Shown: positions 1 to 64,000 of the stretch, piece by piece | How positions within the stretch are numbered: position 1 is the stretch's first letter | How the letters are laid out: the number at the start of each line of letters is the position of its first letter | Origin: Gemmatimonadota bacterium | Lineage (GTDB): Bacteria > Gemmatimonadota > Gemmatimonadetes > Palauibacterales > Palauibacteraceae | Reading direction: 5' to 3' | NCBI GenBank assembly: GCA_039587445.1 | Contig: JBDHIM010000019.1 | Span: 1,728 to 65,727 of the forward strand | Length of the DNA: 64,000 nt | The notes under the pieces: generated by a model | What the model was told of the DNA's origin: nothing | The model's database searches: none | What the model saw: the letters and a program-made list of their open reading frames with translations, nothing else | Translations under genes and position numbers: made by a program

Positions 1-29
1 CCGCGCCCGCTGGTAGCCTCGCCTACCGC

Positions 30-728
30 CTAGGGGACGCCGAAGAGCGTCCTGCCCTCCTCATCGAAGATGCCCAGGTTCGCCATGTCGGCGGGGGGCA
101 CGTCGATCCCGTACCGGAGCCGGCCCTGCGAGTCGTAGATAACCATTCCGAGGCTCAGGGGTCGCGAGTAAAGCTGGGCGCCGCGCTCGCCCCCGTAGGG
201 GAGGCCGATGCTGGCGGTGCCCTGGGCGTCCAGAGCGGCCACCACCCTCGTCTCGCCCTCGGGGCTGTAGAGTCCGAGAGAGACTTCCCGGCCGGGCCAG
301 TTGATCCGCGCCCTTGTCGACCCGAAGCGGTCGCGCAGCGACAGGCCGCCCGAGGCATCCGAGGTCTCGAGATCCACGAGCATCGAGCCGTTGGCACCTC
401 TCACGAAGAAGAGACCCTCGGTAAGCTGGGACTGGAACGTATGGCCGACCCGCTGGAGGGTGAGAAGCGGGACGGCATCCTGCACGCCCAGCCAGATGCT
501 CTCGATGTCTTGAGCCGCCTGATACATGGCCAGGCGCGGCATCCCGTCGTCGTTCAGGCCGAATTCGGCACGCACGTTCCCGGCGCCGTCGCGAACCACG
601 AATCGCTCCGCCTCGATCGTTCGTGCCGGACGCGCCTGCGCCATCAGCACGCCGCCCGCCACCGCGACAAGGCCGGTGTAGACGATCAGGCGCAGCCTCC
701 AGCCTCCGCAGCCGATTCTCGAGGTCAC
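30..728 (-). CDS. hypothetical N-terminally anchored or secreted protein with repetitive beta-strand-like segments
   Basis: 232-aa ORF. Hydrophobic N-terminal segment (LRLIVYTGLVAVAGGVLMAQA), then recurring short L-x-L-x-D-x-x-G-like segments. No family recognised by eye. Confidence 0.5.
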   Translation of the reverse strand: MTSRIGCGGWRLRLIVYTGLVAVAGGVLMAQARPARTIEAERFVVRDGAGNVRAEFGLNDDGMPRLAMYQAAQDIESIWLGVQDAVPLLTLQRVGHTFQSQLTEGLFFVRGANGSMLVDLETSDASGGLSLRDRFGSTRARINWPGREVSLGLYSPEGETRVVAALDAQGTASIGLPYGGERGAQLYSRPLSLGMVIYDSQGRLRYGIDVPPADMANLGIFDEEGRTLFGVP

Positions 729-805
729 TCGCTTTCGTCATGGATATGGTCTCCGATTGGGTTGAAGTCGTCTCTCGGGGGCCGCCAGTACGCTCGGGCA
801 GGCCG

Positions 806-2869
806 CTACTCGGTCGTCGCCACCGGGCCTTCGGCCATCAGGTACTGCTCGAGAAACATGAAGGCGATGGCGCGATAGAGGTCCGCGTTCTCCTTCTTCC
901 GGAAGCCGTGCCCCTCGTTCAGAGCCTTCATGTACCAGACCGGCATCAGGTTCCGGCGCACGGCGGTGACGACTTGGTCCGATTCGGTCACCGGCACCCT
1001 CGGGTCGTTCTGGCCCTGCGCGACCAACAGCGGGACGCGGATGCTCTCGGCGCTTCGGTTCGGGCTGATCCCGTCCAGAAAGGCCCGCATTTCGGGATCG
1101 CGCTCGTCCCCGTACTCCACCCGCCGGGCGTCTCGCCGGTAGTCCTGCGTGTTCTCGAGAAAGGTGACGAAGTTGCTGATCCCGACGATCTCCACGCCGC
1201 CTCGGAGCCGGTCGCTGTAGCGGACGAGGCTGGCCAGAACCATGTAGCCGCCGTAGCTGCCTCCGTACACGGCTACGCGGGATTCGTCCAGGTCCGGCTG
1301 CTCGGCGATCCAGTCCAGGAGGGCACCGATGTCACGGACCGAGTTCTCCCTCAGGCGCCCGTTGTCGAGCTTTACGTACTCCTTCCCGTAGCCCGAGCTG
1401 CCGCGCACGTTCGGTGCGATCACCGCCGCGCCCAGCTCATTGACCCACATCTGGAAGGTGCTGCTGAAGCCCGGCCGGTACTGGCTTTCGGGGCCACCGT
1501 GGATGGAGATGATCACGGGGTGCGGGCCCGGCGTCCGAGGCCGGTAGACGAAAGCCGGGATCAGGTCGGGGCCGCCGCTGCCCGAGTCGAAGGTCGGGAA
1601 GTGAACGAGCTCGGGCTCGACGAAGGTCTGCCGGCTCAGACCTCCGATCTCGCTGAAGGTCCAGCGCGTGAGCGCCTCGGACTCGAGGGCGCCTTCGCCG
1701 AGCTCGAGCGTGTAGACGTCGGACGGGCTGTCGGCGGTGCTGATCGTCATCGCGAGCCGCCGGCCGTCCGGGCTGAACTCGATCCCGAACACGCGTCCGA
1801 GCGGCACCTCCGGGACGGGCGCGTACCGGCGCGCCGCCGGATCCATCAGGTAGAGCCGCGAGCGACCGTCCTCGTTGACCGTGAAGGCCGCCCGCCGGCC
1901 GTCCTCGCTCAGGGCGAACCCCTCGACGTTCCAATCGATGCCGGAGGTGATCGGCTCGATCTCTCCGGTCTCCAGATCCACGTAAACGAGGCGGTTGAAC
2001 TCGGAGTCCCGATCGGTGGAGAGAAAGGCGCCGCGGCCATCCGGCGCGAAGCGGGGCGAAATGCCGGAGTAGTTGCCGGGCGCTTGATCGCCGCCGGCGA
2101 CCAGCCGCACGTCGCCGCTCATCACGTCCACGACCCAGATTCGTGAGTCGGTGATGCTCACGTACTGGACGCCGAGCACCCGCTGGTTCTCCGCATCCCA
2201 GTCCGCCGGTCCCCAATACGCGCCATCCGGAGCCTCGACCAGGAGGTGGGATGAGCTGGTGTCCGCCACCTCCATGATCCACACATCGTTCGAGCGGCCG
2301 TTCCTGCGTGTGCTGCGGAACGCGAGCCACTTGCCGTCCCGGCTGAACTCGGGCGCGCCGTTGCGCGACACACCATCGGTCAGACGCCGGTACTCGGCCG
2401 TCAGCGGATCGAAGAGGAAGAACTGGTAGAACTCGGCTCCGCCCTCGTCCATGCCGAAGAGGAGCTCGCCCGTCTCGGGCCTCTTCACCGCACCCGTGAT
2501 CGGCTCGGACAAGAAGGTGAGCTGGGTTCGCGCTCCGCGCGGCATGTCCACCCGATGCAGCTGACTCGTCTCCCCGAAGCGAGTAGAGACGTACATCGCT
2601 CGTCCATCCTCCGCCCAGGCCGCGAACGAAGCGCTGCGGACGTTCTCGTAGCGTCGCAGCCGGTCGCCGAGACTGGCAGGGATTGCGGGCACGTCATCCA
2701 GGATCACGTTACCGTCGTTCACCCGGCGCACCCGAGGGACCTCCTGCGGGGCCGTCTCTTGAGCGGCGAGCGTAGAAGCGAGGGGTTCCAGCGTGGGGGC
2801 GATGACCAGTGCCAGGATGGCCGCGGCAAGCCATCCCGACCGGGGATGACCGGCTTGGTTTCGAGACAT
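806..2869 (-). CDS. S9 family serine peptidase (prolyl oligopeptidase/dipeptidyl peptidase type) with N-terminal beta-propeller
   Basis: GGSYGG nucleophile elbow (VAVYGGSYGGYMV), TolB-like propeller repeats, signal-like N-terminus. Start moved to ATG 2869 (MSRNQAG...), preceded by GGAGGA; the upstream part of the 834-aa track ORF is antisense to hutH. Confidence 0.9.
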   Translation of the reverse strand: MSRNQAGHPRSGWLAAAILALVIAPTLEPLASTLAAQETAPQEVPRVRRVNDGNVILDDVPAIPASLGDRLRRYENVRSASFAAWAEDGRAMYVSTRFGETSQLHRVDMPRGARTQLTFLSEPITGAVKRPETGELLFGMDEGGAEFYQFFLFDPLTAEYRRLTDGVSRNGAPEFSRDGKWLAFRSTRRNGRSNDVWIMEVADTSSSHLLVEAPDGAYWGPADWDAENQRVLGVQYVSITDSRIWVVDVMSGDVRLVAGGDQAPGNYSGISPRFAPDGRGAFLSTDRDSEFNRLVYVDLETGEIEPITSGIDWNVEGFALSEDGRRAAFTVNEDGRSRLYLMDPAARRYAPVPEVPLGRVFGIEFSPDGRRLAMTISTADSPSDVYTLELGEGALESEALTRWTFSEIGGLSRQTFVEPELVHFPTFDSGSGGPDLIPAFVYRPRTPGPHPVIISIHGGPESQYRPGFSSTFQMWVNELGAAVIAPNVRGSSGYGKEYVKLDNGRLRENSVRDIGALLDWIAEQPDLDESRVAVYGGSYGGYMVLASLVRYSDRLRGGVEIVGISNFVTFLENTQDYRRDARRVEYGDERDPEMRAFLDGISPNRSAESIRVPLLVAQGQNDPRVPVTESDQVVTAVRRNLMPVWYMKALNEGHGFRKKENADLYRAIAFMFLEQYLMAEGPVATTE

Positions 2870-2972
2870 TGCACTCCTCCCAGAGCGTCGATTCTGACCC
2901 GCTGCTGTCCCGAAGATACAGGGGGTGGCGCTTCCGTGCGCGGTCCATACGTTGTGGCAGCCTTGAAGGCCG

Positions 2973-4553
2973 ATGAGGCCAGCTGCGTGGGATCGAAAGC
3001 ACATCCTGACGATCGAGCACGTCAAGCGCGTTGCCCGTGCTGATGAGGGAGTGGCGCCGCTGGCGGACGACGTGAAAGCCTCGATGAGCCGAAGCCAGGA
3101 GTGGCTCCAGGGCGTGATCGATCGCGACGAGCGCACCGTGTACGGCGTAAACACGGGTTTCGGCCCGCTGGCCACCCAGCGAATCCAGCCCGACGAGGCG
3201 CGCCGGCTCTCCCGAAACCTCGTGTTGAACTGTGCGGCGGGCGTCGGTGATTCCCTGCCCCGCGAGATCGTCCGGGCCATGATGCTGATCCGGGCAAATT
3301 CGCTGTCCAAGGGGCTCTCCGGCGTGAGGCCCGTGGTCGCCGAGACGCTGGTGGAGATGCTGAACCGGGACGTGACGCCCGACGTGCCGGCGAAGGGCTC
3401 GCTGGGAGCCAGCGGCGACCTGGCCCCGCAGGCTCACGTGGCGGCCGTCCTCATCGCCGAGCCCGAGGGTGAGGAGGGCGTTGATGGCGGCTACAGCGGC
3501 TTCGCCTGGCGCGACGGAGAGCGGCTCACCGGCGCTGAGGCGATGCGCCGGGCAGGACTCGACCGGATCCGGCCCGAGCCGAAGGACGGGCTGGCTCTCA
3601 CGAACGGCATGGACTTCATGCTCGGAAGCGCCGCGCTGGCGTTGGCCGACGCCGAGAGCGTGCTGGAGCACGCGGCGATCTCTGCCTCCCTCAGCCTCGA
3701 GGCGGTCTGCGCCCTGTCGGCGGCGTTCCACCCTTCCCTTCACGACGCCGCCGGACAGCCCGGACAGATCCGCGTCGCCGCCCGTCTTCGCTCCCTGTTC
3801 GAGGCCAGCAGCCTGATCGACACCGAGCCCGACCGGGTGCAGGACGCCTACAGCCTCCGCTGCGTGCCCCAGGCCCTGGGCCCCGCGAGCGATGTCGTCG
3901 CGTTCCTGCGAAAGAGGATCACGACGGCGATCAACGCCGCCAGCGACAACCCCCTCGTCTTCGTCGATCTCGAGGGAGAGGAACCGGGGACGATCTCCGG
4001 AGGGAACTTCCACGGTCAGGGCCCGGCGCTCTGGCTCGACATGCTGGGCATCGCCCTGGCAGACGTCGGGGGAATGGCGGAGCGCCGGGTCTTCCGCCTG
4101 CTCACGCCGGAGCTGAACGGCGGCCTGCCCTCGATGCTCGTCGAGAACGGTGGATTGGACAGCGGCCTCATGGTCGCCCAGTACACGGCGGCCGCGCTCG
4201 TATCGGACAACAAGACGCTCGCCCACCCCGACAGCGTGGACTCGATCCCCTCCAGCGCGAATCAGGAAGACCATGTGAGCATGGGCGCGAACGCCGCCCG
4301 ACACACCCGCGAGATCGTGGCCAACGTGCGAACCGTGATCGCGATCGAGCTCATGACCGCCGCTCAGGCGATCGATCTCAGGAGGGACGGGCCGAAACGG
4401 CTGGGCCGGGGCACGAGCGCCGCCTACACCCTCGTCCGGGAGCACGTCTCCAAGCTCGAGCGGGACCGCGAGCTCACGCCCGACATCCAGGCCCTGGACG
4501 AGCTGATTCGATCGGGAATCCTCCTGGAGGCGGCGGACGCCGCGGTCGGCTAG
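2973..4553 (+). CDS. hutH: histidine ammonia-lyase
   Basis: YGVNTGFG motif and the MIO-forming GASGDLAP motif; length 526 aa; hutU follows. Confidence 0.95.
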
Positions 4554-4561
4554 ACTTCGCC

Positions 4562-6229
4562 ATGACCAAGAGCACTCTCGCCCGGACGGTCCGGGCACCC
4601 ACCGGAACCGAGATCAGCTGCAAGGGCTGGCACCAGGAAGCCGCCCTCCGGATGCTGATGAACAACCTGGACCCGGACGTCGCCGAGGATCCGGACCAGC
4701 TCATCGTCTACGGCGGCGCCGGAAAGGCGGCGCGAAACTGGGAGTGCTACGAGGCGATCGTCCGGACGCTGCGGCGACTGGAGAACGACGAGACGCTGCT
4801 CGTTCAGAGCGGGAAGCCCGTGGGCGTGTTCCGAACGCACGAGGAGGCGCCCCGCGTTCTGATCGCCAACGCGCACCTCGTCCCCAAGTGGGCCACCTGG
4901 GACGAGTTTCGGCGGCTCGACGACCTCGGCCTCACGATGTTCGGCCAGATGACCGCCGGCTCCTGGATCTACATCGGCACGCAGGGAATCCTGCAGGGCA
5001 CCTACGAGACCTTCGCGGAGTGCGCGCGCCAGCACTTCGGCGGCTCCCTGAAGGGACGGCTGCTCGTGACCGCCGGACTCGGAGGCATGGGAGGGGCGCA
5101 GCCCCTGGCCACGACGATGAACGGGGGCGCCTTCCTCGGCGTCGAGGTTCGGGAGGATCGAATCCGGCGCCGGCTCGAGACCGGTTACCTGGACCGCATG
5201 TCCACCGACCTGGATGAGGCACTCGAGCTGGCGCTGGGCGCGCGAGAGCGCGGCGAAGCGCTGTCGGTCGGGCTGCTGGGCAACATCGCGGAGGTGCTTC
5301 CCCAACTGGTCGAGCGCGGGATCGTGCCGGACGCCCTCACCGACCAGACCTCCGCCCACGACCTGAGGGTGGGCTACATCCCGCTCGGCCTCTCCCCCGA
5401 TGAGGCCGAGGTCGAGCGTGAACGGGACCCGGAGGGATACGAGGCGAGGGTGCTCGATTCCATGATAGTCCACGTGCGCGCGATGCTGGACCTGCAGGAG
5501 GCGGGTGCCGTCACGTTCGACTACGGCAACAACATCCGGGGTCAGGTGGCGGATCTCCGCGGCATGGAGGAGGCCTTCCGGATCCCGGGCTTCGTGCCCG
5601 AGTTCATCCGGCCGCTCTTCTGCCGGGGCGCCGGCCCCTTCCGCTGGGCCGCCCTGTCGGGCCGGCCAGAGGACATCTACGAGACGGACCGCGCCGTTCT
5701 CGAGACGTTTCCCGAGAAAGAGGGCCTGCGCCGCTGGATCGAGAAGGCCGGCGAACAGATCCACTTCCAGGGCCTACCGGCCCGGATCTGCTGGCTCGAG
5801 TACGGCGAGCGGGCGGAGATGGGGCTCCGCTTCAACCATCTCGTGCGCACCGGGGTGGTCAAAGCGCCTCTCGTGATCGGGCGAGATCACCTGGACGCCG
5901 GATCAGTGGCCTCGCCGAACCGCGAGACCGAGGGGATGCTGGACGGATCGGACGCGATCGCCGACTGGCCGCTTCTCAACGCGATGCTGAACACGGCGTG
6001 CGGCGCCAGCTGGGTCTCCATCCACCACGGCGGCGGCGTCGGGATCGGCTACGCGATCCATGCCGGTATGGTGTGCGTGGTGGACGGCACCGACACGGCG
6101 GATGCCCGGCTGGAGCGCGTGCTCACCGCCGACCCGGGCACCGGCGTGATGCGGCACGCGGACGCGGGCTACGATCTGGCCGTCGAGACGGCTCGCGAGC
6201 GGGGCGTGGACCTGCCGATGCTGGAGTGA
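4562..6229 (+). CDS. hutU: urocanate hydratase
   Basis: 555 aa; N-terminus [27 protein letters not shown] and overall length are typical of urocanase. Confidence 0.95.
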
Positions 6230-6286
6230 CGGGGATTGAGTGACGGGCTCCCGGCGGCTTGGCAGGGGTTCTCGAGGCGGCGTCTC

Positions 6287-6655
6287 CTACCGGTCCTTGA
6301 GGATGACCGCGATCCGGCTGTTATCGTAGTCGAAGCCGGACCGGAACGTGCCCTGGACCTTGAGGCTCGTGCCGTCGCGCGGAGCCCCGCGCTCGGAGAG
6401 GATGACCATGATCGTACCCGTGTTGTCCGAGAGCTCGTACGCGCCACTCATGATCGGGCCGCCCCTCGTGACCACGCCGTGGACCTGAACCGTTTGGCCG
6501 TTGTAGCGGGCCGGGTTCTCCAGCAGGTCCCGGATCTTGAGGCTCGAGGCGCAGCCGGTCTGCAGCGCCGCGATCACGACCACCGCAGCCGTCAGGCCGA
6601 CCCGCAGTCGCGAAGCGATTCCTCGATCGCCGCTTCGGTGGCTGCTTCTGTTCAT
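6287..6655 (-). CDS. small lipoprotein, unknown function (possibly OB-fold-like)
   Basis: Lipobox LQTGC after a hydrophobic segment. ATG 6655 is preceded by AGGAG. Lies antisense between hutU and hutI. Confidence 0.55.
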   Translation of the reverse strand: MNRSSHRSGDRGIASRLRVGLTAAVVVIAALQTGCASSLKIRDLLENPARYNGQTVQVHGVVTRGGPIMSGAYELSDNTGTIMVILSERGAPRDGTSLKVQGTFRSGFDYDNSRIAVILKDR

Positions 6656-6693
6656 CTCGGATCTCCTGTCTTCACGCACCGGATGACTATCCG

Positions 6694-7923
6694 ATGCCTG
6701 TCCTGCGCAACATAGGCAACCTCGCCACCTGCCGCGCCGACGGCGGCCAGGCGGAGATCCACGCCATCAGCGAGGCCGCGCTCGCCTGGCAGAACGGCGA
6801 GATCCGCTGGCTCGGGCCCGAGACCAACCTCCCGTTCGAGTACGGGGCGCACGAGAGCTTGGACGCCGGAGGCCGGCTCGTCGTTCCCGGCCTCGTCGAC
6901 TGCCACACCCACCTCGCCTTCGCCGGCTGGCGCGCCGGCGAGTTCGAGCAACGGATCCTCGGCCGCTCCTACCTGGAGATCGCCGAGGCCGGCGGCGGGA
7001 TCCTCTCCACCGTCAGGGCGACCCGGGCGGCGAGCCAGGAGGATCTCTACGAGCGCTCCCGCCTCTTCTTGGACGAGATGCTGGCCCTCGGCGTCACGAC
7101 CGTCGAATGCAAGAGCGGATATGGCCTCTCGCTGGAGGAAGAGCTGAAGCAGCTCACGGTCTACCGTCGCCTCGCCGAGGCGGGACCCATTCGCATCGTG
7201 CCGACACTTCTCGCCGCGCACGTCGTCCCCCCCGAGTATCGCGAGGACCGGGCTGGCTACGTGGACCTGGTCGTGGAGGAGATCATCCCGCATGCCGCCG
7301 GGGAGGGCCTCGCGCGCTGCTGCGACGTCTTTCTGGAGCAGTCCGCCTTCACCCGGGAGGAATCCCGCAGAATCCTGGAAGCGGGGATCGACGCCGGCCT
7401 CCTCGGGAAGCTGCATGCCGACCAGCTCACCGACGGCGGCGGAGCGAACCTCGCCGCAGAGGTCGGCGCCGTCTCCGCCGATCACCTCGAGTGCATCTCG
7501 GAGGAGGGGATCCAGGCCGTCGCCGCTGCCGGCGTCGTGGCCGTCAGCCTCCCGATAGCCACGCTCTATCTGAACCAGCAGCCGATGCCCTCCCGCCGGC
7601 TGATGGACGCGGGCGCCGCCGTTGCGGTGGCCACCGACTTCAACCCGGGCTCCGCGCCCAGCTACCACCTGCCGTTCGCGATGACCCTCGCCTGCAACCT
7701 GCAGCGGATGACGCCCGCCGAGGCCCTCAAGGGTGCGACGATCTACGCCGCCCGGGCGATCGGGCTGGAGGATCGGGTCGGGTCGCTCGAGCCGGGAAAG
7801 GCTGCGGACTTCGCGGTCATCGACGCGCCCGACGTCGACCACTGGCTGTATCACCTGCAGCCGAACGCCTGCGCGGCCACCGTGACCGGCGGGCAGGTCA
7901 CATCCGGGAGCCTGCCGGCCTAG
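6694..7923 (+). CDS. hutI: imidazolonepropionase
   Basis: Amidohydrolase metal motif PGLVDCHTHL; 409 aa; hut gene context. Confidence 0.93.
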   Translation: MPVLRNIGNLATCRADGGQAEIHAISEAALAWQNGEIRWLGPETNLPFEYGAHESLDAGGRLVVPGLVDCHTHLAFAGWRAGEFEQRILGRSYLEIAEAGGGILSTVRATRAASQEDLYERSRLFLDEMLALGVTTVECKSGYGLSLEEELKQLTVYRRLAEAGPIRIVPTLLAAHVVPPEYREDRAGYVDLVVEEIIPHAAGEGLARCCDVFLEQSAFTREESRRILEAGIDAGLLGKLHADQLTDGGGANLAAEVGAVSADHLECISEEGIQAVAAAGVVAVSLPIATLYLNQQPMPSRRLMDAGAAVAVATDFNPGSAPSYHLPFAMTLACNLQRMTPAEALKGATIYAARAIGLEDRVGSLEPGKAADFAVIDAPDVDHWLYHLQPNACAATVTGGQVTSGSLPA

Positions 7924-7936
7924 CCGCGGGCCGAAC

Positions 7937-9418
7937 CTACCGCCGACCAGCGGGCTCCATCGCCGCGTGAAGCGCTTCCACCTCCGCTGGCGGCCGCGTG
8001 ACCAGCGAGACCACGACCGTAGCCACCAGCGTCAGAAGGAACGCCGGGACCAGCTCGTACATCCTCGACTTGAGAGCGGGCACCAGGTACCAGACGATGG
8101 TCGTGGCCGTGCCCGTCACGATCCCGGCGATCACACCCGCTTTCGTGGTGCGGCGCCAAAAGAGAGCCAGAATCGATGTCGGGCCCAGCGAGGCTCCCAA
8201 CCCAGCCCAGGCAAACAGCACCAGCCAGAAGACGAGCTGATCCGCCGCCAGCCCGAACCCCACGGCCAGCGCGACCAGCAGGACGACCGTCGCGCGGCTC
8301 AGGAAGACCAGCCGCTCCTGCGGAATCGTCTCTCCGCGGTGCCACACTTTTTCGTAGAGGTCCCGAACGACGGCGGAGGCGGCCACGAGCAGCTGCGAAT
8401 CGGCCGTCGACATGATGGCCGCGAAGATCGAGGCCACGACCACTCCGAACAGGACCGGCGGCAGGTGCTGCTGGGCCAGGAGCGGATAGAGGCTCTCGGT
8501 GTCGCCCTGAGGGAGCATCGCCGCATCGGGGAAGTAGACACGGCCCACGAGGCCGATGAAGAGAGCGCCCCACGCCATCACCACGTTCCAGACGGTCCCC
8601 ACCACCGCGGTGTAGCGAAGCTGGGCCGGGTCGTCGATCGACATGTAGCGGGCCAGGATGTGCGGGTTTCCGGGGGAGCCGAGACCGATGCCCAGGAATC
8701 CGATGCCGGCGCCGACCGAGAGGGCGAACGGATTCACCATCGCGGGATCGAGGGTCGCGAGCTCCTGCAGCACGACGCCCAATCCGCCGCGGTCGGCGAT
8801 CGCTACTACCGGCAGCAGCACGAGGGCGAAGATCATGAAGCAGGCCTGCATCATGTCCGTGAGGCTGACCGCCAGGAAACCGCCCAGCATCGTGTAGACG
8901 AGCACGATGCCGGCGGTCAGCAGCACGCCTGTTGTCGGTGAGAGGCCGAAACCTGCCGCGAACGCCTTGCCGCCTCCGACGAACTGGCTCGCCACGTAGC
9001 CGACCATGAAGAGGAGGATCACGACGACCAGCAAGGCACGCAGCGTTCCCCGCTCATCCTCGAAGCGGGCCGCGTAGAAGTCCGGCACGGTGATGCAATC
9101 GTAGCGGGCGCTGAAGCGGCGGAGTCGCGGCGCGTAGTAGAGGAAGAGGAAGACCTCGACGACGATGTATCCGACCACGGCCCAGGCCGCGGACGGACCC
9201 ATGGCGTAGGCCATCCCGGTGACGCCGAGCAGCAGCCAGGCACTCCGGCCCGAGACGACGGCGGAGAGCGCGACGACGAACCGGTTCATCCGGCGCCCGC
9301 CTATGAAGAACTCGGCCACGCCCGCCGAAGAGAAGCGGGTGGCGTAGATGCCGATCCCTACCACGAGGACCAGGTAGGCGACGAAAGCTCCTACGGCCCA
9401 TGGACTGGCGGCCGGCAT
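7937..9418 (-). CDS. sodium:solute symporter (SSF) family transporter
   Basis: 493 aa and about 13 TM segments; PutP/PanF-like sequence pattern along the whole length. Confidence 0.9.
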   Translation of the reverse strand: MPAASPWAVGAFVAYLVLVVGIGIYATRFSSAGVAEFFIGGRRMNRFVVALSAVVSGRSAWLLLGVTGMAYAMGPSAAWAVVGYIVVEVFLFLYYAPRLRRFSARYDCITVPDFYAARFEDERGTLRALLVVVILLFMVGYVASQFVGGGKAFAAGFGLSPTTGVLLTAGIVLVYTMLGGFLAVSLTDMMQACFMIFALVLLPVVAIADRGGLGVVLQELATLDPAMVNPFALSVGAGIGFLGIGLGSPGNPHILARYMSIDDPAQLRYTAVVGTVWNVVMAWGALFIGLVGRVYFPDAAMLPQGDTESLYPLLAQQHLPPVLFGVVVASIFAAIMSTADSQLLVAASAVVRDLYEKVWHRGETIPQERLVFLSRATVVLLVALAVGFGLAADQLVFWLVLFAWAGLGASLGPTSILALFWRRTTKAGVIAGIVTGTATTIVWYLVPALKSRMYELVPAFLLTLVATVVVSLVTRPPAEVEALHAAMEPAGRR

Positions 9419-9458
9419 CAGTGAGGAGGCCTACGCGGCTCTTGTAGGAAGGCCTCCA

Positions 9459-9545
9459 TCAGCCGCCGCCTCGGTGGGCGAGCACGACCGCCAGGAGGAT
9501 GATCGCCACCGGCAGCACGAACATGACGAGCCAGAAGGATATCAT
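9459..9545 (-). CDS. 28-aa hydrophobic peptide, candidate symporter small accessory subunit
   Basis: ATG ATA TCC ... TGA encodes MISFWLVMFVLPVAIILLAVVLAHRGGG (one TM). Starts 4 nt after the methyltransferase stop and ends 40 nt before the symporter start. Too short for the ORF track. Confidence 0.45.
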   Translation of the reverse strand: MISFWLVMFVLPVAIILLAVVLAHRGGG

Positions 9546-9548
9546 GCC

Positions 9549-10178
9549 CTACTTCCGGAAGTTCATCGTGAAGGCATACCAGGGGCCCAGCGTCTCCAGG
9601 AATTCGAAGCCGGCCGCCTCGGCCAGTCGCCGAACGCGACTCCTCGACTGGTAGTGGGGATCGGGCAGGACTTCCGTGACCGAGAGGATCCCGCCCGGCT
9701 TGAGCGCGACGCGGATCTCCCGGAGGCCCGCCGCCTGGTCCACGATCTCCCCCAACACCGTGACCAAGGTCGCCCGATCGAAGGATTCGACCGGGACCGA
9801 GCCTTCCCCTATGCCGGCCAGCACCGTCTCGACATTACGGAGCCCGGCCTCCTCCACCCGCGCCTCGGTCCGCTGGAGCATCTCCGGCTGGAGGTCCAGG
9901 GCCACGACGCGACCTGCAGGGCCGACCCGCCCGGCCGCGGGGAGCGCGATCCGGCCCGTTCCACACCCTACGTCCAGAACCGCGTGCCCTCCGGTGATCC
10001 CGGCGCGGTCGAGGACCACCTCGGCTCCGGCCAGGCGGTTCATGTAGGGATTCTCGAGCAGCACGGCGAGCCAGGCCGGACAGGCCGTCGCGTGATGCCG
10101 GGAGACGATCCGGAGGACGATCACCGCCGTTCCGATCACCGCGGCCGCGGTCGCCAAGCCCGGCAGGGCCCGAGTCAC
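9549..10178 (-). CDS. class I SAM-dependent methyltransferase with N-terminal TM segment
   Basis: Motif I VLDVGCGTG; Rossmann-like layout; 209 aa. Confidence 0.8.
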   Translation of the reverse strand: MTRALPGLATAAAVIGTAVIVLRIVSRHHATACPAWLAVLLENPYMNRLAGAEVVLDRAGITGGHAVLDVGCGTGRIALPAAGRVGPAGRVVALDLQPEMLQRTEARVEEAGLRNVETVLAGIGEGSVPVESFDRATLVTVLGEIVDQAAGLREIRVALKPGGILSVTEVLPDPHYQSRSRVRRLAEAAGFEFLETLGPWYAFTMNFRK

Positions 10179-10807
10179 GACGATCGGATCTCGCGAAGCC
10201 GCTCCGCCAGTGCCCTGGCAGCGCGTGAGCGGTGGCTCAACTCCGCCTTTACCTCGGGCGGCAGCACACCGAACGTCTTGCCATACTCCGGCACGACAAA
10301 GAGAGGGTCGTAGCCGAAGCCACCCTCGCCGCTCGGCTCGGCCGCGATCGTCCCCTCCACCATCCCCTCCACGACGAAGCTCGCCTCACCGTCCTCGTAG
10401 GCGATCGCACACCGGTAGCGCGCTCCGCGCTCCTCCTCGGAGACCCCCTCCAACCGCTGCAGGAGATAGCGGTTGTTCGCCTCATCGCGGCCGAGACTTT
10501 CTACCATGTCGTCAGGCGCAAAGCGCTTCGTTCGAACCCCGGGCCCCCCATCCAGTCGATCCACGCAGAGGCCCGAGTCGTCCGCGATCGTCGGCATGAG
10601 CGTGCTTCGCTGGAAGTAGACTGCCTTGGCCCGGGCGTTCTCCTCGAACGTGTCGTAGACCTCCAGCTGCTCCTCGATAGGGGTCTCCGACACCCCTGCC
10701 TCGTCCAGCGACACAAGATGAAAGCCGGACACATCGATGAGCCCGCGGAGCTCGCGGAGCTTGTGAGGACTTCTGGTCGCGACGAGAAGCTCTCGTTCGA
10801 GCGTCAT
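10175..10807 (-). CDS. rdgB: dITP/XTP pyrophosphatase (RdgB/HAM1 family)
   Basis: Ham1-type sequence (LLVATRSPHKLREL ... FGYDPLF). ATG 10807 overlaps the upstream stop (ATGA). Confidence 0.88.
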   Translation of the reverse strand: MTLERELLVATRSPHKLRELRGLIDVSGFHLVSLDEAGVSETPIEEQLEVYDTFEENARAKAVYFQRSTLMPTIADDSGLCVDRLDGGPGVRTKRFAPDDMVESLGRDEANNRYLLQRLEGVSEEERGARYRCAIAYEDGEASFVVEGMVEGTIAAEPSGEGGFGYDPLFVVPEYGKTFGVLPPEVKAELSHRSRAARALAERLREIRSS

Positions 10808-11283
10808 CTCATGGGGAGAGCGCCGAGGTTGGAGATCTCGACGGAACACCTCCACGAACCGTCCGCCTGCTTGTGCCAGATCGACACGTAGTTGCCGGTC
10901 GAGCTCACGAGCGTCCCGTCAGGGCCGGGCACTGTGCGATCCCACGCTCCGAACGTATACCCTACGTCCGCGGTGCTCGACACCTCCGCGCCGGTGGGGG
11001 TCCAGGCGATGGTGAATCCCTCCACGTCGCGGCTCTGACGAACGAACTGGCGGATCGCTTCGATTCCCTCAACGGCCGGGCCCACGGGCGGATAGATCAC
11101 TGCATCCTCCGTCCAGAAGCCAAAGATCCGCTCGACGTCTCCGGCCTCTGCGGCCGCAGCCCATGACTCATCGGCATGGAATAGAGCGGCCCGCTCTGCC
11201 TCGAGGTCGATCTCGGGCTGGCAGGCAACGACGGTGGACAGACAGATCAAAGTCCCGGTGAACCACTCATGAGCTCGACGCAT
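10804..11283 (-). CDS. DUF4440/SnoaL-like (NTF2 fold) lipoprotein
   Basis: Lipobox VVAC, then an NTF2-like pattern (FWTEDAVIYPP ... YVSIWHKQADGSWR). ATG 11283 is preceded by GGAGG. Confidence 0.65.
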   Translation of the reverse strand: MRRAHEWFTGTLICLSTVVACQPEIDLEAERAALFHADESWAAAAEAGDVERIFGFWTEDAVIYPPVGPAVEGIEAIRQFVRQSRDVEGFTIAWTPTGAEVSSTADVGYTFGAWDRTVPGPDGTLVSSTGNYVSIWHKQADGSWRCSVEISNLGALPMR

Positions 11284-11303
11284 CGAACAGCCTCCACGGA
11301 TGC

Positions 11304-12176
11304 TCACTCGGCCACGGCCGTGTCCGCAGCGAAGTGGCCTGTCAGGTAGTCGTACAGCCCGGCGACCTCGCGCGCAGTCAGGTGCCGGAGGTTGTCACGA
11401 GCGATCTCTGACATGAGACCCGCCTTCCGGCCGCCGATGGCGAGCCCGGTGCGCAGGAGGAGCTCGAAATCGGTCCGGGTATAGGCCGTGGCCACGACCT
11501 CCAGGCTCGGAGTGAACCCCTCTTCGCCGCGCAGATCCTCGCCGTGGCACTCGCTGCATACGGTTGTTGCCCAGAACTGGCCCAGGCCCGTTTCGTCCAT
11601 AAGATCCAGGTACTTCCGGGGCGAGTCGGGATCTACCTCCGCCGCGGAAGGCTGAAACTCCCCGATGGCCAGAAAGACGCGTCCCATCGGACCGAACTTC
11701 ACGCCACCCTTGAACCGGTTTTCCTGCCTCGGCAGGCTCCGGATGTGGGCGATGATCGAGGTCAATCGAGCGTCATCGAGCTGATGTAGAAATCGGGACG
11801 GCATGACGAAGACGCTCCGGCCATCACGCTTGACGCCGCGCCGAATGAGGCGCTCGAGCTCCGCGTCCGTGTAATCCGGAAGGATGGTCGTGATGTTCGG
11901 TGCCTTGATCCAACCGATGAGTGGCTCCTCGAACATGATCGTTCCGGAGCCCTCTTCTCCGTGACAACCCGCCAAGCACCCCCAAAGCGAGGCCAGCCGC
12001 GGACCGTCGGCGAGGAGCGCCGAGTCCGCCGTTGCCTCCGGGGCCGTCAGCGGGACGTCGTAGATTCGCCCGATGATGCGGGACGAGGCAACGTACGCGT
12101 AGACGAGCGCGACCAGCGCGAGGACGAGTATCGCAGCCAACCCGATGCCGAGCCATCTCAGAACACGCCTCAACAT
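11304..12176 (-). CDS. membrane-anchored diheme c-type cytochrome
   Basis: Two CxxCH motifs (CLAGCH, CSECH) after an N-terminal TM helix. Confidence 0.75.
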   Translation of the reverse strand: MLRRVLRWLGIGLAAILVLALVALVYAYVASSRIIGRIYDVPLTAPEATADSALLADGPRLASLWGCLAGCHGEEGSGTIMFEEPLIGWIKAPNITTILPDYTDAELERLIRRGVKRDGRSVFVMPSRFLHQLDDARLTSIIAHIRSLPRQENRFKGGVKFGPMGRVFLAIGEFQPSAAEVDPDSPRKYLDLMDETGLGQFWATTVCSECHGEDLRGEEGFTPSLEVVATAYTRTDFELLLRTGLAIGGRKAGLMSEIARDNLRHLTAREVAGLYDYLTGHFAADTAVAE

Positions 12177-12188
12177 GTCCGAGGCGAC

Positions 12189-12764
12189 CTAGCGGGCTGG
12201 AAGCGCCATCCGCTGATGAAGGACGAGCGGAGGTCCTTCCGCAGCGGGCACGACGATGAAGAGGTTGTCGTACTCGTCGTGGTCTATCGTGATCTCGTTC
12301 GGGTAGCCGAACTGCTCGAGGACCCTCGGCACGGTGTTGGAGTGGCCTACGATCAGGACCCGGCCGCCGGGCTGCTCGCGTTGCACGCGGGCGACCAGAC
12401 CGCCGAGCGAGTCAGGCTTAACGGAGGTGACCTCGAACCCGAGCGGCTCGGTCACCATCCCCGCGGTCTCCATGGTGCGGCGGAGGTCGGTCGCGTAGAC
12501 GGCGGTCAACCCCGTGTCACGGAAGAACTCCCGGAGAATCCGCGCACGGGTCATGCCCTGCTCCGAGAGGGGCGGGTCGTCGACATCTGCAACCCGCTCC
12601 GCGTGGCGGACGACGTACACGACCTCCTGCGCCACGGCAGAGTCCGCAGCCAGCGCGAGGAGTGCTGCGAACACCAAGGTCGCCGCGCCCACCGCACCTG
12701 AAACCCTCGAACCGCTCACCGGCCGGCCCGCCGCTGAGTCCGGTACCGTCATTACGGAGCCCAC
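12189..12764 (-). CDS. histidine phosphatase family (phosphoglycerate mutase-like) protein, secreted
   Basis: RHAER catalytic motif and GHSNT; signal-peptide-like N-terminus. Confidence 0.8.
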   Translation of the reverse strand: MGSVMTVPDSAAGRPVSGSRVSGAVGAATLVFAALLALAADSAVAQEVVYVVRHAERVADVDDPPLSEQGMTRARILREFFRDTGLTAVYATDLRRTMETAGMVTEPLGFEVTSVKPDSLGGLVARVQREQPGGRVLIVGHSNTVPRVLEQFGYPNEITIDHDEYDNLFIVVPAAEGPPLVLHQRMALPAR

Positions 12765-12797
12765 TATTCGGCCCAGAGGGCGTCCGATGTGAGCTCC

Positions 12798-13721
12798 TCA
12801 CGCAGCACGGGATGCGCCCGCCACAGGTAGCCACCCATCACGATGGCCGCGAACAGATTGCCGAAGGACGACCCACCACTCCAGCGCCTCGACCATCCAG
12901 CTTCCGAGCATCGCCACCATGACGATGAAGAAGGTCTCGAACACGACGAACAGGAGGAGGAGGGCGAAGACGAGCGGCGGGAACCGCTCGATCTGGGTCA
13001 CGATCCCCGACATGATCGTCCCGAACACGATGAACGCCGCGAAGTGGACGAGCGTGTAGCCGATGATCGTGCCGGCCGAAACCACCACGTCCTCGGGGCC
13101 CTGGGCGCCGAGGAAGAGGATCGACCCCAGCGCCCCCGGCGTGAAGAACGGCTGCCGGACGATCATGTCCGCCACGAGGAACCAGATGGCGACGGCGAAA
13201 GCGCCGATGAGCCCGGCCACGAGGCCCTCTCGCAGCATCTTGTGGGCCTGCAGCTGTGCCATGAAGCCGGTGATACCCGGCTGATCGCTCACCAGCCGCA
13301 GGTAGGTGGCCATCACCAGACCGGCCAGCACGTTCCCCGCGAGCACGGCCGGCCATGCGGGCGCGGCGAGGATGTCGCTCCCGGTGATGATCAACGCCGG
13401 ATAGAAGATGAGAGAGCAGATGAACAGCCCGAACGCCGCACCGACAAACAGGTTTCTCGGGATCGCCGCCCACTCGAACAGAACCGCCGCGCTGACGCCA
13501 AGAATCGCGAAGACCACGAAGTGGAGAAGCGTGTACGCCAGCAGGTGAAACCAGCCCGGCTCGAAGCCGTCCCGGTCGAGGAGGGCGCCGGACAGGTACA
13601 TGGGCGTTCGGAACAGCTCGCCCTGGGTCAGGTCGTAGAAGAAAAAGAAGATGATGAGCGCCGTGCCCCCGAGCAGACCTGCGATGACACCGTAGCGGAC
13701 GGTCTTCTTGGGAATCTCCAT
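12798..13721 (-). CDS. 8-TM integral membrane protein built from an internal 4-TM duplication, unknown function (3' end probably frameshifted)
   Basis: The two halves align by eye (GVIAGLLGG/GLVAGLIGA; FRTPMYLSG/FFTPGALGS; AYTLLHFVVF/GYTLVHFAAF). ATG is preceded by GAGGAGGG. See findings for the 3' frame problem. Confidence 0.7.
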   Translation of the reverse strand: MEIPKKTVRYGVIAGLLGGTALIIFFFFYDLTQGELFRTPMYLSGALLDRDGFEPGWFHLLAYTLLHFVVFAILGVSAAVLFEWAAIPRNLFVGAAFGLFICSLIFYPALIITGSDILAAPAWPAVLAGNVLAGLVMATYLRLVSDQPGITGFMAQLQAHKMLREGLVAGLIGAFAVAIWFLVADMIVRQPFFTPGALGSILFLGAQGPEDVVVSAGTIIGYTLVHFAAFIVFGTIMSGIVTQIERFPPLVFALLLLFVVFETFFIVMVAMLGSWMVEALEWWVVLRQSVRGHRDGWLPVAGASRAA

Positions 13722-13810
13722 ACGTCCCTCCTCGCACCGATGCTCGGCCCTGCAGCCGGTCCCGGCCCCTCACGGGGCGTCTTTTCGTCTAGCTTTCTAT
13801 CCGTTCGATG

Positions 13811-14119
13811 TCAGCTCGACTTCCTCCCGGGTCTCGCAGGCAGCGCGGCCTCCGAGCGGAGGAATTCCTCGACGGCTTCCCGTCGCTCACGTCTTATGGC
13901 CATAAAGAGACCGCCACCGATCGCGCCGATGACGACCCAGGGGGACACCATCATGAACACGAGACCCCAGAAGAAGCCTTCCTGAACCTGCTGATCCGCC
14001 GCGGACACGCACGAGGGACAAGCCAGGAGCGGAGCCGGAAGTATCAGGAGAACCGTCATCGCGGCGTGCACGACGGCCGCGGTGAGGAATGCCGCACGCG
14101 CGCGGAGACGGCTCCGCAT
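13811..14119 (-). CDS. small CxxC membrane protein translationally coupled to ctaB (candidate oxidase assembly factor)
   Basis: 102 aa. ATG 14119 overlaps the ctaB stop by 1 nt (TGATG). Signal-like segment, CPSC motif, one TM (FFWGLVFMMVSPWVVIGAIGGGLFMAI). Confidence 0.5.
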   Translation of the reverse strand: MRSRLRARAAFLTAAVVHAAMTVLLILPAPLLACPSCVSAADQQVQEGFFWGLVFMMVSPWVVIGAIGGGLFMAIRRERREAVEEFLRSEAALPARPGRKSS

Positions 14120-15498
14120 CAAAGCACGTACAGCATGAGGTAGACGATGATGCCCGTGACGGAAACGTAGAGCCACACGGGCAAGGTTCCACGGGCAATG
14201 CTCCGGTGGCGATCGAAGTTCCCGCGCAACGCACGGATGAGCGTCATCGGCACGAGCACCACGAGAGAGGATGCCAGCACCGAGTGCGTGATCAGGATCG
14301 TAAAGTAGAGCGTGCGGGTCCAACCGAGGCCCTGGTACGGGACGGAGCCCACCTGGAAGTGGTAAACGAGGTAGCTCGCCAGGAACGCCGCGGAGGTTCC
14401 CACGGCGGCGAGCATCGCCAACCGATGAGCCTTCATCTTGCCGCGCCGTATCAAGCGCCAGCCGGTCAGCAAGAAGGCCGTCGTCAGGCCGTTGAGAACG
14501 GCGTTCACCGCCGGTAGGTCGTGGAGGCCCAGCTCGCGCGCTCCCTTGTCCAGGATCAGCAGGCCGTACACCAGTGGCAGGTACAGTAACGACATTCGAA
14601 AGACACGCCAGGCCGCTCCTTCCCCTCCACCCCAGGCGAAGCGGCCCGCGGAAGCCAGGTAGGCCAGGCCCAGTCCGAGTGCCCCGACGAAGTAGACCGG
14701 TCCCGTGAGACCAAGCAGCGACGGGAGCAGGCTCACCGGCAACAGGGCCAGGGCGTGGATGAGGGTCTGGTGCCGGGTGCGGACGCCCTCAGGATCCCTC
14801 ACCGCCAGCATGACCAGGCCGGCCCTCCGGTAGTCCTCCCGGTAAATCCACGCGAGGCTGAGGAAGTGCGGGAGCTGCCAAAAGAAGAGGATGCCGAAGA
14901 GGACCAGCGCCTCCGGTCCGAGGGAGCCGCGCGCCGCCGTCCAACCGCCGGCGATCGGGAGCGCCCCGGGGATCGCCCCCACCAATGTGTTCAGGGAGGT
15001 CACCCGTTTGAGCGGCGTGTAGCCGAGGACGTAAATGACCAGGGTGGCGGCTGCGAGTGTCGCCGTCAGCGGGTTCACCATCAGCGCCAGGTATCCGATG
15101 CCGGCGGCTCCCGTGAGAGCCGAGAAGATCCCGGCCTCGCGCGGGCTGACGCGACCGGTGGGGATCGGCCGGCGGCGCGTCCGGTCCATCCGGCGGTCAA
15201 CGTCACCCTCGAGCAGATGGTTGAAGCCGTTCGTGCCCGCGGCTACCAGGGCGACTCCGATCATCAGGTGAAAGAAGATCACGAGTGGCACGCCGGCCTG
15301 GAGGCCGAGGAAAAACCCGGTGGCCGCCGACAGCAGGACGAAGGTCGTGATCCGCGGCTTGGTGAGCTCAAAGAAATCCGCGGCACGCGCGACGCCGGTC
15401 CGGGGCGCCGCGACGACGCGCAATGCCGCCTCGTAACCCTCGGCGGCAGCGCTCACCTCGGCGGCAGCCGTCATCTCGGCGGCATCAACGGAGCTCAC
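14119..15498 (-). CDS. ctaB: protoheme IX farnesyltransferase (heme O synthase) fused to a C-terminal DUF420 (CtaM-like) domain
   Basis: UbiA-type N-terminal 300 aa (TKPRITTFVLL ... WQLPHFLSLAW). C-terminal 140 aa matches the DUF420 pattern (LPAVNAVLNGLT ... HRSIARGTLPVWLYVSVTGIIVYLMLY). Confidence 0.9.
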   Translation of the reverse strand: MSSVDAAEMTAAAEVSAAAEGYEAALRVVAAPRTGVARAADFFELTKPRITTFVLLSAATGFFLGLQAGVPLVIFFHLMIGVALVAAGTNGFNHLLEGDVDRRMDRTRRRPIPTGRVSPREAGIFSALTGAAGIGYLALMVNPLTATLAAATLVIYVLGYTPLKRVTSLNTLVGAIPGALPIAGGWTAARGSLGPEALVLFGILFFWQLPHFLSLAWIYREDYRRAGLVMLAVRDPEGVRTRHQTLIHALALLPVSLLPSLLGLTGPVYFVGALGLGLAYLASAGRFAWGGGEGAAWRVFRMSLLYLPLVYGLLILDKGARELGLHDLPAVNAVLNGLTTAFLLTGWRLIRRGKMKAHRLAMLAAVGTSAAFLASYLVYHFQVGSVPYQGLGWTRTLYFTILITHSVLASSLVVLVPMTLIRALRGNFDRHRSIARGTLPVWLYVSVTGIIVYLMLYVL

Positions 15499-15499
15499 G

Positions 15500-15877
15500 T
15501 CAGCGGTACTCCTGGAGCACGGTCATCACCAGCAGTACGGCGAGCGGCAGCGGCGAGGCCGCCATGACCGCCACGCGCAGCGGCTCGAACCGCAGGTGCA
15601 TGAAGTAGAGGGCGACCAGCAGCGCCTTCCAGACCGCCATGATCAGGAGCGCGATGACGATCCACGACTTCGGCAGCGCCGTGAACCCGACGACCGCGAC
15701 CTCGGCGGCCGTGAGCAGGGCGAGCCACAGCCACACCAGCAGGTAGCGCGGATGCGCGTGGCCACTGGCGTGCACCTCGGCCGCCGCCGCGCCGGCGCTT
15801 TCGTGCAATGTCTCGGTGCTGTCCAAGTCTCGCTCTCCCGTCAGATGAGGTAGACGATCGTAAACAGAATGATCCAA
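15500..15877 (-). CDS. cytochrome c oxidase subunit IV (prokaryotic COX4 family)
   Basis: Three-TM small protein downstream of ctaE; YLLVWLWLALLTAAEV pattern. Start uncertain: 15877 overlaps ctaE by 37 nt, and a TTG about 60 nt downstream with GGGAGAG is an alternative. Confidence 0.7.
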   Translation of the reverse strand: MDHSVYDRLPHLTGERDLDSTETLHESAGAAAAEVHASGHAHPRYLLVWLWLALLTAAEVAVVGFTALPKSWIVIALLIMAVWKALLVALYFMHLRFEPLRVAVMAASPLPLAVLLVMTVLQEYR

Positions 15878-16443
15878 ACGAGGTCCACGAAGTGCCAGTA
15901 TAGACCCAGAACCTCCAGGCCCTGGTAGTTCCCGTTGTCATAGCCGCCCCGGAACGCCTTCACCGTCGCCCACGTCATGCAGACCACGCCGCTGAACACG
16001 TGGAAGCCGTGGAAGCCGGTCATCGTATAGAAGGTCGATCCGTACAGGCCGGACCAGGGGCCGAATCCGTGCCCCAGGAGCTCACTGTACTCGTAGATCT
16101 GCACGCCCAGGAACGCGGCCCCGATGACCGCGGTGGCCAGCGTGAACAGCCGCGTTCCTCGCTTGTCTCCCACCTCGGAGGCGGCGAACGCCTTCACCAT
16201 CGTCACCGAGCTGCAGATCAGGATGAACGTGTTGATGGCGGTGACCGGGATGTTCAGGATCTCGCCCGGCTGCGGCCAGGTTTCGGAAGCCCCGAAGCGC
16301 AGGATGATGTAGGAGCCGATCAGCCCGGTGAAGAACATCACCTCCGAGCAGAGAAAGACCCACATTCCCACCTTTTGGGTGTACACGGCCAGACCCGTCT
16401 CCGGCGTCCGACCTCCGTAGTAAGGCATCGCGTGGGCTTCCAT
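15841..16443 (-). CDS. ctaE: cytochrome c oxidase subunit III
   Basis: 200 aa; heme-copper oxidase subunit III pattern (GFHGFHVFSGV ... YWHFVDLVWI). Confidence 0.92.
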   Translation of the reverse strand: MEAHAMPYYGGRTPETGLAVYTQKVGMWVFLCSEVMFFTGLIGSYIILRFGASETWPQPGEILNIPVTAINTFILICSSVTMVKAFAASEVGDKRGTRLFTLATAVIGAAFLGVQIYEYSELLGHGFGPWSGLYGSTFYTMTGFHGFHVFSGVVCMTWATVKAFRGGYDNGNYQGLEVLGLYWHFVDLVWIILFTIVYLI

Positions 16444-16514
16444 TACCCTCTCCCGCTCATGTGCCTGGCGCCAAGTGCTCGAAGTGCCACCCTCTCAAAG
16501 CGACCGCCGCCCAT

Positions 16515-18272
16515 TCAGTGTCCCGCCGGCGACACGACATCCGGTCGTTCGTTCTGCGCGAGCCAATCCTTGTCGGTGACATCCGGGTGGCTGTACTCGT
16601 GCGGCCCGTGGTAGACGACAGGGGCCTGCTCCCAGTTGCCGTGCTTGGGCGGCGAGGGGGTCTGCCACTCCAGGCTCGTCGCATTCCACGGGTTGGGCGG
16701 TGCCCTCTCGCCCCGGAACATGCTCCCGAAGAAGTTGATGGCGAAAATGACGCCCGTCGAGAAGAGTGCGAACGCGCTGATCGTGATCAGCAGGTGCGTC
16801 CCCTGGAGATCGGCTGTGTGCGTATAACCCGTGGTGTCGTACAGGCGGCGCATCATCCCGGCGAGCCCCTGCGTGTGCATCGGGAAGAAGGCGAGATTGA
16901 AGAAGATGAACGTGAGGGCGAAGTGGATCTTGCCCCAGCGCTCGTTCATCATCCGCCCGAACATCTTCGGGAACCAGTAGTAGATCGCGCCGAAGATTGC
17001 GAAGAGCGCCCCGCCGAAGAGCACGTAGTGGATGTGGGCCACGATGAAGTAGGTGTCGTGGATGTAGATGTCGAAGGGCGCCGACGCCATGAAGATCCCG
17101 CTCAGCCCTCCGATCACGAACAGCATCACGAACCCGATCGCGAACAGCATGGGCGTGTGGAAGTGGAGATTCCCCCTCCACATCGTGCCCATCCAGTTGA
17201 AGGTCTTGATCGCCGACGGCACCGCGATCACCAGGGTCGAGACCATAAAGCTGGTGCCCAGCACCGGGTTCATGCCGCTCTGGAACATGTGGTGGCCCCA
17301 GACGATGAAGCCGAGAAAGGCGATCGCCACGATCGCGCCCACCATCGCCTTGTAGCCGAACACCGGCTTTCGTGAGCCGGCCGAGAGGATCTCGGATACG
17401 AAGCCCATCGCCGGCAGGATGAGGATGTAGACCTCCGGGTGTCCGAAGAACCAGAAGAGGTGCTGCCACAGCAGCGGCTGGCCGCCGGTTTCGGGGAGGA
17501 AGAAGTGCGTCCCAATTGTCTGGTCGAACAGGAGCATGATCAGGCCGCCCGAGAGAACCGGCATGGCGAGCAGGCCCAGGATCGCGGTGACGAACAGCGC
17601 CCAAACCGTCAGCGGCATCCGCGTCCACAACATCCCGGGAGCACGCATGTTGATCACGGTGGTGATGTAGTTCGTGGAGCCCAGAATCGAGGAAAGACCC
17701 AGCAGCACAAGGCTCACTATCCACATCTGCTGGCCCATCGACACCCCGCTGTACTCCGGCATCCCGCTGAGCGGCGCATACGAGGTCCAGCCGGCGCCCG
17801 CCGCACCTCCCTCCACCGCGAAGCTCGCCAGGGCGATCAGGCCCGACGGCACCGCAATCCAGAAGGAGAGCATGTTCAGGCGCGGGAACGCCATGTCCGG
17901 GGCGCCGATCTGGAGGGGGATCAGGTAGTTCGCGAACACACCCACCAACAGCAGCATGATCGCGAAGAACACCATGAACGTCCCGTGCATGGTGACGAGC
18001 GAGATGTAGAACTCGGGAAGCATGATCCCGTCGGGCGCCATGGTCTCGGGGAACAGCCCGCCGAAGGGCATGGGCCGGCCGGGCCACGCGAGCTGCCAGC
18101 GCATCAGCATCGCCAGCAGTCCACCCACCAGCAGGAAGAAGAGGCTCAAGAAGAGGAACTGGATCCCGATGACCTTGTGGTCCGAGGAGAAGATGTACTT
18201 TCGGATGAAGGACATCTCGTGATGTTCCTCGACGACGGGGATCCCCGTCGGCTCGGCTACGATCGTCGCCAT
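16515..18272 (-). CDS. ctaD: cytochrome c oxidase subunit I (A-family heme-copper oxidase)
   Basis: 585 aa; canonical motifs (WFFGHPEVYILILP, HHMF, VAHIHYVLF). Confidence 0.97.
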   Translation of the reverse strand: MATIVAEPTGIPVVEEHHEMSFIRKYIFSSDHKVIGIQFLFLSLFFLLVGGLLAMLMRWQLAWPGRPMPFGGLFPETMAPDGIMLPEFYISLVTMHGTFMVFFAIMLLLVGVFANYLIPLQIGAPDMAFPRLNMLSFWIAVPSGLIALASFAVEGGAAGAGWTSYAPLSGMPEYSGVSMGQQMWIVSLVLLGLSSILGSTNYITTVINMRAPGMLWTRMPLTVWALFVTAILGLLAMPVLSGGLIMLLFDQTIGTHFFLPETGGQPLLWQHLFWFFGHPEVYILILPAMGFVSEILSAGSRKPVFGYKAMVGAIVAIAFLGFIVWGHHMFQSGMNPVLGTSFMVSTLVIAVPSAIKTFNWMGTMWRGNLHFHTPMLFAIGFVMLFVIGGLSGIFMASAPFDIYIHDTYFIVAHIHYVLFGGALFAIFGAIYYWFPKMFGRMMNERWGKIHFALTFIFFNLAFFPMHTQGLAGMMRRLYDTTGYTHTADLQGTHLLITISAFALFSTGVIFAINFFGSMFRGERAPPNPWNATSLEWQTPSPPKHGNWEQAPVVYHGPHEYSHPDVTDKDWLAQNERPDVVSPAGH

Positions 18273-18310
18273 ATCACGCTGCGCCTTTCTCTCGTCTCAT
18301 CTCGCCCCCC

Positions 18311-19081
18311 CTACATCCCGCCGGCGGAGTGCTCATGCCTGGCTTCCTGTCCGTCGTCCACGTCGTTGCCTCCGGAACCGGCGGTCGCCGCCACCGCCGT
18401 CGGCTGGCCGGGGTCAGTCCGCACCGCGATCTGCTCGTCGAGCCACGCCTCGTAGGCCTCGGGCTCGTGGATCCTCACCCTCGCTCGCATCCGGTAGTGA
18501 CCGAGCCCGCACAGCTCCGCGCAGCCTATCTGGTAGTCGCCCGCCTTCGTGGCTTCGAACCAGACCGGGATGGTCATCCCCGGCACGGCATCCTGCTTCA
18601 CCCTGAGTTGTGGGATGAAGAAGGAGTGCAGCACATCCTCGGACTCCAGCCAGACCAGGATCGGGCGGTTGGCCGGGAAGTGGAGCTGGTTGCGGGTGGA
18701 AAAGTCATCGCTCGTGCCGAGCACCTCATCGGCACCGGCGTAGGTGACGTTCCACTCGAACTGCTTCGCGCTCACCGCTATGTGCAGCGATTCGGAGGGC
18801 GCCGAGTTACGTCCCTTGATCTGAGCCCACACGTTGGCGCTGTACAGACCGAGAGCGACCATGGCCAGCGCCGGTACGGCCGTCCACAGGATCTCCAGGC
18901 TCTTGCTCCCGTGGGTGTAAAAGGCTCGCTGGCCCTCACGCCGCCGGTACTTGATGCAGAACCAGATGATTCCGACCTCGACCAGCACGAAGGCGATCGC
19001 GGTCACGACCGTGATCACCCAGAAGAGGGCATCGATCTTCCCGCCATACGTCGCGATATTCTCAGGAAGCGACCAGTTCAA
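18311..19081 (-). CDS. ctaC: cytochrome c oxidase subunit II (CuA; no fused cytochrome c domain)
   Basis: CuA site CAELCGLGHYRM; two N-terminal TM helices. Confidence 0.93.
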   Translation of the reverse strand: MNWSLPENIATYGGKIDALFWVITVVTAIAFVLVEVGIIWFCIKYRRREGQRAFYTHGSKSLEILWTAVPALAMVALGLYSANVWAQIKGRNSAPSESLHIAVSAKQFEWNVTYAGADEVLGTSDDFSTRNQLHFPANRPILVWLESEDVLHSFFIPQLRVKQDAVPGMTIPVWFEATKAGDYQIGCAELCGLGHYRMRARVRIHEPEAYEAWLDEQIAVRTDPGQPTAVAATAGSGGNDVDDGQEARHEHSAGGM

Positions 19082-19146
19082 GGCTCTCCCCTTCCGTTGA
19101 CTTCTGGTTTACCGGCACAGAGTGCGGCGACGACTCGCTCCGGCGA

Positions 19147-20028
19147 CTAGTCGCCGGACTGCTCGCGCACGGCGGTGATGCTGCCGTCATCGGCATGCTT
19201 GATGATCAGCGGGTCACCGAGCGGCACCGCGTTCCGGGCCATGCCGGCGTTGAAGGTGAAGCTGACCTCCGCCGTCGCCCCTTCGCCGACCGTGACGTTG
19301 GTGGTCTGGGCTCCGAAGAGCTCGTGCCAGGCCTCCACCACGTAGTCGCCGGGTGGAAGGTTCGGAAGCGAGAAGGAGCCGTCGCCTCGGCTCACGGCGT
19401 AATACGGGTGGTCGACGACGCCGACGTACGCGCTCATCCAGCCGTGGACGTCGCACTTCACCGGGATCATCACCTCGGCCATCCCGAAGTCGCGCGTCGT
19501 CTCCATGCCGGCTTGCGGCTGGCTGATGTTGAAGCCTCGGTTGATGCTCGGCTGGGAGTTGATGTTGTGGAGAATCGGATCGCTGTTCCGAATCAACAGG
19601 GGCTGGTCGACCTGAACACCCAGGATGTGCGGGTGGTAGCGGCAGTTCTCCTGGTCCAGCACGGCGGGCTGTGACGGAGTCGGGAAGCCGGCGCCGAGCC
19701 CCTCTTTCACGTAAACGAAGACGTTCCCGAGCTTTCCGTCGCTGCTCACGAGCGCATTCTGGGTCAGGGCGCCCTCGCCGGGATATGCGTTATTGCACTC
19801 CGGCTCCTCGGCCATGTCGATCCGTTCCGCGGCGGGTGCCTCGCCCTCGAACGCGATGAGGCCACTGATCGCTCCGGCCGTGGCCGGATCTACGACCGGC
19901 GCGGCCGTCTCACCGCCCGCATCCGCCGCTGTGTCTCCGTCTCCGGTATCGGCATCGCCTCCACCTCCACACGCCCACACGAGGCCGGCGGCCGCGACCG
20001 TGGCCAACAGGCCAGTCTTCTCCAACAT
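19147..20028 (-). CDS. lipoprotein with cupredoxin (type-1 copper) domain plus CarboxypepD_reg-like domain
   Basis: Start ATG 20028 (MLEKTGLL..) is preceded by AGGAGG; lipobox VWAC. T1-Cu ligand pattern HN ... C-x2-H-x2-M (ILHNINS; CDVHGWM). C-terminal GSFSLPNLPPGDYVVEAWHE beta-sandwich motif. Confidence 0.65.
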   Translation of the reverse strand: MLEKTGLLATVAAAGLVWACGGGGDADTGDGDTAADAGGETAAPVVDPATAGAISGLIAFEGEAPAAERIDMAEEPECNNAYPGEGALTQNALVSSDGKLGNVFVYVKEGLGAGFPTPSQPAVLDQENCRYHPHILGVQVDQPLLIRNSDPILHNINSQPSINRGFNISQPQAGMETTRDFGMAEVMIPVKCDVHGWMSAYVGVVDHPYYAVSRGDGSFSLPNLPPGDYVVEAWHELFGAQTTNVTVGEGATAEVSFTFNAGMARNAVPLGDPLIIKHADDGSITAVREQSGD

Positions 20029-20066
20029 GGTGTTCCTCCTATCCCCGGTTGATGATGTGGATCTCC

Positions 20067-20459
20067 CTATCCTCGATAACTCTTCTGAGCACGCCTGACG
20101 GCGAACATCCCGAGCCCGCCCGTCACCAGAAAGGCGACCAACGGCGCCATGAAGACCGCGTTTGATGGCGGTGGCTGCAGGCCGACGAAGTACCAGGCGG
20201 AGATGGACCCCCGGCTGCCCGTCTCGCCGCTGCTCCCGTCCCAGGCAAAGAAGGCGATCGGGATCGGAGATCCCTCCCTGAACGAGAGCAGGCCATCGTC
20301 GGCCGCGGCCAACGGTCGACGAAAGACGACGCGCCACCGACCGGCCTCCCACTCCGCACTCGCCGTGAGACCGGCGCCCGAATCTACGACCTCGGTCGTG
20401 CCGAGGCCCGTCGCCCGCCCCTCGACCGCCCCTCGCCTGCTATGCCACAGCACGACCAT
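20067..20459 (-). pseudogene. C-terminal part of an EB_dh (ethylbenzene-dehydrogenase-like heme-binding) domain plus TM anchor; apparently split from the upstream ORF by a frameshift
   Basis: VVLWHS ... GRWRVVFRRPL ... IAFFAWDGSSGETGSRGSISAWYF matches the second half of EB_dh domains. The first half lies in the 20440-21573 ORF in another frame. Confidence 0.6.
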
Positions 20460-21573
20460 CCGCCGAGGTCATCGGAAACTGGATGGCCAAAAGGTCCGGG
20501 AGCGGCTCCGCCGGGATCGGCGACTCATCCGAGTAGAGGGCCCCGGCAATCTTGGCCTGCCACTCCTGCCAGCCAGGATCGGGACTGTTCGAGGGGTCGT
20601 GCCACTCGACGCGCAGAGCCAGCTCCGCTCCATCGTGGACGCCCTGCACCCATACGCCATCGACCGTCGGGGCGAACTGCCGTGGCGCCTCGACGATCTG
20701 GCCGACGAGCGGAAAATAGAAGCTCGGCAGATCGTCCCAGGAGGCATCGTTCGGGCCGTCCGGCAGCTGCTCGCGCCGCTCCACCCTCACGACCTCTTCG
20801 AGCTCCGGCGCCTTCGCGGGCCCGAGGCCTGCTACGTAATGAGCCAGGTTCCAGAGATCCTCTTCGGTGACGACGCCCGCTTCCAGCGCGTCCTGGTTGG
20901 AGGGCATGGGGGTGCCATCCACGCCGGTGAGGAAGCGCGTGTGGATCGCGTCGGCACCCACTCCGCCGTTGAAGAGCCAGGGCTCGGAGAGATCCGCGGC
21001 GCGGATCGGGAACCCCCTCCAGTCCTCGAGCGTCGGCGCCGATCTCCCGTCACCCCTTCCCTGCTCGCCGTGACACCGCGCACACTCGAGCGTGCCGTAT
21101 GTCTCTCGTCCGGGCCCGGCCCGATCGGCACCGCCACCCGGATCCGCGGATCGCTGAAGCACCTCGGGAGTCTCCCGCTCGAAGAACGGCGAGAAGCTCT
21201 TGACGAAGGCGACGACGTCCCGCTTCTCCTGGTCGCTCAGATTGGGCCAACCCGGCATCGCCGTCCCCGGAAGGCCGTCCCGCATGACCCGCATCAGATC
21301 GTCGTCCGTCGGGAGCTCTCCGCTCGCGGTCGTCCGTATCTGGTAGCGCGCGCCGACGAAGTCTCTCGGTCTCGGCAGCATCCGCGCGGCGGCCGGGCCG
21401 TCTCCCCGACCCTCCGCGCCGTGGCACTCCAAGCACCAGGCGCGATAGATCGCCTCTCCGTTCGCCGCATCCTGCGCAGGCGCCAGGCGCACCGGCAGAA
21501 GCAGCGCCACCAGCACCGCGATCCCCACCCCCACCCACCGCACGCGAGCCCCACGCAGCGGCAGCGGGGGCAT
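20440..21573 (-). CDS. secreted diheme cytochrome c fused to the N-terminal part of an EB_dh domain
   Basis: Signal peptide from ATG 21573 (MPPLPLRGARVRWVGVGIAVLVALLLPVRLAPAQD). CxxCH twice (CLECH, CARCH). EB_dh-like LRVEWHDPS ... LLAIQFP. Confidence 0.75.
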   Translation of the reverse strand: MPPLPLRGARVRWVGVGIAVLVALLLPVRLAPAQDAANGEAIYRAWCLECHGAEGRGDGPAAARMLPRPRDFVGARYQIRTTASGELPTDDDLMRVMRDGLPGTAMPGWPNLSDQEKRDVVAFVKSFSPFFERETPEVLQRSADPGGGADRAGPGRETYGTLECARCHGEQGRGDGRSAPTLEDWRGFPIRAADLSEPWLFNGGVGADAIHTRFLTGVDGTPMPSNQDALEAGVVTEEDLWNLAHYVAGLGPAKAPELEEVVRVERREQLPDGPNDASWDDLPSFYFPLVGQIVEAPRQFAPTVDGVWVQGVHDGAELALRVEWHDPSNSPDPGWQEWQAKIAGALYSDESPIPAEPLPDLLAIQFPMTSADGRAVA

Positions 21574-21704
21574 TGAACCGGGCAGGCTGCGGGCTCCGAC
21601 TGAGCGAGCGTCGCAGCGACGATGCGAAGACCCCGCAGCGAAGCGAGGAGGCTTCGCGTCCAAAGCGCGCAGCGAGCGAAGCGGAACCCGGAGCCTGCCC
21701 ACCA

Positions 21705-22511
21705 TCAGTGCCCCTCGCCTTCGTTGGATTCCTCCCACGTCCGAGGCGTCGAGCCGGAGCGCTCGTAGATGAAGAGGGTTACGGCCCAGATCTCATCGGC
21801 CGTGAGGAGATCGTCCCACGCCGGCATCGCCGAGTTCCAGGGGGCTCCTTCGACGGGCAGCCCCGGTCCCCCCGTGGCGATCCTCCAGAAGACGTAGCTC
21901 TCGGTCAGCTGGCTGATCGTCCCGTTGTCCGTGAAGTTGGCCGGAACCGGGTTCAGAGCGTGAGCCGCCGGTCCTTCGCCGTCCAACCGGTCCCCGTGGC
22001 AGGGCATGCAGTTCTGGACGTACACCGTGGCTCCAACCGCCAGGTGCTCCTCGAACGACCCGTGCTCGCGCAGCGGGTTCTCCAGCCCGGTCAGAGAGAT
22101 CGTTTCGCCCCGGAAGGTGATCTGGTTGGGCGGCGCCGGATGGATGGAGCGGAGCGAAGGCGGCGCACCGACGTCGGCCCGCACGCGGCCGTACGTCAGA
22201 AACCCGACCAACAGCGGGAACGCGACGAGCAGAGCGACACGGAACATCCGCTTATCCGGCTCCACCATCACCTGTCTCAGCGGGTCCTTGAACCGGGTCC
22301 AGCGATCTTCGTTCGTGCTCACGTAAAGGAGCAGAGCCACGATGACGGTGAGCATGTACTGGAGCAGCACGCTCGAGGGGACCGGCGCGCTGTGAACGCC
22401 TATGGCCGGCAGCAGATAGCCGATGCCGAACTTGAACAGGAGGTACGAGCCGACGAGCACGCCTAGCGCCTGCCAGAATGGGTGGCCGAGGTAGGAGCCC
22501 GCTCGACTCAT
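21705..22511 (-). CDS. membrane-bound monoheme cytochrome c (3 N-terminal TM helices)
   Basis: ATG 22511 (MSRAGSYLG..) is preceded by AAGGGAG. Single CMPCH heme site in the C-terminal soluble domain. Confidence 0.75.
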   Translation of the reverse strand: MSRAGSYLGHPFWQALGVLVGSYLLFKFGIGYLLPAIGVHSAPVPSSVLLQYMLTVIVALLLYVSTNEDRWTRFKDPLRQVMVEPDKRMFRVALLVAFPLLVGFLTYGRVRADVGAPPSLRSIHPAPPNQITFRGETISLTGLENPLREHGSFEEHLAVGATVYVQNCMPCHGDRLDGEGPAAHALNPVPANFTDNGTISQLTESYVFWRIATGGPGLPVEGAPWNSAMPAWDDLLTADEIWAVTLFIYERSGSTPRTWEESNEGEGH

Positions 22512-22548
22512 CCCGTCAGCTCCCTTCTCATCTCGTCCGGATCCGCTC

Positions 22549-23337
22549 TCATCGTTCTTCTGCCAGGAAGCGAACGAGGGTCTCGAGCTGCCCGGCAGAG
22601 AGCTGATCGCCGAAGTTCGCCGGCATCGTTCCGGCCACGGCCTCGAAGCCCTCTGCCGTGTCGGCATTGGGGAGAAGGATCGAATGCCGGATGTACTCCG
22701 GGTCCAGCCGACCGGCCATCTCGTCCAATCTGGGCCCGAGCGCCACCCCCTCTTCGCCGAGCTGATGGCAGGCTAGGCAGGTGCTCGCCCTCAAGAGCTC
22801 CACGGGATCCGTGACGGCGGGGTCGATCCCCGGGCCGGCCGCCGCGCCCGTCCCGCCGGCCCCGGCCGCGGCGCTTCCCGCACTCTCCGCGGGAATGTCC
22901 GCCGCGGTAACCGTGATCTCTCCTCCCTGATTCTCGAGGAAGGCCACGAGCGCCCAGATCTGCGCCTCAGAGAGGATCCGCCGCATGTCCGGCATGATTG
23001 GCTGGAAGCCGTCGATCACGAAGACACCCGGCTCGGTGAGGGATTCGTACAGGTACTCCTTGCAGGCCAGGCCCTCTCGGCGGGTCGCGCAGGTCGTGCC
23101 CGATACCCCGACCAGGTCGGGTGCCCGCGTGCCGAGCCCGTGGCAGGCGGTACAGCCGCCCGCACCCACGTAGAGCCCCTCTCCGATCGCGGCGAGTTCC
23201 TCGGGCGTGACGTCGGCCCCGATCGTCGTTTCCTCGGGCACCTCCGATGCGACCTGCGGGATCATGTTCGCGACCGCCGTATAGACCGCCAGCGTGCCGA
23301 TCACGATCAGCAGCACCGTCAGGTTCGTCCGAAGCAT
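22549..23337 (-). CDS. membrane-anchored diheme cytochrome c
   Basis: N-terminal TM, CTACH and CLACH heme motifs. Starts 3 nt after the CydA-like stop. Confidence 0.8.
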   Translation of the reverse strand: MLRTNLTVLLIVIGTLAVYTAVANMIPQVASEVPEETTIGADVTPEELAAIGEGLYVGAGGCTACHGLGTRAPDLVGVSGTTCATRREGLACKEYLYESLTEPGVFVIDGFQPIMPDMRRILSEAQIWALVAFLENQGGEITVTAADIPAESAGSAAAGAGGTGAAAGPGIDPAVTDPVELLRASTCLACHQLGEEGVALGPRLDEMAGRLDPEYIRHSILLPNADTAEGFEAVAGTMPANFGDQLSAGQLETLVRFLAEER

Positions 23338-23340
23338 CCC

Positions 23341-25059
23341 CTACGCCTCCGGCCCGGCGTAGTGGGCCGGCTCGGCGCCAGCGCTCAGGTCCATCTCGGA
23401 GGAATAGCGGGAGCTGACCGGGCTGGCGGCCGGCTGCTCGGCCAGTCCGCCGAGCCAAAAGATGAAGCCGACGAGCGCGAAGAAGATGAGGACGCAGATG
23501 CTGATCATCGTCGCGGCAGGACCAAGCGCCGGAGTGAACGCCTGGGGGCTGGTGTCGCGGATCACCTCGAAGACGTGCCAATGCTGCCGGATCCCGCTGC
23601 GCGCGAAGCCCATGAGACCCATGAGCCAGGTGAAGGTGACCGCCAGGATGAAGAGGGCATACTGCGAGCGCGCCGGCATCTGGCCCCAGCGTATGGCCCC
23701 CCGGGACGTCGCGCCCCTCATCATGAACACATCCAGACCGATGACGAAGAAGATGCAGGCGAGCACGGCGAGCACCTGGTACACGCTGAATCCGATCCGC
23801 ACGATCGCGGTCACGAAGTAGCCGTAGATCCCGTAGAAGAGGACGATCGCCGCCGAGAGCACGAACGCCGCGCCCTGAAGCATCGTCCCCGTCTTTGCCC
23901 ATGAGACGACCGGCTGCTTGTTCGCCCGCCGGTACAGGAGGAAGGAGAGGAACGTCGTCAGGATCATCAGGTTGACGGCCGTGTTCTTCGCGCTCATCAC
24001 GCCCAGGACGCCGAGGAACGGGTGGTGCGTGCCGCCCATCGCCGCGATCTCGCGTCGGTTGGCGATCATCGTATGCGGCGTGGCCCAGACGATCGTCCCG
24101 ATGACGAGGACCAGCAGCATCCACTTGATGTAGGGCATGAAGCGCTCTGCGCCCGGTATCCGGCCCATGCCGACCCAGAGGTAGTAGTTGCCGGTCAGGA
24201 ACAGGACGCCGATGAGGAACGCCTGGATGATCCACAGCCAGCTCATGAAGCCGCCCATCATCGTGATCCCCATCTGCTGGTTGAACTCGTAGATCTCGCG
24301 GCCCAGGTAGTAACCGGCGAAGGGGAGCACGATGAGCGCCCCGATCGCGATGAAGTTCCCGACGTAACCCATCCAGTCGTAGTGGGCTCTCTCCTCGTCG
24401 GTGCGTGACGCGAGGAACCGGTACGCCGCGTACGCCCCCACCACGGCGCCCCCGAACACCACGTTGGCGATGAGGCGATGGACGTTGATCGGCATCCACG
24501 TCGCGTTCGCGATCGCGCTCCAGAGCCGCACCGTCTGCGGAGCCGTGTCCGCCGCGAGGTCTCCCGGCGGGCTCATCATGAAGGTGAGCCAGCTGTTGGC
24601 GATGAACATCACGATGGTGCCCCAGACGTTCAGCGCCACGCCGAGGCCGAGATGGACCTTCTTGGAGAGACCCTTCTTCCAGCGATCCCACCCGTAGTAG
24701 TAGAGGTAGAGGGTGAAGGACTCGAGGAAGAAGAGCCCGGCGTACACCCACATCGACGGAGCGAAGATCGTCGTCAGATACGCCCAGAACCGTGGGTAGA
24801 GAGTGGCGAGGACGAAGACGAGGATCGCGCCCCAGATCGCGGTTGCGCTGTACGCGACCACGAGGAGCCGGGTGAACTCCTTCGCCAGCTTGTCGTACCG
24901 CTCGTCCCTACCGAAGATGCCGATCGCCTCGACGACGATCGCGAACATCGGAACGCCGAGCACGAACGCCGCGAACATCAGGTGCACCTGGGCGGCGATC
25001 CAGATCGCCCCGCGGGCCCCGATCAGCGGAAAGTCCCCGTACGCGGGGGCTTCGGCCAT
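23341..25059 (-). CDS. cytochrome bd subunit I (CydA)-like membrane protein, 13-14 TM, Q-loop-less, no CydB partner
   Basis: Conserved CydA signatures: TM1 His (AAQVHLMFAAF), FFLESFT (E99 region), TM5 His (PINVHRLIANVVFGG). ATG 25059 is preceded by AGGAGG; alternative GTG at 25131. Confidence 0.85.
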   Translation of the reverse strand: MAEAPAYGDFPLIGARGAIWIAAQVHLMFAAFVLGVPMFAIVVEAIGIFGRDERYDKLAKEFTRLLVVAYSATAIWGAILVFVLATLYPRFWAYLTTIFAPSMWVYAGLFFLESFTLYLYYYGWDRWKKGLSKKVHLGLGVALNVWGTIVMFIANSWLTFMMSPPGDLAADTAPQTVRLWSAIANATWMPINVHRLIANVVFGGAVVGAYAAYRFLASRTDEERAHYDWMGYVGNFIAIGALIVLPFAGYYLGREIYEFNQQMGITMMGGFMSWLWIIQAFLIGVLFLTGNYYLWVGMGRIPGAERFMPYIKWMLLVLVIGTIVWATPHTMIANRREIAAMGGTHHPFLGVLGVMSAKNTAVNLMILTTFLSFLLYRRANKQPVVSWAKTGTMLQGAAFVLSAAIVLFYGIYGYFVTAIVRIGFSVYQVLAVLACIFFVIGLDVFMMRGATSRGAIRWGQMPARSQYALFILAVTFTWLMGLMGFARSGIRQHWHVFEVIRDTSPQAFTPALGPAATMISICVLIFFALVGFIFWLGGLAEQPAASPVSSRYSSEMDLSAGAEPAHYAGPEA

Positions 25060-25142
25060 AGCCTCCTGAGCGAGCCCGGGTTCCAGGGCGAGGAGCAAAA
25101 GCGCCGCGGCGCCGGCCGCCGCTCGAAGCACGCCGCGGGGAC

Positions 25143-26534
25143 TCAGCGCTCGCCTCGCAGGAAGAACGGCATCCGCTTGGAGAAATCCACCGGCATCTCC
25201 TCGCGGACCCGTTCCATGAGCTCGGGCGTCACGACAGACTCCCCGGTGCGCCGGGCAAACTCCTCCAGCCGCCTCACGACCACCCCCCGCACGAATGACG
25301 GCACGCGGGCCAGCCGCGCCTCGGCCTCCGGGCTCCACTTCAGCTCCGGAGCAGCCGCTGTTCCGTATGATGCGACGCGAGGCAGGACCGGCTCGGCTTC
25401 GCCGGTCGGCTCGTAGGCGCACGACTCGTCGGAGCCCAGGTAGTCGCCGCTCTCGGCAAAGGCTCTCGCCCTGCAGCCACCGCATATCAAACGGTACTCG
25501 CAGCGTCCGCACTTGCCCTCCAGCTGGCCGGTGCGGATCTCTCCGAATACCGGCGAGTCCCGCCACACGTCCGCGAAGGCGTCTCGGCGCAAATCGCCGG
25601 CGACGACCGGCAAGTAGGGACAGGGCGTCAGCTTCCCTTCCGGCGTGATGCGGCAGTACTGGACGCCGCACGGGCAGCGGGTCGCGTAGTTGAGCAGGGG
25701 TGACTCCGGATCGGCCTCGAACACGTGCCGCATGATCTGAGGCTGGCACTTCGAGCGCACCATCATGACCCCCCGGTACTCCTTCTGGAGGTCGGCGAGC
25801 TCCGCCAACACCTCTTCGTTCTCACGCGGCCCGAGACCGCGCATCCGCTCGCCGCGGCCCGTGGAGACGAGAAAATAGAGATTGAAGCACACGGCTCCGG
25901 TCGATGCGGCCCAGTCGGCGAGGCTCCTGACCTCGTTCCGGTTGCCCCGCGTCAGCGTCATCTGAACGACGAAATCCAGCTGTGCTCGGCGCAGACGCTC
26001 CACGGCGGCCAGCGTCTCCTCCAGGGCGGCCTGGCCGTGTCGGAAACGGTCGTGGTACTCCGGGTTCAGCGAATCCACGCTGACCGCGACCCCGCGCACG
26101 CCGGCGTCCTTGAGTGACGCGATCCGCTCGGCCGTAAGGCCGATACCGTTCGTGCCTATCACGACGGTGGCGCCGCCATCGGCAGCGTGGCGGGCGATGG
26201 ATTCGAGGTCCTCCCGGACGAGCGGCTCTCCCCCGGACAGAACGAACATCGGAGAGGGGCTGATCTCGAGGATCTCGTCGGTGATCCTCATGCACTCCTC
26301 CGTCGAGAGCTCGCGGTCATCGCTCTCCCAGGATCCGGCCGAGATGTAGCAGTGCGCGCAGGCAAGGTTGCAGCGGCGGGTGAGATTCCACGCGACGACG
26401 TGAGGAATCGCCTCGGGCGATCGGGCATGTGAATCGGCGGCTTCGCTTCTCTCGGCGGATGAGAGCCGGACCCAGTCCTCGGCGGGGGCCGCGGCGGAGG
26501 CACGAGCCGGGGAGACGCCGAGAGCTTCGCTCAA
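25143..26534 (-). CDS. radical SAM/SPASM enzyme of the NirJ/AhbC/AhbD type with a C-terminal PCP_red domain
   Basis: CNLACAHC (Cx3Cx2C). NirJ-like blocks (VVAWNLTRRCNL, VLSGGEPLVREDL, GTNG, VSVDSLNPEYHDRFR). SPASM Cys cluster (CPCGVQYC...CPY...CGRCEYRLICGGC). C-terminal WSPEAEARLARVPSFVRGVVVRRLEEFARRTG. TTG start overlaps the upstream stop (TTGA). Confidence 0.88.
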   Translation of the reverse strand: MSEALGVSPARASAAAPAEDWVRLSSAERSEAADSHARSPEAIPHVVAWNLTRRCNLACAHCYISAGSWESDDRELSTEECMRITDEILEISPSPMFVLSGGEPLVREDLESIARHAADGGATVVIGTNGIGLTAERIASLKDAGVRGVAVSVDSLNPEYHDRFRHGQAALEETLAAVERLRRAQLDFVVQMTLTRGNRNEVRSLADWAASTGAVCFNLYFLVSTGRGERMRGLGPRENEEVLAELADLQKEYRGVMMVRSKCQPQIMRHVFEADPESPLLNYATRCPCGVQYCRITPEGKLTPCPYLPVVAGDLRRDAFADVWRDSPVFGEIRTGQLEGKCGRCEYRLICGGCRARAFAESGDYLGSDESCAYEPTGEAEPVLPRVASYGTAAAPELKWSPEAEARLARVPSFVRGVVVRRLEEFARRTGESVVTPELMERVREEMPVDFSKRMPFFLRGER

Positions 26535-28525
26535 CGGCGGGTTTCCTCCTCGGCCATGAAGCTCTCCATAGCGCGCCTCGCCTCCTCGGGGGTGGCCGTC
26601 TTGAAGTCCACCGGACAGTCGGACATCTCTCGTTCCACATCCCGAATCGGACAGCGCGTCACGCCGGAGGCCTTCGCCTCATCGATGAAGCGGCGCATCT
26701 CCTCGCTCATTCCGTCGAGGCCGGCCGCCTCCGCCTTCACCTGTTTCGCTTTCAGCTCGTTGAACATCACGAGCATCGTGTCCATGTCGAACTCGTCGGC
26801 CTCGATCATCGCCTGCTTGTTCTCGTCCATGACGCGAGTCGTGACGCGCCACAAGCCCGCCTCACGTGTGAAGCTCTCGACGGTGTTCCGGGCCAACGGC
26901 CGGGCGATCAGCGGGACGAGCCCCAGGCGCGCGAACGCCTCGTGCGTCCAGATGATCGGGTCGGCTTCCGTGCGCGGGCGCATGCTCACCTGGCCGGTCA
27001 CCGGGCAGCGCGTCTCCACCGCCATCGGCTCGGCGAACTCGTCGTCATCGGCCGTCACGACGACGGTTCTCTTCATCGATTCTTCCGCTTTGACCTCGGC
27101 GAGCGCGAACTCTTCGGCGTCGCCGATCCCCATGATGAGCTGCATGTGAGTGGGGAGGAGCTTCTGGATGGCACGGTCCAGCCAGGCGCTCGTCACCGTG
27201 GGGATCCCGGGGGGAGTGTACTCGGCGTGCTCCAGCACGTACTCCTCGACAGCTTTACGCGCGATGCCGAGCGCGAACGGGGGGACGCGGAGGATTCGAA
27301 CCTCGGCATCGGGCGCCCACTCGAGCCCCTGCTCGCCATCCTGCTCGATCCAGGGGATCTCCTCCGGCCGAACGTCCGTCGTGCCGATCAGCAGAACGTT
27401 GCAGGGGGCGAGTCGCAGGACGTTCTCCGCCTGGCTTCCCATCGCCGTGCCCTCGATCCGGTGGGCGCCGTGACGAGCCAGGACGATCAGCGTCGGATCG
27501 ATCTCCTCGGTCCATTGCATGACGACCTGGAACGGCTTGCCGATCAGGATCTGCGTCTCTAGCTCGACGTCCGGGAACTCCTCGGCCATCGCCTCGGCCC
27601 GCTTGATGTTGGCCTGCGCGAGCTTGAGAAGGCCCTTGTCGATGATGTTGTTGTGAAGCTCTTCCTGCTCCTCGAACTTGAAGACGCGCGACGCCTGGAC
27701 GGAAAGCACATCCTTGATGTTGTGAAAGACGGCGTGGTGATACTCGACGTCGAAGGCGCTGCAGACGAAGAGCCTCGCCCCGAACTCCCGCGCCATCTCC
27801 AGGACCTGGCGCATGGCCTTGTAGCAGTACGCCGATCCATCGACGCACACGATCCATCGCCCGCCGGCCAGCGGCCGGTCGTCCCGGATCAGCAGCATGT
27901 CCTTCTCGACGCCGCGAGCGACGCGGGAGGCGACGCCGCCGATCTGCGACAACGGCTGGATGCCGATGCCGTGCGCCCCCATGACGAGAAGGTCGTAGTC
28001 GCGGCCCGAGCTTCCCGCCAGCTTCTCCTCGTGCTCCTCGTCCTCGGCGACGAGACGGCCGTTCTCGCCGACCCTGACATCACTGCGCACTCGCTCGCCA
28101 CCATCGTATCCGGCAGCGATGTTCGGGTCGAAGCCGATCAGGCTGGGGAGGCAGCCGCGGCCCTCGTTCGCCTCCCTGATTATCTCCTCGTAGTTGATGC
28201 CTTCAAGGAGCTGCCGGGTCATTGGCACCTCCGCCTCTTCGCACCGTAAGCTCACTTGATCCAAGAAGCTATCGGAGATCAGCTGAAGGCCTTTCTCGAT
28301 GAGCTTGTCGTGGATCTTGCGCTGGCGCTTGATCTCATCGGGCGTCTGAAACTGCGCCGGTAGACCGGTCTCCAACTGGCGGAAGCGGACGTCGTGCAGG
28401 CGGGCGGCGTAGACGTGGTTCGCGGTGAGGTGACCTTCGGAGACGCTGCAAAGCTCAAGCGCCCGGTCGACCGCCCACGTCGAATGGTGGGAGTTGTCGA
28501 CCGGTACGAGAAGCTCTCGATACAA
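26531..28525 (-). CDS. tandem universal stress protein (USP) domains fused to two PCP_red-like modules and a C-terminal CP-motif region
   Basis: USP1 aa 1-215 (LLVPVDNSHHS ... VMGAHGIGIQPLSQIGGVASRV). USP2 aa 223-381 (WIVCVDGS ... ARHGAHRIEGTAMGSQAENVLRLAPCNVLLI). PCP_red-like aa 401-456 and 524-570. TTG start with GGAG upstream. Confidence 0.8.
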   Translation of the reverse strand: MYRELLVPVDNSHHSTWAVDRALELCSVSEGHLTANHVYAARLHDVRFRQLETGLPAQFQTPDEIKRQRKIHDKLIEKGLQLISDSFLDQVSLRCEEAEVPMTRQLLEGINYEEIIREANEGRGCLPSLIGFDPNIAAGYDGGERVRSDVRVGENGRLVAEDEEHEEKLAGSSGRDYDLLVMGAHGIGIQPLSQIGGVASRVARGVEKDMLLIRDDRPLAGGRWIVCVDGSAYCYKAMRQVLEMAREFGARLFVCSAFDVEYHHAVFHNIKDVLSVQASRVFKFEEQEELHNNIIDKGLLKLAQANIKRAEAMAEEFPDVELETQILIGKPFQVVMQWTEEIDPTLIVLARHGAHRIEGTAMGSQAENVLRLAPCNVLLIGTTDVRPEEIPWIEQDGEQGLEWAPDAEVRILRVPPFALGIARKAVEEYVLEHAEYTPPGIPTVTSAWLDRAIQKLLPTHMQLIMGIGDAEEFALAEVKAEESMKRTVVVTADDDEFAEPMAVETRCPVTGQVSMRPRTEADPIIWTHEAFARLGLVPLIARPLARNTVESFTREAGLWRVTTRVMDENKQAMIEADEFDMDTMLVMFNELKAKQVKAEAAGLDGMSEEMRRFIDEAKASGVTRCPIRDVEREMSDCPVDFKTATPEEARRAMESFMAEEETRR

Positions 28526-28599
28526 TCGCCGCTCCAGTCCTGTGGGTTCCGGCGGACCTTCTGCCCCGAGATCCCCTGCCCGGCTTACAGATCGCCGAC

Positions 28600-28628
28600 T
28601 ATATAGCGGCGCCCTGGATCGAAGTCAA
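28600..28628 (-). promoter_or_regulatory. near-consensus sigma70-type promoter (TTGACT-N17-TATATA) upstream of the USP gene
   Basis: Minus strand reads TTGACT (28628-28623), a 17-nt spacer, then TATATA (28605-28600), in the 110-nt gap between the ferredoxin and USP genes. Confidence 0.4.
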
Positions 28629-28635
28629 AAGGGCG

Positions 28636-28890
28636 TCACGGAACGATCTGGCGACCATTTCCGTCCAGCACCCGAATCGCGTCGACCGGACAGGCAGCGC
28701 AGGCACCGAGAAGATTCGTCGCATCTACCGATTCCGGCGCGTCGAAGGTCGCGATCCCCTCGTCGTCGAGTCGAAACGCCCTGGGGCCTTCGGTGACGCA
28801 GTCCTCGAAGCCCACGCAGATCCTCCGGTCGATGCAAACGAGGTAACCGTGTAGCGTCCGCCGCTCCTCCGCGATCTCCTCCCCGGTCAC
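28636..28890 (-). CDS. small single-cluster ferredoxin
   Basis: 84 aa from GTG 28890 (GGAGGG 10 nt upstream, 2 nt after the preceding stop). Cys pattern CIDRRICVGFEDC ... CAACP; ferredoxin-like V-x-x-GPRAF segment. Confidence 0.7.
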   Translation of the reverse strand: MTGEEIAEERRTLHGYLVCIDRRICVGFEDCVTEGPRAFRLDDEGIATFDAPESVDATNLLGACAACPVDAIRVLDGNGRQIVP

Positions 28891-28892
28891 GC

Positions 28893-29372
28893 CTACATGC
28901 CCTCCAGGCCGAGATCCGTGCGCGCCCGGTCCATGGTCTCGGGAGTGATCTCGTTGATTCCGTGCTCCTTCGCGTAATCGGTGTAGATGCGCTTCACCAT
29001 TCCGCGCACGAAGGAAGGAACGGCTTCGAGACGCCGCGTGGCCGCCTCGCTCCACTCTACCGGCGAGGTCCCGAGCGAGGTCCCGGGCGATGTCTCGGTC
29101 CCGGGGGAAGTCACCGCCGGCTCCGCGAAGGCCTCGTCGCGCCCGCCGTCGATAGAGCTGCGCACCAGCTCCAGCGGCTGCTCCGGCACCTCCCGTCCCC
29201 CGATCTTGATGCCGAGTGACGACACGACCTGCGTCTCCATCGGATTCGTGAGCATAGCCACCTCGCGGCCGCAGGCGGGGCAGCGGAAGACGGCCGCCAG
29301 GGTGCCGTCACCGGGAAGCTGTCGCTCTCCGAAGCTCATCTGTTCGTCGCAATCGATGCAGAGGAACTTCAC
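28893..29372 (-). CDS. Zn-ribbon protein with a C-terminal PCP_red domain
   Basis: N-terminal CxxC...CxxC (CIDC ... CPAC). C-terminal WSEAATRRLEAVPSFVRGMVKRIYTDYAKEHGINEITPETM. GTG 29372 overlaps the mrp stop (GTGA); TTG 29387 is an alternative start. Confidence 0.65.
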   Translation of the reverse strand: MKFLCIDCDEQMSFGERQLPGDGTLAAVFRCPACGREVAMLTNPMETQVVSSLGIKIGGREVPEQPLELVRSSIDGGRDEAFAEPAVTSPGTETSPGTSLGTSPVEWSEAATRRLEAVPSFVRGMVKRIYTDYAKEHGINEITPETMDRARTDLGLEGM

Positions 29373-30250
29373 GGCGCACCGTCCCAATCCAGCCGCTCGG
29401 CGAGGGCGACGATCTCCCGGCCGGCGCGGGACGCCAGCACCCCGTTCATGTCGCCTCGCTCGGCGCAGATCGCGGCTTCGGCGTCGAACGGAATGCGAGC
29501 GAGCAGCGGGAGATCCAGCTCTCGGGCCAGTTCCTCGCCGGCATCACCAGGATGCAGCGGGCCGACCGCACCGCAGCCCTCGCACGCATAGCCGGACATG
29601 TTCTCCACGATCCCGGCGATGGGCAGACCACGATCGCCGGCGGCCTGCAAGGAGCGAGCAACCGCCGCCTTGGAGGCCGATGTCGGGATCGTCACGCCGA
29701 TGACTCGGCTGCGCTGTGGGACGAGCTCGGCCAGCTCCGCGAGGCGCTGGGTGCCCGGAGGAAGGTCGACGACCAGCACGTCCAGCTCACCCCACACCAC
29801 GTCCGAGAGGAACTCCCGAAAAGCTCCTCTCTCGAGCGACCCGAGCCACAGGGAGCCATCCGCGGCCGGCCCCCGCCAGCGGAGAGGCTCCCCGTCTTCC
29901 AACAGCAGGTCCGTGGAGAACACCCTCAATCCGGCAGAATCGACCGGTGGAACGACGCCGTCATCCGTGACGGAGAGCGAACGACGAGGGAGCCCGAGCA
30001 GCGACGGCGCCGTGGGGCCGTTGAGATCCGCATCCAGCAATCCCGCCGAGCTTCTACCGCGAGCAAGGGCCGAGGCGAGCGTCGCCGACACGAAGCTCTT
30101 GCCCACCCCACCCTTCCCGCTCGCTACGCCGAGGACCGTCGTCACAACCCTCATGCGGCTGTCCACGCGGCGACGCTGATGGGCGAGCTGGTCGCCGAGA
30201 CCGGAGCGGTCCGGGCCCTCGAGATCGGCGTAGGTGCGGATCTTCCTCAC
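29369..30250 (-). CDS. apbC: Mrp/NBP35/ApbC-family Fe-S cluster carrier ATPase
   Basis: Deviant Walker A GKGGVGKS; CEGC cluster-bridging motif; 293 aa. Confidence 0.9.
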   Translation of the reverse strand: MRKIRTYADLEGPDRSGLGDQLAHQRRRVDSRMRVVTTVLGVASGKGGVGKSFVSATLASALARGRSSAGLLDADLNGPTAPSLLGLPRRSLSVTDDGVVPPVDSAGLRVFSTDLLLEDGEPLRWRGPAADGSLWLGSLERGAFREFLSDVVWGELDVLVVDLPPGTQRLAELAELVPQRSRVIGVTIPTSASKAAVARSLQAAGDRGLPIAGIVENMSGYACEGCGAVGPLHPGDAGEELARELDLPLLARIPFDAEAAICAERGDMNGVLASRAGREIVALAERLDWDGAP

Positions 30251-30260
30251 GTCCGTACGG

Positions 30261-30641
30261 TCAGAGGTCCCAGGCTGCTCGCGCCAGCATCCACAGGTTG
30301 ATGAGGACGACGACCAGCGCCGTGACGTAGAAGGCAGGCGGAAGAACGCCGGGATCGCGCAGGAAGGCGGCGTTGATCAGGGCGGGCAGGCGGAGAGCGT
30401 GCAACGCCCAGATCGCTCGCGCAAACCAAGCGTTCTGCCAACGCCACAGTCCCCAGAAGACCACGGCCAGGATCGCGGCACCGATCAGGAGCCACAACCA
30501 CCCGGGACCGCGAGCGCCCGGCAGCATGCCCGCCCGCCAGAGCGTCCAGACGGCTGCCTCGTAGAGCAGCCCGACGTGAAGGTATACGAAAGCGGCCTGT
30601 CGGAACTTCGCGGCGCGCTCTGGAGCGTGAATCGGGGACAT
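30261..30641 (-). CDS. 4-TM membrane protein, unknown function (first gene of the mrp-radical SAM operon)
   Basis: 126-aa hydrophobic ORF ending 10 nt before the mrp start. Confidence 0.55.
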   Translation of the reverse strand: MSPIHAPERAAKFRQAAFVYLHVGLLYEAAVWTLWRAGMLPGARGPGWLWLLIGAAILAVVFWGLWRWQNAWFARAIWALHALRLPALINAAFLRDPGVLPPAFYVTALVVVLINLWMLARAAWDL

Positions 30642-30759
30642 TCTTCAAGCTTCAGCCGGGCTGGGCGACCCCGCAACCGCTACCGCCGGGGTGGACGTCG
30701 GCGTGGCCGCTCGCGCCATCGTGTACACGTCTGTGGGCAGCCCATATCTTGGAGGTGAC

Positions 30760-30960
30760 ATGTCGCTCATCGGATTCCACAAGCTGCTCATCGCCACGGC
30801 GATCCTTTTCTGCGCTCTCTTCGCGATCTGGCAGGGGATCATCTTCACGAGAACGGGCGCCGCCTTGAACGTCGCGCTGGCGGCCGCATTCGCCTTCGCC
30901 GCGGCGGGACTCACCTACTACCTGGCGAACCTGCAACGCTTCTTGAAGAGGGGTTCCTGA
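30760..30960 (+). CDS. small 2-TM membrane protein
   Basis: ATG 30760 directly after GGAGGTGAC; MSLIGFHKLLIATAILFCALFAIW...; 66 aa. Confidence 0.5.
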   Translation: MSLIGFHKLLIATAILFCALFAIWQGIIFTRTGAALNVALAAAFAFAAAGLTYYLANLQRFLKRGS

Positions 30961-30967
30961 GCCGCGA

Positions 30968-31903
30968 TCAGGCGCCGGCTCCGTGAGCCCCACTCACCAG
31001 CAGTTCATCCGCCCCGCGGGCCCGTAGCTCCGCCGCCAGGAGCCGGCCGAGGCCGACCGCATCGCCAACGGGGCCTCTCGTGGAGGCCCGAATCGCCTGG
31101 CTACCGTCCTCCGACAGCACCGCGGCATGCAAGGTGAGGTCTCCTCCCTTCCGCACCGCCAAAGCGCCGATCGGAACCTGACATCCGCCGCCGAGAGCGG
31201 CCAAGACCGAACGCTCGCAGTCCGTCTCGGCACGCGCGCGCTGATCCTCGATCGCATCCAACAGGCCATGCACGCGCTCGTCGTCCGCCCTGCCCTCGAT
31301 CCCTAGCGCTCCCTGGCCCGGTGCGGGCAGCCACGCCGGCACCTCGAGGGACCGCATCGTGGCCGAGAGCCTCCCGAGGCGCTTCAGGCCAGCCGCGGCG
31401 AGGAGCAGCGCGTCATACTCGTCGCGCTCGAGCTTGGCCAGCCTCGTCTCGACGTTCCCTCGCACGTCGAGGGGCCGGCATTCGGGTCTGGCATTGAGCA
31501 GCAGGGCTCGGCGGCGCAGCGAGGAGGTTCCGACGCGGGCCCCATCCTTCAGCTCGGAAAGCCGGACTCCTTCCCTGGAAACGAGAACATCGGCCGGATC
31601 TTCCCGCTGTGGAACGGCGAGCAGGGCCAGGCCGGGCGGCAGAGCGGTGGGCAGGTCTTTCAGCGAATGCACGGCGACGTCGAGCGCGCCGTCGAGGATC
31701 GCGGCTTCGAGCTCGGCCGTGAACAGGCCCTTGCCGCCGATAGCCGGAAGGGGAACGTCACGCTTCCGGTCCCCCTCGGTGTCCATCCAGACATTGCGCA
31801 CCTGGAGCTCGGGCCATGCGGCGCTCAAGAGCCTCGCTACCCATTCCGCTTGCGAGCGCGCAAGCGCCGATTTCCGGGAGCCTATCAGAAGGGTCTCAGG
31901 CAT
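30968..31903 (-). CDS. hemC: hydroxymethylbilane synthase (porphobilinogen deaminase)
   Basis: LLIGSRKSALARSQAEWV N-terminus and full-length HemC pattern. ATG 31903 preferred; GTG 31921 possible. Confidence 0.92.
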   Translation of the reverse strand: MPETLLIGSRKSALARSQAEWVARLLSAAWPELQVRNVWMDTEGDRKRDVPLPAIGGKGLFTAELEAAILDGALDVAVHSLKDLPTALPPGLALLAVPQREDPADVLVSREGVRLSELKDGARVGTSSLRRRALLLNARPECRPLDVRGNVETRLAKLERDEYDALLLAAAGLKRLGRLSATMRSLEVPAWLPAPGQGALGIEGRADDERVHGLLDAIEDQRARAETDCERSVLAALGGGCQVPIGALAVRKGGDLTLHAAVLSEDGSQAIRASTRGPVGDAVGLGRLLAAELRARGADELLVSGAHGAGA

Positions 31904-31957
31904 CGTCCCGCCGACGGCCACTCGCTCCGTGCTGCGACTCGGTGGATGCGCGAAAGC

Positions 31958-33490
31958 TCAATGACCCAATGGCTCGCGATCCATGGACGTGTCGCCGGGA
32001 TCGATCGTGGCCAGGGCTTGCGCCTCGGCCGGCGCCGGCAGCCCGACGCCCCCGGTCGTCTCTCCATCCGATTCGTCGCCGCCAATCTGAAGCATCTGCT
32101 TAAGGATCGGCGGCACCAGGAAGGTCGAGAGTATGACCATGATGAGGACGGCGCTGTAGACGGCGTTTGAGAGGATCCCCTCCCGCAGACCTATGGCGGC
32201 GAAGATCAGCCCCACTTCGCCGCGGGGGACCATGCCGACACCGATCGCGGCCCGGTTGATTCCGGGCGTCCTGACCGCGAAGCCGGCCAGGACCTTTCCG
32301 ATGATGGCGATCACCGTGAGGATGAGCCCGACCGTCAGCACCCGGCCGCTGAAATCGTCGCTCCCTGGGACGAAGAGCCGCACGTTCACGGGCGCCCCGA
32401 CGACGACGAAGAAGATCGGCGTGAAGACGTCGGCCACCGGCTCGATCCGCTCGACCACGGCGTCGAACTGATTGGTAGAGGAGAGGATAATGCCGGCTGC
32501 GAAGGCGCCGATGATCATCGCAGAGCCCGAGAGGTCGGCCAGCGCCGCCAGGAGGAGTGCGAAGCAGACGGCCGTCACGAGGAGAACGCCTCGCACTCTC
32601 ATCCGGTCCACGATGTTGAACAGGTACGGCGCCGCCCGGTTGCCTATGACGACGGCCAGCACGAGAAAGCCGACGGCGAAGGCGAAGATCTTGCCGACCG
32701 CCAGCACACCGACCGCCATCCCACCTGCCAAGCCGGCGACGACGGCCAGGATCACGATGCCCAGCACATCGTCGATCACCGCGGCTCCGATGATGATGCG
32801 AGCCTCGGCGGTGTGCATCTTCCCGAGATCGGAGAGCACGCGGGCCGTGATTCCCACCGAGGTCGCCGTCAGGGTGGCGCCCACGAAGATCGCCACGACC
32901 CAGAAGTCGATGCCTTCGGGCTGAATCCCGATCGACGGGTTGGAGGTGTACCAGTATAGGAAGCCGAGACCGAACGGGAGCACGACGCCCACCAACGCCA
33001 CCGCGGCCGCTTCCTTCCCGACCCGGAACATCTCCTTCAGATCGGTTTCCAGACCGATCTCGAACAGGAGGATGGAGACGCCGATCTCGGCGAAGACGTG
33101 GATGACCTCACCCATCTGGGTGTCACTCGCCGGGATGACCCCCAGCACGCTGCCCCCGAGGATCACGCCGGCGAGGAGCTCTCCCAGCACGGCCGGCTGT
33201 CCGATTCGCTCGGCCGCTTCACCAAAGAGCTTCCCGACCAGAAGGATGGCAATCAGGATCAGGAAGACGTGCGAGATCTCCAGTCCGTGCCCGTCCTCGG
33301 CTTCCTCGACGGAGGCCTCGCCATGGCCGGATTCCTGGACGGATGTGGACGCGGAGGCCGTAACCTCCGGGGCCTCCGGCGGATCCGCGAACAGGCGACC
33401 GGGAAGCTCCCACGCGGCGGAGCCAAAGACGATCCACACTCCCGCCAAGACGGCCGCCGGCCGGCGGATCCGGCGCCACGCCTCGGTCAC
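31958..33490 (-). CDS. cation:proton antiporter (CPA2/Kef-type Na+/H+ exchanger family)
   Basis: 510 aa and about 12 TM segments; Na_H_exchanger-type sequence (GQPAVLGELLAGVILG). Confidence 0.88.
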   Translation of the reverse strand: MTEAWRRIRRPAAVLAGVWIVFGSAAWELPGRLFADPPEAPEVTASASTSVQESGHGEASVEEAEDGHGLEISHVFLILIAILLVGKLFGEAAERIGQPAVLGELLAGVILGGSVLGVIPASDTQMGEVIHVFAEIGVSILLFEIGLETDLKEMFRVGKEAAAVALVGVVLPFGLGFLYWYTSNPSIGIQPEGIDFWVVAIFVGATLTATSVGITARVLSDLGKMHTAEARIIIGAAVIDDVLGIVILAVVAGLAGGMAVGVLAVGKIFAFAVGFLVLAVVIGNRAAPYLFNIVDRMRVRGVLLVTAVCFALLLAALADLSGSAMIIGAFAAGIILSSTNQFDAVVERIEPVADVFTPIFFVVVGAPVNVRLFVPGSDDFSGRVLTVGLILTVIAIIGKVLAGFAVRTPGINRAAIGVGMVPRGEVGLIFAAIGLREGILSNAVYSAVLIMVILSTFLVPPILKQMLQIGGDESDGETTGGVGLPAPAEAQALATIDPGDTSMDREPLGH

Positions 33491-33864
33491 GACGTCTCGG
33501 CCTCGACGGAGCGCGGGATGATCTTCTGCCAGTTCAGGATTCGAAGAGTGTCGGCGTACTCCACGGTCAGCCGAAACCTCCGCGCGCCTCCTGGCGCGGG
33601 GCCCACCTCGAATCTCTCCGCGCCGGGAGGCAGTCCGAGCTCTCTGATGACAGGGGCGAGTTTCTCTCTCGTCTCGGCCCTGTCATCGACGTTCAGCTGT
33701 TTCGCCTCTTCCTGGATGCGCTCCGACACCGACCGGTATCTCATCTCGGCTCGGATAAACACACTGGCGACATAGCCGGCCGCCACGATAAGGGCGAGGC
33801 CAAGAAGGCAGCCGAATCGGCCACCTCCCGGCGACCTGCGGCGCTGCTCCGGCCCAACTACCAA
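33487..33864 (-). CDS. hypothetical single-TM protein
   Basis: 125-aa ORF with 4-nt overlaps to both neighbours; one TM (CLLGLALIVAAGYVASVFI). Confidence 0.5.
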   Translation of the reverse strand: MVVGPEQRRRSPGGGRFGCLLGLALIVAAGYVASVFIRAEMRYRSVSERIQEEAKQLNVDDRAETREKLAPVIRELGLPPGAERFEVGPAPGGARRFRLTVEYADTLRILNWQKIIPRSVEAETS

Positions 33865-34373
33865 TCCGACTGCGCTCCGTCCACGATCTTCTGGGTCAGA
33901 TTGTCCAGCGCGATCACCTCTCCGACCTCTTCCTGCTCGTTCTCCGGCTCGTACTCGCCGACGCCGGTCACGGAGCGGGAGGTCCAGTACATCTCCTCGA
34001 GCGCCGTGTCGAAGATCTCCACTTCAGCCGTAATCGTGATGCGGCGCTGGAAGACCTGTGTCGTCTCCCCCTCCTGGGCGTCGAAGTTGAGAGCGACGTC
34101 GGAGTACCGGGTGATCCGGGCAGTTACGATGAGGTCCGCCTCGCCCTCCGCGGCCAGCTGGAGCCCCAGCTTGCTCCGAACGGCATCCAGGAGGGACTGC
34201 GTCATCCTCTCGGTAAGCGTGAAGCGGGGCGTGTCGTTCTGCACCGGCGGCACGAAGGCCGTGTTCATGTGGGAGGGCAGCCCACCGCCCCCGGAGAAGC
34301 CGTAGCACCCGCCGCTGGCGAGAGCCGCGACCAGGCTACATGCGATGAGGAAGTTCGTAGATCTCGGCAGCAT
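33858..34373 (-). CDS. LptE-like LPS-assembly lipoprotein
   Basis: Lipobox ASGGC; size and pattern (FVPPVQNDT ... LIVTARITRY) resemble LptE/RlpB. Confidence 0.6.
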   Translation of the reverse strand: MLPRSTNFLIACSLVAALASGGCYGFSGGGGLPSHMNTAFVPPVQNDTPRFTLTERMTQSLLDAVRSKLGLQLAAEGEADLIVTARITRYSDVALNFDAQEGETTQVFQRRITITAEVEIFDTALEEMYWTSRSVTGVGEYEPENEQEEVGEVIALDNLTQKIVDGAQSDW

Positions 34374-35013
34374 GTCTGGTCAGCACCTCGGTCGCCTCGG
34401 TCAGTTCCCAGCGGACGCGTCGTGATTCTACAAAATCGCGATACTCGGCGCTCCTTGGCCACACCCCGAGGCCATCCCACGAGACTTCGATCCGTTTCCG
34501 CACGCGTCCCGAGCGGCGCTCCTCGAGCCGCAGGACGCGAGAACCCTGCACGTGGGCGAAGAGAGAGTCGCTCCCGACCGGAAAGACCAGGACCTGCGAG
34601 CTGTCGGCGAGAAAGCCACGGCCGGGCGATGTCCCGCCGGGCCGGAAAATCCCCGCCATCGCGTAAAGGAAGACCGGGCCCGGCAGTCGCACCTCCTCGA
34701 TCTCGCCGAGGGTGGTCAGACCACTCGCCGTGAGCGAGACTCCCATCGAGGCATCTCCCGGCGCGAAGAGATCCAGTCTGAGAGAGTCGGTCGGGTTGTA
34801 TCGCGCCACCCCCTCGCCGCTCAACTGGCCGTGCTCGTCCGCGTACTGCCAATCGAAGCGCAGTCGGAAGGGTCCGGGAGGGCCGGTGGCCTCGCGCACG
34901 CGCGCAGCCACCATCTCGGGATCGGCGAGCGGTGGCCCGGTCTGTACCTGTTTGGAGCACCCGGCGATCGCCGCCAGGATCAGCGCGGCCGCCGACGCCC
35001 GCCGGCCGTTCAT
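34336..35013 (-). CDS. lipoprotein, LolB/DUF4292-like
   Basis: ATG 35013 overlaps the thioesterase stop (ATGA); lipobox IAGC; beta-rich 225 aa. Confidence 0.55.
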   Translation of the reverse strand: MNGRRASAAALILAAIAGCSKQVQTGPPLADPEMVAARVREATGPPGPFRLRFDWQYADEHGQLSGEGVARYNPTDSLRLDLFAPGDASMGVSLTASGLTTLGEIEEVRLPGPVFLYAMAGIFRPGGTSPGRGFLADSSQVLVFPVGSDSLFAHVQGSRVLRLEERRSGRVRKRIEVSWDGLGVWPRSAEYRDFVESRRVRWELTEATEVLTRHAAEIYELPHRM

Positions 35014-35465
35014 GGCGCAGTCGCCTGCAGAGCTTCGCGCACCTCCTGAGGGATCCTGCGCGTTCGGCCTTCGCCATCGATGCATGCGAGGTCGGTGTGA
35101 GCCCTGGCGAGCAGGCGCTCACCAGGACCGATGATCTCGTACGAAAACCTGACCGAGCGGCTCCGCGCCGCCTCTACTCTCGTCTCGATGCGCACCGTCT
35201 CCTCGTAGTACGCCGCGGCGCGATACTCAACCTCCAGACGCGTCACGGGCAGGAGCACCCCGTTTCGCTCCATTTCGGCGTAGGAAACGCCGCGCTCGCG
35301 CATCATCGACGTGCGGCCGAGCTCGCACCAGACGACATAGACTCCATGGTGGGCGCGACCCATCTGATCCGTCTCGGCGTAACGAACCGTCGCCTCAACG
35401 GAGTGCGGGGGTCCATCCACGCCCCGCGTTTCGCGCTCGGGTTCGCGCGATCTATCTTCCGGCAT
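35010..35465 (-). CDS. acyl-CoA thioesterase (4HBT/YbgC family)
   Basis: Hotdog-fold motif VRYAETDQMGRAHHGVY. Start uncertain: ATG 35465 or GTG 35420. Confidence 0.8.
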   Translation of the reverse strand: MPEDRSREPERETRGVDGPPHSVEATVRYAETDQMGRAHHGVYVVWCELGRTSMMRERGVSYAEMERNGVLLPVTRLEVEYRAAAYYEETVRIETRVEAARSRSVRFSYEIIGPGERLLARAHTDLACIDGEGRTRRIPQEVREALQATAP

Positions 35466-36216
35466 GACCACTTCCGGTACGACCGCTCGACCCACCATCG
35501 TCGTCTCCGACATTCACCTCGGCGAGATTCCGCCGGATGGCGAGCAAACGTTCCTCTCCTTCCTGGAGTCGATGCCCGGCGAGATCGACGAGCTGTTCAT
35601 CAACGGCGACCTGTTCGATTTCTGGTTCGAGTACCGCAGCGTGATCCTGCGTCGCTATTTCCCGGTCCTGCGCCGTCTCGCCGATCTGGTCGACGCGGGC
35701 GTGCGGGTACGTCTCGTCGGTGGGAACCACGACGCCTGGACGGGCAGCTTCCTCGGCGATGAGGTGGGGATCGAGTTGCTCGACGCTCCCGTCGCGACTT
35801 CGTTGGCGAACCGGTGCGCCTACGTGGCTCATGGCGACGGTCTGCTGGACGGCGAAGGCGCCTATCGGGCGTTTCGAGGACTTATCCGGAGTCGAGCGTT
35901 CCGCGCTCTCTTCCGGCTCGCGCCCCCGGATCTGTCGGTCCCGCTCGTGCGGCGGGTCAGCGGGACGCCGGCCCGGCTGGAAAACCAAGCCGTGGATGAT
36001 CACGAGCGGGCCGATCGCCTCGGCGAACATGCCCGAGCATTGCTCGCGAGCCGTCCTGAGATCGACCTCGTCGTCTTCGGGCACACCCACAGGCCCGAGT
36101 TGGTCGAGGTAGAGCCCGGACGGCACTATCTGAACGCCGGAGACTGGATCCACCATCGCAGCTACGCGCTGCTCACGGCCGATTCGATCGAGCTCAGGCA
36201 CTGGCACCCAGACTGA
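35464..36216 (+). CDS. lpxH: UDP-2,3-diacylglucosamine diphosphatase
   Basis: Metallophosphoesterase motifs VSDIHLG, INGDLFDFWFEY, GGNHD, GHTH. Confidence 0.85.
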   Translation: MTTSGTTARPTIVVSDIHLGEIPPDGEQTFLSFLESMPGEIDELFINGDLFDFWFEYRSVILRRYFPVLRRLADLVDAGVRVRLVGGNHDAWTGSFLGDEVGIELLDAPVATSLANRCAYVAHGDGLLDGEGAYRAFRGLIRSRAFRALFRLAPPDLSVPLVRRVSGTPARLENQAVDDHERADRLGEHARALLASRPEIDLVVFGHTHRPELVEVEPGRHYLNAGDWIHHRSYALLTADSIELRHWHPD

Positions 36217-37024
36217 CCCACTCAAGGCTGTCGACCGGCTCTCCCAGGAACCGCTTCGCCACCGCGCCGAACTGCCGGGCGTCATCCGTCACGAAGTAGC
36301 GGGCCGTGGCCGGGCGACCGGTCGGCTCCGCGGCGATCTCGAGCTCGGCCAGGGTGTTGGCGACAGCCGACGCCGTGGCCTCCGCGGAATCGATGAGCTC
36401 CACTCCCGCAGCGACTTCGGTGAGAAGCGGCTTGAGCAGCGGGTAGTGGGTGCAGCCGAGAACCAGCGTGTCGATCTCCTTTTTCAGCAGAGGCTCCAGG
36501 TACCGCTCCGCCGTGAGGCGCGCCACGTCGCCCTGTGTCCATCCTTCCTCGGCCAGGGCGACGAAGAGGGGACACGGCACGCTCAGGACGGTCGCCTCCG
36601 GACGCAGATCCCGGATCACCCGCTCGTAGATGCCGCTCTCGATCGTGCCCTGCGTGCCGATGACCCCGATCCTGCCGTCGCGGGATCTCCGGACCGCCTC
36701 CGTCGCGCCCGGCTCGATGACGCCCACCACCGGAACCGGCACGCGCGAAGCCACATCGTCCGCCGCACGCGCGGTCGCGGTATTGCACGCGATCACGAGG
36801 AGCTTCACGTCCCTGGTGAGCAGAAAACCGGCGGCTTCGCTGGTGTACCGCCGGACCGTAGCCGGAGATTTCGGCCCGTAGGGGACGCGCGCGGTGTCCC
36901 CGAGGTAGAGAATCGACTCGAACGGAAGTCGCTCACGCAGGGCATGCACCACCGTCAGCCCTCCGACGCCCGAGTCGAAGACGCCGATCGGCGCGTGCGG
37001 AGGCAACTCCGGGGGACGGTTCAT
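36194..37024 (-). CDS. murI: glutamate racemase
   Basis: IGVFDSGVGGLTV and the CNTA / GCTHYPLL catalytic Cys motifs. Confidence 0.93.
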   Translation of the reverse strand: MNRPPELPPHAPIGVFDSGVGGLTVVHALRERLPFESILYLGDTARVPYGPKSPATVRRYTSEAAGFLLTRDVKLLVIACNTATARAADDVASRVPVPVVGVIEPGATEAVRRSRDGRIGVIGTQGTIESGIYERVIRDLRPEATVLSVPCPLFVALAEEGWTQGDVARLTAERYLEPLLKKEIDTLVLGCTHYPLLKPLLTEVAAGVELIDSAEATASAVANTLAELEIAAEPTGRPATARYFVTDDARQFGAVAKRFLGEPVDSLEWVSLGASA

Positions 37025-37043
37025 CCCGACCTACCCATGCGTG

Positions 37044-37379
37044 TCAGAACAGCTTCACGGGATAGCTGAACTCGACGCCGGGAGATCCGTCCTGCGGCGG
37101 ACGGACCTCGCCTTCGAAACCGGTGAACTGTGCCGATACCCAGGCGTCCACGCCGCTGAGCAACGCCCAGAGGCCTGTGAACAGGATCCAATCCTCCCGG
37201 GCCTGGCTTCGGCTGTCGATCAGCTCCTCGTCTTCCGCGCGCTTGGCCGCGTTCAGCTCTGAGTTAGCCTTCAGGATCATGAAAACGCCGCCGGACCATA
37301 CCGTGAAGTAGATGGCACCTCGCGCCGGCTGACGCGCGGCGGTCTGACCCCAGCCCGGAAGAATGACCGAGCGGAGCAT
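37044..37379 (-). CDS. DUF5683-like membrane protein (minimum extent; the ORF continues upstream without a canonical start)
   Basis: SVILPGWGQTAARQPARGAIYF pattern. First ATG at 37379. The in-frame, high-GC3, signal-peptide-like sequence extends up to the tRNA-Sec 3' end. Confidence 0.5.
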   Translation of the reverse strand: MLRSVILPGWGQTAARQPARGAIYFTVWSGGVFMILKANSELNAAKRAEDEELIDSRSQAREDWILFTGLWALLSGVDAWVSAQFTGFEGEVRPPQDGSPGVEFSYPVKLF

Positions 37380-37660
37380 GGCGCCGGCGGGACTGACCGG
37401 CCGCTCGCGATCCGGGACCTCCTGATCGGCCGCCGCCTGGTCCACGGTGCCGGTCTCCTCCGCCCGTCCTTCCGTCCCTTCCTCCACCACCGGATCTCCC
37501 TCCGCACCCTCTTCAGCCCGAAGTGTGTCCTGACCGGTGGGAGCAGGCTCCGGCTCTTGCGCTCGCAGCGCCGGGGCCAGGCCCGGGGCCGCGGCGATGA
37601 CCGCGATGGTCGCGGCCGTCAGCAGCGCGACGAGGAACCGGTCACGCGCCGATTGGCAAA

Positions 37661-37758
37661 TGGCGGGAGCGTCTGGGAATCGAACCCAGCCAACGACCTT
37701 CACGGCCGTCGTGTCGGTTTTGAAGACCGCAGGAGACACCAGTCCTCCATCCGCTCCC
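37661..37758 (-). tRNA. selC: tRNA-Sec (anticodon UCA)
   Basis: 98 nt: GGGAGCGG...CTTCAAA anticodon loop (UCA). Long variable arm (ACGAC...GTCGT). T arm CTGGG-TTCGATT-CCCAG. Acceptor GGGAGCG/CGCTCCC, discriminator G, encoded CCA. selB lies in the same window. Confidence 0.85.
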
Positions 37759-37804
37759 GTGGACCCTGGTGCGCCGGGCGTTGCGTCGCCGGCGGCCCCA
37801 GAGC

Positions 37805-38179
37805 TCACCGTCGATTCGCCACCACGTCCACCTCGATCCTCGCATCCTTGGGAAGACGAGCCACCTCGACCGTGGACCGGGCGGGGTACGGCTCGTCGAG
37901 GTACTCCGCGTAGATCCCGTTCACGGTGACGAAGTCCTCCATGTCGGCCAGGAAGATCGTCGTCTTCACCACAGCGCCGAAATCCAGCCCGGCCGCCGCG
38001 AGCACGCCTTGCAGGTTCTGCATGACTCGGTGCGTCTGCGCCTCTATCCCCTCGACGAGCTCGCCGGTCTCGGGATCCAATCCGATCTGGCCGGAGGAGT
38101 ACACCATCCCCTCGGTTTCGATCGCCTGCGTGTAGGGGCCAATGGCCCCGGGAGCCTCGTCGGTGCGAACCGGTTTCAT
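37805..38179 (-). CDS. ridA: RidA family reactive-intermediate deaminase (YjgF/L-PSP)
   Basis: APGAIGPYTQAI...YSSGQIGLDP and the C-terminal ARSTVEVARLP motif; 124 aa. Confidence 0.92.
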   Translation of the reverse strand: MKPVRTDEAPGAIGPYTQAIETEGMVYSSGQIGLDPETGELVEGIEAQTHRVMQNLQGVLAAAGLDFGAVVKTTIFLADMEDFVTVNGIYAEYLDEPYPARSTVEVARLPKDARIEVDVVANRR

Positions 38180-38302
38180 ACCTGCGTCTTCCTTCCCTCG
38201 TCGGTGGGCGGCGGCGTTTGCGCTCGGCCAGAAACCTGAGAGCCGAGAGGCCGGTTGGCCAGCGGTTGCGCCGAGTTGTCGTCGGATCTAACCTGCGGCC
38301 GA

Positions 38303-39127
38303 ATGTCATCCGCCCGCGCCTCTCCCATCCGTTGGCTCAACGAAGCTCTCAAGGCCGCGGCGTACCGGGTCCAGAGCTACTTCGGCCTGCTCCGACGGGT
38401 CCTGGCATCTGCCGTGACTCGGCCCTTCTACTGGCGGGACCTTGCGCAGCAGATGGACACGATAGGTGTCGCCTCGCTCGGCATCGTCGCACTTACCGGG
38501 CTCTTCACGGGCATGGTGCTGGCGCTGCAATCATCCGTCGAGATGAAGCAGTTCGGGGCAACCATCTACATCGGCCGACTCGTCGGAGCGAGCGCCGTTC
38601 GAGAGCTTGGGCCCGTCCTCACCGCTCTCATGGTCACCGGCCGGGCGGGCTCCGGGATGGCGGCGCAGCTCGGCTCGATGCGCATCACCGAGCAGATCGA
38701 CGCCCTGAGCACCCTGGGCGTCGATCCCGTGCGGAAGCTCGTGACGCCGCGGTTCCTGGCGGCGCTGATCATGCTCCCGATGCTGACTGTCATCATGGAC
38801 GTTATCGCCGTCGGCGGGGGGATGCTCATCGCGGTGGTGAAGCTCGATCTCACGGCCGAGCTGTACCTGCGCTCCGTCTACCAGTCGCTGGCGGACACGG
38901 GGTTCATTCTCCGCTACATCCCGATCGACGTTTTCGGTGGACTCGTGAAGCCTCTCGTCTTCGGCGGGATCATGGCGCTGACTTCATGCTACTACGGTAT
39001 GAACACGCGTGGAGGCACGGAGGGCGTCGGCCGCGCGACCACCCAGGCGGTGGTCAGCTCGTCGATCTTGATCCTGGCCTCGGACTATTTTCTCACCCAG
39101 CTGTTGATCGCTCTACTGATCGAGTGA
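38303..39127 (+). CDS. mlaE: phospholipid/ABC transporter permease MlaE
   Basis: YrbE/MlaE pattern (GVASLGIVALTGLFTGMVLALQS ... ELGPVLTALMVTGRAGS). Confidence 0.88.
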   Translation: MSSARASPIRWLNEALKAAAYRVQSYFGLLRRVLASAVTRPFYWRDLAQQMDTIGVASLGIVALTGLFTGMVLALQSSVEMKQFGATIYIGRLVGASAVRELGPVLTALMVTGRAGSGMAAQLGSMRITEQIDALSTLGVDPVRKLVTPRFLAALIMLPMLTVIMDVIAVGGGMLIAVVKLDLTAELYLRSVYQSLADTGFILRYIPIDVFGGLVKPLVFGGIMALTSCYYGMNTRGGTEGVGRATTQAVVSSSILILASDYFLTQLLIALLIE

Positions 39128-39153
39128 CGCGAGTGACGCCGAGATCGGAGCGA

Positions 39154-39915
39154 ATGTCCCAAGCGATGTCGAGCCGAGACTCGACCGGACCGGTCGTGGT
39201 ACTTCGCGACGTGCGACTCACCTACGCGGGCCACGTCGTGCTGGACGAGATCGGATTCTCGGTACGCCGGGGCGAGACGATGTGCGTCCTGGGCGGAAGC
39301 GGCGTCGGCAAGAGCACGATCCTCAAGCTCATTCTCCATCTCGAGGAGCCGGACTCGGGCCACGTGGAGGTCCTGGGGCACGACATCGAGACGTCCGGAC
39401 GCGCCGAGATCTTCGAGGCCCGGCAGCGTATGGGAATGGTCTTTCAGGGCTCGGCGCTCTTCGATTCCCTGCCGATCTTCGACAACGTCGGCTTCCCGCT
39501 GTTCGAGCACACCGACCTTTCCCTGGAGGCGATCAGCCAACGCGTGCGAGAGGCGCTCTCTTTCGTCGACCTGGATCACCGGCGGGTGGAGAGCCTTCTC
39601 CCATCGGAGCTCTCCGGGGGAATGAAGAAGCGGGTGGCGATCGCCCGGGCGATCGTTCATCGCCCCGAGATCCTCCTGTTCGACGAGCCCACGAGCGGGC
39701 TGGACCCGATCACCACGCGCAAGATCGACAACCTGATCGTGAAGCTGAGACGCGAGCTCCACGTGAGCTCGATCGTCGTCACGCATGACACCCGCTCGGC
39801 TTGCCGGATCGCGAATCGCATCGCGCTGCTTCAGAGCGGGAGGATTATCTTCATCGGCACACCGGCCGAGATGCTCGCGTCCGATGACGCATACGTCCGT
39901 GAATACCTCGAATAG
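39154..39915 (+). CDS. mlaF: ABC transporter ATP-binding protein MlaF
   Basis: Walker A GGSGVGKST, signature LSGGMKKRV, Walker B ILLFDEPTSGLD. ATG 39154; the rest of the 565-aa track ORF is an alternate frame of mlaE. Confidence 0.9.
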   Translation: MSQAMSSRDSTGPVVVLRDVRLTYAGHVVLDEIGFSVRRGETMCVLGGSGVGKSTILKLILHLEEPDSGHVEVLGHDIETSGRAEIFEARQRMGMVFQGSALFDSLPIFDNVGFPLFEHTDLSLEAISQRVREALSFVDLDHRRVESLLPSELSGGMKKRVAIARAIVHRPEILLFDEPTSGLDPITTRKIDNLIVKLRRELHVSSIVVTHDTRSACRIANRIALLQSGRIIFIGTPAEMLASDDAYVREYLE

Positions 39916-39945
39916 GCCGGCAGCGCCGGGCCGACGGGAGCTTGG

Positions 39946-40926
39946 ATGAGGCGATCCAGAGCGATCACCTGGGAGGAGGTGAAGGTGGGCGTGATGCTGA
40001 TCATCTCGCTCGTTCTTCTCGCGACCGGCATCTTCTTCATCGGCGACATGGGGAGCGTTTTCGGAGATCGGTACGAGCTGGTGACGCTGATGCGCTCGGC
40101 CCAGGGCCTCGCTCCTGGAGCTTCCGTTCAGCTGGCGGGACAGCCGGTGGGCCAGGTGGCCCGGATCGGTTTCATCGGACCTGAGGACCGCCCTCCGACC
40201 GGCGAAGGGCTCGCGGTGTGGCTGGCGATCAACCGACAGGTACGGAGCCAGATCCGTTCGGACTCCCGCGCGCGCATTAGGACGCTGGGCCTGCTCGGCG
40301 ACCGGATCATCGACATCGAGCCGGGAAGCCCCGGGGCCCGCACCCTTGAGCCCGGCGATACGCTGGTGGCAGCCGAGGTGTTCGACTACGCCGAGCTCCT
40401 TGACGAGGCGTCGACCGCCGTCGTCAGTCTCACCGACCTGGTCCGGTCGCTGGACGCTCTCACGCGAGACCTGCTGGCCGGCGAGGGAACCGTTGGGCAG
40501 CTGCTGGTCAACCGGGATCTGTACGATCACCTGGTGGGCATGAGCGGAGACCTTTCACGCCTGCTGGCCTCCGTGAATTCGGGCGAAGGGGCGCTCGGAC
40601 GCCTGGTGAAGGATGACGAGCTCTACGATCGCCTGGTGGGTGCCATGGAGTCGTTGGACAGCGTCACCGCGAAGCTGGCCCGCGGCGAGGGTTCTCTCGG
40701 GCGGCTCCTTGACTCGGACTCCCTGTACGAGTCGCTGGCCGGCGCCGCCAGCAGCACCGATTCGCTACTGGCCGACTTGCGCTCCGGCGAGGGGTCCATC
40801 GGCCAACTCATCGTCGACGAGGCCCTCTACGAGGAGCTCCTCAGGATGATCGTGGAGCTGAACAGCATCCTCGCCGATCTGAGGGCCAACCCCGACAAGT
40901 ACATCCCTCCCATCAAGGTCTTCTAG
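39946..40926 (+). CDS. mlaD: MlaD/MCE-domain protein with extended coiled C-terminal region
   Basis: N-terminal TM plus MCE domain (LAPGASVQLAGQPVGQVARIGF). C-terminal repeats of G-x-G-x-L-G-x-L-L. Confidence 0.85.
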   Translation: MRRSRAITWEEVKVGVMLIISLVLLATGIFFIGDMGSVFGDRYELVTLMRSAQGLAPGASVQLAGQPVGQVARIGFIGPEDRPPTGEGLAVWLAINRQVRSQIRSDSRARIRTLGLLGDRIIDIEPGSPGARTLEPGDTLVAAEVFDYAELLDEASTAVVSLTDLVRSLDALTRDLLAGEGTVGQLLVNRDLYDHLVGMSGDLSRLLASVNSGEGALGRLVKDDELYDRLVGAMESLDSVTAKLARGEGSLGRLLDSDSLYESLAGAASSTDSLLADLRSGEGSIGQLIVDEALYEELLRMIVELNSILADLRANPDKYIPPIKVF

Positions 40927-41376
40927 CGCCGCGGAGCTTCGAAGACCGTGCCGGATCTCTCCGCCCTCTCGGCCGGCGGCTGCCGAGAGACCGGCGGCCA
41001 GCAAGCCGAGCAGCGCCATCCCTCCCGTCACGCGTCGGTCTTTTCGGCCACGCAGCCAAGCGACGGCGACCGCTCCCGCCGCCACCAGAGTCAGGGTCGC
41101 GGCCAAGCCGTAGGCAGCGTGAGCGTCGACCACGGCGCGAAGGGCGTTCGCCGACGAGAGGCCACCTCCGATCTCGACGCCGAGCGCCGATGCGGCAGCT
41201 CTGCCCGACAGATACGCGACGGGCGACGCCGCGGCAGCCAGCAGGAGGGAGACCGCGCCGAAGTGGACGACTCCGGATCGCCGAAGCAGGAGCCCGGCGA
41301 GAGCGGCGACGGCCCCGGCGATGGAAAGGACGACAGGAATGTGGTGGACCGAGAGATGGAGCAGCGCCCAGTCCAT
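40765..41376 (-). CDS. DUF2231-like multi-TM membrane protein
   Basis: HHIPVVLSIAG N-terminal motif; 4-5 TM. The last 50 aa or so overlap the mlaD 3' end on the opposite strand. Confidence 0.45.
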   Translation of the reverse strand: MDWALLHLSVHHIPVVLSIAGAVAALAGLLLRRSGVVHFGAVSLLLAAAASPVAYLSGRAAASALGVEIGGGLSSANALRAVVDAHAAYGLAATLTLVAAGAVAVAWLRGRKDRRVTGGMALLGLLAAGLSAAAGREGGEIRHGLRSSAALEDLDGRDVLVGVGPQIGEDAVQLHDHPEELLVEGLVDDELADGPLAGAQVGQ

Positions 41377-41378
41377 GC

Positions 41379-41864
41379 TCAGCCGTCGTCCAGGCCCGCC
41401 ATCTCGTGGATGCTGGAAAACTCGAGGATCTCGTAGCGGACCGTCGCACTCGGCAGGACGACGCTCACCTCGTCGCCCGGCCGGCGTCCGAGGAGTGCCT
41501 TGCCGAACGGCGAAGCCATGGAGATCTCGGCCTTCTCAAAGTCGATATGCTCGCCGAAGGCCAGGGTAAAGACCTCGGTCGAGCCATCCTCGACGTCTCT
41601 GAGCGTCACGCGTGATCCAAAGCCGATCCGGTCGTGCGGAATCGTCTCCATGTCGATGTCCTGGAGTTCGCCCAAACGCCGGCGAATATAGTCCAGCCGC
41701 GCGTGCACGAAGCCCTGTCGCTCCAGGGCCGCGTGCCATTCCGAGTTCTCGCGTAGATCGCCGAGCTCCAGGGCATGCTGGATCGCCTTGGGAAGAACCA
41801 CCTCGAGCTCGTGCAGGAGACGCTCCGTCTCCTCGCTCAGCTGCTGTCGAATCTCGTCGAGCAT
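41379..41864 (-). CDS. greA: transcription elongation factor GreA
   Basis: GDLRENSEWHAA coiled-coil motif and the C-terminal FKBP-like domain (SMASPFGKALLGRRPGDEV). Confidence 0.92.
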   Translation of the reverse strand: MLDEIRQQLSEETERLLHELEVVLPKAIQHALELGDLRENSEWHAALERQGFVHARLDYIRRRLGELQDIDMETIPHDRIGFGSRVTLRDVEDGSTEVFTLAFGEHIDFEKAEISMASPFGKALLGRRPGDEVSVVLPSATVRYEILEFSSIHEMAGLDDG

Positions 41865-41907
41865 CGTTGCCGTCCCTCATCCGCGGCGGTCATGTCGAGT
41901 CGCATGC

Positions 41908-41965
41908 GGTCCCACAAAAAAAGGCCGGGCGCCGAGCCTCCGAAGGAAGCCGGCGCCTCGGTCTG
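41908..41965 (-). terminator. intrinsic terminator downstream of ssrA
   Basis: Imperfect GC-rich hairpin (core GCGCCG pairing) followed by T7 on the minus strand (A7 at 41916-41922 on plus). Confidence 0.5.
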
Positions 41966-41971
41966 CGGCGA

Positions 41972-42316
41972 TGGAGGCGGCGGGAATCGAACCCGCGTCC
42001 GCGAGGCCTTAGCCCGCAGCGTCTACGTGCGTAGTCTACGCTTCAGTTTCTCGCCTTCCTCCGGTTCGTAGACGACCTTCGGTCGGCCAGCCGCTAATGG
42101 GCTTTCGCCCTCTCGACGGAACCGCCCGCGGCCTGCGGACCCCGTCCAGCCCGATACAGCGTCGCCTGATGCCCCGCCTCGGGCCGGGCCGAGCGTCAGA
42201 CGGACCGCGCTAGTTACGCGGCCAGAGCCAAGTTATCGTTGGCAATTGTGTTTTTTTCCGAGACCTCGGCACGCTACCACGGTTTCGGGCGCACACGTCG
42301 AAACCTGATCGCCCCC
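41972..42316 (-). ncRNA. ssrA: tmRNA (SsrA), tag peptide ANDNLALAA
   Basis: 5' GGGGGCGATCAGGTTTCGACG and 3' GCGGGTTCGATTCCCGCCGCCTCCA form the tRNA-like domain with a G3:U pair. Tag reading frame GCC AAC GAT AAC TTG GCT CTG GCC GCG TAA at 42214-42243. Confidence 0.92.
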
Positions 42317-42366
42317 GCGACTACTTTCCTACCCTACCCCTTCCCCATTGGATCCTCACCGTCACC

Positions 42367-42768
42367 TCATTCGAGGCCTTCCCACGGTGCGATCGCACGC
42401 AGGTGCTGTACCGCCGATTCAACCGCCGTGCGCGCGTACACACCCGGAGAGCCGGCGAAGGAGAGGCACACCAGCCGTCCCCACTCGCTCACCGGCGCCA
42501 CCAGCGACCATTCCCCTTCCGGCGCGCCCTTGAAAAGCTCCTTAGAGAGCACTTGCAGCACGAGGTCCTCACGCGCCGCCCAGGTGAAGGGATGGCCTTC
42601 GGACGCCAGCGAAGAGCTCCTGGCAGGCCCGCCCGCCGACACCTGGTCCTCGATGACCCACTCGTCCGCGGCGCCATCCAGGTACCAGAGGACGGCGCGA
42701 CGCGCCCCCATCGCATGGAGCAGAACCTCGAGAAAAGTGCGGATCTGCCAATAGCTGAACCCGGCCAT
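42367..42768 (-). CDS. hypothetical protein, possibly GAF-like
   Basis: 133-aa ORF divergent from ptsN; weak GAF-like pattern only. Confidence 0.4.
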   Translation of the reverse strand: MAGFSYWQIRTFLEVLLHAMGARRAVLWYLDGAADEWVIEDQVSAGGPARSSSLASEGHPFTWAAREDLVLQVLSKELFKGAPEGEWSLVAPVSEWGRLVCLSFAGSPGVYARTAVESAVQHLRAIAPWEGLE

Positions 42769-42795
42769 TGCCGCTCGATTCTCCGTTTCACTGTT

Positions 42796-42825
42796 TTGAC
42801 AGGTTTTCGCGCGTAGGAATATACT
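42796..42825 (+). promoter_or_regulatory. sigma70-type promoter upstream of ptsN (TTGACA-N18-TATACT)
   Basis: TTGACA at 42796-42801 and TATACT at 42820-42825, in a locally AT-rich gap. GGAGGA SD before ATG 42867. Confidence 0.45.
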
Positions 42826-42866
42826 GCATGGGTGTGCAACATTGCCTCTTCCGGAGGATTCGATAG

Positions 42867-43319
42867 ATGCAACTCAGAGACTTCTTTTCCGTTGACGCGA
42901 TCGACCTGGACCTGAGCACGGAGACAAAGGACGAGACTCTGAAGAAGCTGGTGGGTCTCTTCCACCTGGATGAGAAATCCGAGGGCATCCTGTTCAAGAT
43001 GCTCAAGCGGCGCGAGAACCTGGGGTCCACAGGAATCGGCAGGGGGATCGCGATTCCACACTGCCGCTCCCTGGTTGTCAACCGCCTTCGCGTCGCCTTC
43101 GGGAGGCACGGGGCCGGCTTGGATTTCAAGGCGATCGACGAAAAGCCCGTCCACTACGTCTTCCTCATCGTCGCTCCACCGCTCGAGGTCTCCAACCAGT
43201 ATCTGCCCGTTCTCGGTAAGATCGCCCAGTTCAGCAAGGAAGCCGATGTGCCAGAGCGACTCGCGGCAGTCGAGAGCGCCGAAGGATTCCTGCAGCTGCT
43301 GGAGGAGAAAGGCGTGTAG
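42867..43319 (+). CDS. ptsN: PTS EIIA-Ntr type nitrogen regulatory protein
   Basis: PTS_EIIA_2 pattern with phospho-His context GIGRGIAIPHC. Confidence 0.88.
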   Translation: MQLRDFFSVDAIDLDLSTETKDETLKKLVGLFHLDEKSEGILFKMLKRRENLGSTGIGRGIAIPHCRSLVVNRLRVAFGRHGAGLDFKAIDEKPVHYVFLIVAPPLEVSNQYLPVLGKIAQFSKEADVPERLAAVESAEGFLQLLEEKGV

Positions 43320-43321
43320 AG

Positions 43322-43678
43322 ATGCACGAACAGCTCGAGACGCTTCTTGAGATGCAGGATCTTCACATGCAGCGTCGAGCACTCGAGGAGGGCGGGGTTC
43401 GTGATTTGGAGACGGGCTTGTTCGAGATGAGCGCCGAGCAGGCGATCGACGCGCTCGACGCCAAGATCACCGAACTGGAGCTGCGGCTGGGAAAGAGCGT
43501 CCAGGAGCGGTTTAGGAGCTTGGTCGGCACGCGTCAGCGCGCCGTCGTCCCTGTGCTGGCCGGAGTATGCTACGGTTGCTTCGTGGCGGTCCCGACCTCT
43601 TGGGCGGCTGATGCCGACCCGAATGACAAGCTGAACGTCTGTCAGAGCTGCGGACACTTCCAGTACTACCCTACCTGA
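43322..43678 (+). CDS. coiled-coil plus C4 zinc-ribbon protein (short DUF164/zf-RING_7-like)
   Basis: C-terminal CYGC ... CQSC ribbon after a heptad-like N-terminus. Starts 2 nt after the ptsN stop. Confidence 0.6.
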   Translation: MHEQLETLLEMQDLHMQRRALEEGGVRDLETGLFEMSAEQAIDALDAKITELELRLGKSVQERFRSLVGTRQRAVVPVLAGVCYGCFVAVPTSWAADADPNDKLNVCQSCGHFQYYPT

Positions 43679-43693
43679 GGTCGGCTTCGCCGC

Positions 43694-44137
43694 TCAGCGC
43701 ACGAGCATGATCTTTCGCACCTGGCTGCGATCCCCGACGCTAAGCTCCACGAAGTAGGGTCCCGCCGTAACCGTTCGGCCTTCCAGATCGCGTCCGTCCC
43801 AGTGCGCCTGGTAGGGGCCCGGACGACGGAAGGCCATCTCCTCGATCCTCTCGCCCGGGAGGCCATTCTCGTCAAGCGCCACGGGTACCGCTACCAGCTG
43901 GTGCAGGATGTTGAACACGCGAAGGGTTACGCGGACCTCCAGCTCGCCTTCGAACAAGCCGTCTCCGAGACGATAGAAGATGCGGGTCTCGCCGGCGAAC
44001 GGATTCGGGAAGACAGGCTCCAGAGAGAAGTCGTCCAGCTCCGCAGCCTGCGGCGTACCGCCCGAAGCCTGGGCGAGTGCGTCTCCCGGCCATGAGAGGC
44101 TCACGCCCGCAATCAGTATGATAAGGGCACTTTTCAC
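43694..44137 (-). CDS. secreted protein consisting essentially of a T9SS C-terminal sorting / FlgD-Ig-like domain
   Basis: Signal peptide; PVFPNPFAGETRIFYRL ... AGPYFVELSVGDRSQVRKIMLVR matches the T9SS CTD pattern; only 147 aa. Confidence 0.65.
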   Translation of the reverse strand: MKSALIILIAGVSLSWPGDALAQASGGTPQAAELDDFSLEPVFPNPFAGETRIFYRLGDGLFEGELEVRVTLRVFNILHQLVAVPVALDENGLPGERIEEMAFRRPGPYQAHWDGRDLEGRTVTAGPYFVELSVGDRSQVRKIMLVR

Positions 44138-44174
44138 AATGACTTGATAACCATCGCGTGAACTGTTTTCACGA

Positions 44175-46073
44175 TCACCCTCTCCACACTCGCCCCTCCT
44201 CGGTACGCCTCGTGACCCGAGTCCGGTCCAGGTGCTCGAGCAGTGGAATGAGGTACTTTCGGGTCACGCCGAACTGCCGCTTGAAGTCGGTGGGCGCCGC
44301 CACGAGACGGTCTTCGAACACCCGAGCCGCAGCATCCCGGAGGCGCGTCGCGCTTCGAGCGGACAGGTAGATGTCCGGGTTGACATTCTCTACCTCGCCG
44401 GCCCTCGTGAGCAACCGCAGCAGGTCGTGCAGGAGCTCGTCGGAGACCCCGAGCCGAGAGCCCAGCTCGCCCACCATCGGCGGCTCCAGTCCACCGCCGT
44501 CGATCTCCGCCAACAACCGGGCCCGCACCCGAGCTTCCGCCTCGGTGAGCCGCGCACCGTGCGTGCTCAGCCGAAGCTCGGGCCCGGTCGCGACGATCCG
44601 CCCCGTGCTCAGCATCCCCTCCAGAGCGTGCTCGACGAGCTCCGGGGCGAACGCGGCAGCCAGCTTGCTTCTCACCGCCTCCCTTGACACACCCGGGGCC
44701 CGCGGACGAGCCGCGTGGAACTCGCCCACGACTTCCAGCAGCGCCTGGCAGGCCGCCTCTGCCACGCCAGCCGAGAACCAGCGCCCTCCGGCTCGCACGA
44801 TCGACAGTTCCGCCGAGCCCGCGAGAGCTCGCAGCCTCCCGGGCGAGAGCCCGGTGGTTAGAGGCAGGTCATCGACCACCACTCCCCGGCCGGCCGAGAG
44901 GACGACCGCGGCTTCGAGTCGCGCCTCTTCCCCCTCCGAGAGGATGCGCTCCCACCCCCTTGTACGATCCAGCCAGCGAACCGGCGGATCCAGCTCGGCT
45001 ACCACACCACCCCCGATCGTGGTGATCGGCGAATAGAACCGGACGACGAACCGGTCGTGAGCCCGCGCGACGAGCTCCTCCTCCAACTCCAGGATCGCCC
45101 ACCCCTCGGCGCCGGGTTCCAGCGGCTCCCCGCCCCGGCCGGCGGCACGTGAGCGGACCCTGGCCAGCACCTCCCTCGTCCCCAGGTAAACGCGCACCCG
45201 TTGGCCGCTCTCGATGCGCCGAGGCGAGTGGGAGAGGACGGACAACCGCACGCCAAGACGTCGAGTCTCCCGCCAGCCTTTGCCCGAGACCACGACCGCA
45301 CCACGCGGCGCGTGGACGGGATCCAGCCCGACGAGGGAGACGGCACACCTTCTCCGCGGCCCTACTGACTCCCGGGCGGTCGAGTGCACCTGAAGCGATC
45401 GAATCCTGGCCGAGCGGCGTCCGGGCAAGACGGTCACCTCATCGCCCACGGTCACCGTCCCGCTCCAGACCGTCCCGGTCACGACGGTTCCAGCGCCCGC
45501 AACGCTGAAGGAGCGATCCACCGGTAGCCGCAGAAGGTCCCCTCGTTCCGAGGTCCCGAGGGCGACCGCGCGCTCCGTCAACGCGGCTCGTAGCTCCTCG
45601 AGACCCTCGCCGGTCACCGACGAGATGGCCAACATCGGCCACTCCGCGTGCCCGAGGACTCTCTCCAGCTCTTCGCCAACCGCGTCGCGGCAAAGGTCCA
45701 GCCAGCTCTCGTCGACCCGATCCCGTTTGGTGAGCGCGACCACGCCATCGGCGATGCCCAGAATCCGCGCGATCGCCAGATGCTCGCGCGTTTGAGGCAT
45801 CGGGCCCTCGTCCGCCGCCACGACCAGAAGCAGCAGATCGATACCCGTGGCGCCGGCCAGCATGTTCTTCACGAAGTCTTCGTGGCCAGGCACGTCGACG
45901 ATGCTGACCTCTAGTCCATCGCCGAGAGAAAGGGGCGCGAAGCCGAGGTCGATCGTAAGGCCCCGCTCCCGCTCTTCCTTCCATCGGTCTGTCTCGATGC
46001 CAGTGAGCGCCCGCACCAACGCGGTCTTTCCATGGTCGACATGGCCGGCGGTACCGACGACGAGCGCCCTCAA
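44175..46073 (-). CDS. selB: selenocysteine-specific translation elongation factor
   Basis: GTPase G1 [17 protein letters not shown], winged-helix C-terminal extension; about 632 aa. TTG 46073 overlaps the recO stop (TTGA). Confidence 0.88.
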
Positions 46074-46804
46074 CGGATGCCCCGCGCCAGGAAGTCGAGG
46101 GACCGTATGCGCACGCCCTCGGCGAGATGGTAGCGGATGAAGTCTATGAGGATGCGGCGCTGGACACCGTTGACGGACGGAGGGAGGTCGCCGGCCGCCA
46201 CGAGCATCCGCAGCGTCTCCAGCTCGGCGCTCGAGATCGCCTCTCCGTAGCCCGCGCATCGATCGCAGACTAGACCTCCCGAGGATGAATCGAAGCGGGC
46301 CGACTCTCCCGCTGAAATGCGGCGTCCGCAAGAGATGCAGTGGGAGAGGTGGGGCGCGAACCCGAGAACCGAAACGAGAAGCCAGAGGCGGCCGAGAACG
46401 GTGCCCGCCACCGTCTCTTCGGAGGCACCCAGAAGCGCATCTAGACCCTCGACAAGGGTCTCGAAGAGGCGATCGTCCCGATGCTCGGGAGCCAGCCGCA
46501 TCACCAGCTCGCAGAGCACGGAGGCGCCGGCGAAGCGGGTGAGATCCGAGCCCAGCGCCTGCCGTTCCCGGTAGAGCTCGAAGGCCGACAGCGTGTCCAG
46601 ATCCCGGTTCTCACGCATGTACAGCGTTGCCTGGCCCTCGGCGAACGGCTCGATGAGGCCGCCGAAGCGGCTGCGGGGACGGAGCGCACCGCGTGCCATC
46701 GCCGAGCGCGGTCCGTGCTCCCGGGTCATCAGGCGCAGGATCTTGCTCGTATCGCTGTATCTGTAGGTCTGAAGAACCACGCAGCGCGTGGTGACGATCG
46801 GCAC
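46070..46804 (-). CDS. recO: DNA repair protein RecO
   Basis: OB-fold N-terminus ([18 protein letters not shown]) and Zn-finger CISCG...CDRC. GTG 46804 is preceded by GGAGGG. Confidence 0.88.
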
Positions 46805-46850
46805 GGCTCCCTCCCGCGGAGGTCCAGTGGCTGTCCGCGGCATCCTACGA

Positions 46851-47999
46851 CTAGGGCGCCACGATCTCCAGATCGGTCGTCCCGAATCCGCCCGGCGTGG
46901 AGTCGATGAAGCCGCCATCCGCGCTCAGCAGAAAGAGCTCGCCCGCCTGCGCGGAGCGGAACGTCGCGCAGACCAGGCGTCCGTCCGATAGCGCCGTCGC
47001 CGCCCAGCACGAGAGCGGCACTCCGTCCGCATCCCGAGTCTGAACCGGATCCTCCGGCCCGTCGACGAAGCCCGGCGCCGCGGGATCGAACCTCAGCGTC
47101 CGGATCGAGACGAAATCGCTCGTGACGGCCACGTAGACACGCCCGTCCGCGCCCTCTTCTATAGACACCCCGTTGCCTCCCAGCGGAAACGGCCCCGAAA
47201 GCTGCAGGGACGCCGGATCGATAACCGCCAGGCTGCCGTTCCCCTCCGGTTCGAATGCGGGGCCCAACGTGCCCGCGTTCAAGACGACGAGGCGCCCGGC
47301 GGAGAGCACCGCGTTCGTCGCCTGCAAGCCAGGCAGCCCGATCTCGCGCACGAACTCACCGCTGGTCTCGAACACGACGACGCGGCTGTTTCCTAGCGGC
47401 TCGAAGGTGAAGTCGACATCGTCGATGTTGGAGTCGATCACGAAGACACGGTCGTTCGTCACGATCACCCTCTCGATGAACTCGCCGACATCCCGGGCGA
47501 AGACCGTAGGCGGCGTCCCCGGCGCGGTGATCGACAGCTCGTAGACGGAGTTGGAGGCGCGCCCGCCCACGAAGGCGCTTCCGCGGTTCTCGACCACGAA
47601 GGGCTTGGACGGGTTCACCGGCTCGTCCGGGAAAGTGACCGCGATAGAGCTGCGGCCGGCGACGTCCACTACCAGCGCGCGATCCCCTCCGAAATCGCTC
47701 TCGGTCACGACGGCGATCAGATCCGTGACATCCCCTCCGACGGCCATCGCATCGCCGTCGAAGAGCCCGCCCAGGTCGATCGCGGCTCCCGAGGGCGAGA
47801 TCTCGCCGCTTACCTCGTAACCCTGCATCGTCTGGCCCACTGAATGCAGGGCGAGCAGGGCCGCGGGAGGATCTCCCGGTCCCGGCCCCGTGGGGTCACC
47901 TCCGTCCGTGGAGCAGCCGGCAACGGTCGCCAGGCCGAGCGCGATCGAAACGAGGCCGCCGCCTCGGAAACACGAGGAGCCATGCCTGCTTGACCTCAT
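46851..47999 (-). CDS. surface or periplasmic lipoprotein, probably beta-propeller, last gene of the B12-uptake operon
   Basis: ATG 47999 with GAGAGGA upstream; lipobox VAGC. Repetitive beta-strand segments (VFVIDS, LVVLNAG, VYVAVTS). Immediately downstream of the TonB receptor. Confidence 0.6.
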   Translation of the reverse strand: MRSSRHGSSCFRGGGLVSIALGLATVAGCSTDGGDPTGPGPGDPPAALLALHSVGQTMQGYEVSGEISPSGAAIDLGGLFDGDAMAVGGDVTDLIAVVTESDFGGDRALVVDVAGRSSIAVTFPDEPVNPSKPFVVENRGSAFVGGRASNSVYELSITAPGTPPTVFARDVGEFIERVIVTNDRVFVIDSNIDDVDFTFEPLGNSRVVVFETSGEFVREIGLPGLQATNAVLSAGRLVVLNAGTLGPAFEPEGNGSLAVIDPASLQLSGPFPLGGNGVSIEEGADGRVYVAVTSDFVSIRTLRFDPAAPGFVDGPEDPVQTRDADGVPLSCWAATALSDGRLVCATFRSAQAGELFLLSADGGFIDSTPGGFGTTDLEIVAP

Positions 48000-48050
48000 A
48001 TCCTCTCTTTTCGCGTTGCGGAGGCCGGACGTCACGTCGGCCTCCTCGGG

Positions 48051-50189
48051 TCAACGACGAAGCTCGAGCCGGAACAGCAGGCTCCGGCCAGGCTCGGGGT
48101 AAAGCTCGATTAGCTCGTAGCGCACATCGAGCAGATTGTCGACCGCCAGGGCGGCCTCCAGGGCGAGAGCACCGATCCTGAATCCACGGCTCGCATCGAA
48201 GCGTGCCACCGCGTACGCCGGCAATCGACGAACGCCCGCGAGCGTGGTCGTCCGGCTCCCCTCGATTCTGACCGCGCCCCGGAGCCAGATCTGGGCGACC
48301 ACCCCACCGAAGTAGATGTCGCCCGCGAAATCGGGCTGATAGGGCATCGGGTTCCGGTTGTCGCCGAACCCGAGGCGGCTGCGCTGAAAGGTGAAGGATC
48401 CGCCTGCCCGGGGCCCTCGGTCTCCCAGCGGCACGTCTCCGCGAATCTCGAGACCCGCCGCCGTCAGCCGATCCAGGTTACGCGGACTCCACAACGCGAC
48501 CGCGCTGGCCACCCACACGATCGGATCGTTCGTTCGCCGGTAGAACGCTACCGCCTGAACGTCCAGGCCTCCCCGCGCGGAGCCACCATCATCGGTGTCG
48601 GCCCCGGCGCTCGACGTCCAACTGACGCCGGCCTCGGCATCGATCACCACCCGTTCCGGTCCGAGATCCGGGTTGGCCTGTACGCTCCTGGCCGACGCGG
48701 CGTAGAGGTCCGCAAAGCTCGGAAGCCGGTAGGCGCTGCCGGCCCTCCCCCACAGCGTCCAGGCAGGACCCAGTTGAGCGGCCAGGGCGATCTCCGGGTT
48801 GACGGCGGTGCCGTCGGTGGACAGATCGGTGGCGACACCCGGCTGCACGGAAAGTCGCCCCGTCTCGAACGTTCGGCCCAGCCAAACTCCACCACTCCAC
48901 CGCACCGGCCGGTCGGCCGTCCCGGCCTCCGTCACCGATTCGCGGGCCAGGTAGCTCGAGAGCTCCAAGCCGAGTCTCGGTAGCCAGCCCGAGCCGGCCA
49001 GTCGCAGGCTGGTCAGCGACTGCGTCGACTCCACGCTGCGCCGAGGGTCCCGATAGACGATGTCCCGCCTCGCCATCGTGCCGGTGATCCGGCCGGTCGA
49101 GGATCCGTAACCCATGAGGGCCTGCAGGGAGCGGTCCGTGTATCGCGCCTCATCGAAAGCCTGTGTGCCCATCCGTCCCGGCGCTCCGCGCTCCACGTCG
49201 TCGTAACGAAGCTGCGCGAACACGGGCAGAGCGTTCGGAGCTCCCGACAACCACAGGTGCAACCCATCAGCGTCGGCGTTCTCCCTGATCTCCATGGGGT
49301 TCCCCGGAAGGACATGGTTCGGGTACTCGTAGTCGTTCTCGATCCCCTCCATCCGGAAGCCGGCGGCGAGCGTCCCGAGCTTTCCGCCGATCGATGCATA
49401 GCCGTCGGCGGCCAGACGGCCGAACGAGCCCATCTCGAATCCTCCGGCAGCGCTCATGCCGTCCGGTCGCCTCGATTCGAGCAGCAGGACGCCGGCGATC
49501 GCTCCGGAGCCGAAGCGCGGAGAGGCGCCGCGCACCAGCGTCGCCGCTGAAAGGGTCGCCACCGGGATTCTCGAAAGGTCGGCCGAGCCGCCGAGCGGGT
49601 CGTTCACGGGAAGCCCGTCCAGCAGCACGAGCAGGCCTTCGGGGCGACTGCCCCGAACCGTGCCCACCTGCCCTCCCCCGACCGATGGTCGCACCTGGAC
49701 ACCGGGTTCCTCGGCGAGCCGATCCGCCAGCGTGCGGGGGCCGCCATCCAGTGGAATGTGGCTCGTCGCGTGCCCGGGCATCGCCCCGGCACCAGGCCGG
49801 CTGACGGCGGCGATCACGTCGGTCACGGCCACAGGCTGCACGCCGACCGTCACCGTGATCGAGATCCCGCTGCCGTCGAGCTCGACCGGCCGACGCGCCG
49901 TCTCGTAGCCGAGAGCCTCCGCCACGAGCTCGTAGCGGCCAGCCTCCATCTCGTCGCTCTCGTAGACGCCTTCGCCGACCTCGACCATTAGGAACGCCGA
50001 GACCGAAGTTCGATCCTCGAACGTCAGGTGCACGGTGGCACCTCGGACGAGCTCACCGGACTCCGAGCGAACGAGCACCGTGACTCGGGATGGGCCCGCC
50101 CCCTCGTCGATCTCGCCTCGAAACGCCGGGCCTTCCTGGGCGTGGGACGTTCTGGGGAACAGCACCGAGGCTACGACGACGAGCAGCAT
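48051..50189 (-). CDS. TonB-dependent receptor with N-terminal CarboxypepD_reg-like domain
   Basis: ATG 50189 (GGAGG upstream), signal peptide, CarboxypepD_reg segment, plug, beta-barrel ending in a terminal aromatic-containing strand (SLLFRLELRR). Confidence 0.88.
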   Translation of the reverse strand: MLLVVVASVLFPRTSHAQEGPAFRGEIDEGAGPSRVTVLVRSESGELVRGATVHLTFEDRTSVSAFLMVEVGEGVYESDEMEAGRYELVAEALGYETARRPVELDGSGISITVTVGVQPVAVTDVIAAVSRPGAGAMPGHATSHIPLDGGPRTLADRLAEEPGVQVRPSVGGGQVGTVRGSRPEGLLVLLDGLPVNDPLGGSADLSRIPVATLSAATLVRGASPRFGSGAIAGVLLLESRRPDGMSAAGGFEMGSFGRLAADGYASIGGKLGTLAAGFRMEGIENDYEYPNHVLPGNPMEIRENADADGLHLWLSGAPNALPVFAQLRYDDVERGAPGRMGTQAFDEARYTDRSLQALMGYGSSTGRITGTMARRDIVYRDPRRSVESTQSLTSLRLAGSGWLPRLGLELSSYLARESVTEAGTADRPVRWSGGVWLGRTFETGRLSVQPGVATDLSTDGTAVNPEIALAAQLGPAWTLWGRAGSAYRLPSFADLYAASARSVQANPDLGPERVVIDAEAGVSWTSSAGADTDDGGSARGGLDVQAVAFYRRTNDPIVWVASAVALWSPRNLDRLTAAGLEIRGDVPLGDRGPRAGGSFTFQRSRLGFGDNRNPMPYQPDFAGDIYFGGVVAQIWLRGAVRIEGSRTTTLAGVRRLPAYAVARFDASRGFRIGALALEAALAVDNLLDVRYELIELYPEPGRSLLFRLELRR

Positions 50190-50224
50190 CGTGAGCCTCC
50201 GGTCGCTCCGTAGCGCACGGCCTC

Positions 50225-51043
50225 TCACGTCAGCTCCACTGAGCGATCCGAGTCTCGACCGTGGTCGACGGGCACGACGTGGAGTCCCGACAATCCGGCG
50301 TGGTCGAGTGCCAGCACCTCGATCGGCCAGTCGAACACGCGGCTGAGTATATCCGATCGCAGCACCTCGGTCGGCGATCCGGCAGCCTCGAGGCAACCAT
50401 CCGAAAGCAGGCAGAGCCGGTCGGCAAACCGGCCCGCCAGATGGAGGCTGTGCGTGATGGTGACCGCCGACCCTCCGGCGTCCACGAAATCCCGGACGAG
50501 GCGGAAGATCTCCATCTCATGGGCCACATCCAGATGCGCGGTGGGCTCGTCGAGGACGAGGACTGTCGGGTCCTGGGCGAAGGCCCTGGCGAGCTTGGCC
50601 CGCTGCACCTCGCCCCCGCTCAACTCGGTGACGGACCGGCTCGCGAGCTTCTCCAGGTCCGCACGCCGAAGCGCGCCCGACACCTTCGCTCGGTCCCCCT
50701 CCCCGAGGGGAGCCCAGGGACGCACGTACGGATTCCGGCCCATCTCCACAAACCCGATCACGGAGATCGGCAGGACGGGCGGTCCCCCCTGGGCCACGAC
50801 GCCCACCCGTTTCGCCATTTCGCGCCTCGGCCAATCGGCGGCCGCGCGGCCCTCGAACAGCGCGTAGCCGCTCTGGGGTCGCAGTGTGCCCAGAAGAAGC
50901 CTCGCGAGCGTCGTCTTCCCCGCGCCGTTCGGGCCTACCACGGCGGTGTGGGATCCGGCGGGGATCTCCACGCTGACCCCGCGTAAGGCCGCGTCGTCGG
51001 AGCGCGGGTACCGGAACCAGGCGTCGCCGAGCTCGAAGCTCAC
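50225..51043 (-). CDS. ABC transporter ATPase (BtuD/FecE family)
   Basis: Walker A GPNGAGKTT, LSGGE signature, VLVLDEPTAHLD. GTG 51043 overlaps the permease stop (GTGA). Confidence 0.9.
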   Translation of the reverse strand: MSFELGDAWFRYPRSDDAALRGVSVEIPAGSHTAVVGPNGAGKTTLARLLLGTLRPQSGYALFEGRAAADWPRREMAKRVGVVAQGGPPVLPISVIGFVEMGRNPYVRPWAPLGEGDRAKVSGALRRADLEKLASRSVTELSGGEVQRAKLARAFAQDPTVLVLDEPTAHLDVAHEMEIFRLVRDFVDAGGSAVTITHSLHLAGRFADRLCLLSDGCLEAAGSPTEVLRSDILSRVFDWPIEVLALDHAGLSGLHVVPVDHGRDSDRSVELT

Positions 51044-52047
51044 AGGGGCTTCCTCGCGTAGCCGCGCCGCAGGAGGACAAGGAAGAAAGGCACGCCGATC
51101 AGTGCGGTCACGACACCGACCGGAACCTCCAGCGGCTGTGCCACCGTCCGCGCCGCCGCGTCGGCTAGCACTAGAAGCGACCCCCCAGCCAGAAACGACA
51201 TCGGTATCAGGTACCTGTGATCGACGCCCCAAAGCAGCCTGATGGCGTGGGGTACGACCAGTCCGACGAAACCGATCACCCCGGCCACGCTCACGGCAGC
51301 CGCCGCGAGGAGCGAGGCCAGCAGGTACGAGATCTTCTTGACCCGCTCCACCTCTGTCCCGAGGTGCGCGGCGCTCTCCTCGTCGAGCGCCAGCGCGTTC
51401 AGGTGACGGCTCAGCCCGAAGGCCGCCAGAGCGGCCGGGACGGAGTACGCCGCCAGAGCGACGTTCATCTGCCAGGAGGCTTGGCCGAAGCTGCCCATCG
51501 TCCAAAGGAGCGCCGACCGCGCCGTGCGCCCCTCGGCCAGGGTCAGTACCAGCATGACGCCAGCTCCGAAAAAGGATGCGACGACGACTCCGGCGAGGAT
51601 GAGCACTCGCGTGTCGAGCTGGCCGGTGGCGTACGCCACCCGAAACACGGTCCCTATCGCGATCAGGGCTCCGGCCAGCGCGGCAACGGCGACACCCGCT
51701 GGCCCTACCGTCACTCCCAGCGACAGGACGGCGACCGCGCCCAACGCAGCGCCGCTCGACACGCCGAGCAGGTAGGGCTCGGCAAGCGGATTCCGGAGGA
51801 GCGCCTGGAAGAGGACCCCCGAGACCGCGAGACCCGCGCCCGCCAGTGCGGCCGCCACGATTCTGGGCAGCCTCACCCAGAGGAGGATAGCCCGTGCGGG
51901 TGACTCGCTGGCCGCCGGCTGCAACGCTGTCCATATCTCGGGCAGGGAGAGGTTCGCCGGGCCGACGGCGAGCGCGGCCGACATCGCCACGACGAGCAGA
52001 AGCGCGAGACCGAGAAGCCCGATCCCGCGGCTACGTGAGTCCCTCAC
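51040..52047 (-). CDS. FecCD/BtuC-family ABC permease
   Basis: 335 aa and about 9-10 TM segments; FecCD pattern (RLPRIVAAALAGAGLAVSGVLFQ). Confidence 0.9.
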   Translation of the reverse strand: MRDSRSRGIGLLGLALLLVVAMSAALAVGPANLSLPEIWTALQPAASESPARAILLWVRLPRIVAAALAGAGLAVSGVLFQALLRNPLAEPYLLGVSSGAALGAVAVLSLGVTVGPAGVAVAALAGALIAIGTVFRVAYATGQLDTRVLILAGVVVASFFGAGVMLVLTLAEGRTARSALLWTMGSFGQASWQMNVALAAYSVPAALAAFGLSRHLNALALDEESAAHLGTEVERVKKISYLLASLLAAAAVSVAGVIGFVGLVVPHAIRLLWGVDHRYLIPMSFLAGGSLLVLADAAARTVAQPLEVPVGVVTALIGVPFFLVLLRRGYARKPL

Positions 52048-53108
52048 GGTTCTTCACCTCCCTCCGGGGGCCACCCGGGAGGGGAGAAGGAGCCGGCGTG
52101 GATGGCGCGTGCGAGCTCCCGGACCCCGTCGGCGATCCTCGGGCCCAGCCTCACGACGATCTCGCCATCGAACACCCTGATACGATCTTCCCGAACTGCA
52201 CCCAGCACCTCCCAGCCCGGCCGATCCGGGATCGGCGTCCGCTCCGCTCCGCGGTGCACGGGGTAGAGGATGATCTCGGGATCGCGAGCGGCGATCGCCT
52301 CCAGACTAACCTGCGGCGACGGACTCGCGAGATCGCCGAAGACGTTGCGACCGCCCGCCAGCGTGATCAGCGAGTCCAGGTAGCTTCCGCCACCGATGGT
52401 GATGGGAGGATGCCACCAGGCGTCGTAGTAGACGGAGCGTTCCGGAAGCTCCCGTGTGATCCTTCGGATGCCTCCCAGATCGTCACGGATCCGGTCGCTC
52501 AACCGCGCCGCGGCGGAATCGCGCCCGGTGACCCGGCCCAGGCGCTCGATGTTCAGGTGGAGATCCGCCAGGGTGTTGTGTCGGACGGCGAGCACGGGCA
52601 CGCCAATTCGCCGCAGAGCATCGGTCGCGGCACGCGAATCAGGCCCGGCGAACAGGATGACCAGATCGGGCTGGCGGGACACGACCATCTCCACGGAAGG
52701 CCGGACCCCATCGCCGACGCTCGGCACCTCCGACGCCTCGGGCGGGTGGGAGTCGAACCGCGTTCGTCCGACGAGATCCTCACCGGCACCGATCTCGAAC
52801 AGGATCTCGGTAGCGGTGGGCAGCAACGAGACGATCCGTCGGGGGGGGCGAGGAAGCGCTACGGATGCGCCCTCGTCGTCGGTGACCCGTACCGTGTCGG
52901 GAGAGTCCGACCGGCCGCCCTCTCGGTCAATATCCGCTCTCGGGGCCGTCGCGGCGCCCGCCAGGGCCGGGACAACGGGCGAGCTGGCCAGCTGGAGGAT
53001 GAGGACCGAAAAGAAAAACGCGGTCCCGAGCACCGGAAGCTTCACGGCCAAGCGTCGAACCTTTCCAGGAACGACATGGCCAGGGCTCGAAGACCGCAAC
53101 CCGCCCAC
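52044..53108 (-). CDS. periplasmic substrate-binding protein (BtuF/class 8 SBP type)
   Basis: RIVSLLPTATEILFEIGAGEDLVG motif. Start uncertain: GTG 53108, or GTG 53045 giving the signal peptide MKLPVLGTAFFF... Confidence 0.85.
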   Translation of the reverse strand: MGGLRSSSPGHVVPGKVRRLAVKLPVLGTAFFFSVLILQLASSPVVPALAGAATAPRADIDREGGRSDSPDTVRVTDDEGASVALPRPPRRIVSLLPTATEILFEIGAGEDLVGRTRFDSHPPEASEVPSVGDGVRPSVEMVVSRQPDLVILFAGPDSRAATDALRRIGVPVLAVRHNTLADLHLNIERLGRVTGRDSAAARLSDRIRDDLGGIRRITRELPERSVYYDAWWHPPITIGGGSYLDSLITLAGGRNVFGDLASPSPQVSLEAIAARDPEIILYPVHRGAERTPIPDRPGWEVLGAVREDRIRVFDGEIVVRLGPRIADGVRELARAIHAGSFSPPGWPPEGGEEP

Positions 53109-53134
53109 GCCCTTCCCGCGAAGAGCTGCTCATG

Positions 53135-53310
53135 GGCATGGATGGGGTCGTCTCCTGGCTCGAGGCCTCCTCGGTCGTGTTTCCGATTCGCTCGGTGGCA
53201 ACTGACCGGGGACACGGCGCTGGGCGCCGGGCCTCACACAGTGGCGGGGCCGCGTCGGCTCATCCGACTTCCGTTTACCGCCTATCCATGTACGAGGTAC
53301 TACCGCAGGG
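53135..53310 (-). promoter_or_regulatory. cobalamin (B12) riboswitch
   Basis: Minus strand contains GGTAAACGGAAGTCGG...GCGGCCCCGCCACTGTGTGAGG, GCCACCGAGCGAATCGGAAAC and the B12-box-like AGCCAGGAGACGACC, upstream of the btuF-like gene. Confidence 0.8.
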
Positions 53311-53355
53311 TACGCCGGGACCGGCGCGCCCCGCAAGCCTATGGCGGCTGGACAG

Positions 53356-53925
53356 TCAGGGCTTGAAGCGCCCGAAATCCTCGGGGTTCAGCCCCTTGAG
53401 GTAATCGCGCAGCTCCTCTCCGTTAGTCGCTTCGTCGCCCGGTTGGGACGCCTCCTCGGCTCCGACCGCTTCGGAACCCTCGAAGGCCGCCTCGTCGAAG
53501 CCGGCCTCTTCGATCTCCATGGCCGTGAGCTCGAGCAGCTCGTCATCGGCGAAGATCGGCGCCTTCGACCGTAACGCGAGAGCGATGCTGTCGCTGGGCC
53601 GCGAATCCACCGAGATGAACTCACCGTTACGCCGAAAGATGAGCGAGGCGTAGTAGGTGTTCTCGATGACCTTCGTGATGATCACCCTCACGAGCTCGCT
53701 CCCGAGGCCGCGAACGATCGTCATCAGCAGGTCATGCGTGAGGGGGCGGGAGAACTTGACACCTGCGAGCTCCATCGCGATCGCGCTGGCCTCGCCCGGG
53801 CCAATCCAGATCGGAAGGAGGCGCTCGCCCTCGTTCTCCTTGAGGATGACCACGGGCGTGTTGGAGGACTTGTCCAGCCCCAGACTCGCCACGCTCACTT
53901 CGGTCATTCCGTTCGTGTCCGCCAT
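53356..53925 (-). CDS. bifunctional nuclease (BFN/DNase-RNase) family protein
   Basis: PVVILKENEGERLLPIWIGPGEASAIA ... RPLTHDL ... DSRPSDSIALALR pattern. Confidence 0.85.
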   Translation of the reverse strand: MADTNGMTEVSVASLGLDKSSNTPVVILKENEGERLLPIWIGPGEASAIAMELAGVKFSRPLTHDLLMTIVRGLGSELVRVIITKVIENTYYASLIFRRNGEFISVDSRPSDSIALALRSKAPIFADDELLELTAMEIEEAGFDEAAFEGSEAVGAEEASQPGDEATNGEELRDYLKGLNPEDFGRFKP

Positions 53926-53968
53926 GCCCTCGCCCCCGCCGAGAATCGGTCGCCGCGTCCCGTGCCGG

Positions 53969-55402
<1,434 letters not shown>

Positions 55403-56557
55403 TCAGAGGCACGCTTTCAGATCGTTCACTCGGTCTGTCTTCTCCCAGCTGAAGCCGCCATCGTCGTCAGGCACGCGGCCGAAGTGGCCGTAGGCGGCGG
55501 TGCGCTGGAATATCGGCCTTCGCAGGTTCAGCTCTTGAATGATCCGCAGCGGCTGGAGATCGAATACGCTCTCGACGCACTTCTCCAGCTCGGCATCGGG
55601 CGCCACCCCGGTGTCGAAGGAGTTCAGCATGACCGACACGGGCTCGGCCACGCCGATCGCGTAGGCCAGCTGGATCTCCGCGCGGCGCGCCAGGCCCGCC
55701 GCGACGATGTTCTTGGCCACCCAGCGGGCGGCGTAGCTCGCGGAACGATCCACCTTCGTCGGATCCTTACCGCTGAAAGCGCCCCCGCCGTGGCTCCCCA
55801 CGCCGCCGTACGTGTCGACGATCACCTTGCGTCCGGTGACGCCGGCGTCTCCCTGAGGGCCACCGATCACGAAGCGCCCGGTCGGATTGATGTAGCAGCG
55901 GAGGGAGTCGTGATCGCACATGTCCGGCGGCAGCACCGGATCGATGACCTCTCGCCGGATCCCCTCCTCCAGCTGCTCCTTGGGAATGTCAGGGTGGTGC
56001 TGCGTGGCGATGACGACGGTGGTCACCCGCTTCGGGGACCCGTCCTCGTACTCGACCGTGACCTGGGACTTCCCGTCCGGACGAAGCCAATCGAGGATGC
56101 CCTGCTTGCGGGCTTCGGACAGCCGAAGAGTGAGGCGATGGGCGAGCGAGATCGGCAGTGGCATCAGGCTCTCGGTCTCGTCCGTCGCGTAGCCGAACAT
56201 CATTCCCTGGTCTCCGGCGCCGCCGGAATCCACGCCCATGGCGATGTCCTGCGACTGTCTGTCCATCGACACGAGGACCGCGCAACTGTCGCAGTCGAAG
56301 CCGAGCGCAGGATCGTCGTACCCTATCCGTCGAATGGTCTCGCGCACGACGTCGGGGAGATGGACGGATGCCGAACTCGTTACCTCGCCCGCGATGAGGG
56401 CGAGGCCGGTTGTCACCAGGGTTTCGCACGCCACTCGGGAAACCTCATCCTGCTCGAGCATGGAGTCCAGCACCGCATCGGAGATCTGGTCCGCGACCTT
56501 GTCGGGGTGACCCTCCGTAACCGATTCGGATGTGAAGAGATGTATCCTTGGCGACAT
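55403..56557 (-). CDS. metK: S-adenosylmethionine synthetase
   Basis: [28 protein letters not shown] motifs; 384 aa. Confidence 0.97.
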
Positions 56558-56663
56558 TTTGTCCTTTAAGCCCGCTTTGGAGCCCGATGTGAGCCCGCTC
56601 CGGGCCTACATCAGACCCGTCCGGGGTTTCGCGGTAAGAAACGCGCGTGAAGGTATCGGACCT

Positions 56664-58430
56664 TCAAACGACTGACAAGCGATCCAGAAGCCCCTCTCCT
56701 TCAGGCAGAATCTCCTCCAGATAGCGACGGAACGGGCGTCGGATGTCCCGGCCTCCGTCGCCGTCCTCGAGTCGCGCCGCGATATCGGCCAGGTCGGCGG
56801 CGGAAGCGGCCAGGACCGCCTCTTTGACCTCCGGATGAGCCGGTGGTGGAAGGCTGAACGTTCGATACCCAAGTCCGATGAGCGCGGCGACTCCCACCGG
56901 GTCTTCGGCCAGGTCTCCGCAGACGCTCACTCCGACGCCCTCCTCTTCCGCCGACCGGGCCAGGCGGCGATACATCCGGAACAAGGCCGGGTGCAGCGTA
57001 TCAAACAGGTCCACCAGGCGAGCGTTGCCGCGATCCACCGCGAGAGTGTACTGCGTGAGATCGTTGGTTCCGAGGCTGAGAAAGTCCACGTGTGGCGCCA
57101 ACCGGTCCACGGTTTCCAGGGCGGCCGGGGTCTCGATCATGATCCCGAGCGGCACATCGGGAGCCGAGCCGGCGTTGAGGGAGGCCCGCACCTCGTCCAG
57201 GATCTCGCGGGTCCGCCTGATCTCATCCGGCGAAATGACGAAGGGCAGGAGGATCCGCACGCGGCCGTGCTCTGCGGCTCGCACCGCCGCGCGCAACTGA
57301 TTGCGGAACAGGTCGGGAAGGTCGAGGCACACCCGGATGGCGCGCCAGCCGAGGTATGGATTCTCCTCCATCGGCATCGGCAGGAAGATCGGGAACTTGT
57401 CGCCGCCGATGTCGAACGTGCGCAACGTGACTCCGAGCTCCGGAAAAGCCTCCACGACTCGTCGATACGCGTCGTACTGCTCGTCTTCGTCGGGGATCGT
57501 TCTCCGACCAATCACGAGAAACTCCGACCGGAACAGGCCCACGCCCTCCGCACCCACCCTCAGCGCTGCGGTCGCGTCATCCGGCTGATCCAGGTTCGCT
57601 TGAAGGATCACCCGGGCGCCGTCGGTCGTCTGGGTCACGCAGCAGGCGAGCTCCTCGAGGCGGCGCTCCCTCTCGCTGATGTGAAGCGCGGAGCGCCGGT
57701 AGGTGTCGATCTCGGCTTCCGTCGGATGCACGATCACCCGCCCGGTGGCGCCATCGAGGATCACCTCGTGACCGTCCGTCAGCTCGGCCAGCCGCGGCCC
57801 GATGCCGACGACGCAGGGCACTCCGAGCGAGCGAGCGATCACCGCTGAGTGGGACGCCCGCGACCCCGTAGCCGTGAGGAGGCCGAGCACCCCCTGGCCG
57901 CCCAACTGCACGGCAAGACTCGGCGTCAGCTCGTCGAAGACCAGAACCGCTCCTCCTTCGGGCAGCTCCGAGACGACGTCCCTCTCCTCGAGTCCCAGCA
58001 GCCGAGAGAGCACGCGCTGGCGAATATCCCGCAGATCGGCGAGGCGATCGAGGGCCATGACGTGTGCCGTGTCGGCGAAGCGGGACCGGAGCTCCAGGAG
58101 GCGCCAGTCGATGGCCCGCTCGGCCGGTAGGAAGTTCTCGCGGATGTAGGAGAGCGTTCCGGAGATCAGATCAGGGTCGTCGAGCATCATGGCCTGCGCC
58201 TCGAAGATCTTGCCTTCGACGGGTCCGATGCGCTCGCTCGTTGCCCCCTGGATCTGCAGGATGCGCTCTCTGGCCCACTTTCTCGCTTCCTCGAAGCGCT
58301 CCACTTCGGCGTCGACCTGATCCGGACTGATCGTTCGATGCGGCACGGAAGGCACGTCCCAGCCTGCGCGCAGGGAGTGGCCGCGAGCTCGGCCCGGCGA
58401 CGCTCCGATTCCATGCAAAATCCAGCTCAT
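56664..58430 (-). CDS. ptsI: phosphoenolpyruvate-protein phosphotransferase (PTS enzyme I)
   Basis: Phospho-His region GSRASHSAVIARSLGVP and the PEP-utilising C-terminal TIM domain (GTNDLTQY). Confidence 0.93.
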   Translation of the reverse strand: MSWILHGIGASPGRARGHSLRAGWDVPSVPHRTISPDQVDAEVERFEEARKWARERILQIQGATSERIGPVEGKIFEAQAMMLDDPDLISGTLSYIRENFLPAERAIDWRLLELRSRFADTAHVMALDRLADLRDIRQRVLSRLLGLEERDVVSELPEGGAVLVFDELTPSLAVQLGGQGVLGLLTATGSRASHSAVIARSLGVPCVVGIGPRLAELTDGHEVILDGATGRVIVHPTEAEIDTYRRSALHISERERRLEELACCVTQTTDGARVILQANLDQPDDATAALRVGAEGVGLFRSEFLVIGRRTIPDEDEQYDAYRRVVEAFPELGVTLRTFDIGGDKFPIFLPMPMEENPYLGWRAIRVCLDLPDLFRNQLRAAVRAAEHGRVRILLPFVISPDEIRRTREILDEVRASLNAGSAPDVPLGIMIETPAALETVDRLAPHVDFLSLGTNDLTQYTLAVDRGNARLVDLFDTLHPALFRMYRRLARSAEEEGVGVSVCGDLAEDPVGVAALIGLGYRTFSLPPPAHPEVKEAVLAASAADLADIAARLEDGDGGRDIRRPFRRYLEEILPEGEGLLDRLSVV

Positions 58431-58753
58431 TGACCTGGCTCTCTATCAGCGGAGCTGAGCTCGTCCAACTCGTTCTCGGTGAGCCCACGCTCGATCAGGT
58501 GGGCGAGAGCCTCCAACGCCGCCTCGGCATCATCGCCGACGACCCGAAGGCGCAGCTTCGATCCCGATTCCGCCGCTAGCATCAGTACGCCCATGATGCT
58601 CTTGCCGTTGACTTCGAGTCCATCCTTCTCGACCCACACCTCCGACCGGTAGCGCGATGCGAGCTTAACGAACTCCGCGGCGGGCCGGGCGTGAAGTCCG
58701 TATCGATTCGTCACGCTTACGTGCGTCCATACCTCGATCTCCCCTCCGGTCAC
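58427..58753 (-). CDS. ptsH: phosphocarrier protein HPr
   Basis: His-15 context GLHARPA and Ser-46 context GKSIMGV are both present. Confidence 0.9.
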   Translation of the reverse strand: MTGGEIEVWTHVSVTNRYGLHARPAAEFVKLASRYRSEVWVEKDGLEVNGKSIMGVLMLAAESGSKLRLRVVGDDAEAALEALAHLIERGLTENELDELSSADREPGQ

Positions 58754-58762
58754 CCTGCCGCC

Positions 58763-59503
58763 TCAGGCACCGAGGAGGACAAGAACAACAGGAGCGGCCA
58801 GCACCAGGCCCGCTGCGAGCCGCTCGCCGAGCGCTGGCCGCGCGTATCCCAGCAGGGCGGCCGCCGCCAGGCCAAGAGCGACTCCCGAGCGGCTCAACGT
58901 ATCGGGGGCCACCAACCACGACACCAACACGACGGCCGATCCGACAAGCCACAGGTTCAGGCTCGTGATCCAGGGCACGACGCGGACCCAGGGAGGATCG
59001 CCGAGGTATTTTCCGACGTCGAGACCCTCGGTCCAGCCTCGCCGGAAGGACCACGCCCTGAGCCAGATGTGCCCGAGGTTGTAGACCCCGAGAAAGACAC
59101 CGACGGCAACCCACGGTCGACCCCAAAGCCAGAACAGCGTGATCGACAGCAGCAGGCAGAAGGGCCTCCACGTCGCCCAGACCAGCTCGTCGCCCACTGC
59201 ACCGAGCGGCGCCCGCAGCACGGAGCGAAAGCGGTCGATCCTCTCCGGAGACTCACCATCGTGCTCCAGCCGAGCAAGTGCCGTCACGGCCATCGGGCAA
59301 AGATACGGGTGTCCGTTGAAGGGCTCGAGATGTCTCTCCACCGCGGCCTGCAGGCGCACCGGATCACCCGCGTAAATGCGTCTCAGCAAAGGAAGCATCG
59401 CGTTGGCCAGGCCGCCGGCGACCAGCGAGCGGTAGTTCCACGAGCCCTGAACGGCAAAGCATCTCAGGAACGAAGCGACCTGGTCGGATCTCGTGGGCTT
59501 CAC
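58763..59503 (-). CDS. PTS mannose/fructose/sorbose family IID component
   Basis: FLRCFAVQGSWNYRSL N-terminal signature of EIID-Man; membrane C-terminus. Confidence 0.85.
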   Translation of the reverse strand: MKPTRSDQVASFLRCFAVQGSWNYRSLVAGGLANAMLPLLRRIYAGDPVRLQAAVERHLEPFNGHPYLCPMAVTALARLEHDGESPERIDRFRSVLRAPLGAVGDELVWATWRPFCLLLSITLFWLWGRPWVAVGVFLGVYNLGHIWLRAWSFRRGWTEGLDVGKYLGDPPWVRVVPWITSLNLWLVGSAVVLVSWLVAPDTLSRSGVALGLAAAALLGYARPALGERLAAGLVLAAPVVLVLLGA

Positions 59504-60201
59504 GGCGCTACCCCCCCCGTCACGATCATCGCCAGGGCGATGGCGCCACCAGCCAGGAGTAGCAGCGGGTCCGTCGCGCGTCGGCGCATCAGGCCGCCGC
59601 CCACGCCGCCCGCGAGACCCATCCCCACCAAAAGCAGCGCCGATGCCGCAACCACTCCCTCGGTCGTCGAGATCCCGTGAGCCAGCTTGACCAACAGCAT
59701 GACCGGAAGGGCGAAAGCCGCCGTGAGCGTCCCCGCACGCAATGCATCAAGCACCATGGCGAGCCGATGCCGGCGCTCGAGTCTTGTCGCCGGCGCGGCG
59801 AGGCCGTCACCGGCGACAAGACGCTCGTTGAGACTTCGTTGCATACGTACCGAAATCGCTCCGATCCAGCCGATTGCCCAGCCGCTTGCCACCGCGACGA
59901 GAAGCGGTCCGATGGCGGTTCCTCCACCGGCGGCCAAGCCGGCACCGGCCAGGAGGCCCGCCGGCCCTGTTTCCGGGTAGACGGCCGCGCCGTAGGGCGT
60001 ATGCCCCAATCCGAGGAGCTCGAGCACGGCCCCCACCAGAAAGCCGGAGGCGGCATCCCCCAACAGCGCTCCCCCGAGGGTCGCCGCCACGATGGGCCGG
60101 GAGATCATAACCTGCGGCCAGGACGCGGCATCCAGACCCAAAGCGGCGCCGCACGCAACCAGGGCGGCCAGCAGCCCGAGGCTAAGGTCGAGCTCGCTCA
60201 A
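59500..60201 (-). CDS. PTS mannose/sorbose family IIC component
   Basis: 233-aa polytopic protein between IIB and IID, with 4-nt overlap to IID. Confidence 0.78.
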   Translation of the reverse strand: MSELDLSLGLLAALVACGAALGLDAASWPQVMISRPIVAATLGGALLGDAASGFLVGAVLELLGLGHTPYGAAVYPETGPAGLLAGAGLAAGGGTAIGPLLVAVASGWAIGWIGAISVRMQRSLNERLVAGDGLAAPATRLERRHRLAMVLDALRAGTLTAAFALPVMLLVKLAHGISTTEGVVAASALLLVGMGLAGGVGGGLMRRRATDPLLLLAGGAIALAMIVTGGVAP

Positions 60202-60682
60202 CCGTCTTCAGCAAGCGTCGTAGACCAATCCGCGGTGACCCGGGCAGGTCACGCGCCGAGACCGAGCCGGCCAGGTCGCCCAGCGCACGGATGTCCTGAA
60301 GCTCGTCACGGGAGGCGAACAGGTAATCCAGCAGGCGCTCACGCCCCTCCGTCGCGTGCAATCCGCCGAGGTTGACCTCCTGACCGACCAGCAACCCGGC
60401 CTCACCGAGCCGGCGCATCTCCGCCGTCCCCGCCGTCAGCGCCATGCCGACGTCGCCGCGGTCTTCCAACTCAGGCAGTTGCCCGATCGCGTCCTCGACC
60501 GTGAGGAAGAACGGCTCGACTCCCGCGGGCAGCGCGCTTCCGTACAGGTCGCGCTCCCACGCGCTCGCGGCGATACTGTCGTCGACGACAGCGTAGAAAC
60601 CGATCCCGAGCCTCCGACCCCAGCCCACGACGACCTGGCCGTGGAGCAGGCGCTCATCGATCCTGTACACCGCTATCGGCAT
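60182..60682 (-). CDS. PTS mannose/sorbose family IIB component
   Basis: RIDERLLHGQV phospho-His motif. Confidence 0.85.
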   Translation of the reverse strand: MPIAVYRIDERLLHGQVVVGWGRRLGIGFYAVVDDSIAASAWERDLYGSALPAGVEPFFLTVEDAIGQLPELEDRGDVGMALTAGTAEMRRLGEAGLLVGQEVNLGGLHATEGRERLLDYLFASRDELQDIRALGDLAGSVSARDLPGSPRIGLRRLLKTVERARP

Positions 60683-60685
60683 CGG

Positions 60686-61066
60686 CTAGTCGCCCGGCAC
60701 GTCCGCGGTCGCACCCGTCCTCCCCTTCTCCACCACCCGCTCGGCGAGCGCACGGAAGTCCATCTCGCGATGGAAGACGAAATCCAGGAGCATCGGCAGG
60801 TTGACGCCCGAGACGAGCGCGACGTTTCCATCCCTGGCGATGCGCTGGCCGGCGAAGCCGCAGCTTCCGGCGGCCATGTCCACGAAGACGACGGCGGGTC
60901 CCTCTCCGACCGCCCGAGCCACGCGGCCAGCCAACTCGTCGGGCGAGCAGCTCACGTTGGTCACCGACTCCAGCGCCCCCTGCACACCCGATATCCCTTC
61001 TACGACCCGAACCAGTGCGGAAGCGAGCTCCCCGTGCGCGACGACGACGCCACGCACTTCACTCAT
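60686..61066 (-). CDS. PTS mannose family IIA component
   Basis: GVVVAHGELA (His-10 context) and the EIIA-Man fold pattern. Confidence 0.85.
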   Translation of the reverse strand: MSEVRGVVVAHGELASALVRVVEGISGVQGALESVTNVSCSPDELAGRVARAVGEGPAVVFVDMAAGSCGFAGQRIARDGNVALVSGVNLPMLLDFVFHREMDFRALAERVVEKGRTGATADVPGD

Positions 61067-62018
61067 AGTCTTCCTCCAGGTACTCGCGGACCGGCTGCAT
61101 GCGGCGTCGCATGCTCCGGTGGAACTCGAGGGCGCTATCGATCCCCGAGTACTTGAGGAGGTGCCGCATCGAGACCACCTCGGCGATCACGGTGATGTTC
61201 TTCCCCGGGTTGAGCGGAATCACCACGACCGGTAAATCGACATCCAGAATCGGGGTCGTTTCCTGGCTCAGTCCGGTGCGATCGTAATCGGAGGTGTCGC
61301 TCCACTCTTCGAGCTGGACCACGACCTCGATGCGCTTCTGCTGCCGCGTCGCGTGGATGCCGAAGAGCGCCCGCACGTCGATGATCCCGATGCCGCGGAT
61401 CTCCATGTGGTGCTGCTGTTGCTCGAGACCCCTGCCCAGCAGGACGTCGTGCCCTCGCCGCGTGACCACGACGACGTCGTCGGCGACGAGACGATGTCCC
61501 CTTTCGACGAGATCGAGCACACACTCGCTCTTCCCGATGCCGCTCTTTCCGATAAAGAGCAGGCCCACGCCGTAGACATCCGCCAGCGACCCGTGCATGA
61601 CGGCCGTCGGCGCGAACTCATCGTCGAGGTAGGGCTTGACGCGGCGGTAGAACTCGCCGGTCTTGAGCTGGGACTGGATGAGCGGAATGCCGTGCTCGTT
61701 CGCCGCCGCCTTGAGCGACTCCGGAGCCTCCATCCCCTTGGTGATGAAGAGGCAAGGGACATCGGAGCGAAGGATGAAGTCCGCCGCCGTGCGTTGTGCC
61801 TCCGGGTCTAGCGACTTCAGAAAAGCCACCTCTGTCTCGCCGAAGACCTGAACACGGCCGCTCGGAAACCGCTCGATAAACCCCGTGAGAGCGATGCCCG
61901 GGCTCGAGACGTCGGCCCGCTCTACCTCCCTGTCCAGACCCTCCTCGCCGGCAATGACTTTCAGCGCGAGGCTCTCTCCCTTTCGCTCGAGCAGCTCGCC
62001 TACTCGCAGCGTCTTCAA
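61059..62018 (-). CDS. hprK: HPr kinase/phosphorylase
   Basis: Walker A GKSGIGKSE; HprK C-terminal signature LEIRGIGIIDV-like (MEIRGIGIIDV). Confidence 0.93.
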   Translation of the reverse strand: MKTLRVGELLERKGESLALKVIAGEEGLDREVERADVSSPGIALTGFIERFPSGRVQVFGETEVAFLKSLDPEAQRTAADFILRSDVPCLFITKGMEAPESLKAAANEHGIPLIQSQLKTGEFYRRVKPYLDDEFAPTAVMHGSLADVYGVGLLFIGKSGIGKSECVLDLVERGHRLVADDVVVVTRRGHDVLLGRGLEQQQHHMEIRGIGIIDVRALFGIHATRQQKRIEVVVQLEEWSDTSDYDRTGLSQETTPILDVDLPVVVIPLNPGKNITVIAEVVSMRHLLKYSGIDSALEFHRSMRRRMQPVREYLEEDYE

Positions 62019-62356
62019 GCGGTCGGCTCCTCGGTGGGAATGATCAGACGGTCCTTGTGGACGGCGTTGTGGTTCTTGTATCGGGAGCGGTTCTTTTTCA
62101 GCTGACGGGACAGCTTGGCCACGACCTTGTCCAGGGCCGTGCGAAAGTCGGCGGCCTCCGCGTGGGCGTGAACGCTTCCGCGACCGTCGATGCTCAGATC
62201 ACCCTCGACCTCATAGCGGTTCTTTTCCTCCAGCAGCGTCACTTCCACTCGGCCGATGCGCTCTTCGAACCTGTCCAGCCGGGAGAACCTCTCCTCGACC
62301 AACCCCCGAAGCGCGTCTGAGACTTCGAAATGCCGTGCGGATATGATCACCTGCAT
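62015..62356 (-). CDS. hpf: ribosome hibernation promoting factor (short HPF/RaiA)
   Basis: MQVIISARHFEVSDALR ... pattern. ATG 62356 is preceded by AGGAGG. Confidence 0.9.
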   Translation of the reverse strand: MQVIISARHFEVSDALRGLVEERFSRLDRFEERIGRVEVTLLEEKNRYEVEGDLSIDGRGSVHAHAEAADFRTALDKVVAKLSRQLKKNRSRYKNHNAVHKDRLIIPTEEPTA

Positions 62357-62369
62357 GCCATCCTCCTTC

Positions 62370-63326
62370 CTATCCGCGGCCCCCGTGGCCGCTGAGCGCG
62401 GCATCTAGCCACGCCTCCGTTTCGTCGGCCGCTCGATCCCACGAGTAGCCGGCGGCGTGTTCCAAGGCTCCGCGTCCGAGGCGGTCGCGCTGCTCCGGGC
62501 TGTCGGTAAGCTCCCGGAGGCGGGCTACCCAATCACTCACTTCCTCGTGACGCACGAGGTATCCCGATCTGTCTTGAGCGACGGACTCGCGCAGTCCGGG
62601 CGAGTCGCTGGCGATCGCGCCGGTTCCGCACGCCGCTGCCTCCACGTTGGTGAGACCCCACCCCTCCTTTGGAGAAGGATACAAGATCGCCCACGCTCGA
62701 CGCAGCAACTCGACCTTACGCTCTTCAGCGACGAAACCCAAGAACTCGACGGTCTGATCGAGACCCCTGTCCAGCACCAGGCGTCGAAGCCGCTCCTCGT
62801 CGTCTCCGGTCCCAGCGATCAGGATTCGACCGCGCCAACCCGATCGGGCGAGCTCCTCCGCCGCCGACAGCACAACATCCAACCCCTTGTAGCGCTTCAG
62901 CCGCCCCACGTACACGAACGTTGGCTGCTGAAATCGTGCCACCTCGGGGTCCGGACTGTAAACACGATGATCCACGCCGGGGTAGACCACTCGGATCTGG
63001 TCGGCCGAGAACCCCCGCCCGACCAGATCTTCCTTCGTGCTCTGCGAGATCGCCTGTATCGGTGCGTGTTCGTAGGCCGGCAGCATCCGGCGCTCTGCCA
63101 GCCAGACGGCACAAGCCACGGGAGGGCGCGCCTCGCGAAACACCGTCGTTCCGAAAAGATGAGGAACGAGCACGGCGACGGGCGTGGCACTCCAGCGTGG
63201 CGTGAACAGCGGCGACTTGTTGACGTCCTCGACGAGAATATCGAAGCGCCTCCCGTCCAAGCTCCGAAAGGCCCGGCGCGCGTGCAGCGGAAACGTGTAT
63301 CGGCTTCCGGTCCGCACGACCTCCAT
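62370..63326 (-). CDS. GT4-family glycosyltransferase (extent from first canonical start; homology continues upstream to at least 63488)
   Basis: GT-B C-domain motifs (FVGRLKRYKG, EGWGLTNVEAAACG). Upstream in-frame codons encode RILVVNWQDRRNPQAGGAEIHLHEIFGRLAERGHDVTLLVSGW, but with no ATG/GTG/TTG. Confidence 0.85.
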   Translation of the reverse strand: MEVVRTGSRYTFPLHARRAFRSLDGRRFDILVEDVNKSPLFTPRWSATPVAVLVPHLFGTTVFREARPPVACAVWLAERRMLPAYEHAPIQAISQSTKEDLVGRGFSADQIRVVYPGVDHRVYSPDPEVARFQQPTFVYVGRLKRYKGLDVVLSAAEELARSGWRGRILIAGTGDDEERLRRLVLDRGLDQTVEFLGFVAEERKVELLRRAWAILYPSPKEGWGLTNVEAAACGTGAIASDSPGLRESVAQDRSGYLVRHEEVSDWVARLRELTDSPEQRDRLGRGALEHAAGYSWDRAADETEAWLDAALSGHGGRG

Positions 63327-63507
63327 GCCATCCAGCCGCTCGGACGGCGGGGCGCCTCGCCAACCGGATACGAGCAGCGTGACGTCGTGGCCCCGCTCGG
63401 CAAGCCTGCCGAAGATCTCGTGCAGATGGATCTCCGCACCGCCCGCCTGCGGGTTTCGGCGGTCCTGCCAGTTGACGACGAGGATTCTCGTTCCGGATCG
63501 CGTGGCT

Positions 63508-63933
63508 TCACCCGGTGACGGCGGCTTTCCGGTACACGGAGTCCAGCACCCCGTTCACGAACGCGCCGCTGTCATCGCTCCCGTATCGCTCGGCCAACCT
63601 GATCGCCTCGGTGATCGCCACCTTGCCCGGTGTTTCTTCCACGTACCGAAGCTCCACGGCGCCCAACCGCAGGATGTTGCGATCGATGGCTGCCAGGCGC
63701 TCGAGGCGCCAGTTGGGAATGTGGCTCTGAAGAAGGCCGTCGATTTCCGCGAGGTGCTCGTCCAGCAGGGCGACGAGAACCTCCAAGTAGGGGCGATACC
63801 GGGGCGAGACGCGGCGGTGCTTCCGGGCCATTTCCGCGAACTCCGTCAGAGAACCCCGATCGCTCATCTCCCACGCATAGAGCAGATGAAGGACCCACTC
63901 TCGTGCCCTGGATCGCGCCTGAAACGGCTTCAC
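63508..63933 (-). CDS. nusB: transcription antitermination factor NusB
   Basis: ARSRAREWVLHLLYAWEM ... AIDRNILRLGAVEL pattern. GTG start overlaps the upstream stop (GTGA). Confidence 0.92.
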   Translation of the reverse strand: MKPFQARSRAREWVLHLLYAWEMSDRGSLTEFAEMARKHRRVSPRYRPYLEVLVALLDEHLAEIDGLLQSHIPNWRLERLAAIDRNILRLGAVELRYVEETPGKVAITEAIRLAERYGSDDSGAFVNGVLDSVYRKAAVTG

Positions 63934-64000
63934 CGTCCAGCCCGGGAGAGCTGCTCGAGCACATCGCGGAGCTCGAGCGCCGCCATCGCGGCCTCTTCGC
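63930..64000 (-). CDS. ribH: 3' end of 6,7-dimethyl-8-ribityllumazine synthase (partial)
   Basis: The last 22 codons read EEAAMAALELRDVLEQLSRAGR, resembling the RibH C-terminal helix. Classical ribH-nusB order. Confidence 0.55.
   Translation of the reverse strand, partial: EEAAMAALELRDVLEQLSRAGR

Follow-up and report, generated by a model that had tools for sequence, protein, structure and literature searches.

The window, a stretch of 64,000 nt from a Gemmatimonadota MAG (GCA_039587445.1, contig JBDHIM010000019.1), contains a minus-strand gene cluster in which a CydA homologue and three cytochrome c genes are followed by a lipoprotein gene and an operon for an aa3-type cytochrome c oxidase (Table 1). 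The oxidase operon also includes a small ORF, listed between coxC and ctaB-DUF420. At the other end of the cluster, the gene for a radical SAM/SPASM enzyme lies 11 nt upstream of the CydA homologue gene and adjoins it in nearly all related loci; its product matched TIGR04055 (286 bits) and TIGR04545 (275 bits), in both cases below the cut-offs. The gene order is common to ~80 Gemmatimonadota loci.

Table 1 Features of the gene cluster, in window positions.
Feature	Coordinates	Strand	Basis
aa3-type cytochrome c oxidase operon	14119..19081	minus	Pfam and NCBIfam matches
ctaB fused to DUF420	14119-15498	minus	Pfam and NCBIfam
coxC	15841-16443	minus	Pfam and NCBIfam
coxA	16515-18272	minus	Pfam and NCBIfam
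coxB	18311-19081	minus	Full CuA motif CAELCGLGHYRM, no haem c
Lipoprotein: amicyanin-like cupredoxin and CarboxypepD_reg-like beta-sandwich	19147..20031	minus	AF2/Foldseek, ligand conservation
Rest of EB_dh domain and C-terminal TM anchor, other reading frame	20067..20459	minus	EB_dh, TIGR03477
50-nt deletion site (relative to loci L002, L003, L005)	20440..20460	minus	DNA alignment, three-frame translation
Dihaem cytochrome c and first part of EB_dh (EbdC-like) domain	20440..21573	minus	PF13442, PF00034, EB_dh
3-TM monohaem cytochrome c, 269 aa	21705..22514	minus	PF13442 and PF00034; three hydrophobic segments
Dihaem cytochrome c, 262 aa	22549..23337	minus	PF13442 and PF00034, two stretches each
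CydA homologue, OR-N2-type bd-like (assignment by homology)	23341..25131	minus	Pfam, PDB match, hhalign, AF2/Foldseek, signature residues
AhbD/NirJ2-like radical SAM/SPASM enzyme with PCP_red tail	25143..26534	minus	Pfam

A CydA homologue without CydB

The CydA homologue comprises 596 aa when read from a GTG at 25131, or 572 aa from an ATG at 25059; the longer version gains a segment resembling a signal peptide, which is present in all family members. Its resemblance to CydA is confined to TM1-6, as seen with Pfam PF01654 (residues 16-268 only, profile positions 3-248 of 418, E 3e-24), with the best PDB sequence match (Geobacillus CydA, 5doq_A, residues 11-213, E 1e-10) and with hhalign against canonical Gemmatimonadota CydA (98.6% probability, residues 15-256 only). 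In a Foldseek search of the PDB with the AF2 model (pLDDT 78.5, pTM 0.81), the best ten matches were all CydA chains. Hydropathy plot and model agree on 13 TM helices in addition to the signal peptide, including four that canonical CydA lacks and that form two inserted hairpins. The first-pass annotation had described a Q-loop-less protein with CydA hallmarks, and this description held: H26 in TM1, FFLESF with E113, and PINVH194RLIANVVFGG are all present, and only ~12 residues (259-271) link TM6 to TM7.

Compared with canonical bd (CydAB; E. coli 6rko/6rx4, Geobacillus 5doq), the window protein shares the overall fold, the homologous TM1-6, the His ligands and the counterparts of E107 and H126, whereas CydB, CydX and the Q-loop are missing, and the canonical GRQPW motif reads RQHW. 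Among homologues down to 30-39% identity, H26, Y120 and H136 do not vary and E113 hardly does, so a catalytic site appears to be kept. At the same time, Ser (S488) stands where E. coli has E445, the Glu that ligates the third haem, and Tyr (Y106) replaces the proton-channel Glu E99, so the active site may not be the same as in canonical bd. Two further invariant His residues, H346 and H495, are specific to the family, and both lie in periplasmic loops.

The absence of cydB, also claimed in the first-pass annotation, extends well beyond the window. PF02322 (CydB) was absent from the whole 3.19-Mb MAG and from 12/12 genomes of the same family, of which three consist of a single contig. A cydB gene in orthologous loci had been named as a finding that would speak against the proposal; none was present in 80 syntenic loci, where tblastn with the cluster proteins of the window accounted for the genes and left no room for one. 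Across 201 Gemmatimonadota genomes, PF01654 scores were bimodal: full-length matches scored 390-568 bits and were always followed by CydB, while matches of the OR-N2-like type scored 50-92 bits, and no CydB was found in those genomes of the set with only this second type. The other such finding, placement inside canonical CydA clades, is likewise contradicted by a TM1-6 tree, which split the window protein from canonical CydA of the same phylum (SH-aLRT 100%).

Assignment to the OR-N2 branch of the cytochrome bd family

The first-pass annotation had labelled the protein as OR-C type. OR-C is defined by a CxxCH motif inside an 8-TM CydA and is typically paired with a second CydA-like subunit (Murali et al. 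2021). Both systems lack the Q-loop and have c-type haems as presumed donors; however, OR-C carries both E99 and E107 and an OR-C1b partner, whereas a motif scan of the window protein found no CxxCH, its TM helices number about 13 (13-14) and not 8, Tyr (Y106) stands at E99, and there is a single CydA-like gene. The OR-C identity was thus rejected.

Agreement was found instead with OR-N2, for which the row in Table S6 of Murali et al. 2021 served as reference. The following residues match (window/reference): H26/H99, Y106/Y183, E113/E190, H136/H213, H194/H269, Y120 and Y122/Y197 and Y199, M355 and N359/M430 and N434, S488/S563, and W494/W569, with residue spacings close to those of the reference. 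Because signature residues, helix number and operon content all agree, the locus fits a Gemmatimonadota copy of the OR-N2 ('NIDE0901-like') branch, as far as homology can assign it. The published OR-N2 enzymes (Murali, Gennis & Hemp 2021; the NIDE0901-like oxidase of Nitrospira and Nitrospina) share with it about 14 predicted TM helices, the lack of a quinol site, equivalents of H19, H126 and H186, and the Y/E pair, YxY, M..N, S and W signatures. As a rule their operons contain several cytochromes c together with a homologue of ebdC (Murali et al. 2021), so the architecture seen here has been published; neither it nor the gene family is new, and OR-N has already been recorded in Gemmatimonadota.

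What sets the window locus apart from published OR-N2 is its context: it has no nitrite oxidoreductase surroundings and no OR-N1-type second CydA-like partner (none in the MAG), and its cluster also encodes a blue-copper lipoprotein, an aa3 oxidase and a radical SAM module of the AhbD-like type. We found no papers on this Gemmatimonadota arrangement. In published work OR-N2 is a putative cytochrome c-oxidising terminal oxidase. Papers from 2024-2025 call experimental confirmation lacking, and neither PDB sequence search nor Foldseek returned a solved structure of an OR-N2-like protein, in line with the earlier remark that no biochemically characterised member of the proposed branch is known.

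Cytochromes c and a blue-copper lipoprotein as probable partners

The link to c-type cytochromes proposed from the three downstream genes (dihaem, 3-TM monohaem and dihaem-EB_dh) was borne out by comparison with other loci. The dihaem cytochrome c, with CxxCH at 62 and 187 and one N-terminal TM helix as membrane anchor, is encoded only 3 nt from the OR-N2 gene, and in one locus (L093, protein P0002) its homologue (34% identity) is naturally fused to the C-terminus of the OR-N2 protein; haem c motifs also occur on OR-N2 proteins P0004 and P0015. The 3-TM cytochrome c (CxxCH at 169) has a 36%-identical homologue in the distant OR-N2 locus L128. This locus, only 35% identical, retains the dihaem-EB_dh protein and the cupredoxin lipoprotein as well. 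The short gap, the natural fusions and the retention in a distant locus suggest that cytochrome c is a direct partner of the OR-N2 protein.

The lipoprotein was modelled with a pLDDT of 80.7, and its Foldseek matches were amicyanin, plastocyanin and pseudoazurin (target-normalised TM-score, TMt, 0.6-0.75). Of its ligand residues, H155, C193 and H196 do not vary across 22 sequences, and M199 hardly varies. Its homologue in L128 (28% identity, E 4e-27) occurs without an aa3 oxidase. The protein is probably a type-1 copper electron carrier of the OR-N2 module, and that it travels with this module is a new point of the present analysis.

A 50-nt deletion in the EB_dh gene

In this assembly the third cytochrome gene is interrupted, a second new point of the analysis. 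The ORF at 20440-21738 (GTG at 21738; CxxCH at 102 and 219 in that numbering) covers EB_dh profile positions 3-75 and TIGR03477 positions 3-71, and the ORF at 20067-20459 covers EB_dh positions 172-234 (E 2e-9) and TIGR03477 positions 110-204 (E 3e-14), with a TM helix at residues 99-122. The 50-nt deletion shifts the frame, which accounts for the early end of the first ORF, and removes the stretch ...GRGRPYFLMGEGRNPVYLW... The fusion of a dihaem cytochrome c to an EB_dh domain described in the first-pass annotation therefore does not exist as one intact ORF here, although it does in 65/65 related loci.

The break in the gene stems from an error in the assembly or from a genuine loss. If the deletion is real, it would inactivate the EB_dh subunit, and the module would be decaying in this organism, with the complex impaired or working without the domain. 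We regard such decay as possible but rather doubtful. The deletion is confined to this assembly, a MAG of 251 contigs, and it costs the subunit a conserved stretch and its C-terminal anchor; in general, short-read assemblies seldom create 50-nt deletions as errors. However, an assembly artefact or a minority variant may explain it, and the rest of the cluster is intact, with genes 96% identical to those of relatives.

The EB_dh domain aligns with the haem b gamma subunit EbdC of the periplasmic type II DMSO-reductase family (2ivf_C, E 5e-8) and weakly with anammox NxrC (7b04_C). Unlike these subunits, it is joined to a dihaem cytochrome c and carries a TM anchor. Binding of haem b by this domain is uncertain, since the position of the EbdC ligand Met108, which falls in the deleted stretch, holds Met in only 46/66 homologues (70%) and that of Lys201 is not conserved in window-type homologues.

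Association with an aa3 oxidase and proposed function

In nearly every Gemmatimonadota carrier, the OR-N2 module lies directly upstream of one particular aa3 clade, and CoxA orthologues of at least 66% identity are found almost only in OR-N2-carrying genomes. This placement is the third new point of our analysis. The two modules can occur apart: OR-N2 is missing from one family (f7) that has the aa3 orthologue, and aa3 is missing from L128, where the OR-N2 module is present.

Canonical bd oxidises quinol at the Q-loop. In the OR-N2 protein the place of this loop is taken by a short turn with a TM hairpin, and the second hairpin is inserted later in the chain. Homology, topology, conserved residues, gene content, synteny and co-occurrence were observed, whereas cofactor content, direction of electron flow and substrate are inferred. 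Electrons would enter on the periplasmic side, from three membrane-anchored cytochromes c (five c haems), the EbdC-like domain and the lipid-anchored blue-copper protein, and not from quinol. They would pass to a b558-like haem, with H194 as predicted ligand and M355 as its probable Met partner, and on to a high-spin haem at H26, the putative ligand of the active-site haem, where O2 would most likely be reduced; E113 would be the proton-channel Glu, with H136 also kept from TM1-6 of CydA. In Gemmatimonadota the cluster, all on one strand, also encodes an aa3 oxidase that has CuA and lacks a fused cytochrome c. Both oxidases are probably supplied by the cytochrome c and copper carriers. A cytochrome-c-fed O2 reductase is, on this analysis, the most likely function of the complex, and we lean, if only slightly, towards an OR-N2-type bd-like complex that is fed by cytochromes c and blue copper, probably reduces O2 and shares its carriers with aa3. 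O2 reduction is itself an assumption carried over from canonical bd, because no OR-N enzyme has been purified. Nor is the need for another oxidase obvious, as the carrier genomes are already equipped with one or two haem-copper oxidases.

In Gemmatimonadota the module adjoins one aa3 clade and occurs almost only together with it, and this would also fit a module that is a quinol-oxidising entry point and not an oxidase. Its extra helices would build a quinol site, and electrons would flow outward through the c haems and blue copper to CuA of the adjacent aa3, to which the module would be dedicated as a functional analogue of bc1 or ACIII. That aa3 has CuA and no fused cytochrome c, and so needs a donor; the protein keeps the b558-type ligands, those of the quinol-side haem in canonical bd; and cytochrome b was absent by PF00033 from five complete relatives. 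We nevertheless consider a quinol entry point unlikely. There are other routes from quinol to cytochrome c, as 8/8 genomes checked encode ActC-like NrfD proteins and the MAG also contains three cytochrome b genes. Beyond the loss of the Q-loop, the protein has no recognisable quinol site, a mere electron relay would not need the conserved half of the O2 site (H26, H136, E113), and the module in L128 does without aa3.

Less probable still is that the complex reduces another small oxidant (NO, H2O2 or other reactive species), or only anchors or relays for periplasmic redox enzymes that dock at the EbdC-like domain. Domains of the EbdC type serve periplasmic type II Mo enzymes as haem b subunits, and the ligand set departs from that of canonical bd in the Ser and Tyr substitutions and in the new invariant H346 and H495. 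Against this, no Mo enzyme was seen among the annotated genes at 14-33 kb of the window, the conserved neighbour is an O2 reductase, and an alternative substrate has no direct support.

A CydA homologue retaining TM1–6 of the canonical protein

Within the product of the bd-like gene, the Cyt_bd_oxida_I profile (PF01654) matched residues 16–268 only, corresponding to profile positions 3–248 of 418 (E = 3e-24, 86 bits). Profile–profile comparison with canonical CydA detected homology for TM1–6 only (98.6% probability), stopping at residue 256, and the nearest solved relatives in a PDB sequence search, the CydA proteins of Geobacillus and mycobacteria, could be aligned to the first 210–260 residues. 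In this region, H26 aligned with the H19/H21 haem ligand (H21 in Geobacillus) and was invariant in 29 sequences, while Y106 and E113 aligned with the two proton-channel glutamates (positions E99 and E107). Alignment to solved CydA further paired Y120/Y122 with Y115/Y117 and H136 with H126/H128, and placed H194 beside H186. Both the hydropathy profile and an AF2 model (pLDDT 78.5, pTM 0.81) gave 13 TM helices, preceded by an N-terminal signal-peptide-like segment, with a turn of ~12 residues between TM6 and TM7 at the place of the canonical Q-loop. The first-pass annotation, which had described a CydA homologue of 13–14 TM helices without a Q-loop, is borne out by the N-terminal confinement of the PF01654 match, the short turn and the helix count.

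In a joint MAFFT alignment, the canonical GRQPW motif corresponded to RQHW (491–494), E445 to S488, and the Met ligand region to M355/N359. Judged from these motif positions, and not from a structure, the four extra helices would represent two inserted hairpins, TM7–8 at the Q-loop site and TM10–11 between the helices that correspond to canonical TM7 and TM8. The alternative that the C-terminal half is a fused CydB was not supported: Foldseek matches to CydB had E values of about 0.1, versus 3e-7 to 4e-5 for CydA chains, and the two-hairpin reading is preferred because the motif alignment fits hairpins inserted into a CydA frame. Two further histidines, H346 and H495, are invariant in this protein family and missing from canonical CydA. 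The topology model puts both in loops facing the periplasm, the side on which H26, H194 and M355 are also found, and they are candidate ligands for a third cofactor replacing the lost Glu.

Sequence signature of the OR-N2 subfamily

The protein had initially been likened to the OR-C type, defined by Murali, Gennis and Hemp (bioRxiv 10.1101/2021.01.16.426971) as an 8-TM CydA whose C-terminal periplasmic haem c domain bears CxxCH and which pairs with OR-C1b, another CydA-like subunit. This assignment did not hold: the 572-aa protein contains no CxxCH and has 13 TM helices instead of 8, and the window gene is the only PF01654 match in the MAG, leaving no second CydA-like gene. The same survey describes OR-N enzymes, which lack the quinol site and for which Gemmatimonadota are among the phyla listed. 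Two of its groups, OR-N1 and OR-N2, have 14 TM helices, and OR-N2 operons typically encode several cytochromes c together with an ebdC homologue. The OR-N2 signature of its Table S6 (H99, Y183, E190, Y197/Y199, H213, H269, M430/N434, S563 and W569) is reproduced in the window protein as H26, Y106, E113, Y120/Y122, H136, H194, M355/N359, S488 and W494, with the H194–M355 (161 residues) and S488–W494 (6 residues) spacings identical to the reference. Likeness to OR-N2 extends to the CydA-homologous N-terminal helices with an H19 equivalent, the missing Q-loop, the count of ~14 TM helices and an operon with several cytochromes c and an ebdC homologue, the latter frameshifted in the window only.

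Because signature residues and spacings match Table S6, the CydA homologue is, on sequence grounds, an OR-N2 protein and the OR-C label is wrong. The original observation is confirmed, and its interpretation was right in kind, wrong in label; the architecture has already been published at the comparative-genomic level as OR-N2. Papers from 2023–2025 regard the NIDE0901-like 'bd-like oxidase' of Nitrospira and OR-N2 as one and the same, and state its subunit composition and function as unconfirmed. Our PDB sequence and fold searches returned canonical bd oxidases only, and no structure of the OR-N2 branch.

Absence of CydB and separation from canonical bd oxidases

No PF02322 (CydB) match was found anywhere in the window's MAG (3.19 Mb in 251 contigs, 89% complete). 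Related loci numbered more than 536, almost all of them from Gemmatimonadota (Longimicrobiales, Palauibacter and relatives), and gene order was read in 80 by tblastn of the window proteins. It was constant: Mrp/ferredoxin, Usp-PCP_red, AhbD-like radical SAM, bd-like gene, dihaem c, 3-TM c, dihaem c-EB_dh, lipoprotein, coxB, coxA, coxC and ctaB. These known genes fill the 80 loci, so that there is no space for cydB.

Across 201 sampled Gemmatimonadota genomes, PF01654 scores were bimodal. Full-length matches (390–568 bits, ~68 genomes) always had CydB as the next gene downstream, and short matches (50–92 bits, ~59 genomes) covered the first 240–250 profile positions only. All 12 genomes examined from the window's family, three of which are single-contig, held the short type only, with no CydB. 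A maximum-likelihood tree of TM1–6 split the short type from canonical CydA of the same phylum with 100% SH-aLRT. Whereas canonical CydAB combines an adjacent cydB with a full-length CydA carrying the Q-loop, E99 and E445, the window protein has none of these, with Y106 and S488 in place of the two glutamates. The reported lack of CydB thus stands for the MAG, the 80 syntenic loci and the 12 family genomes. Given these absences and the separation in the tree, neither of the two outcomes that the first-pass annotation had named as contrary to it, a cydB-like gene in orthologous loci or placement among canonical CydA, was observed.

Gene layout and cytochrome partners

The window (G+C 63–70%) contains many spurious ORFs; between 14 and 30 kb, real genes lie exclusively on the minus strand. 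Inspection of ORFs and starts left two possible beginnings for the CydA homologue, of which the upstream GTG adds a signal-peptide-like segment, LRAAAGAAALLLLALEPGLAQEA. This GTG is the likelier start, because every family member examined has an equivalent N-terminal segment. The dihaem cytochrome c gene begins 3 nt beyond the bd-like gene, and each intergenic gap from Usp-PCP_red through ctaB is at most 131 nt. A promoter/terminator scan was uninformative (11 terminator-like sites vs 7.8 ± 3.1 in shuffles), with no convincing terminator between Usp-PCP_red and ctaB. The pairing of radical SAM and Usp-PCP_red genes is retained in nearly all 80 loci; the distant locus L128 is without it and carries cytochrome c biogenesis genes (ResB, CcsA) in that place.

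Coordinates of the OR-N2 module and adjoining genes in the window
Feature	Position	Strand	Remarks
AhbD/NirJ2-like radical SAM + Usp-PCP_red	25143-28525	-	4-nt overlap; end 11 nt ahead of bd-like gene
CydA homologue	23341-25059 (ATG) or up to 25131 (GTG)	-	AGGAGG in front of ATG
Dihaem cytochrome c	22549-23337	-	1 TM
3-TM cytochrome c	21705-22514	-	monohaem
Deletion in dihaem c-EB_dh gene	about 20440-20460		50 nt
Cupredoxin lipoprotein	19147-20031	-	amicyanin-like domain (H155, C193, H196, M199) + beta-sandwich domain
aa3 oxidase genes coxB, coxA, coxC, ctaB	14119-19081	-	
ctaB: haem O synthase (UbiA family) fused to DUF420 (CtaM-like) domain	14119-15498	-	one 459-aa ORF; end of oxidase operon

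Downstream of the bd-like gene follow a dihaem c, a 3-TM monohaem c, and a dihaem c that runs on into an EB_dh (EbdC-like) domain and, last, a C-terminal anchor. The three c-type cytochromes are as first described; the EB_dh fusion is seen in relatives, and does not form one ORF in the window, where the domain is divided between two reading frames. Alignment with relatives 90–96% identical revealed a deletion in the window gene, removing the stretch ...GRGRPYFLMGEGRNPVYLW.... In 65/65 other loci the reading frame is uninterrupted, and the deletion, unique to this assembly, is either a misassembly or a genuine lesion. The lost stretch includes the residue aligned with Met108, a haem ligand of ethylbenzene dehydrogenase subunit gamma. 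Of 66 homologues, 46 have Met at this position, and the counterpart of Lys201 is not conserved. We accordingly rejected the EbdC Met108/Lys201 pair as universal ligands, and these alignments make it less certain than the name suggests that the EB_dh domain binds haem b.

In locus L093 (117–2786), a natural fusion of 889 aa (CxxCH at 677 and 814) joins a dihaem c homologue to the C-terminus of an OR-N2 protein that shares 56% identity with the window protein. Two other OR-N2 cluster representatives also have C-terminal haem c motifs.

A blue-copper lipoprotein and an aa3 oxidase beside the module

The lipoprotein model (pLDDT 80.7) matched amicyanin, plastocyanin and pseudoazurin in Foldseek (target-normalised TM-score, TMt, 0.6–0.75). 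The sequences share an amicyanin-type C-x2-H-x2-M loop; H155, C193 and H196 do not vary, and M199 hardly does. A further invariant pair, C79 and C130, may form a disulfide or a second metal site. Gene content indicates that the lipoprotein belongs to the bd-like module and not to the oxidase operon, because L128, at only 35% identity, keeps a lipoprotein homologue, together with those of the 3-TM c and the dihaem-EB_dh protein, and has no haem-copper oxidase.

CoxB carries the whole CuA motif and lacks haem c; the aa3 oxidase therefore depends on a one-electron donor from outside. The genomes with CoxA orthologues of at least 66% identity are essentially those with the OR-N2 gene, and the two genes adjoin wherever contigs allow. 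The exceptions are three genomes of one Gemmatimonadota family (G072 contig C7, G131 C80 and G158 C202; loci L124–L126) with an orthologous aa3 operon (64–67% CoxA identity), in which the bd-like module, cytochromes c and lipoprotein are all missing. Neither ACIII nor another complex takes the module's position there, which is occupied by unrelated amino-acid permease and outer-membrane genes. Because these genomes have the oxidase alone, the OR-N2 module and aa3 are separable, yet they are almost always joined in Gemmatimonadota. Of the new leads, the most useful is this coupling of the module, specific to Gemmatimonadota, with a blue-copper protein and an aa3 oxidase.

Proposed function

As proposed in the literature, the bd-like complex would be a cytochrome c-oxidising O2 reductase, a reading to which we give roughly an even chance, since it extrapolates from the canonical bd enzymes, whose ligand set is different. 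O2 reduction fits better than a plain relay because H26, E113 and H136 of the active-site half are strictly conserved, there is no longer a quinol site, and the core protein is fused to c-type cytochromes or closely tied to them. The main rival, suited to an aa3 oxidase in need of a donor, would make the module a quinol-oxidising feeder of its neighbour, but it is weakened by the presence of other complex III-type enzymes and by the occurrence of the module without aa3 in L128. As a general rule, replacement of a missing complex III by the module was rejected, given three cytochrome b genes in the MAG and an ActC-like NrfD in 8/8 genomes checked. The cytochrome b genes (PF00033) lie on contigs C212 and C75 of the MAG, two of them sharing a contig at a distance of 6 kb; none was found in five complete relatives.

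Beyond O2 reduction by the bd-like complex itself, we consider it rather unlikely that in Gemmatimonadota the OR-N2 module and adjacent aa3 constitute one branched respiratory unit, wired by five c haems, the EbdC-like domain and the lipid-anchored blue-copper protein, in which the bd-like protein would be a second, differently tuned O2-reducing branch or a quinol-oxidising entry feeding aa3. Either arrangement, if true, would represent a kind of respiratory supercomplex that has so far gone undescribed.

Distribution and distant homologues

Of the Gemmatimonadota genomes sampled, some 29% carry the module, in one constant layout that includes an ordinary aa3 oxidase and a blue-copper carrier. 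OR-N2 'bd-like' proteins have been proposed as terminal oxidases for Nitrospira, organisms that grow slowly and are difficult to manipulate; if a cultured heterotrophic Gemmatimonadota carrier exists, deletion and purification would be practical and could settle donor, acceptor and cofactor set family-wide. Annotation as 'cytochrome ubiquinol oxidase subunit I' is misleading, and inflates bd quinol oxidase counts in metagenomic surveys.

Three OR-N2-like orphans, 30–40% identical and without cytochrome c genes (P0039, P0022 and P0068, from loci L090, L091 and L092), formed a separate clade in the tree. M355 is replaced by Glu in most of this clade, with Met kept in P0022, and their contexts say little about the window's module. 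Two sponge MAGs labelled 'Gammaproteobacteria bacterium' (SB0662_bin_11 and SB0661_bin_31; loci L014 and L017) carry the full Gemmatimonadota-type cluster at 77–78% identity; the label is probably wrong, because both group with Longimicrobiales loci.

Follow-up and report, generated by a model that had tools for sequence, protein, structure and literature searches.

The window analysed here is a stretch of 64,000 nucleotides from a Gemmatimonadota bacterium, and all positions below refer to it. Six minus-strand open reading frames, between 25143 and 30641, form a compact block built around a radical SAM protein, and are followed on the same strand by a cytochrome bd subunit I-like gene, cytochrome c genes and a cytochrome c oxidase cluster (Table 1). 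The same boundaries are set by public gene calls made independently on MAG contigs that are nearly identical, with products of 126, 293, 159, 84, 664 and 463 aa. The gene order and junctions proposed in a first-pass annotation are borne out by the reading frames, the sequence and the public calls: the stop of the Mrp gene overlaps the GTG start of the Zn-ribbon gene (GTGA), a 2-nt gap separates the latter from the GTG of the ferredoxin gene, and the TGA of the Usp gene overlaps the TTG of the radical SAM gene (TTGA). Its domain calls hold equally in Pfam (Radical_SAM, SPASM and PCP_red; two Usp and two PCP_red; Zn-ribbon and PCP_red; ferredoxin; Mrp/NBP35), as does the description of the first product as a 4-TM protein. 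No prior description of this six-gene block was found in the literature.

Table 1. Features of the block and its surroundings, in window positions.
Feature	Position	Strand	Basis
66-aa ORF between hemC and block	30760-30960	opposite	sequence, public calls
hemC (porphobilinogen deaminase), upstream neighbour	30968..31903	-	PF01379 4.5e-76
'TM4' membrane protein, 126 aa, first block gene	30261..30641	-	identical public gene call
Mrp/NBP35-type P-loop ATPase, putative Fe-S cluster carrier	29369..30250	-	PF10609 (ParA/NUBPL) 2.6e-54
Zn-ribbon (N-terminal CxxC...CxxC) with C-terminal PCP_red, 159 aa	28893..29372	-	PCP_red 8.3e-14
Single-cluster ferredoxin, 84 aa	28636..28890	-	Fer4_13 7.4e-07, Fer4_15 2.1e-06
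Ferredoxin/Usp intergenic gap, 110 nt, possible internal promoter	28526..28635	-	by eye
Tandem-USP protein with PCP_red modules, 664 aa	26531..28525	-	Usp 1.1e-32, PCP_red 4.6e-14
Radical SAM/SPASM-PCP_red protein, 463 aa	25143..26534	-	Pfam and NCBIfam profiles
Cytochrome bd subunit I-like (CydA-like, OR-N-like), 596 aa	23341..25131	-	PF01654 N-terminal part; public start
Three cytochrome c genes	20067..23337	-	Pfam, CxxCH counts, public calls
 dihaem cytochrome c	22549-23337	-	Pfam, CxxCH
 monohaem cytochrome c with TM helices	21705-22511	-	Pfam, CxxCH
 dihaem cytochrome c with EB_dh, frameshifted in this window	20067-21705	-	EB_dh and limits from public calls
CarboxypepD_reg/fn3_3 protein, 293 aa, C-x2-H-x2-M motif	19147..20028	-	Pfam
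COX2, COX1, COX3, COX4 and haem O synthase-DUF420 fusion	14119..19081	-	Pfam, TIGR01473

The two translationally coupled pairs, Mrp with the Zn-ribbon PCP_red protein and Usp-PCP_red with the radical SAM protein, fit an arrangement of two sub-modules joined via PCP_red. An internal promoter may lie between the ferredoxin and Usp genes, where a TTGACT-17 nt-TATATA element is visible; a consensus promoter scan did not call this element and found nothing in the region above chance. The hemC gene, which had been placed about 330 bp upstream of the block, does end 326 nt away. In view of the intervening 66-aa reading frame on the opposite strand, it is treated as a neighbour, and any co-transcription with the block would be hypothetical.

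The radical SAM protein combines Radical_SAM (8.4e-30), SPASM (8.2e-08) and PCP_red (1.5e-14; 54 bits against a cut-off of 32.5) domains. Its radical SAM motif is C55x3C59x2C62, and its eight SPASM cysteines (C263-x23-C287-x17-C305-x36-C342-x2-C345-x5-C351-x2-C354-x17-C372) have the spacing published for AhbD (PMC10452713). All of these residues, both auxiliary cluster sites included, are invariant among 17 aligned homologues, while the N-terminal 40 residues are unconserved and low in confidence. The NCBIfam scores are 286 bits for NirJ2 and 275 for AhbD versus 120 for PqqE and 121 for MftC, so that tetrapyrrole-enzyme families outscore peptide maturases by >150 bits, and the kinship with NirJ/AhbD rather than with peptide or sulfatase maturases that the first-pass annotation had proposed is upheld. 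The phylogeny agrees: together with all other PCP_red-bearing homologues, the protein forms its own clade (bootstrap 67/100 exact, 98/100 within three taxa) beside AhbD/NirJ2-like proteins and not beside non-tetrapyrrole maturases. Judged by its sequence, the protein is a member of the AhbD/NirJ2 neighbourhood. It misses the AhbD, NirJ and NirJ2 equivalog cut-offs (275-286 bits versus cut-offs of 500), which, with the separate clade, suggests a specificity other than that of these three enzymes. Identity within the family reaches 64-77% across orders, as expected of a core enzyme.

The PCP_red segments of the three proteins are well above threshold, as predicted (1.5e-14, 4.6e-14 and 8.3e-14). 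In the tandem-USP protein, Usp is matched in three stretches and PCP_red in two; a third, degenerate module ending in PVDF is possibly present, and the C-terminal tail weakly resembles that of the radical SAM protein (E 0.013). The Zn-ribbon protein has its cysteines at positions 5, 8, 31 and 34. The first-pass view of PCP_red as the unit of BchB that contributes to protochlorophyllide binding finds no confirmation in the DPOR papers examined, which assign substrate contacts to helix 398-420 and to Asp290, His394 and Leu426; the PF08369 region corresponds to profile positions ~458-510 of 512, after those contacts, and the DPOR literature examined describes no function for the module. The Mrp protein has a CxxC pair (C223, C226), its best NCBIfam matches being MrpORP (187 bits) and ApbC (126 bits), both below cut-off. 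Its gene adjoined that of the small PCP_red protein at every locus compared; in Nitrospinota, a 149-aa equivalent of the Zn-ribbon protein comes after Mrp. The ferredoxin is retained in the cluster among relatives, in permuted positions. The TM4 protein has no Pfam or NCBIfam match, and homologues 50-93% identical to it lie at variable positions beside the Mrp or small PCP_red gene in many Gemmatimonadota loci. A relationship of TM4 to DUF420 was considered and rejected, BLASTP revealing none.

By public gene calls, the CydA-like gene starts 11 nt after the radical SAM stop, in keeping with the close downstream position noted before. Its product matches Cyt_bd_oxida_I (3.3e-24) over the N-terminal ~250 residues only and contains no CxxCH motif. 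All 90 sequences compared share His26, 136, 194, 226, 346 and 495 as well as Glu113, four of the histidines lying beyond the canonical ligands. Further downstream, the window is 50 nt shorter than contig L172 at 20449/20450. The CarboxypepD_reg/fn3_3 gene travels with the Usp-PCP_red and radical SAM genes in two different cluster types, and the C-x2-H-x2-M motif of its product, picked out by eye, is a candidate copper site. The haem O synthase scores 272 bits with TIGR01473, above the cut-off of 210.

The presence of several apo-cytochrome genes next to the module raises the idea of an AhbD relative turned haem carrier for membrane cytochromes, with PCP_red as a docking or haem-holding unit. 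A parallel is offered by HemW, a radical SAM protein that is related to the decarboxylase CgdH and chaperones haem to respiratory enzymes (PMC10114771); the repeated occurrence of one small helical module on three proteins would also be in keeping with haem being handed on from one to the next. Such a role appears improbable, since all catalytic cysteines, those of both auxiliary cluster sites included, are invariant, a dedicated ferredoxin and Fe-S loader point to redox turnover, and haem binding by PCP_red would be conjectural.

At 65 of 69 genome loci from Gemmatimonadota, and at 35 metagenome loci, the bd-like gene comes immediately after the block, with genes for cytochromes c, a cytochrome c oxidase and a haem O synthase behind it; COX1 is downstream on the same strand in 53/55 loci. 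Block and CydA-like gene also co-occur, rearranged, in other lineages (L014, L086, L110, L132, L162). The expected synteny with the CydA-like gene is very strong in Gemmatimonadota but not exclusive, no CydA-like gene being found within 10 kb of the Usp-PCP_red/radical SAM pair in Nitrospinota, a deltaproteobacterial MAG and ~25 metagenome loci. This pair is the minimal conserved unit, with Mrp and the small PCP_red protein present or absent by locus. The Usp-PCP_red gene, encoding one to four PCP_red modules, is directly upstream of the radical SAM gene in almost all contexts. In one context type, a UbiE-type methyltransferase and a B12-radical SAM gene stand next to the pair.

Haem-synthesis genes recur in these neighbourhoods and reinforce the tetrapyrrole link drawn earlier. 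The hemC gene is upstream of the block in 23 related loci; hemE-hemY-hemL, on the same strand, directly precede the ferredoxin-Mrp genes in six Gemmatimonadales genomes; and a HemY above the protoporphyrinogen-oxidase cut-off is encoded immediately downstream of the radical SAM gene in 9-10 metagenome loci. The Gemmatimonadales HemY is nearest that of B. subtilis (196 bits versus 143 for M. xanthus), which is a coproporphyrin-pathway enzyme. Contig L147 carries a bona fide HemN gene, 2.8 kb past the HemY that adjoins the radical SAM gene; this organism, at least, is therefore already equipped with an oxygen-independent decarboxylase for the protoporphyrin route. Neither a ferrochelatase nor a ChdC gene was seen in the block neighbourhoods, and no ahbA/B/C genes occur near the block.

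A non-tetrapyrrole substrate is nonetheless conceivable: a protein (for instance a cytochrome c or the bd-like subunit, through a cross-link or an altered residue), a lipid or a quinone, AhbD-likeness then reflecting ancestry alone. Most SPASM enzymes modify peptides or proteins, and the fold resembles PqqE, SkfB, SuiB and anSME. The AhbD homologue Gms, which has an additional domain, works on lipids rather than haem (PMC11214058), so that likeness to AhbD does not fix the substrate, and the methyltransferase context mentioned above could be read the same way. We consider this quite unlikely, given the scores in favour of tetrapyrrole enzymes, the recurrence of haem-synthesis genes in independent arrangements, the absence of any visible precursor-peptide gene or RiPP recognition element and the lack of a COG4001-like lipid domain in the radical SAM protein, whose N-terminus is poorly conserved.

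The reading that we tentatively favour, just short of an even balance, is that the block encodes an oxygen-independent AhbD-type haem propionate decarboxylase that works for the neighbouring oxidases and has Fe-S clusters and electrons provided by partners of its own. It draws on the NirJ2/AhbD scores, the full eight-cysteine spacing, the independent haem-gene contexts, the respiratory synteny and the high conservation, as well as on the B. subtilis-like HemY of Gemmatimonadales and a precedent, since AhbD serves as coproheme decarboxylase in coproporphyrin-pathway organisms that have no other Ahb enzymes (PMC13564367). By analogy with AhbD, SAM and the N-terminal [4Fe-4S] cluster would abstract a hydrogen from one propionate of an iron tetrapyrrole, the most likely reaction being the oxygen-independent conversion of coproheme to haem b. 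The leftover electron would leave via the two auxiliary clusters, presumably towards the ferredoxin as partner, and the Mrp ATPase may load all three Fe-S clusters. The PCP_red modules of the radical SAM, tandem-USP and Zn-ribbon proteins could act as shared docking units that hold the partners together, while the nucleotide-binding USP domains may render the complex regulatable. The haem produced would go to two consumers encoded nearby, the bd-like/cytochrome c complex and cytochrome c oxidase, perhaps above all at oxygen levels that no longer sustain oxygen-dependent haem enzymes.

If the enzyme simply makes haem b, the near-universal USP and PCP_red partners are left unexplained, as canonical AhbD does not need them. 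The separate clade with its missed cut-offs, the HemN of L147 and the lack of a ferrochelatase or ChdC gene next to the block likewise weigh against the favoured reading. The earlier hypothesis was instead that of cofactor tailoring, in which the radical SAM enzyme starts from haem b, from coproheme or from a precursor and makes a modified haem that the OR-N-type oxidase specifically needs, with PCP_red proteins handing it over to the membrane subunit. Tight coupling to the CydA-like gene, its conservation in Gemmatimonadota and its reappearance in distant lineages speak for this proposal, as do the separate clade with its missed cut-offs, the HemN of L147, beside which a second haem b decarboxylase would be redundant, and the four extra invariant histidines of a protein whose OR-N counterparts have no cofactors established in the literature. 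It is nevertheless rather unlikely, because the pair also occurs away from any CydA-like gene, no modified haem is known for the bd-like oxidase family and adjacency may simply mean co-regulation of haem supply and haem consumers. As an account of these observations, an AhbD-type decarboxylase is no worse than a novel tailoring route. The block can be described as encoding, beside respiratory oxidases, an uncharacterised AhbD relative and helpers with a small helical module in common, most probably engaged in finishing or tailoring haem for those oxidases.

Among known systems, the closest are AhbD, the haem b synthase of the sirohaem-dependent pathway (TIGR04545), and the Firmicute 'NirJ2' (TIGR04055), the top-scoring curated families, which likewise have a radical SAM core with full SPASM and identical spacing of CX3CX2C and the eight SPASM cysteines. 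Unlike them, the present protein carries a C-terminal PCP_red (one to four copies in relatives), falls in a separate clade and is nearly always paired with a USP-PCP_red protein. The GMGT synthase Gms illustrates the diversification of the group, an AhbD-like core with an added domain having gained a new role; its extra domain is an N-terminal COG4001 and its function lipid synthesis, whereas here the addition is C-terminal and the context haem and respiration. HemW and CgdH, of the HemN family, are radical SAM proteins that carry or act on haem-pathway tetrapyrroles for respiratory enzymes, CgdH by the same propionate-to-vinyl chemistry as proposed here, but they belong to another radical SAM subfamily lacking SPASM, and L147 has a true HemN alongside the module. 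The C-terminal domain of DPOR BchB/ChlB (PF08369) is the ~45-residue helical module found at E ~1e-14 in three block proteins, which also match the stand-alone PCP_red structures PDB 2kru and 2l09; unlike DPOR, the block has no nitrogenase-like catalytic domains, and PCP_red is joined to radical SAM, USP and Zn-ribbon parts. Mrp/NBP35/ApbC carriers such as MrpORP (NF041136) share the P-loop domain and CxxC pair with the Mrp protein, which matches the MrpORP profile over positions 3-228 of 365 and has no counterpart of its C-terminal part, stays below equivalog cut-offs and, unlike these carriers, is translationally coupled to a PCP_red protein. The OR-N oxidoreductases (Murali et al., bioRxiv 10.1101/2021.01.16.426971), for which the literature examined mentions no radical SAM, USP or PCP_red accessory genes, are like the adjacent CydA-like protein, a putative member, by description: both are CydA homologues that keep the N-terminal oxygen-site helices, have many TM helices and no Pfam-recognisable quinol-binding C-terminal part, and are encoded with cytochromes c.

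All six minus-strand open reading frames proposed for the block at 25143-30641 are present as described, with the compact junctions claimed for them (the Mrp and Zn-ribbon genes overlap in GTGA, the Usp and radical SAM genes in TTGA, and the ferredoxin gene starts after a 2-nt gap), and each domain call of the first-pass annotation was matched by Pfam search. The same six products are called on two public metagenome-assembled genome (MAG) contigs practically identical to the window. The hemC gene, expected about 330 bp upstream of the block, was measured at 326 nt, with a small opposite-strand open reading frame in between. The PCP_red domain (PF08369) scores 54.2, 52.6 and 51.8 bits in three block proteins, all above the Pfam gathering score of 32.5 bits, and its modules, four in total, also match PDB entries 2l09 and 2kru. 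Against NCBIfam, the Mrp protein reaches 187 bits with MrpORP (cut-off 450) and 126 bits with ApbC (cut-off 348). A scan for promoters and terminators returned nothing above chance. Because a DUF420 gene holds the equivalent position in Nitrospinota, the four-helix protein TM4 was considered as a DUF420/CtaM relative, an idea rejected when BLASTP gave no match.

Features of the window and of compared loci; positions are those of the window unless a locus is named
Feature	Position	Strand	Content
Radical SAM/SPASM-PCP_red protein (rSAM), 463 aa	25143-26534	-	Radical_SAM PF04055 (8.4e-30), SPASM PF13186 (8.2e-08), PCP_red (1.5e-14)
Usp-PCP_red protein, 664 aa		-	Usp (1.1e-32, two to three stretches), PCP_red (4.6e-14, two stretches)
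Zn-ribbon protein, 159 aa		-	CxxC...CxxC ribbon, then PCP_red (8.3e-14)
Ferredoxin, 84 aa		-	Fer4_13/Fer4_15 (Pfam)
Mrp protein, 293 aa		-	ParA/NUBPL (2.6e-54); PF10609, 184.7 bits; CxxC pair C223/C226
TM4, 126 aa	30261-30641	-	No Pfam family; conserved among relatives
Two-TM open reading frame, 66 aa	30760-30960	+	Between hemC and block; also called in public annotation
CydA-like (bd-like) gene, 596 aa	23341-25131	-	Start 25131, 11 nt past rSAM stop (public calls)
bd-like to CtaB gene order	14119-25131	-	
Third cytochrome c gene	20067-21705	-	Frameshift
CarboxypepD_reg protein	19147-20028	-	'KCDVHGWM' (C-x2-H-x2-M) motif, 'RYHPH' upstream of it
Haem O synthase-DUF420 fusion	14119-15522	-	TIGR01473, 272 bits; DUF420, 138 bits
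323-aa protein	12798-13769	-	7-8 TM helices, internal two-fold repeat; 'YTL(L/V)HF' histidine in each half; no Pfam/NCBIfam match
S-adenosylmethionine synthetase and S-adenosylhomocysteine hydrolase genes	53969-56605	-	Adjoining; 27 kb from rSAM
ABC ATPase/ABC-2 permease insertion, locus L040	5696-7524		Equivalents in L017, L142, L143, L145, L161
Sigma-54 regulator region, locus L014	11413-12948		
Sigma-54 regulator region, locus L081	12445-15666		
Sigma-54 regulator region, locus L110	14101-18341		
Sigma-54 regulator region, locus L132	13932-17931		

The likeness of rSAM to NirJ and Ahb enzymes was rightly seen, its top NCBIfam models being NirJ2 (TIGR04055, 286.1 bits) and AhbD (TIGR04545, 275.3 bits), followed by TIGR04053 (248 bits, the third-best curated model) and, at about 170 bits or less, by NirJ, AhbC, PqqE, MftC and peptide maturases. 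No NCBIfam cut-off is reached, those of NirJ2 and the AhbD equivalog standing at 500 and that of NirJ (TIGR04051, 170.7 bits) at 515, and no nir genes were found in the window parts examined. The CX3CX2C motif (C55, C59 and C62) is invariant, as are, across 17 homologues, all eight cysteines of the SPASM region, C263-x23-C287-x17-C305-x36-C342-x2-C345-x5-C351-x2-C354-x17-C372, whose spacing fits exactly the full motif published for AhbD, CX20-33CX17CX36-37CX2CX5CX2CX17-35C (Fix et al., PMC10452713). In the AF2 model (pLDDT 73), the first 40 residues, which are unconserved, are of low confidence and the core begins at residue ~44; the model matches PqqE, SkfB, SuiB and anSME, that is, the generic SPASM fold, and the PDB holds no structure of AhbD or NirJ.

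A HMMER scan of 1.84 billion representatives returned 912 proteins below 1e-30, and rSAM relatives occur in at least 467 GTDB species genomes; the best 120 matches, 64-91% identical, share its three-domain architecture without exception. A tree of 106 full-length representatives, built by neighbour joining only and with AhbD references picked by HMM score, not by experiment, gathers the PCP_red-bearing proteins (one to four modules, 40-64% identity to the query) in a single clade, outside which no protein carries PCP_red. This clade, recovered exactly in 67 of 100 bootstrap replicates and within three taxa in 98, places rSAM apart from AhbD/NirJ2-like sequences and not inside the AhbD clade; the adjoining clades score best with AhbD or NirJ2, and one of them passes the NirJ2 cut-off. 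Because its motif and neighbours are AhbD-like but its PCP_red clade is separate and all cut-offs fail, rSAM is, as judged from sequence, a distinct paralogue inside the AhbD-like group and outside every curated equivalog.

Among 80 genome loci, mostly from Gemmatimonadota, the CydA-like gene directly follows rSAM in 65 of the 69 with enough sequence, 53 of 55 have COX1 downstream in the same orientation, and 53 of 54 encode both Mrp and the Zn-ribbon PCP_red protein. The four loci that depart from the direct rSAM-CydA order (L014, L015, L068 and L078) belong to MAGs labelled Thermoanaerobaculia or Acidobacteriota, and L014, from Thermoanaerobaculia, contains the same genes in a different order. 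The order of the ferredoxin, Mrp, Zn-ribbon and TM4 genes is permuted between lineages, and in many relatives, though not in the window, the genes of an ABC ATPase and an ABC-2 permease separate the ferredoxin/Zn-ribbon genes from the Usp gene. In four unrelated lineages, the module is flanked by sigma-54-dependent response regulators, most of them accompanied by a PAS or other sensor kinase.

Distant members of the clade were used as seeds to scan metagenomes, and ±10 kb around each locus was annotated with phmmer, run locally, and an in-house PCP_red HMM; this added 35 Gemmatimonadota-type loci and three other arrangements. In arrangement B, the gene of a CarboxypepD_reg protein is followed by Usp-PCP_red, rSAM and HemY; two such loci (L110 and L132) have a CydA-like gene and cytochromes c close by on the 5′ side and, on the 3′ side, a PAS kinase and a sigma-54 regulator. 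Arrangement C, a Usp gene with three PCP_red modules followed by rSAM, has as neighbours an ODP protein, a UbiE-type methyltransferase, a B12-radical SAM protein, a CopD-like protein and a RoxA-like cytochrome c, and no CydA-like gene within 10 kb, and arrangement D is a solitary rSAM-PCP_red. The idea that the 174-aa protein encoded after rSAM in type C contigs is HemJ is not supported by its matches, which are weak CopD-like ones with none to HemJ. A Nitrospinota locus carries cytochrome c, DUF420, Mrp, a PCP_red protein, Usp-PCP_red and an rSAM with three PCP_red modules, and no CydA. The Usp/rSAM pair lies near a cytochrome b gene in a deltaproteobacterial MAG, stands between cytochrome c and HemY in a Nitrosomonadales MAG, and in another MAG has a CydA-like gene and two genes for cytochromes c divergent from it.

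At its smallest, judged from these genome, metagenome and distant-representative contexts, the conserved unit comprises Usp-PCP_red and rSAM-PCP_red; Mrp and the small PCP_red protein are a second, optional sub-module, and the bd-like gene is a frequent, non-obligatory partner. The proposed association of the block with CydA thus holds strongly in Gemmatimonadota, but the block also occurs apart from the bd-like gene, which the Nitrospinota locus and arrangement C lack within 10 kb. A role in tailoring a new haem specifically for the bd-like oxidase would account for the 11-nt coupling of rSAM to the CydA-like gene, the separate rSAM clade and the co-occurrence of HemN with the module, but the many contexts without CydA make it rather unlikely.

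In the window, the CydA-like gene is followed on the same strand by three cytochrome c genes (Pfam), the CarboxypepD_reg-domain protein and, at the end of the array, COX2, COX1, COX3, COX4 and the haem O synthase-DUF420 fusion. The PF01654 match of the CydA-like protein is confined to residues 16-268, with His26, His194 and Glu113 invariant. This subunit is extremely conserved between the window and homologues in 89 loci; besides the canonical equivalents, His136, His226, His346 and His495 are also invariant and could be additional haem or copper ligands. The CarboxypepD_reg protein, a putative cupredoxin that turns up beside the Usp/rSAM pair in two cluster types, has a motif that resembles by eye a type-1 copper site. 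The order bd-like, three cytochromes c, putative cupredoxin and COX2-COX1-COX3-COX4-CtaB recalls the alternative-complex-III/caa3 superclusters of other phyla, and the unit of bd-like subunit and cytochromes c might not be a terminal oxidase itself but feed into the haem-copper one. At 20449/20450, the window is 50 nt shorter than the public contig L172, 99.98% identical over 13.9 kb, and this gap, either an assembly difference or a genuine deletion, shifts the frame of the third cytochrome c gene, which in L172 encodes 562 aa with two haem c motifs and an EB_dh domain. The 323-aa protein, whose gene lies just past the haem O synthase-DUF420 fusion, may be a membrane protein that binds haem, and no haem A synthase (CtaA) is recognizable among the genes examined in the array. 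DUF420 is encoded by a gene of its own in a Nitrospinota contig, directly 5′ of the Mrp/PCP_red/Usp/rSAM genes. The proximity of the S-adenosylmethionine synthetase and S-adenosylhomocysteine hydrolase genes to rSAM is probably a coincidence.

Genes of haem synthesis recur around the module. Upstream of it, hemC is found in 23 loci, and in six Gemmatimonadales genomes hemE, hemY and hemL, with overlapping stops and on the same strand, stand directly 5′ of the ferredoxin-Mrp genes. The Gemmatimonadales HemY is closest to that of Bacillus subtilis (196 bits, versus 143 bits for Myxococcus xanthus PPO); in B. subtilis, HemY acts in the coproporphyrin pathway as coproporphyrinogen oxidase. The gene directly after rSAM in arrangement B exceeds the protoporphyrinogen-oxidase cut-off (246 bits against 98), as is the case in nine to ten loci, and a haem O synthase closes the window array. 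AhbD occurs in coproporphyrin-pathway organisms without other Ahb enzymes, where it can substitute for ChdC anaerobically (2026 review, PMC13564367). Caution over a role in haem synthesis is due because locus L147 also has a bona fide HemN, 2.8 kb past HemY, 37% identical to Escherichia coli HemN and bearing the PRYTSYPTA and CxxxCxxCxC signatures, and because membrane lipids are the substrate of Gms, a homologue of AhbD at 36% identity with an acquired N-terminal domain (PMC11214058). A non-tetrapyrrole substrate for rSAM, for which Gms sets the precedent, and a HemW-like chaperone role are equally improbable, and the system probably acts on a haem-type tetrapyrrole.

By analogy with AhbD, this system may be a decarboxylase acting, with dedicated partners, on an iron-tetrapyrrole propionate, the likeliest of the readings, though one to which we give slightly less than an even chance. 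Domain content, motifs, clade and contexts are established from sequence, and from them the substrate, the roles of the partners and the regulation are inferred. A SAM-derived radical would effect abstraction at the propionate side chain, decarboxylation would yield a vinyl group and the electron would exit through two auxiliary clusters; the cis-encoded ferredoxin would serve as redox partner, Mrp as cluster loader and the PCP_red modules as docking units joining the sub-modules. The tails of rSAM and the Usp protein show a weak likeness (E 0.013), both ending in PVDF. The USP domains and the nearby sigma-54 two-component regulators suggest regulation of the module, plausibly by energy or oxygen status. 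A more far-reaching and doubtful proposal is that the PCP_red-tagged AhbD paralogue would form, with the USP, Zn-ribbon and Mrp proteins, a haem-tailoring and delivery machine making a new haem derivative (such as an iron porphyrin whose side chains are partly decarboxylated or altered in another way) as the active-site cofactor of OR-N bd-like oxidases; outside photosynthesis, PCP_red would then serve generally to dock or hand over tetrapyrroles. If the enzyme is a plain AhbD-type coproheme decarboxylase, the oxygen-independent end of the coproporphyrin pathway would reach Gram-negative phyla, and obligatory partner proteins would be new for AhbD.

The module is a conserved, well-delimited accessory unit, here beside a bd-like gene of putative OR-N type, with a haem-synthase paralogue as its core enzyme. 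OR-N bd-like oxidases, which are widespread in Gemmatimonadota and considered the chief terminal oxidases of nitrite oxidisers, have so far not been purified, according to the OR-N literature; papers on them do not mention accessory radical SAM genes, and full-text literature searches found nothing relevant as a prior description of the block. The module also gives a first non-photosynthetic context to the PCP_red domain, which occurs here in one to four copies, in at least three protein types and in several phyla. The first-pass annotation had taken this domain for a pigment-binding unit of BchB, a premise not borne out by the DPOR papers and reviews examined: the contact residues that they cite precede the part of the protein covered by PF08369, and they contain no statement that the domain binds protochlorophyllide or docks BchL. 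Gms (GMGT synthase) places a ~100-aa N-terminal COG4001 domain before its AhbD-like core, a feature not found in rSAM. With AhbD, rSAM shares the full eight-cysteine SPASM motif but differs by its sub-cut-off score and its own clade, and the novelty is an AhbD-like enzyme with a new domain, PCP_red, and partners that we call obligatory.
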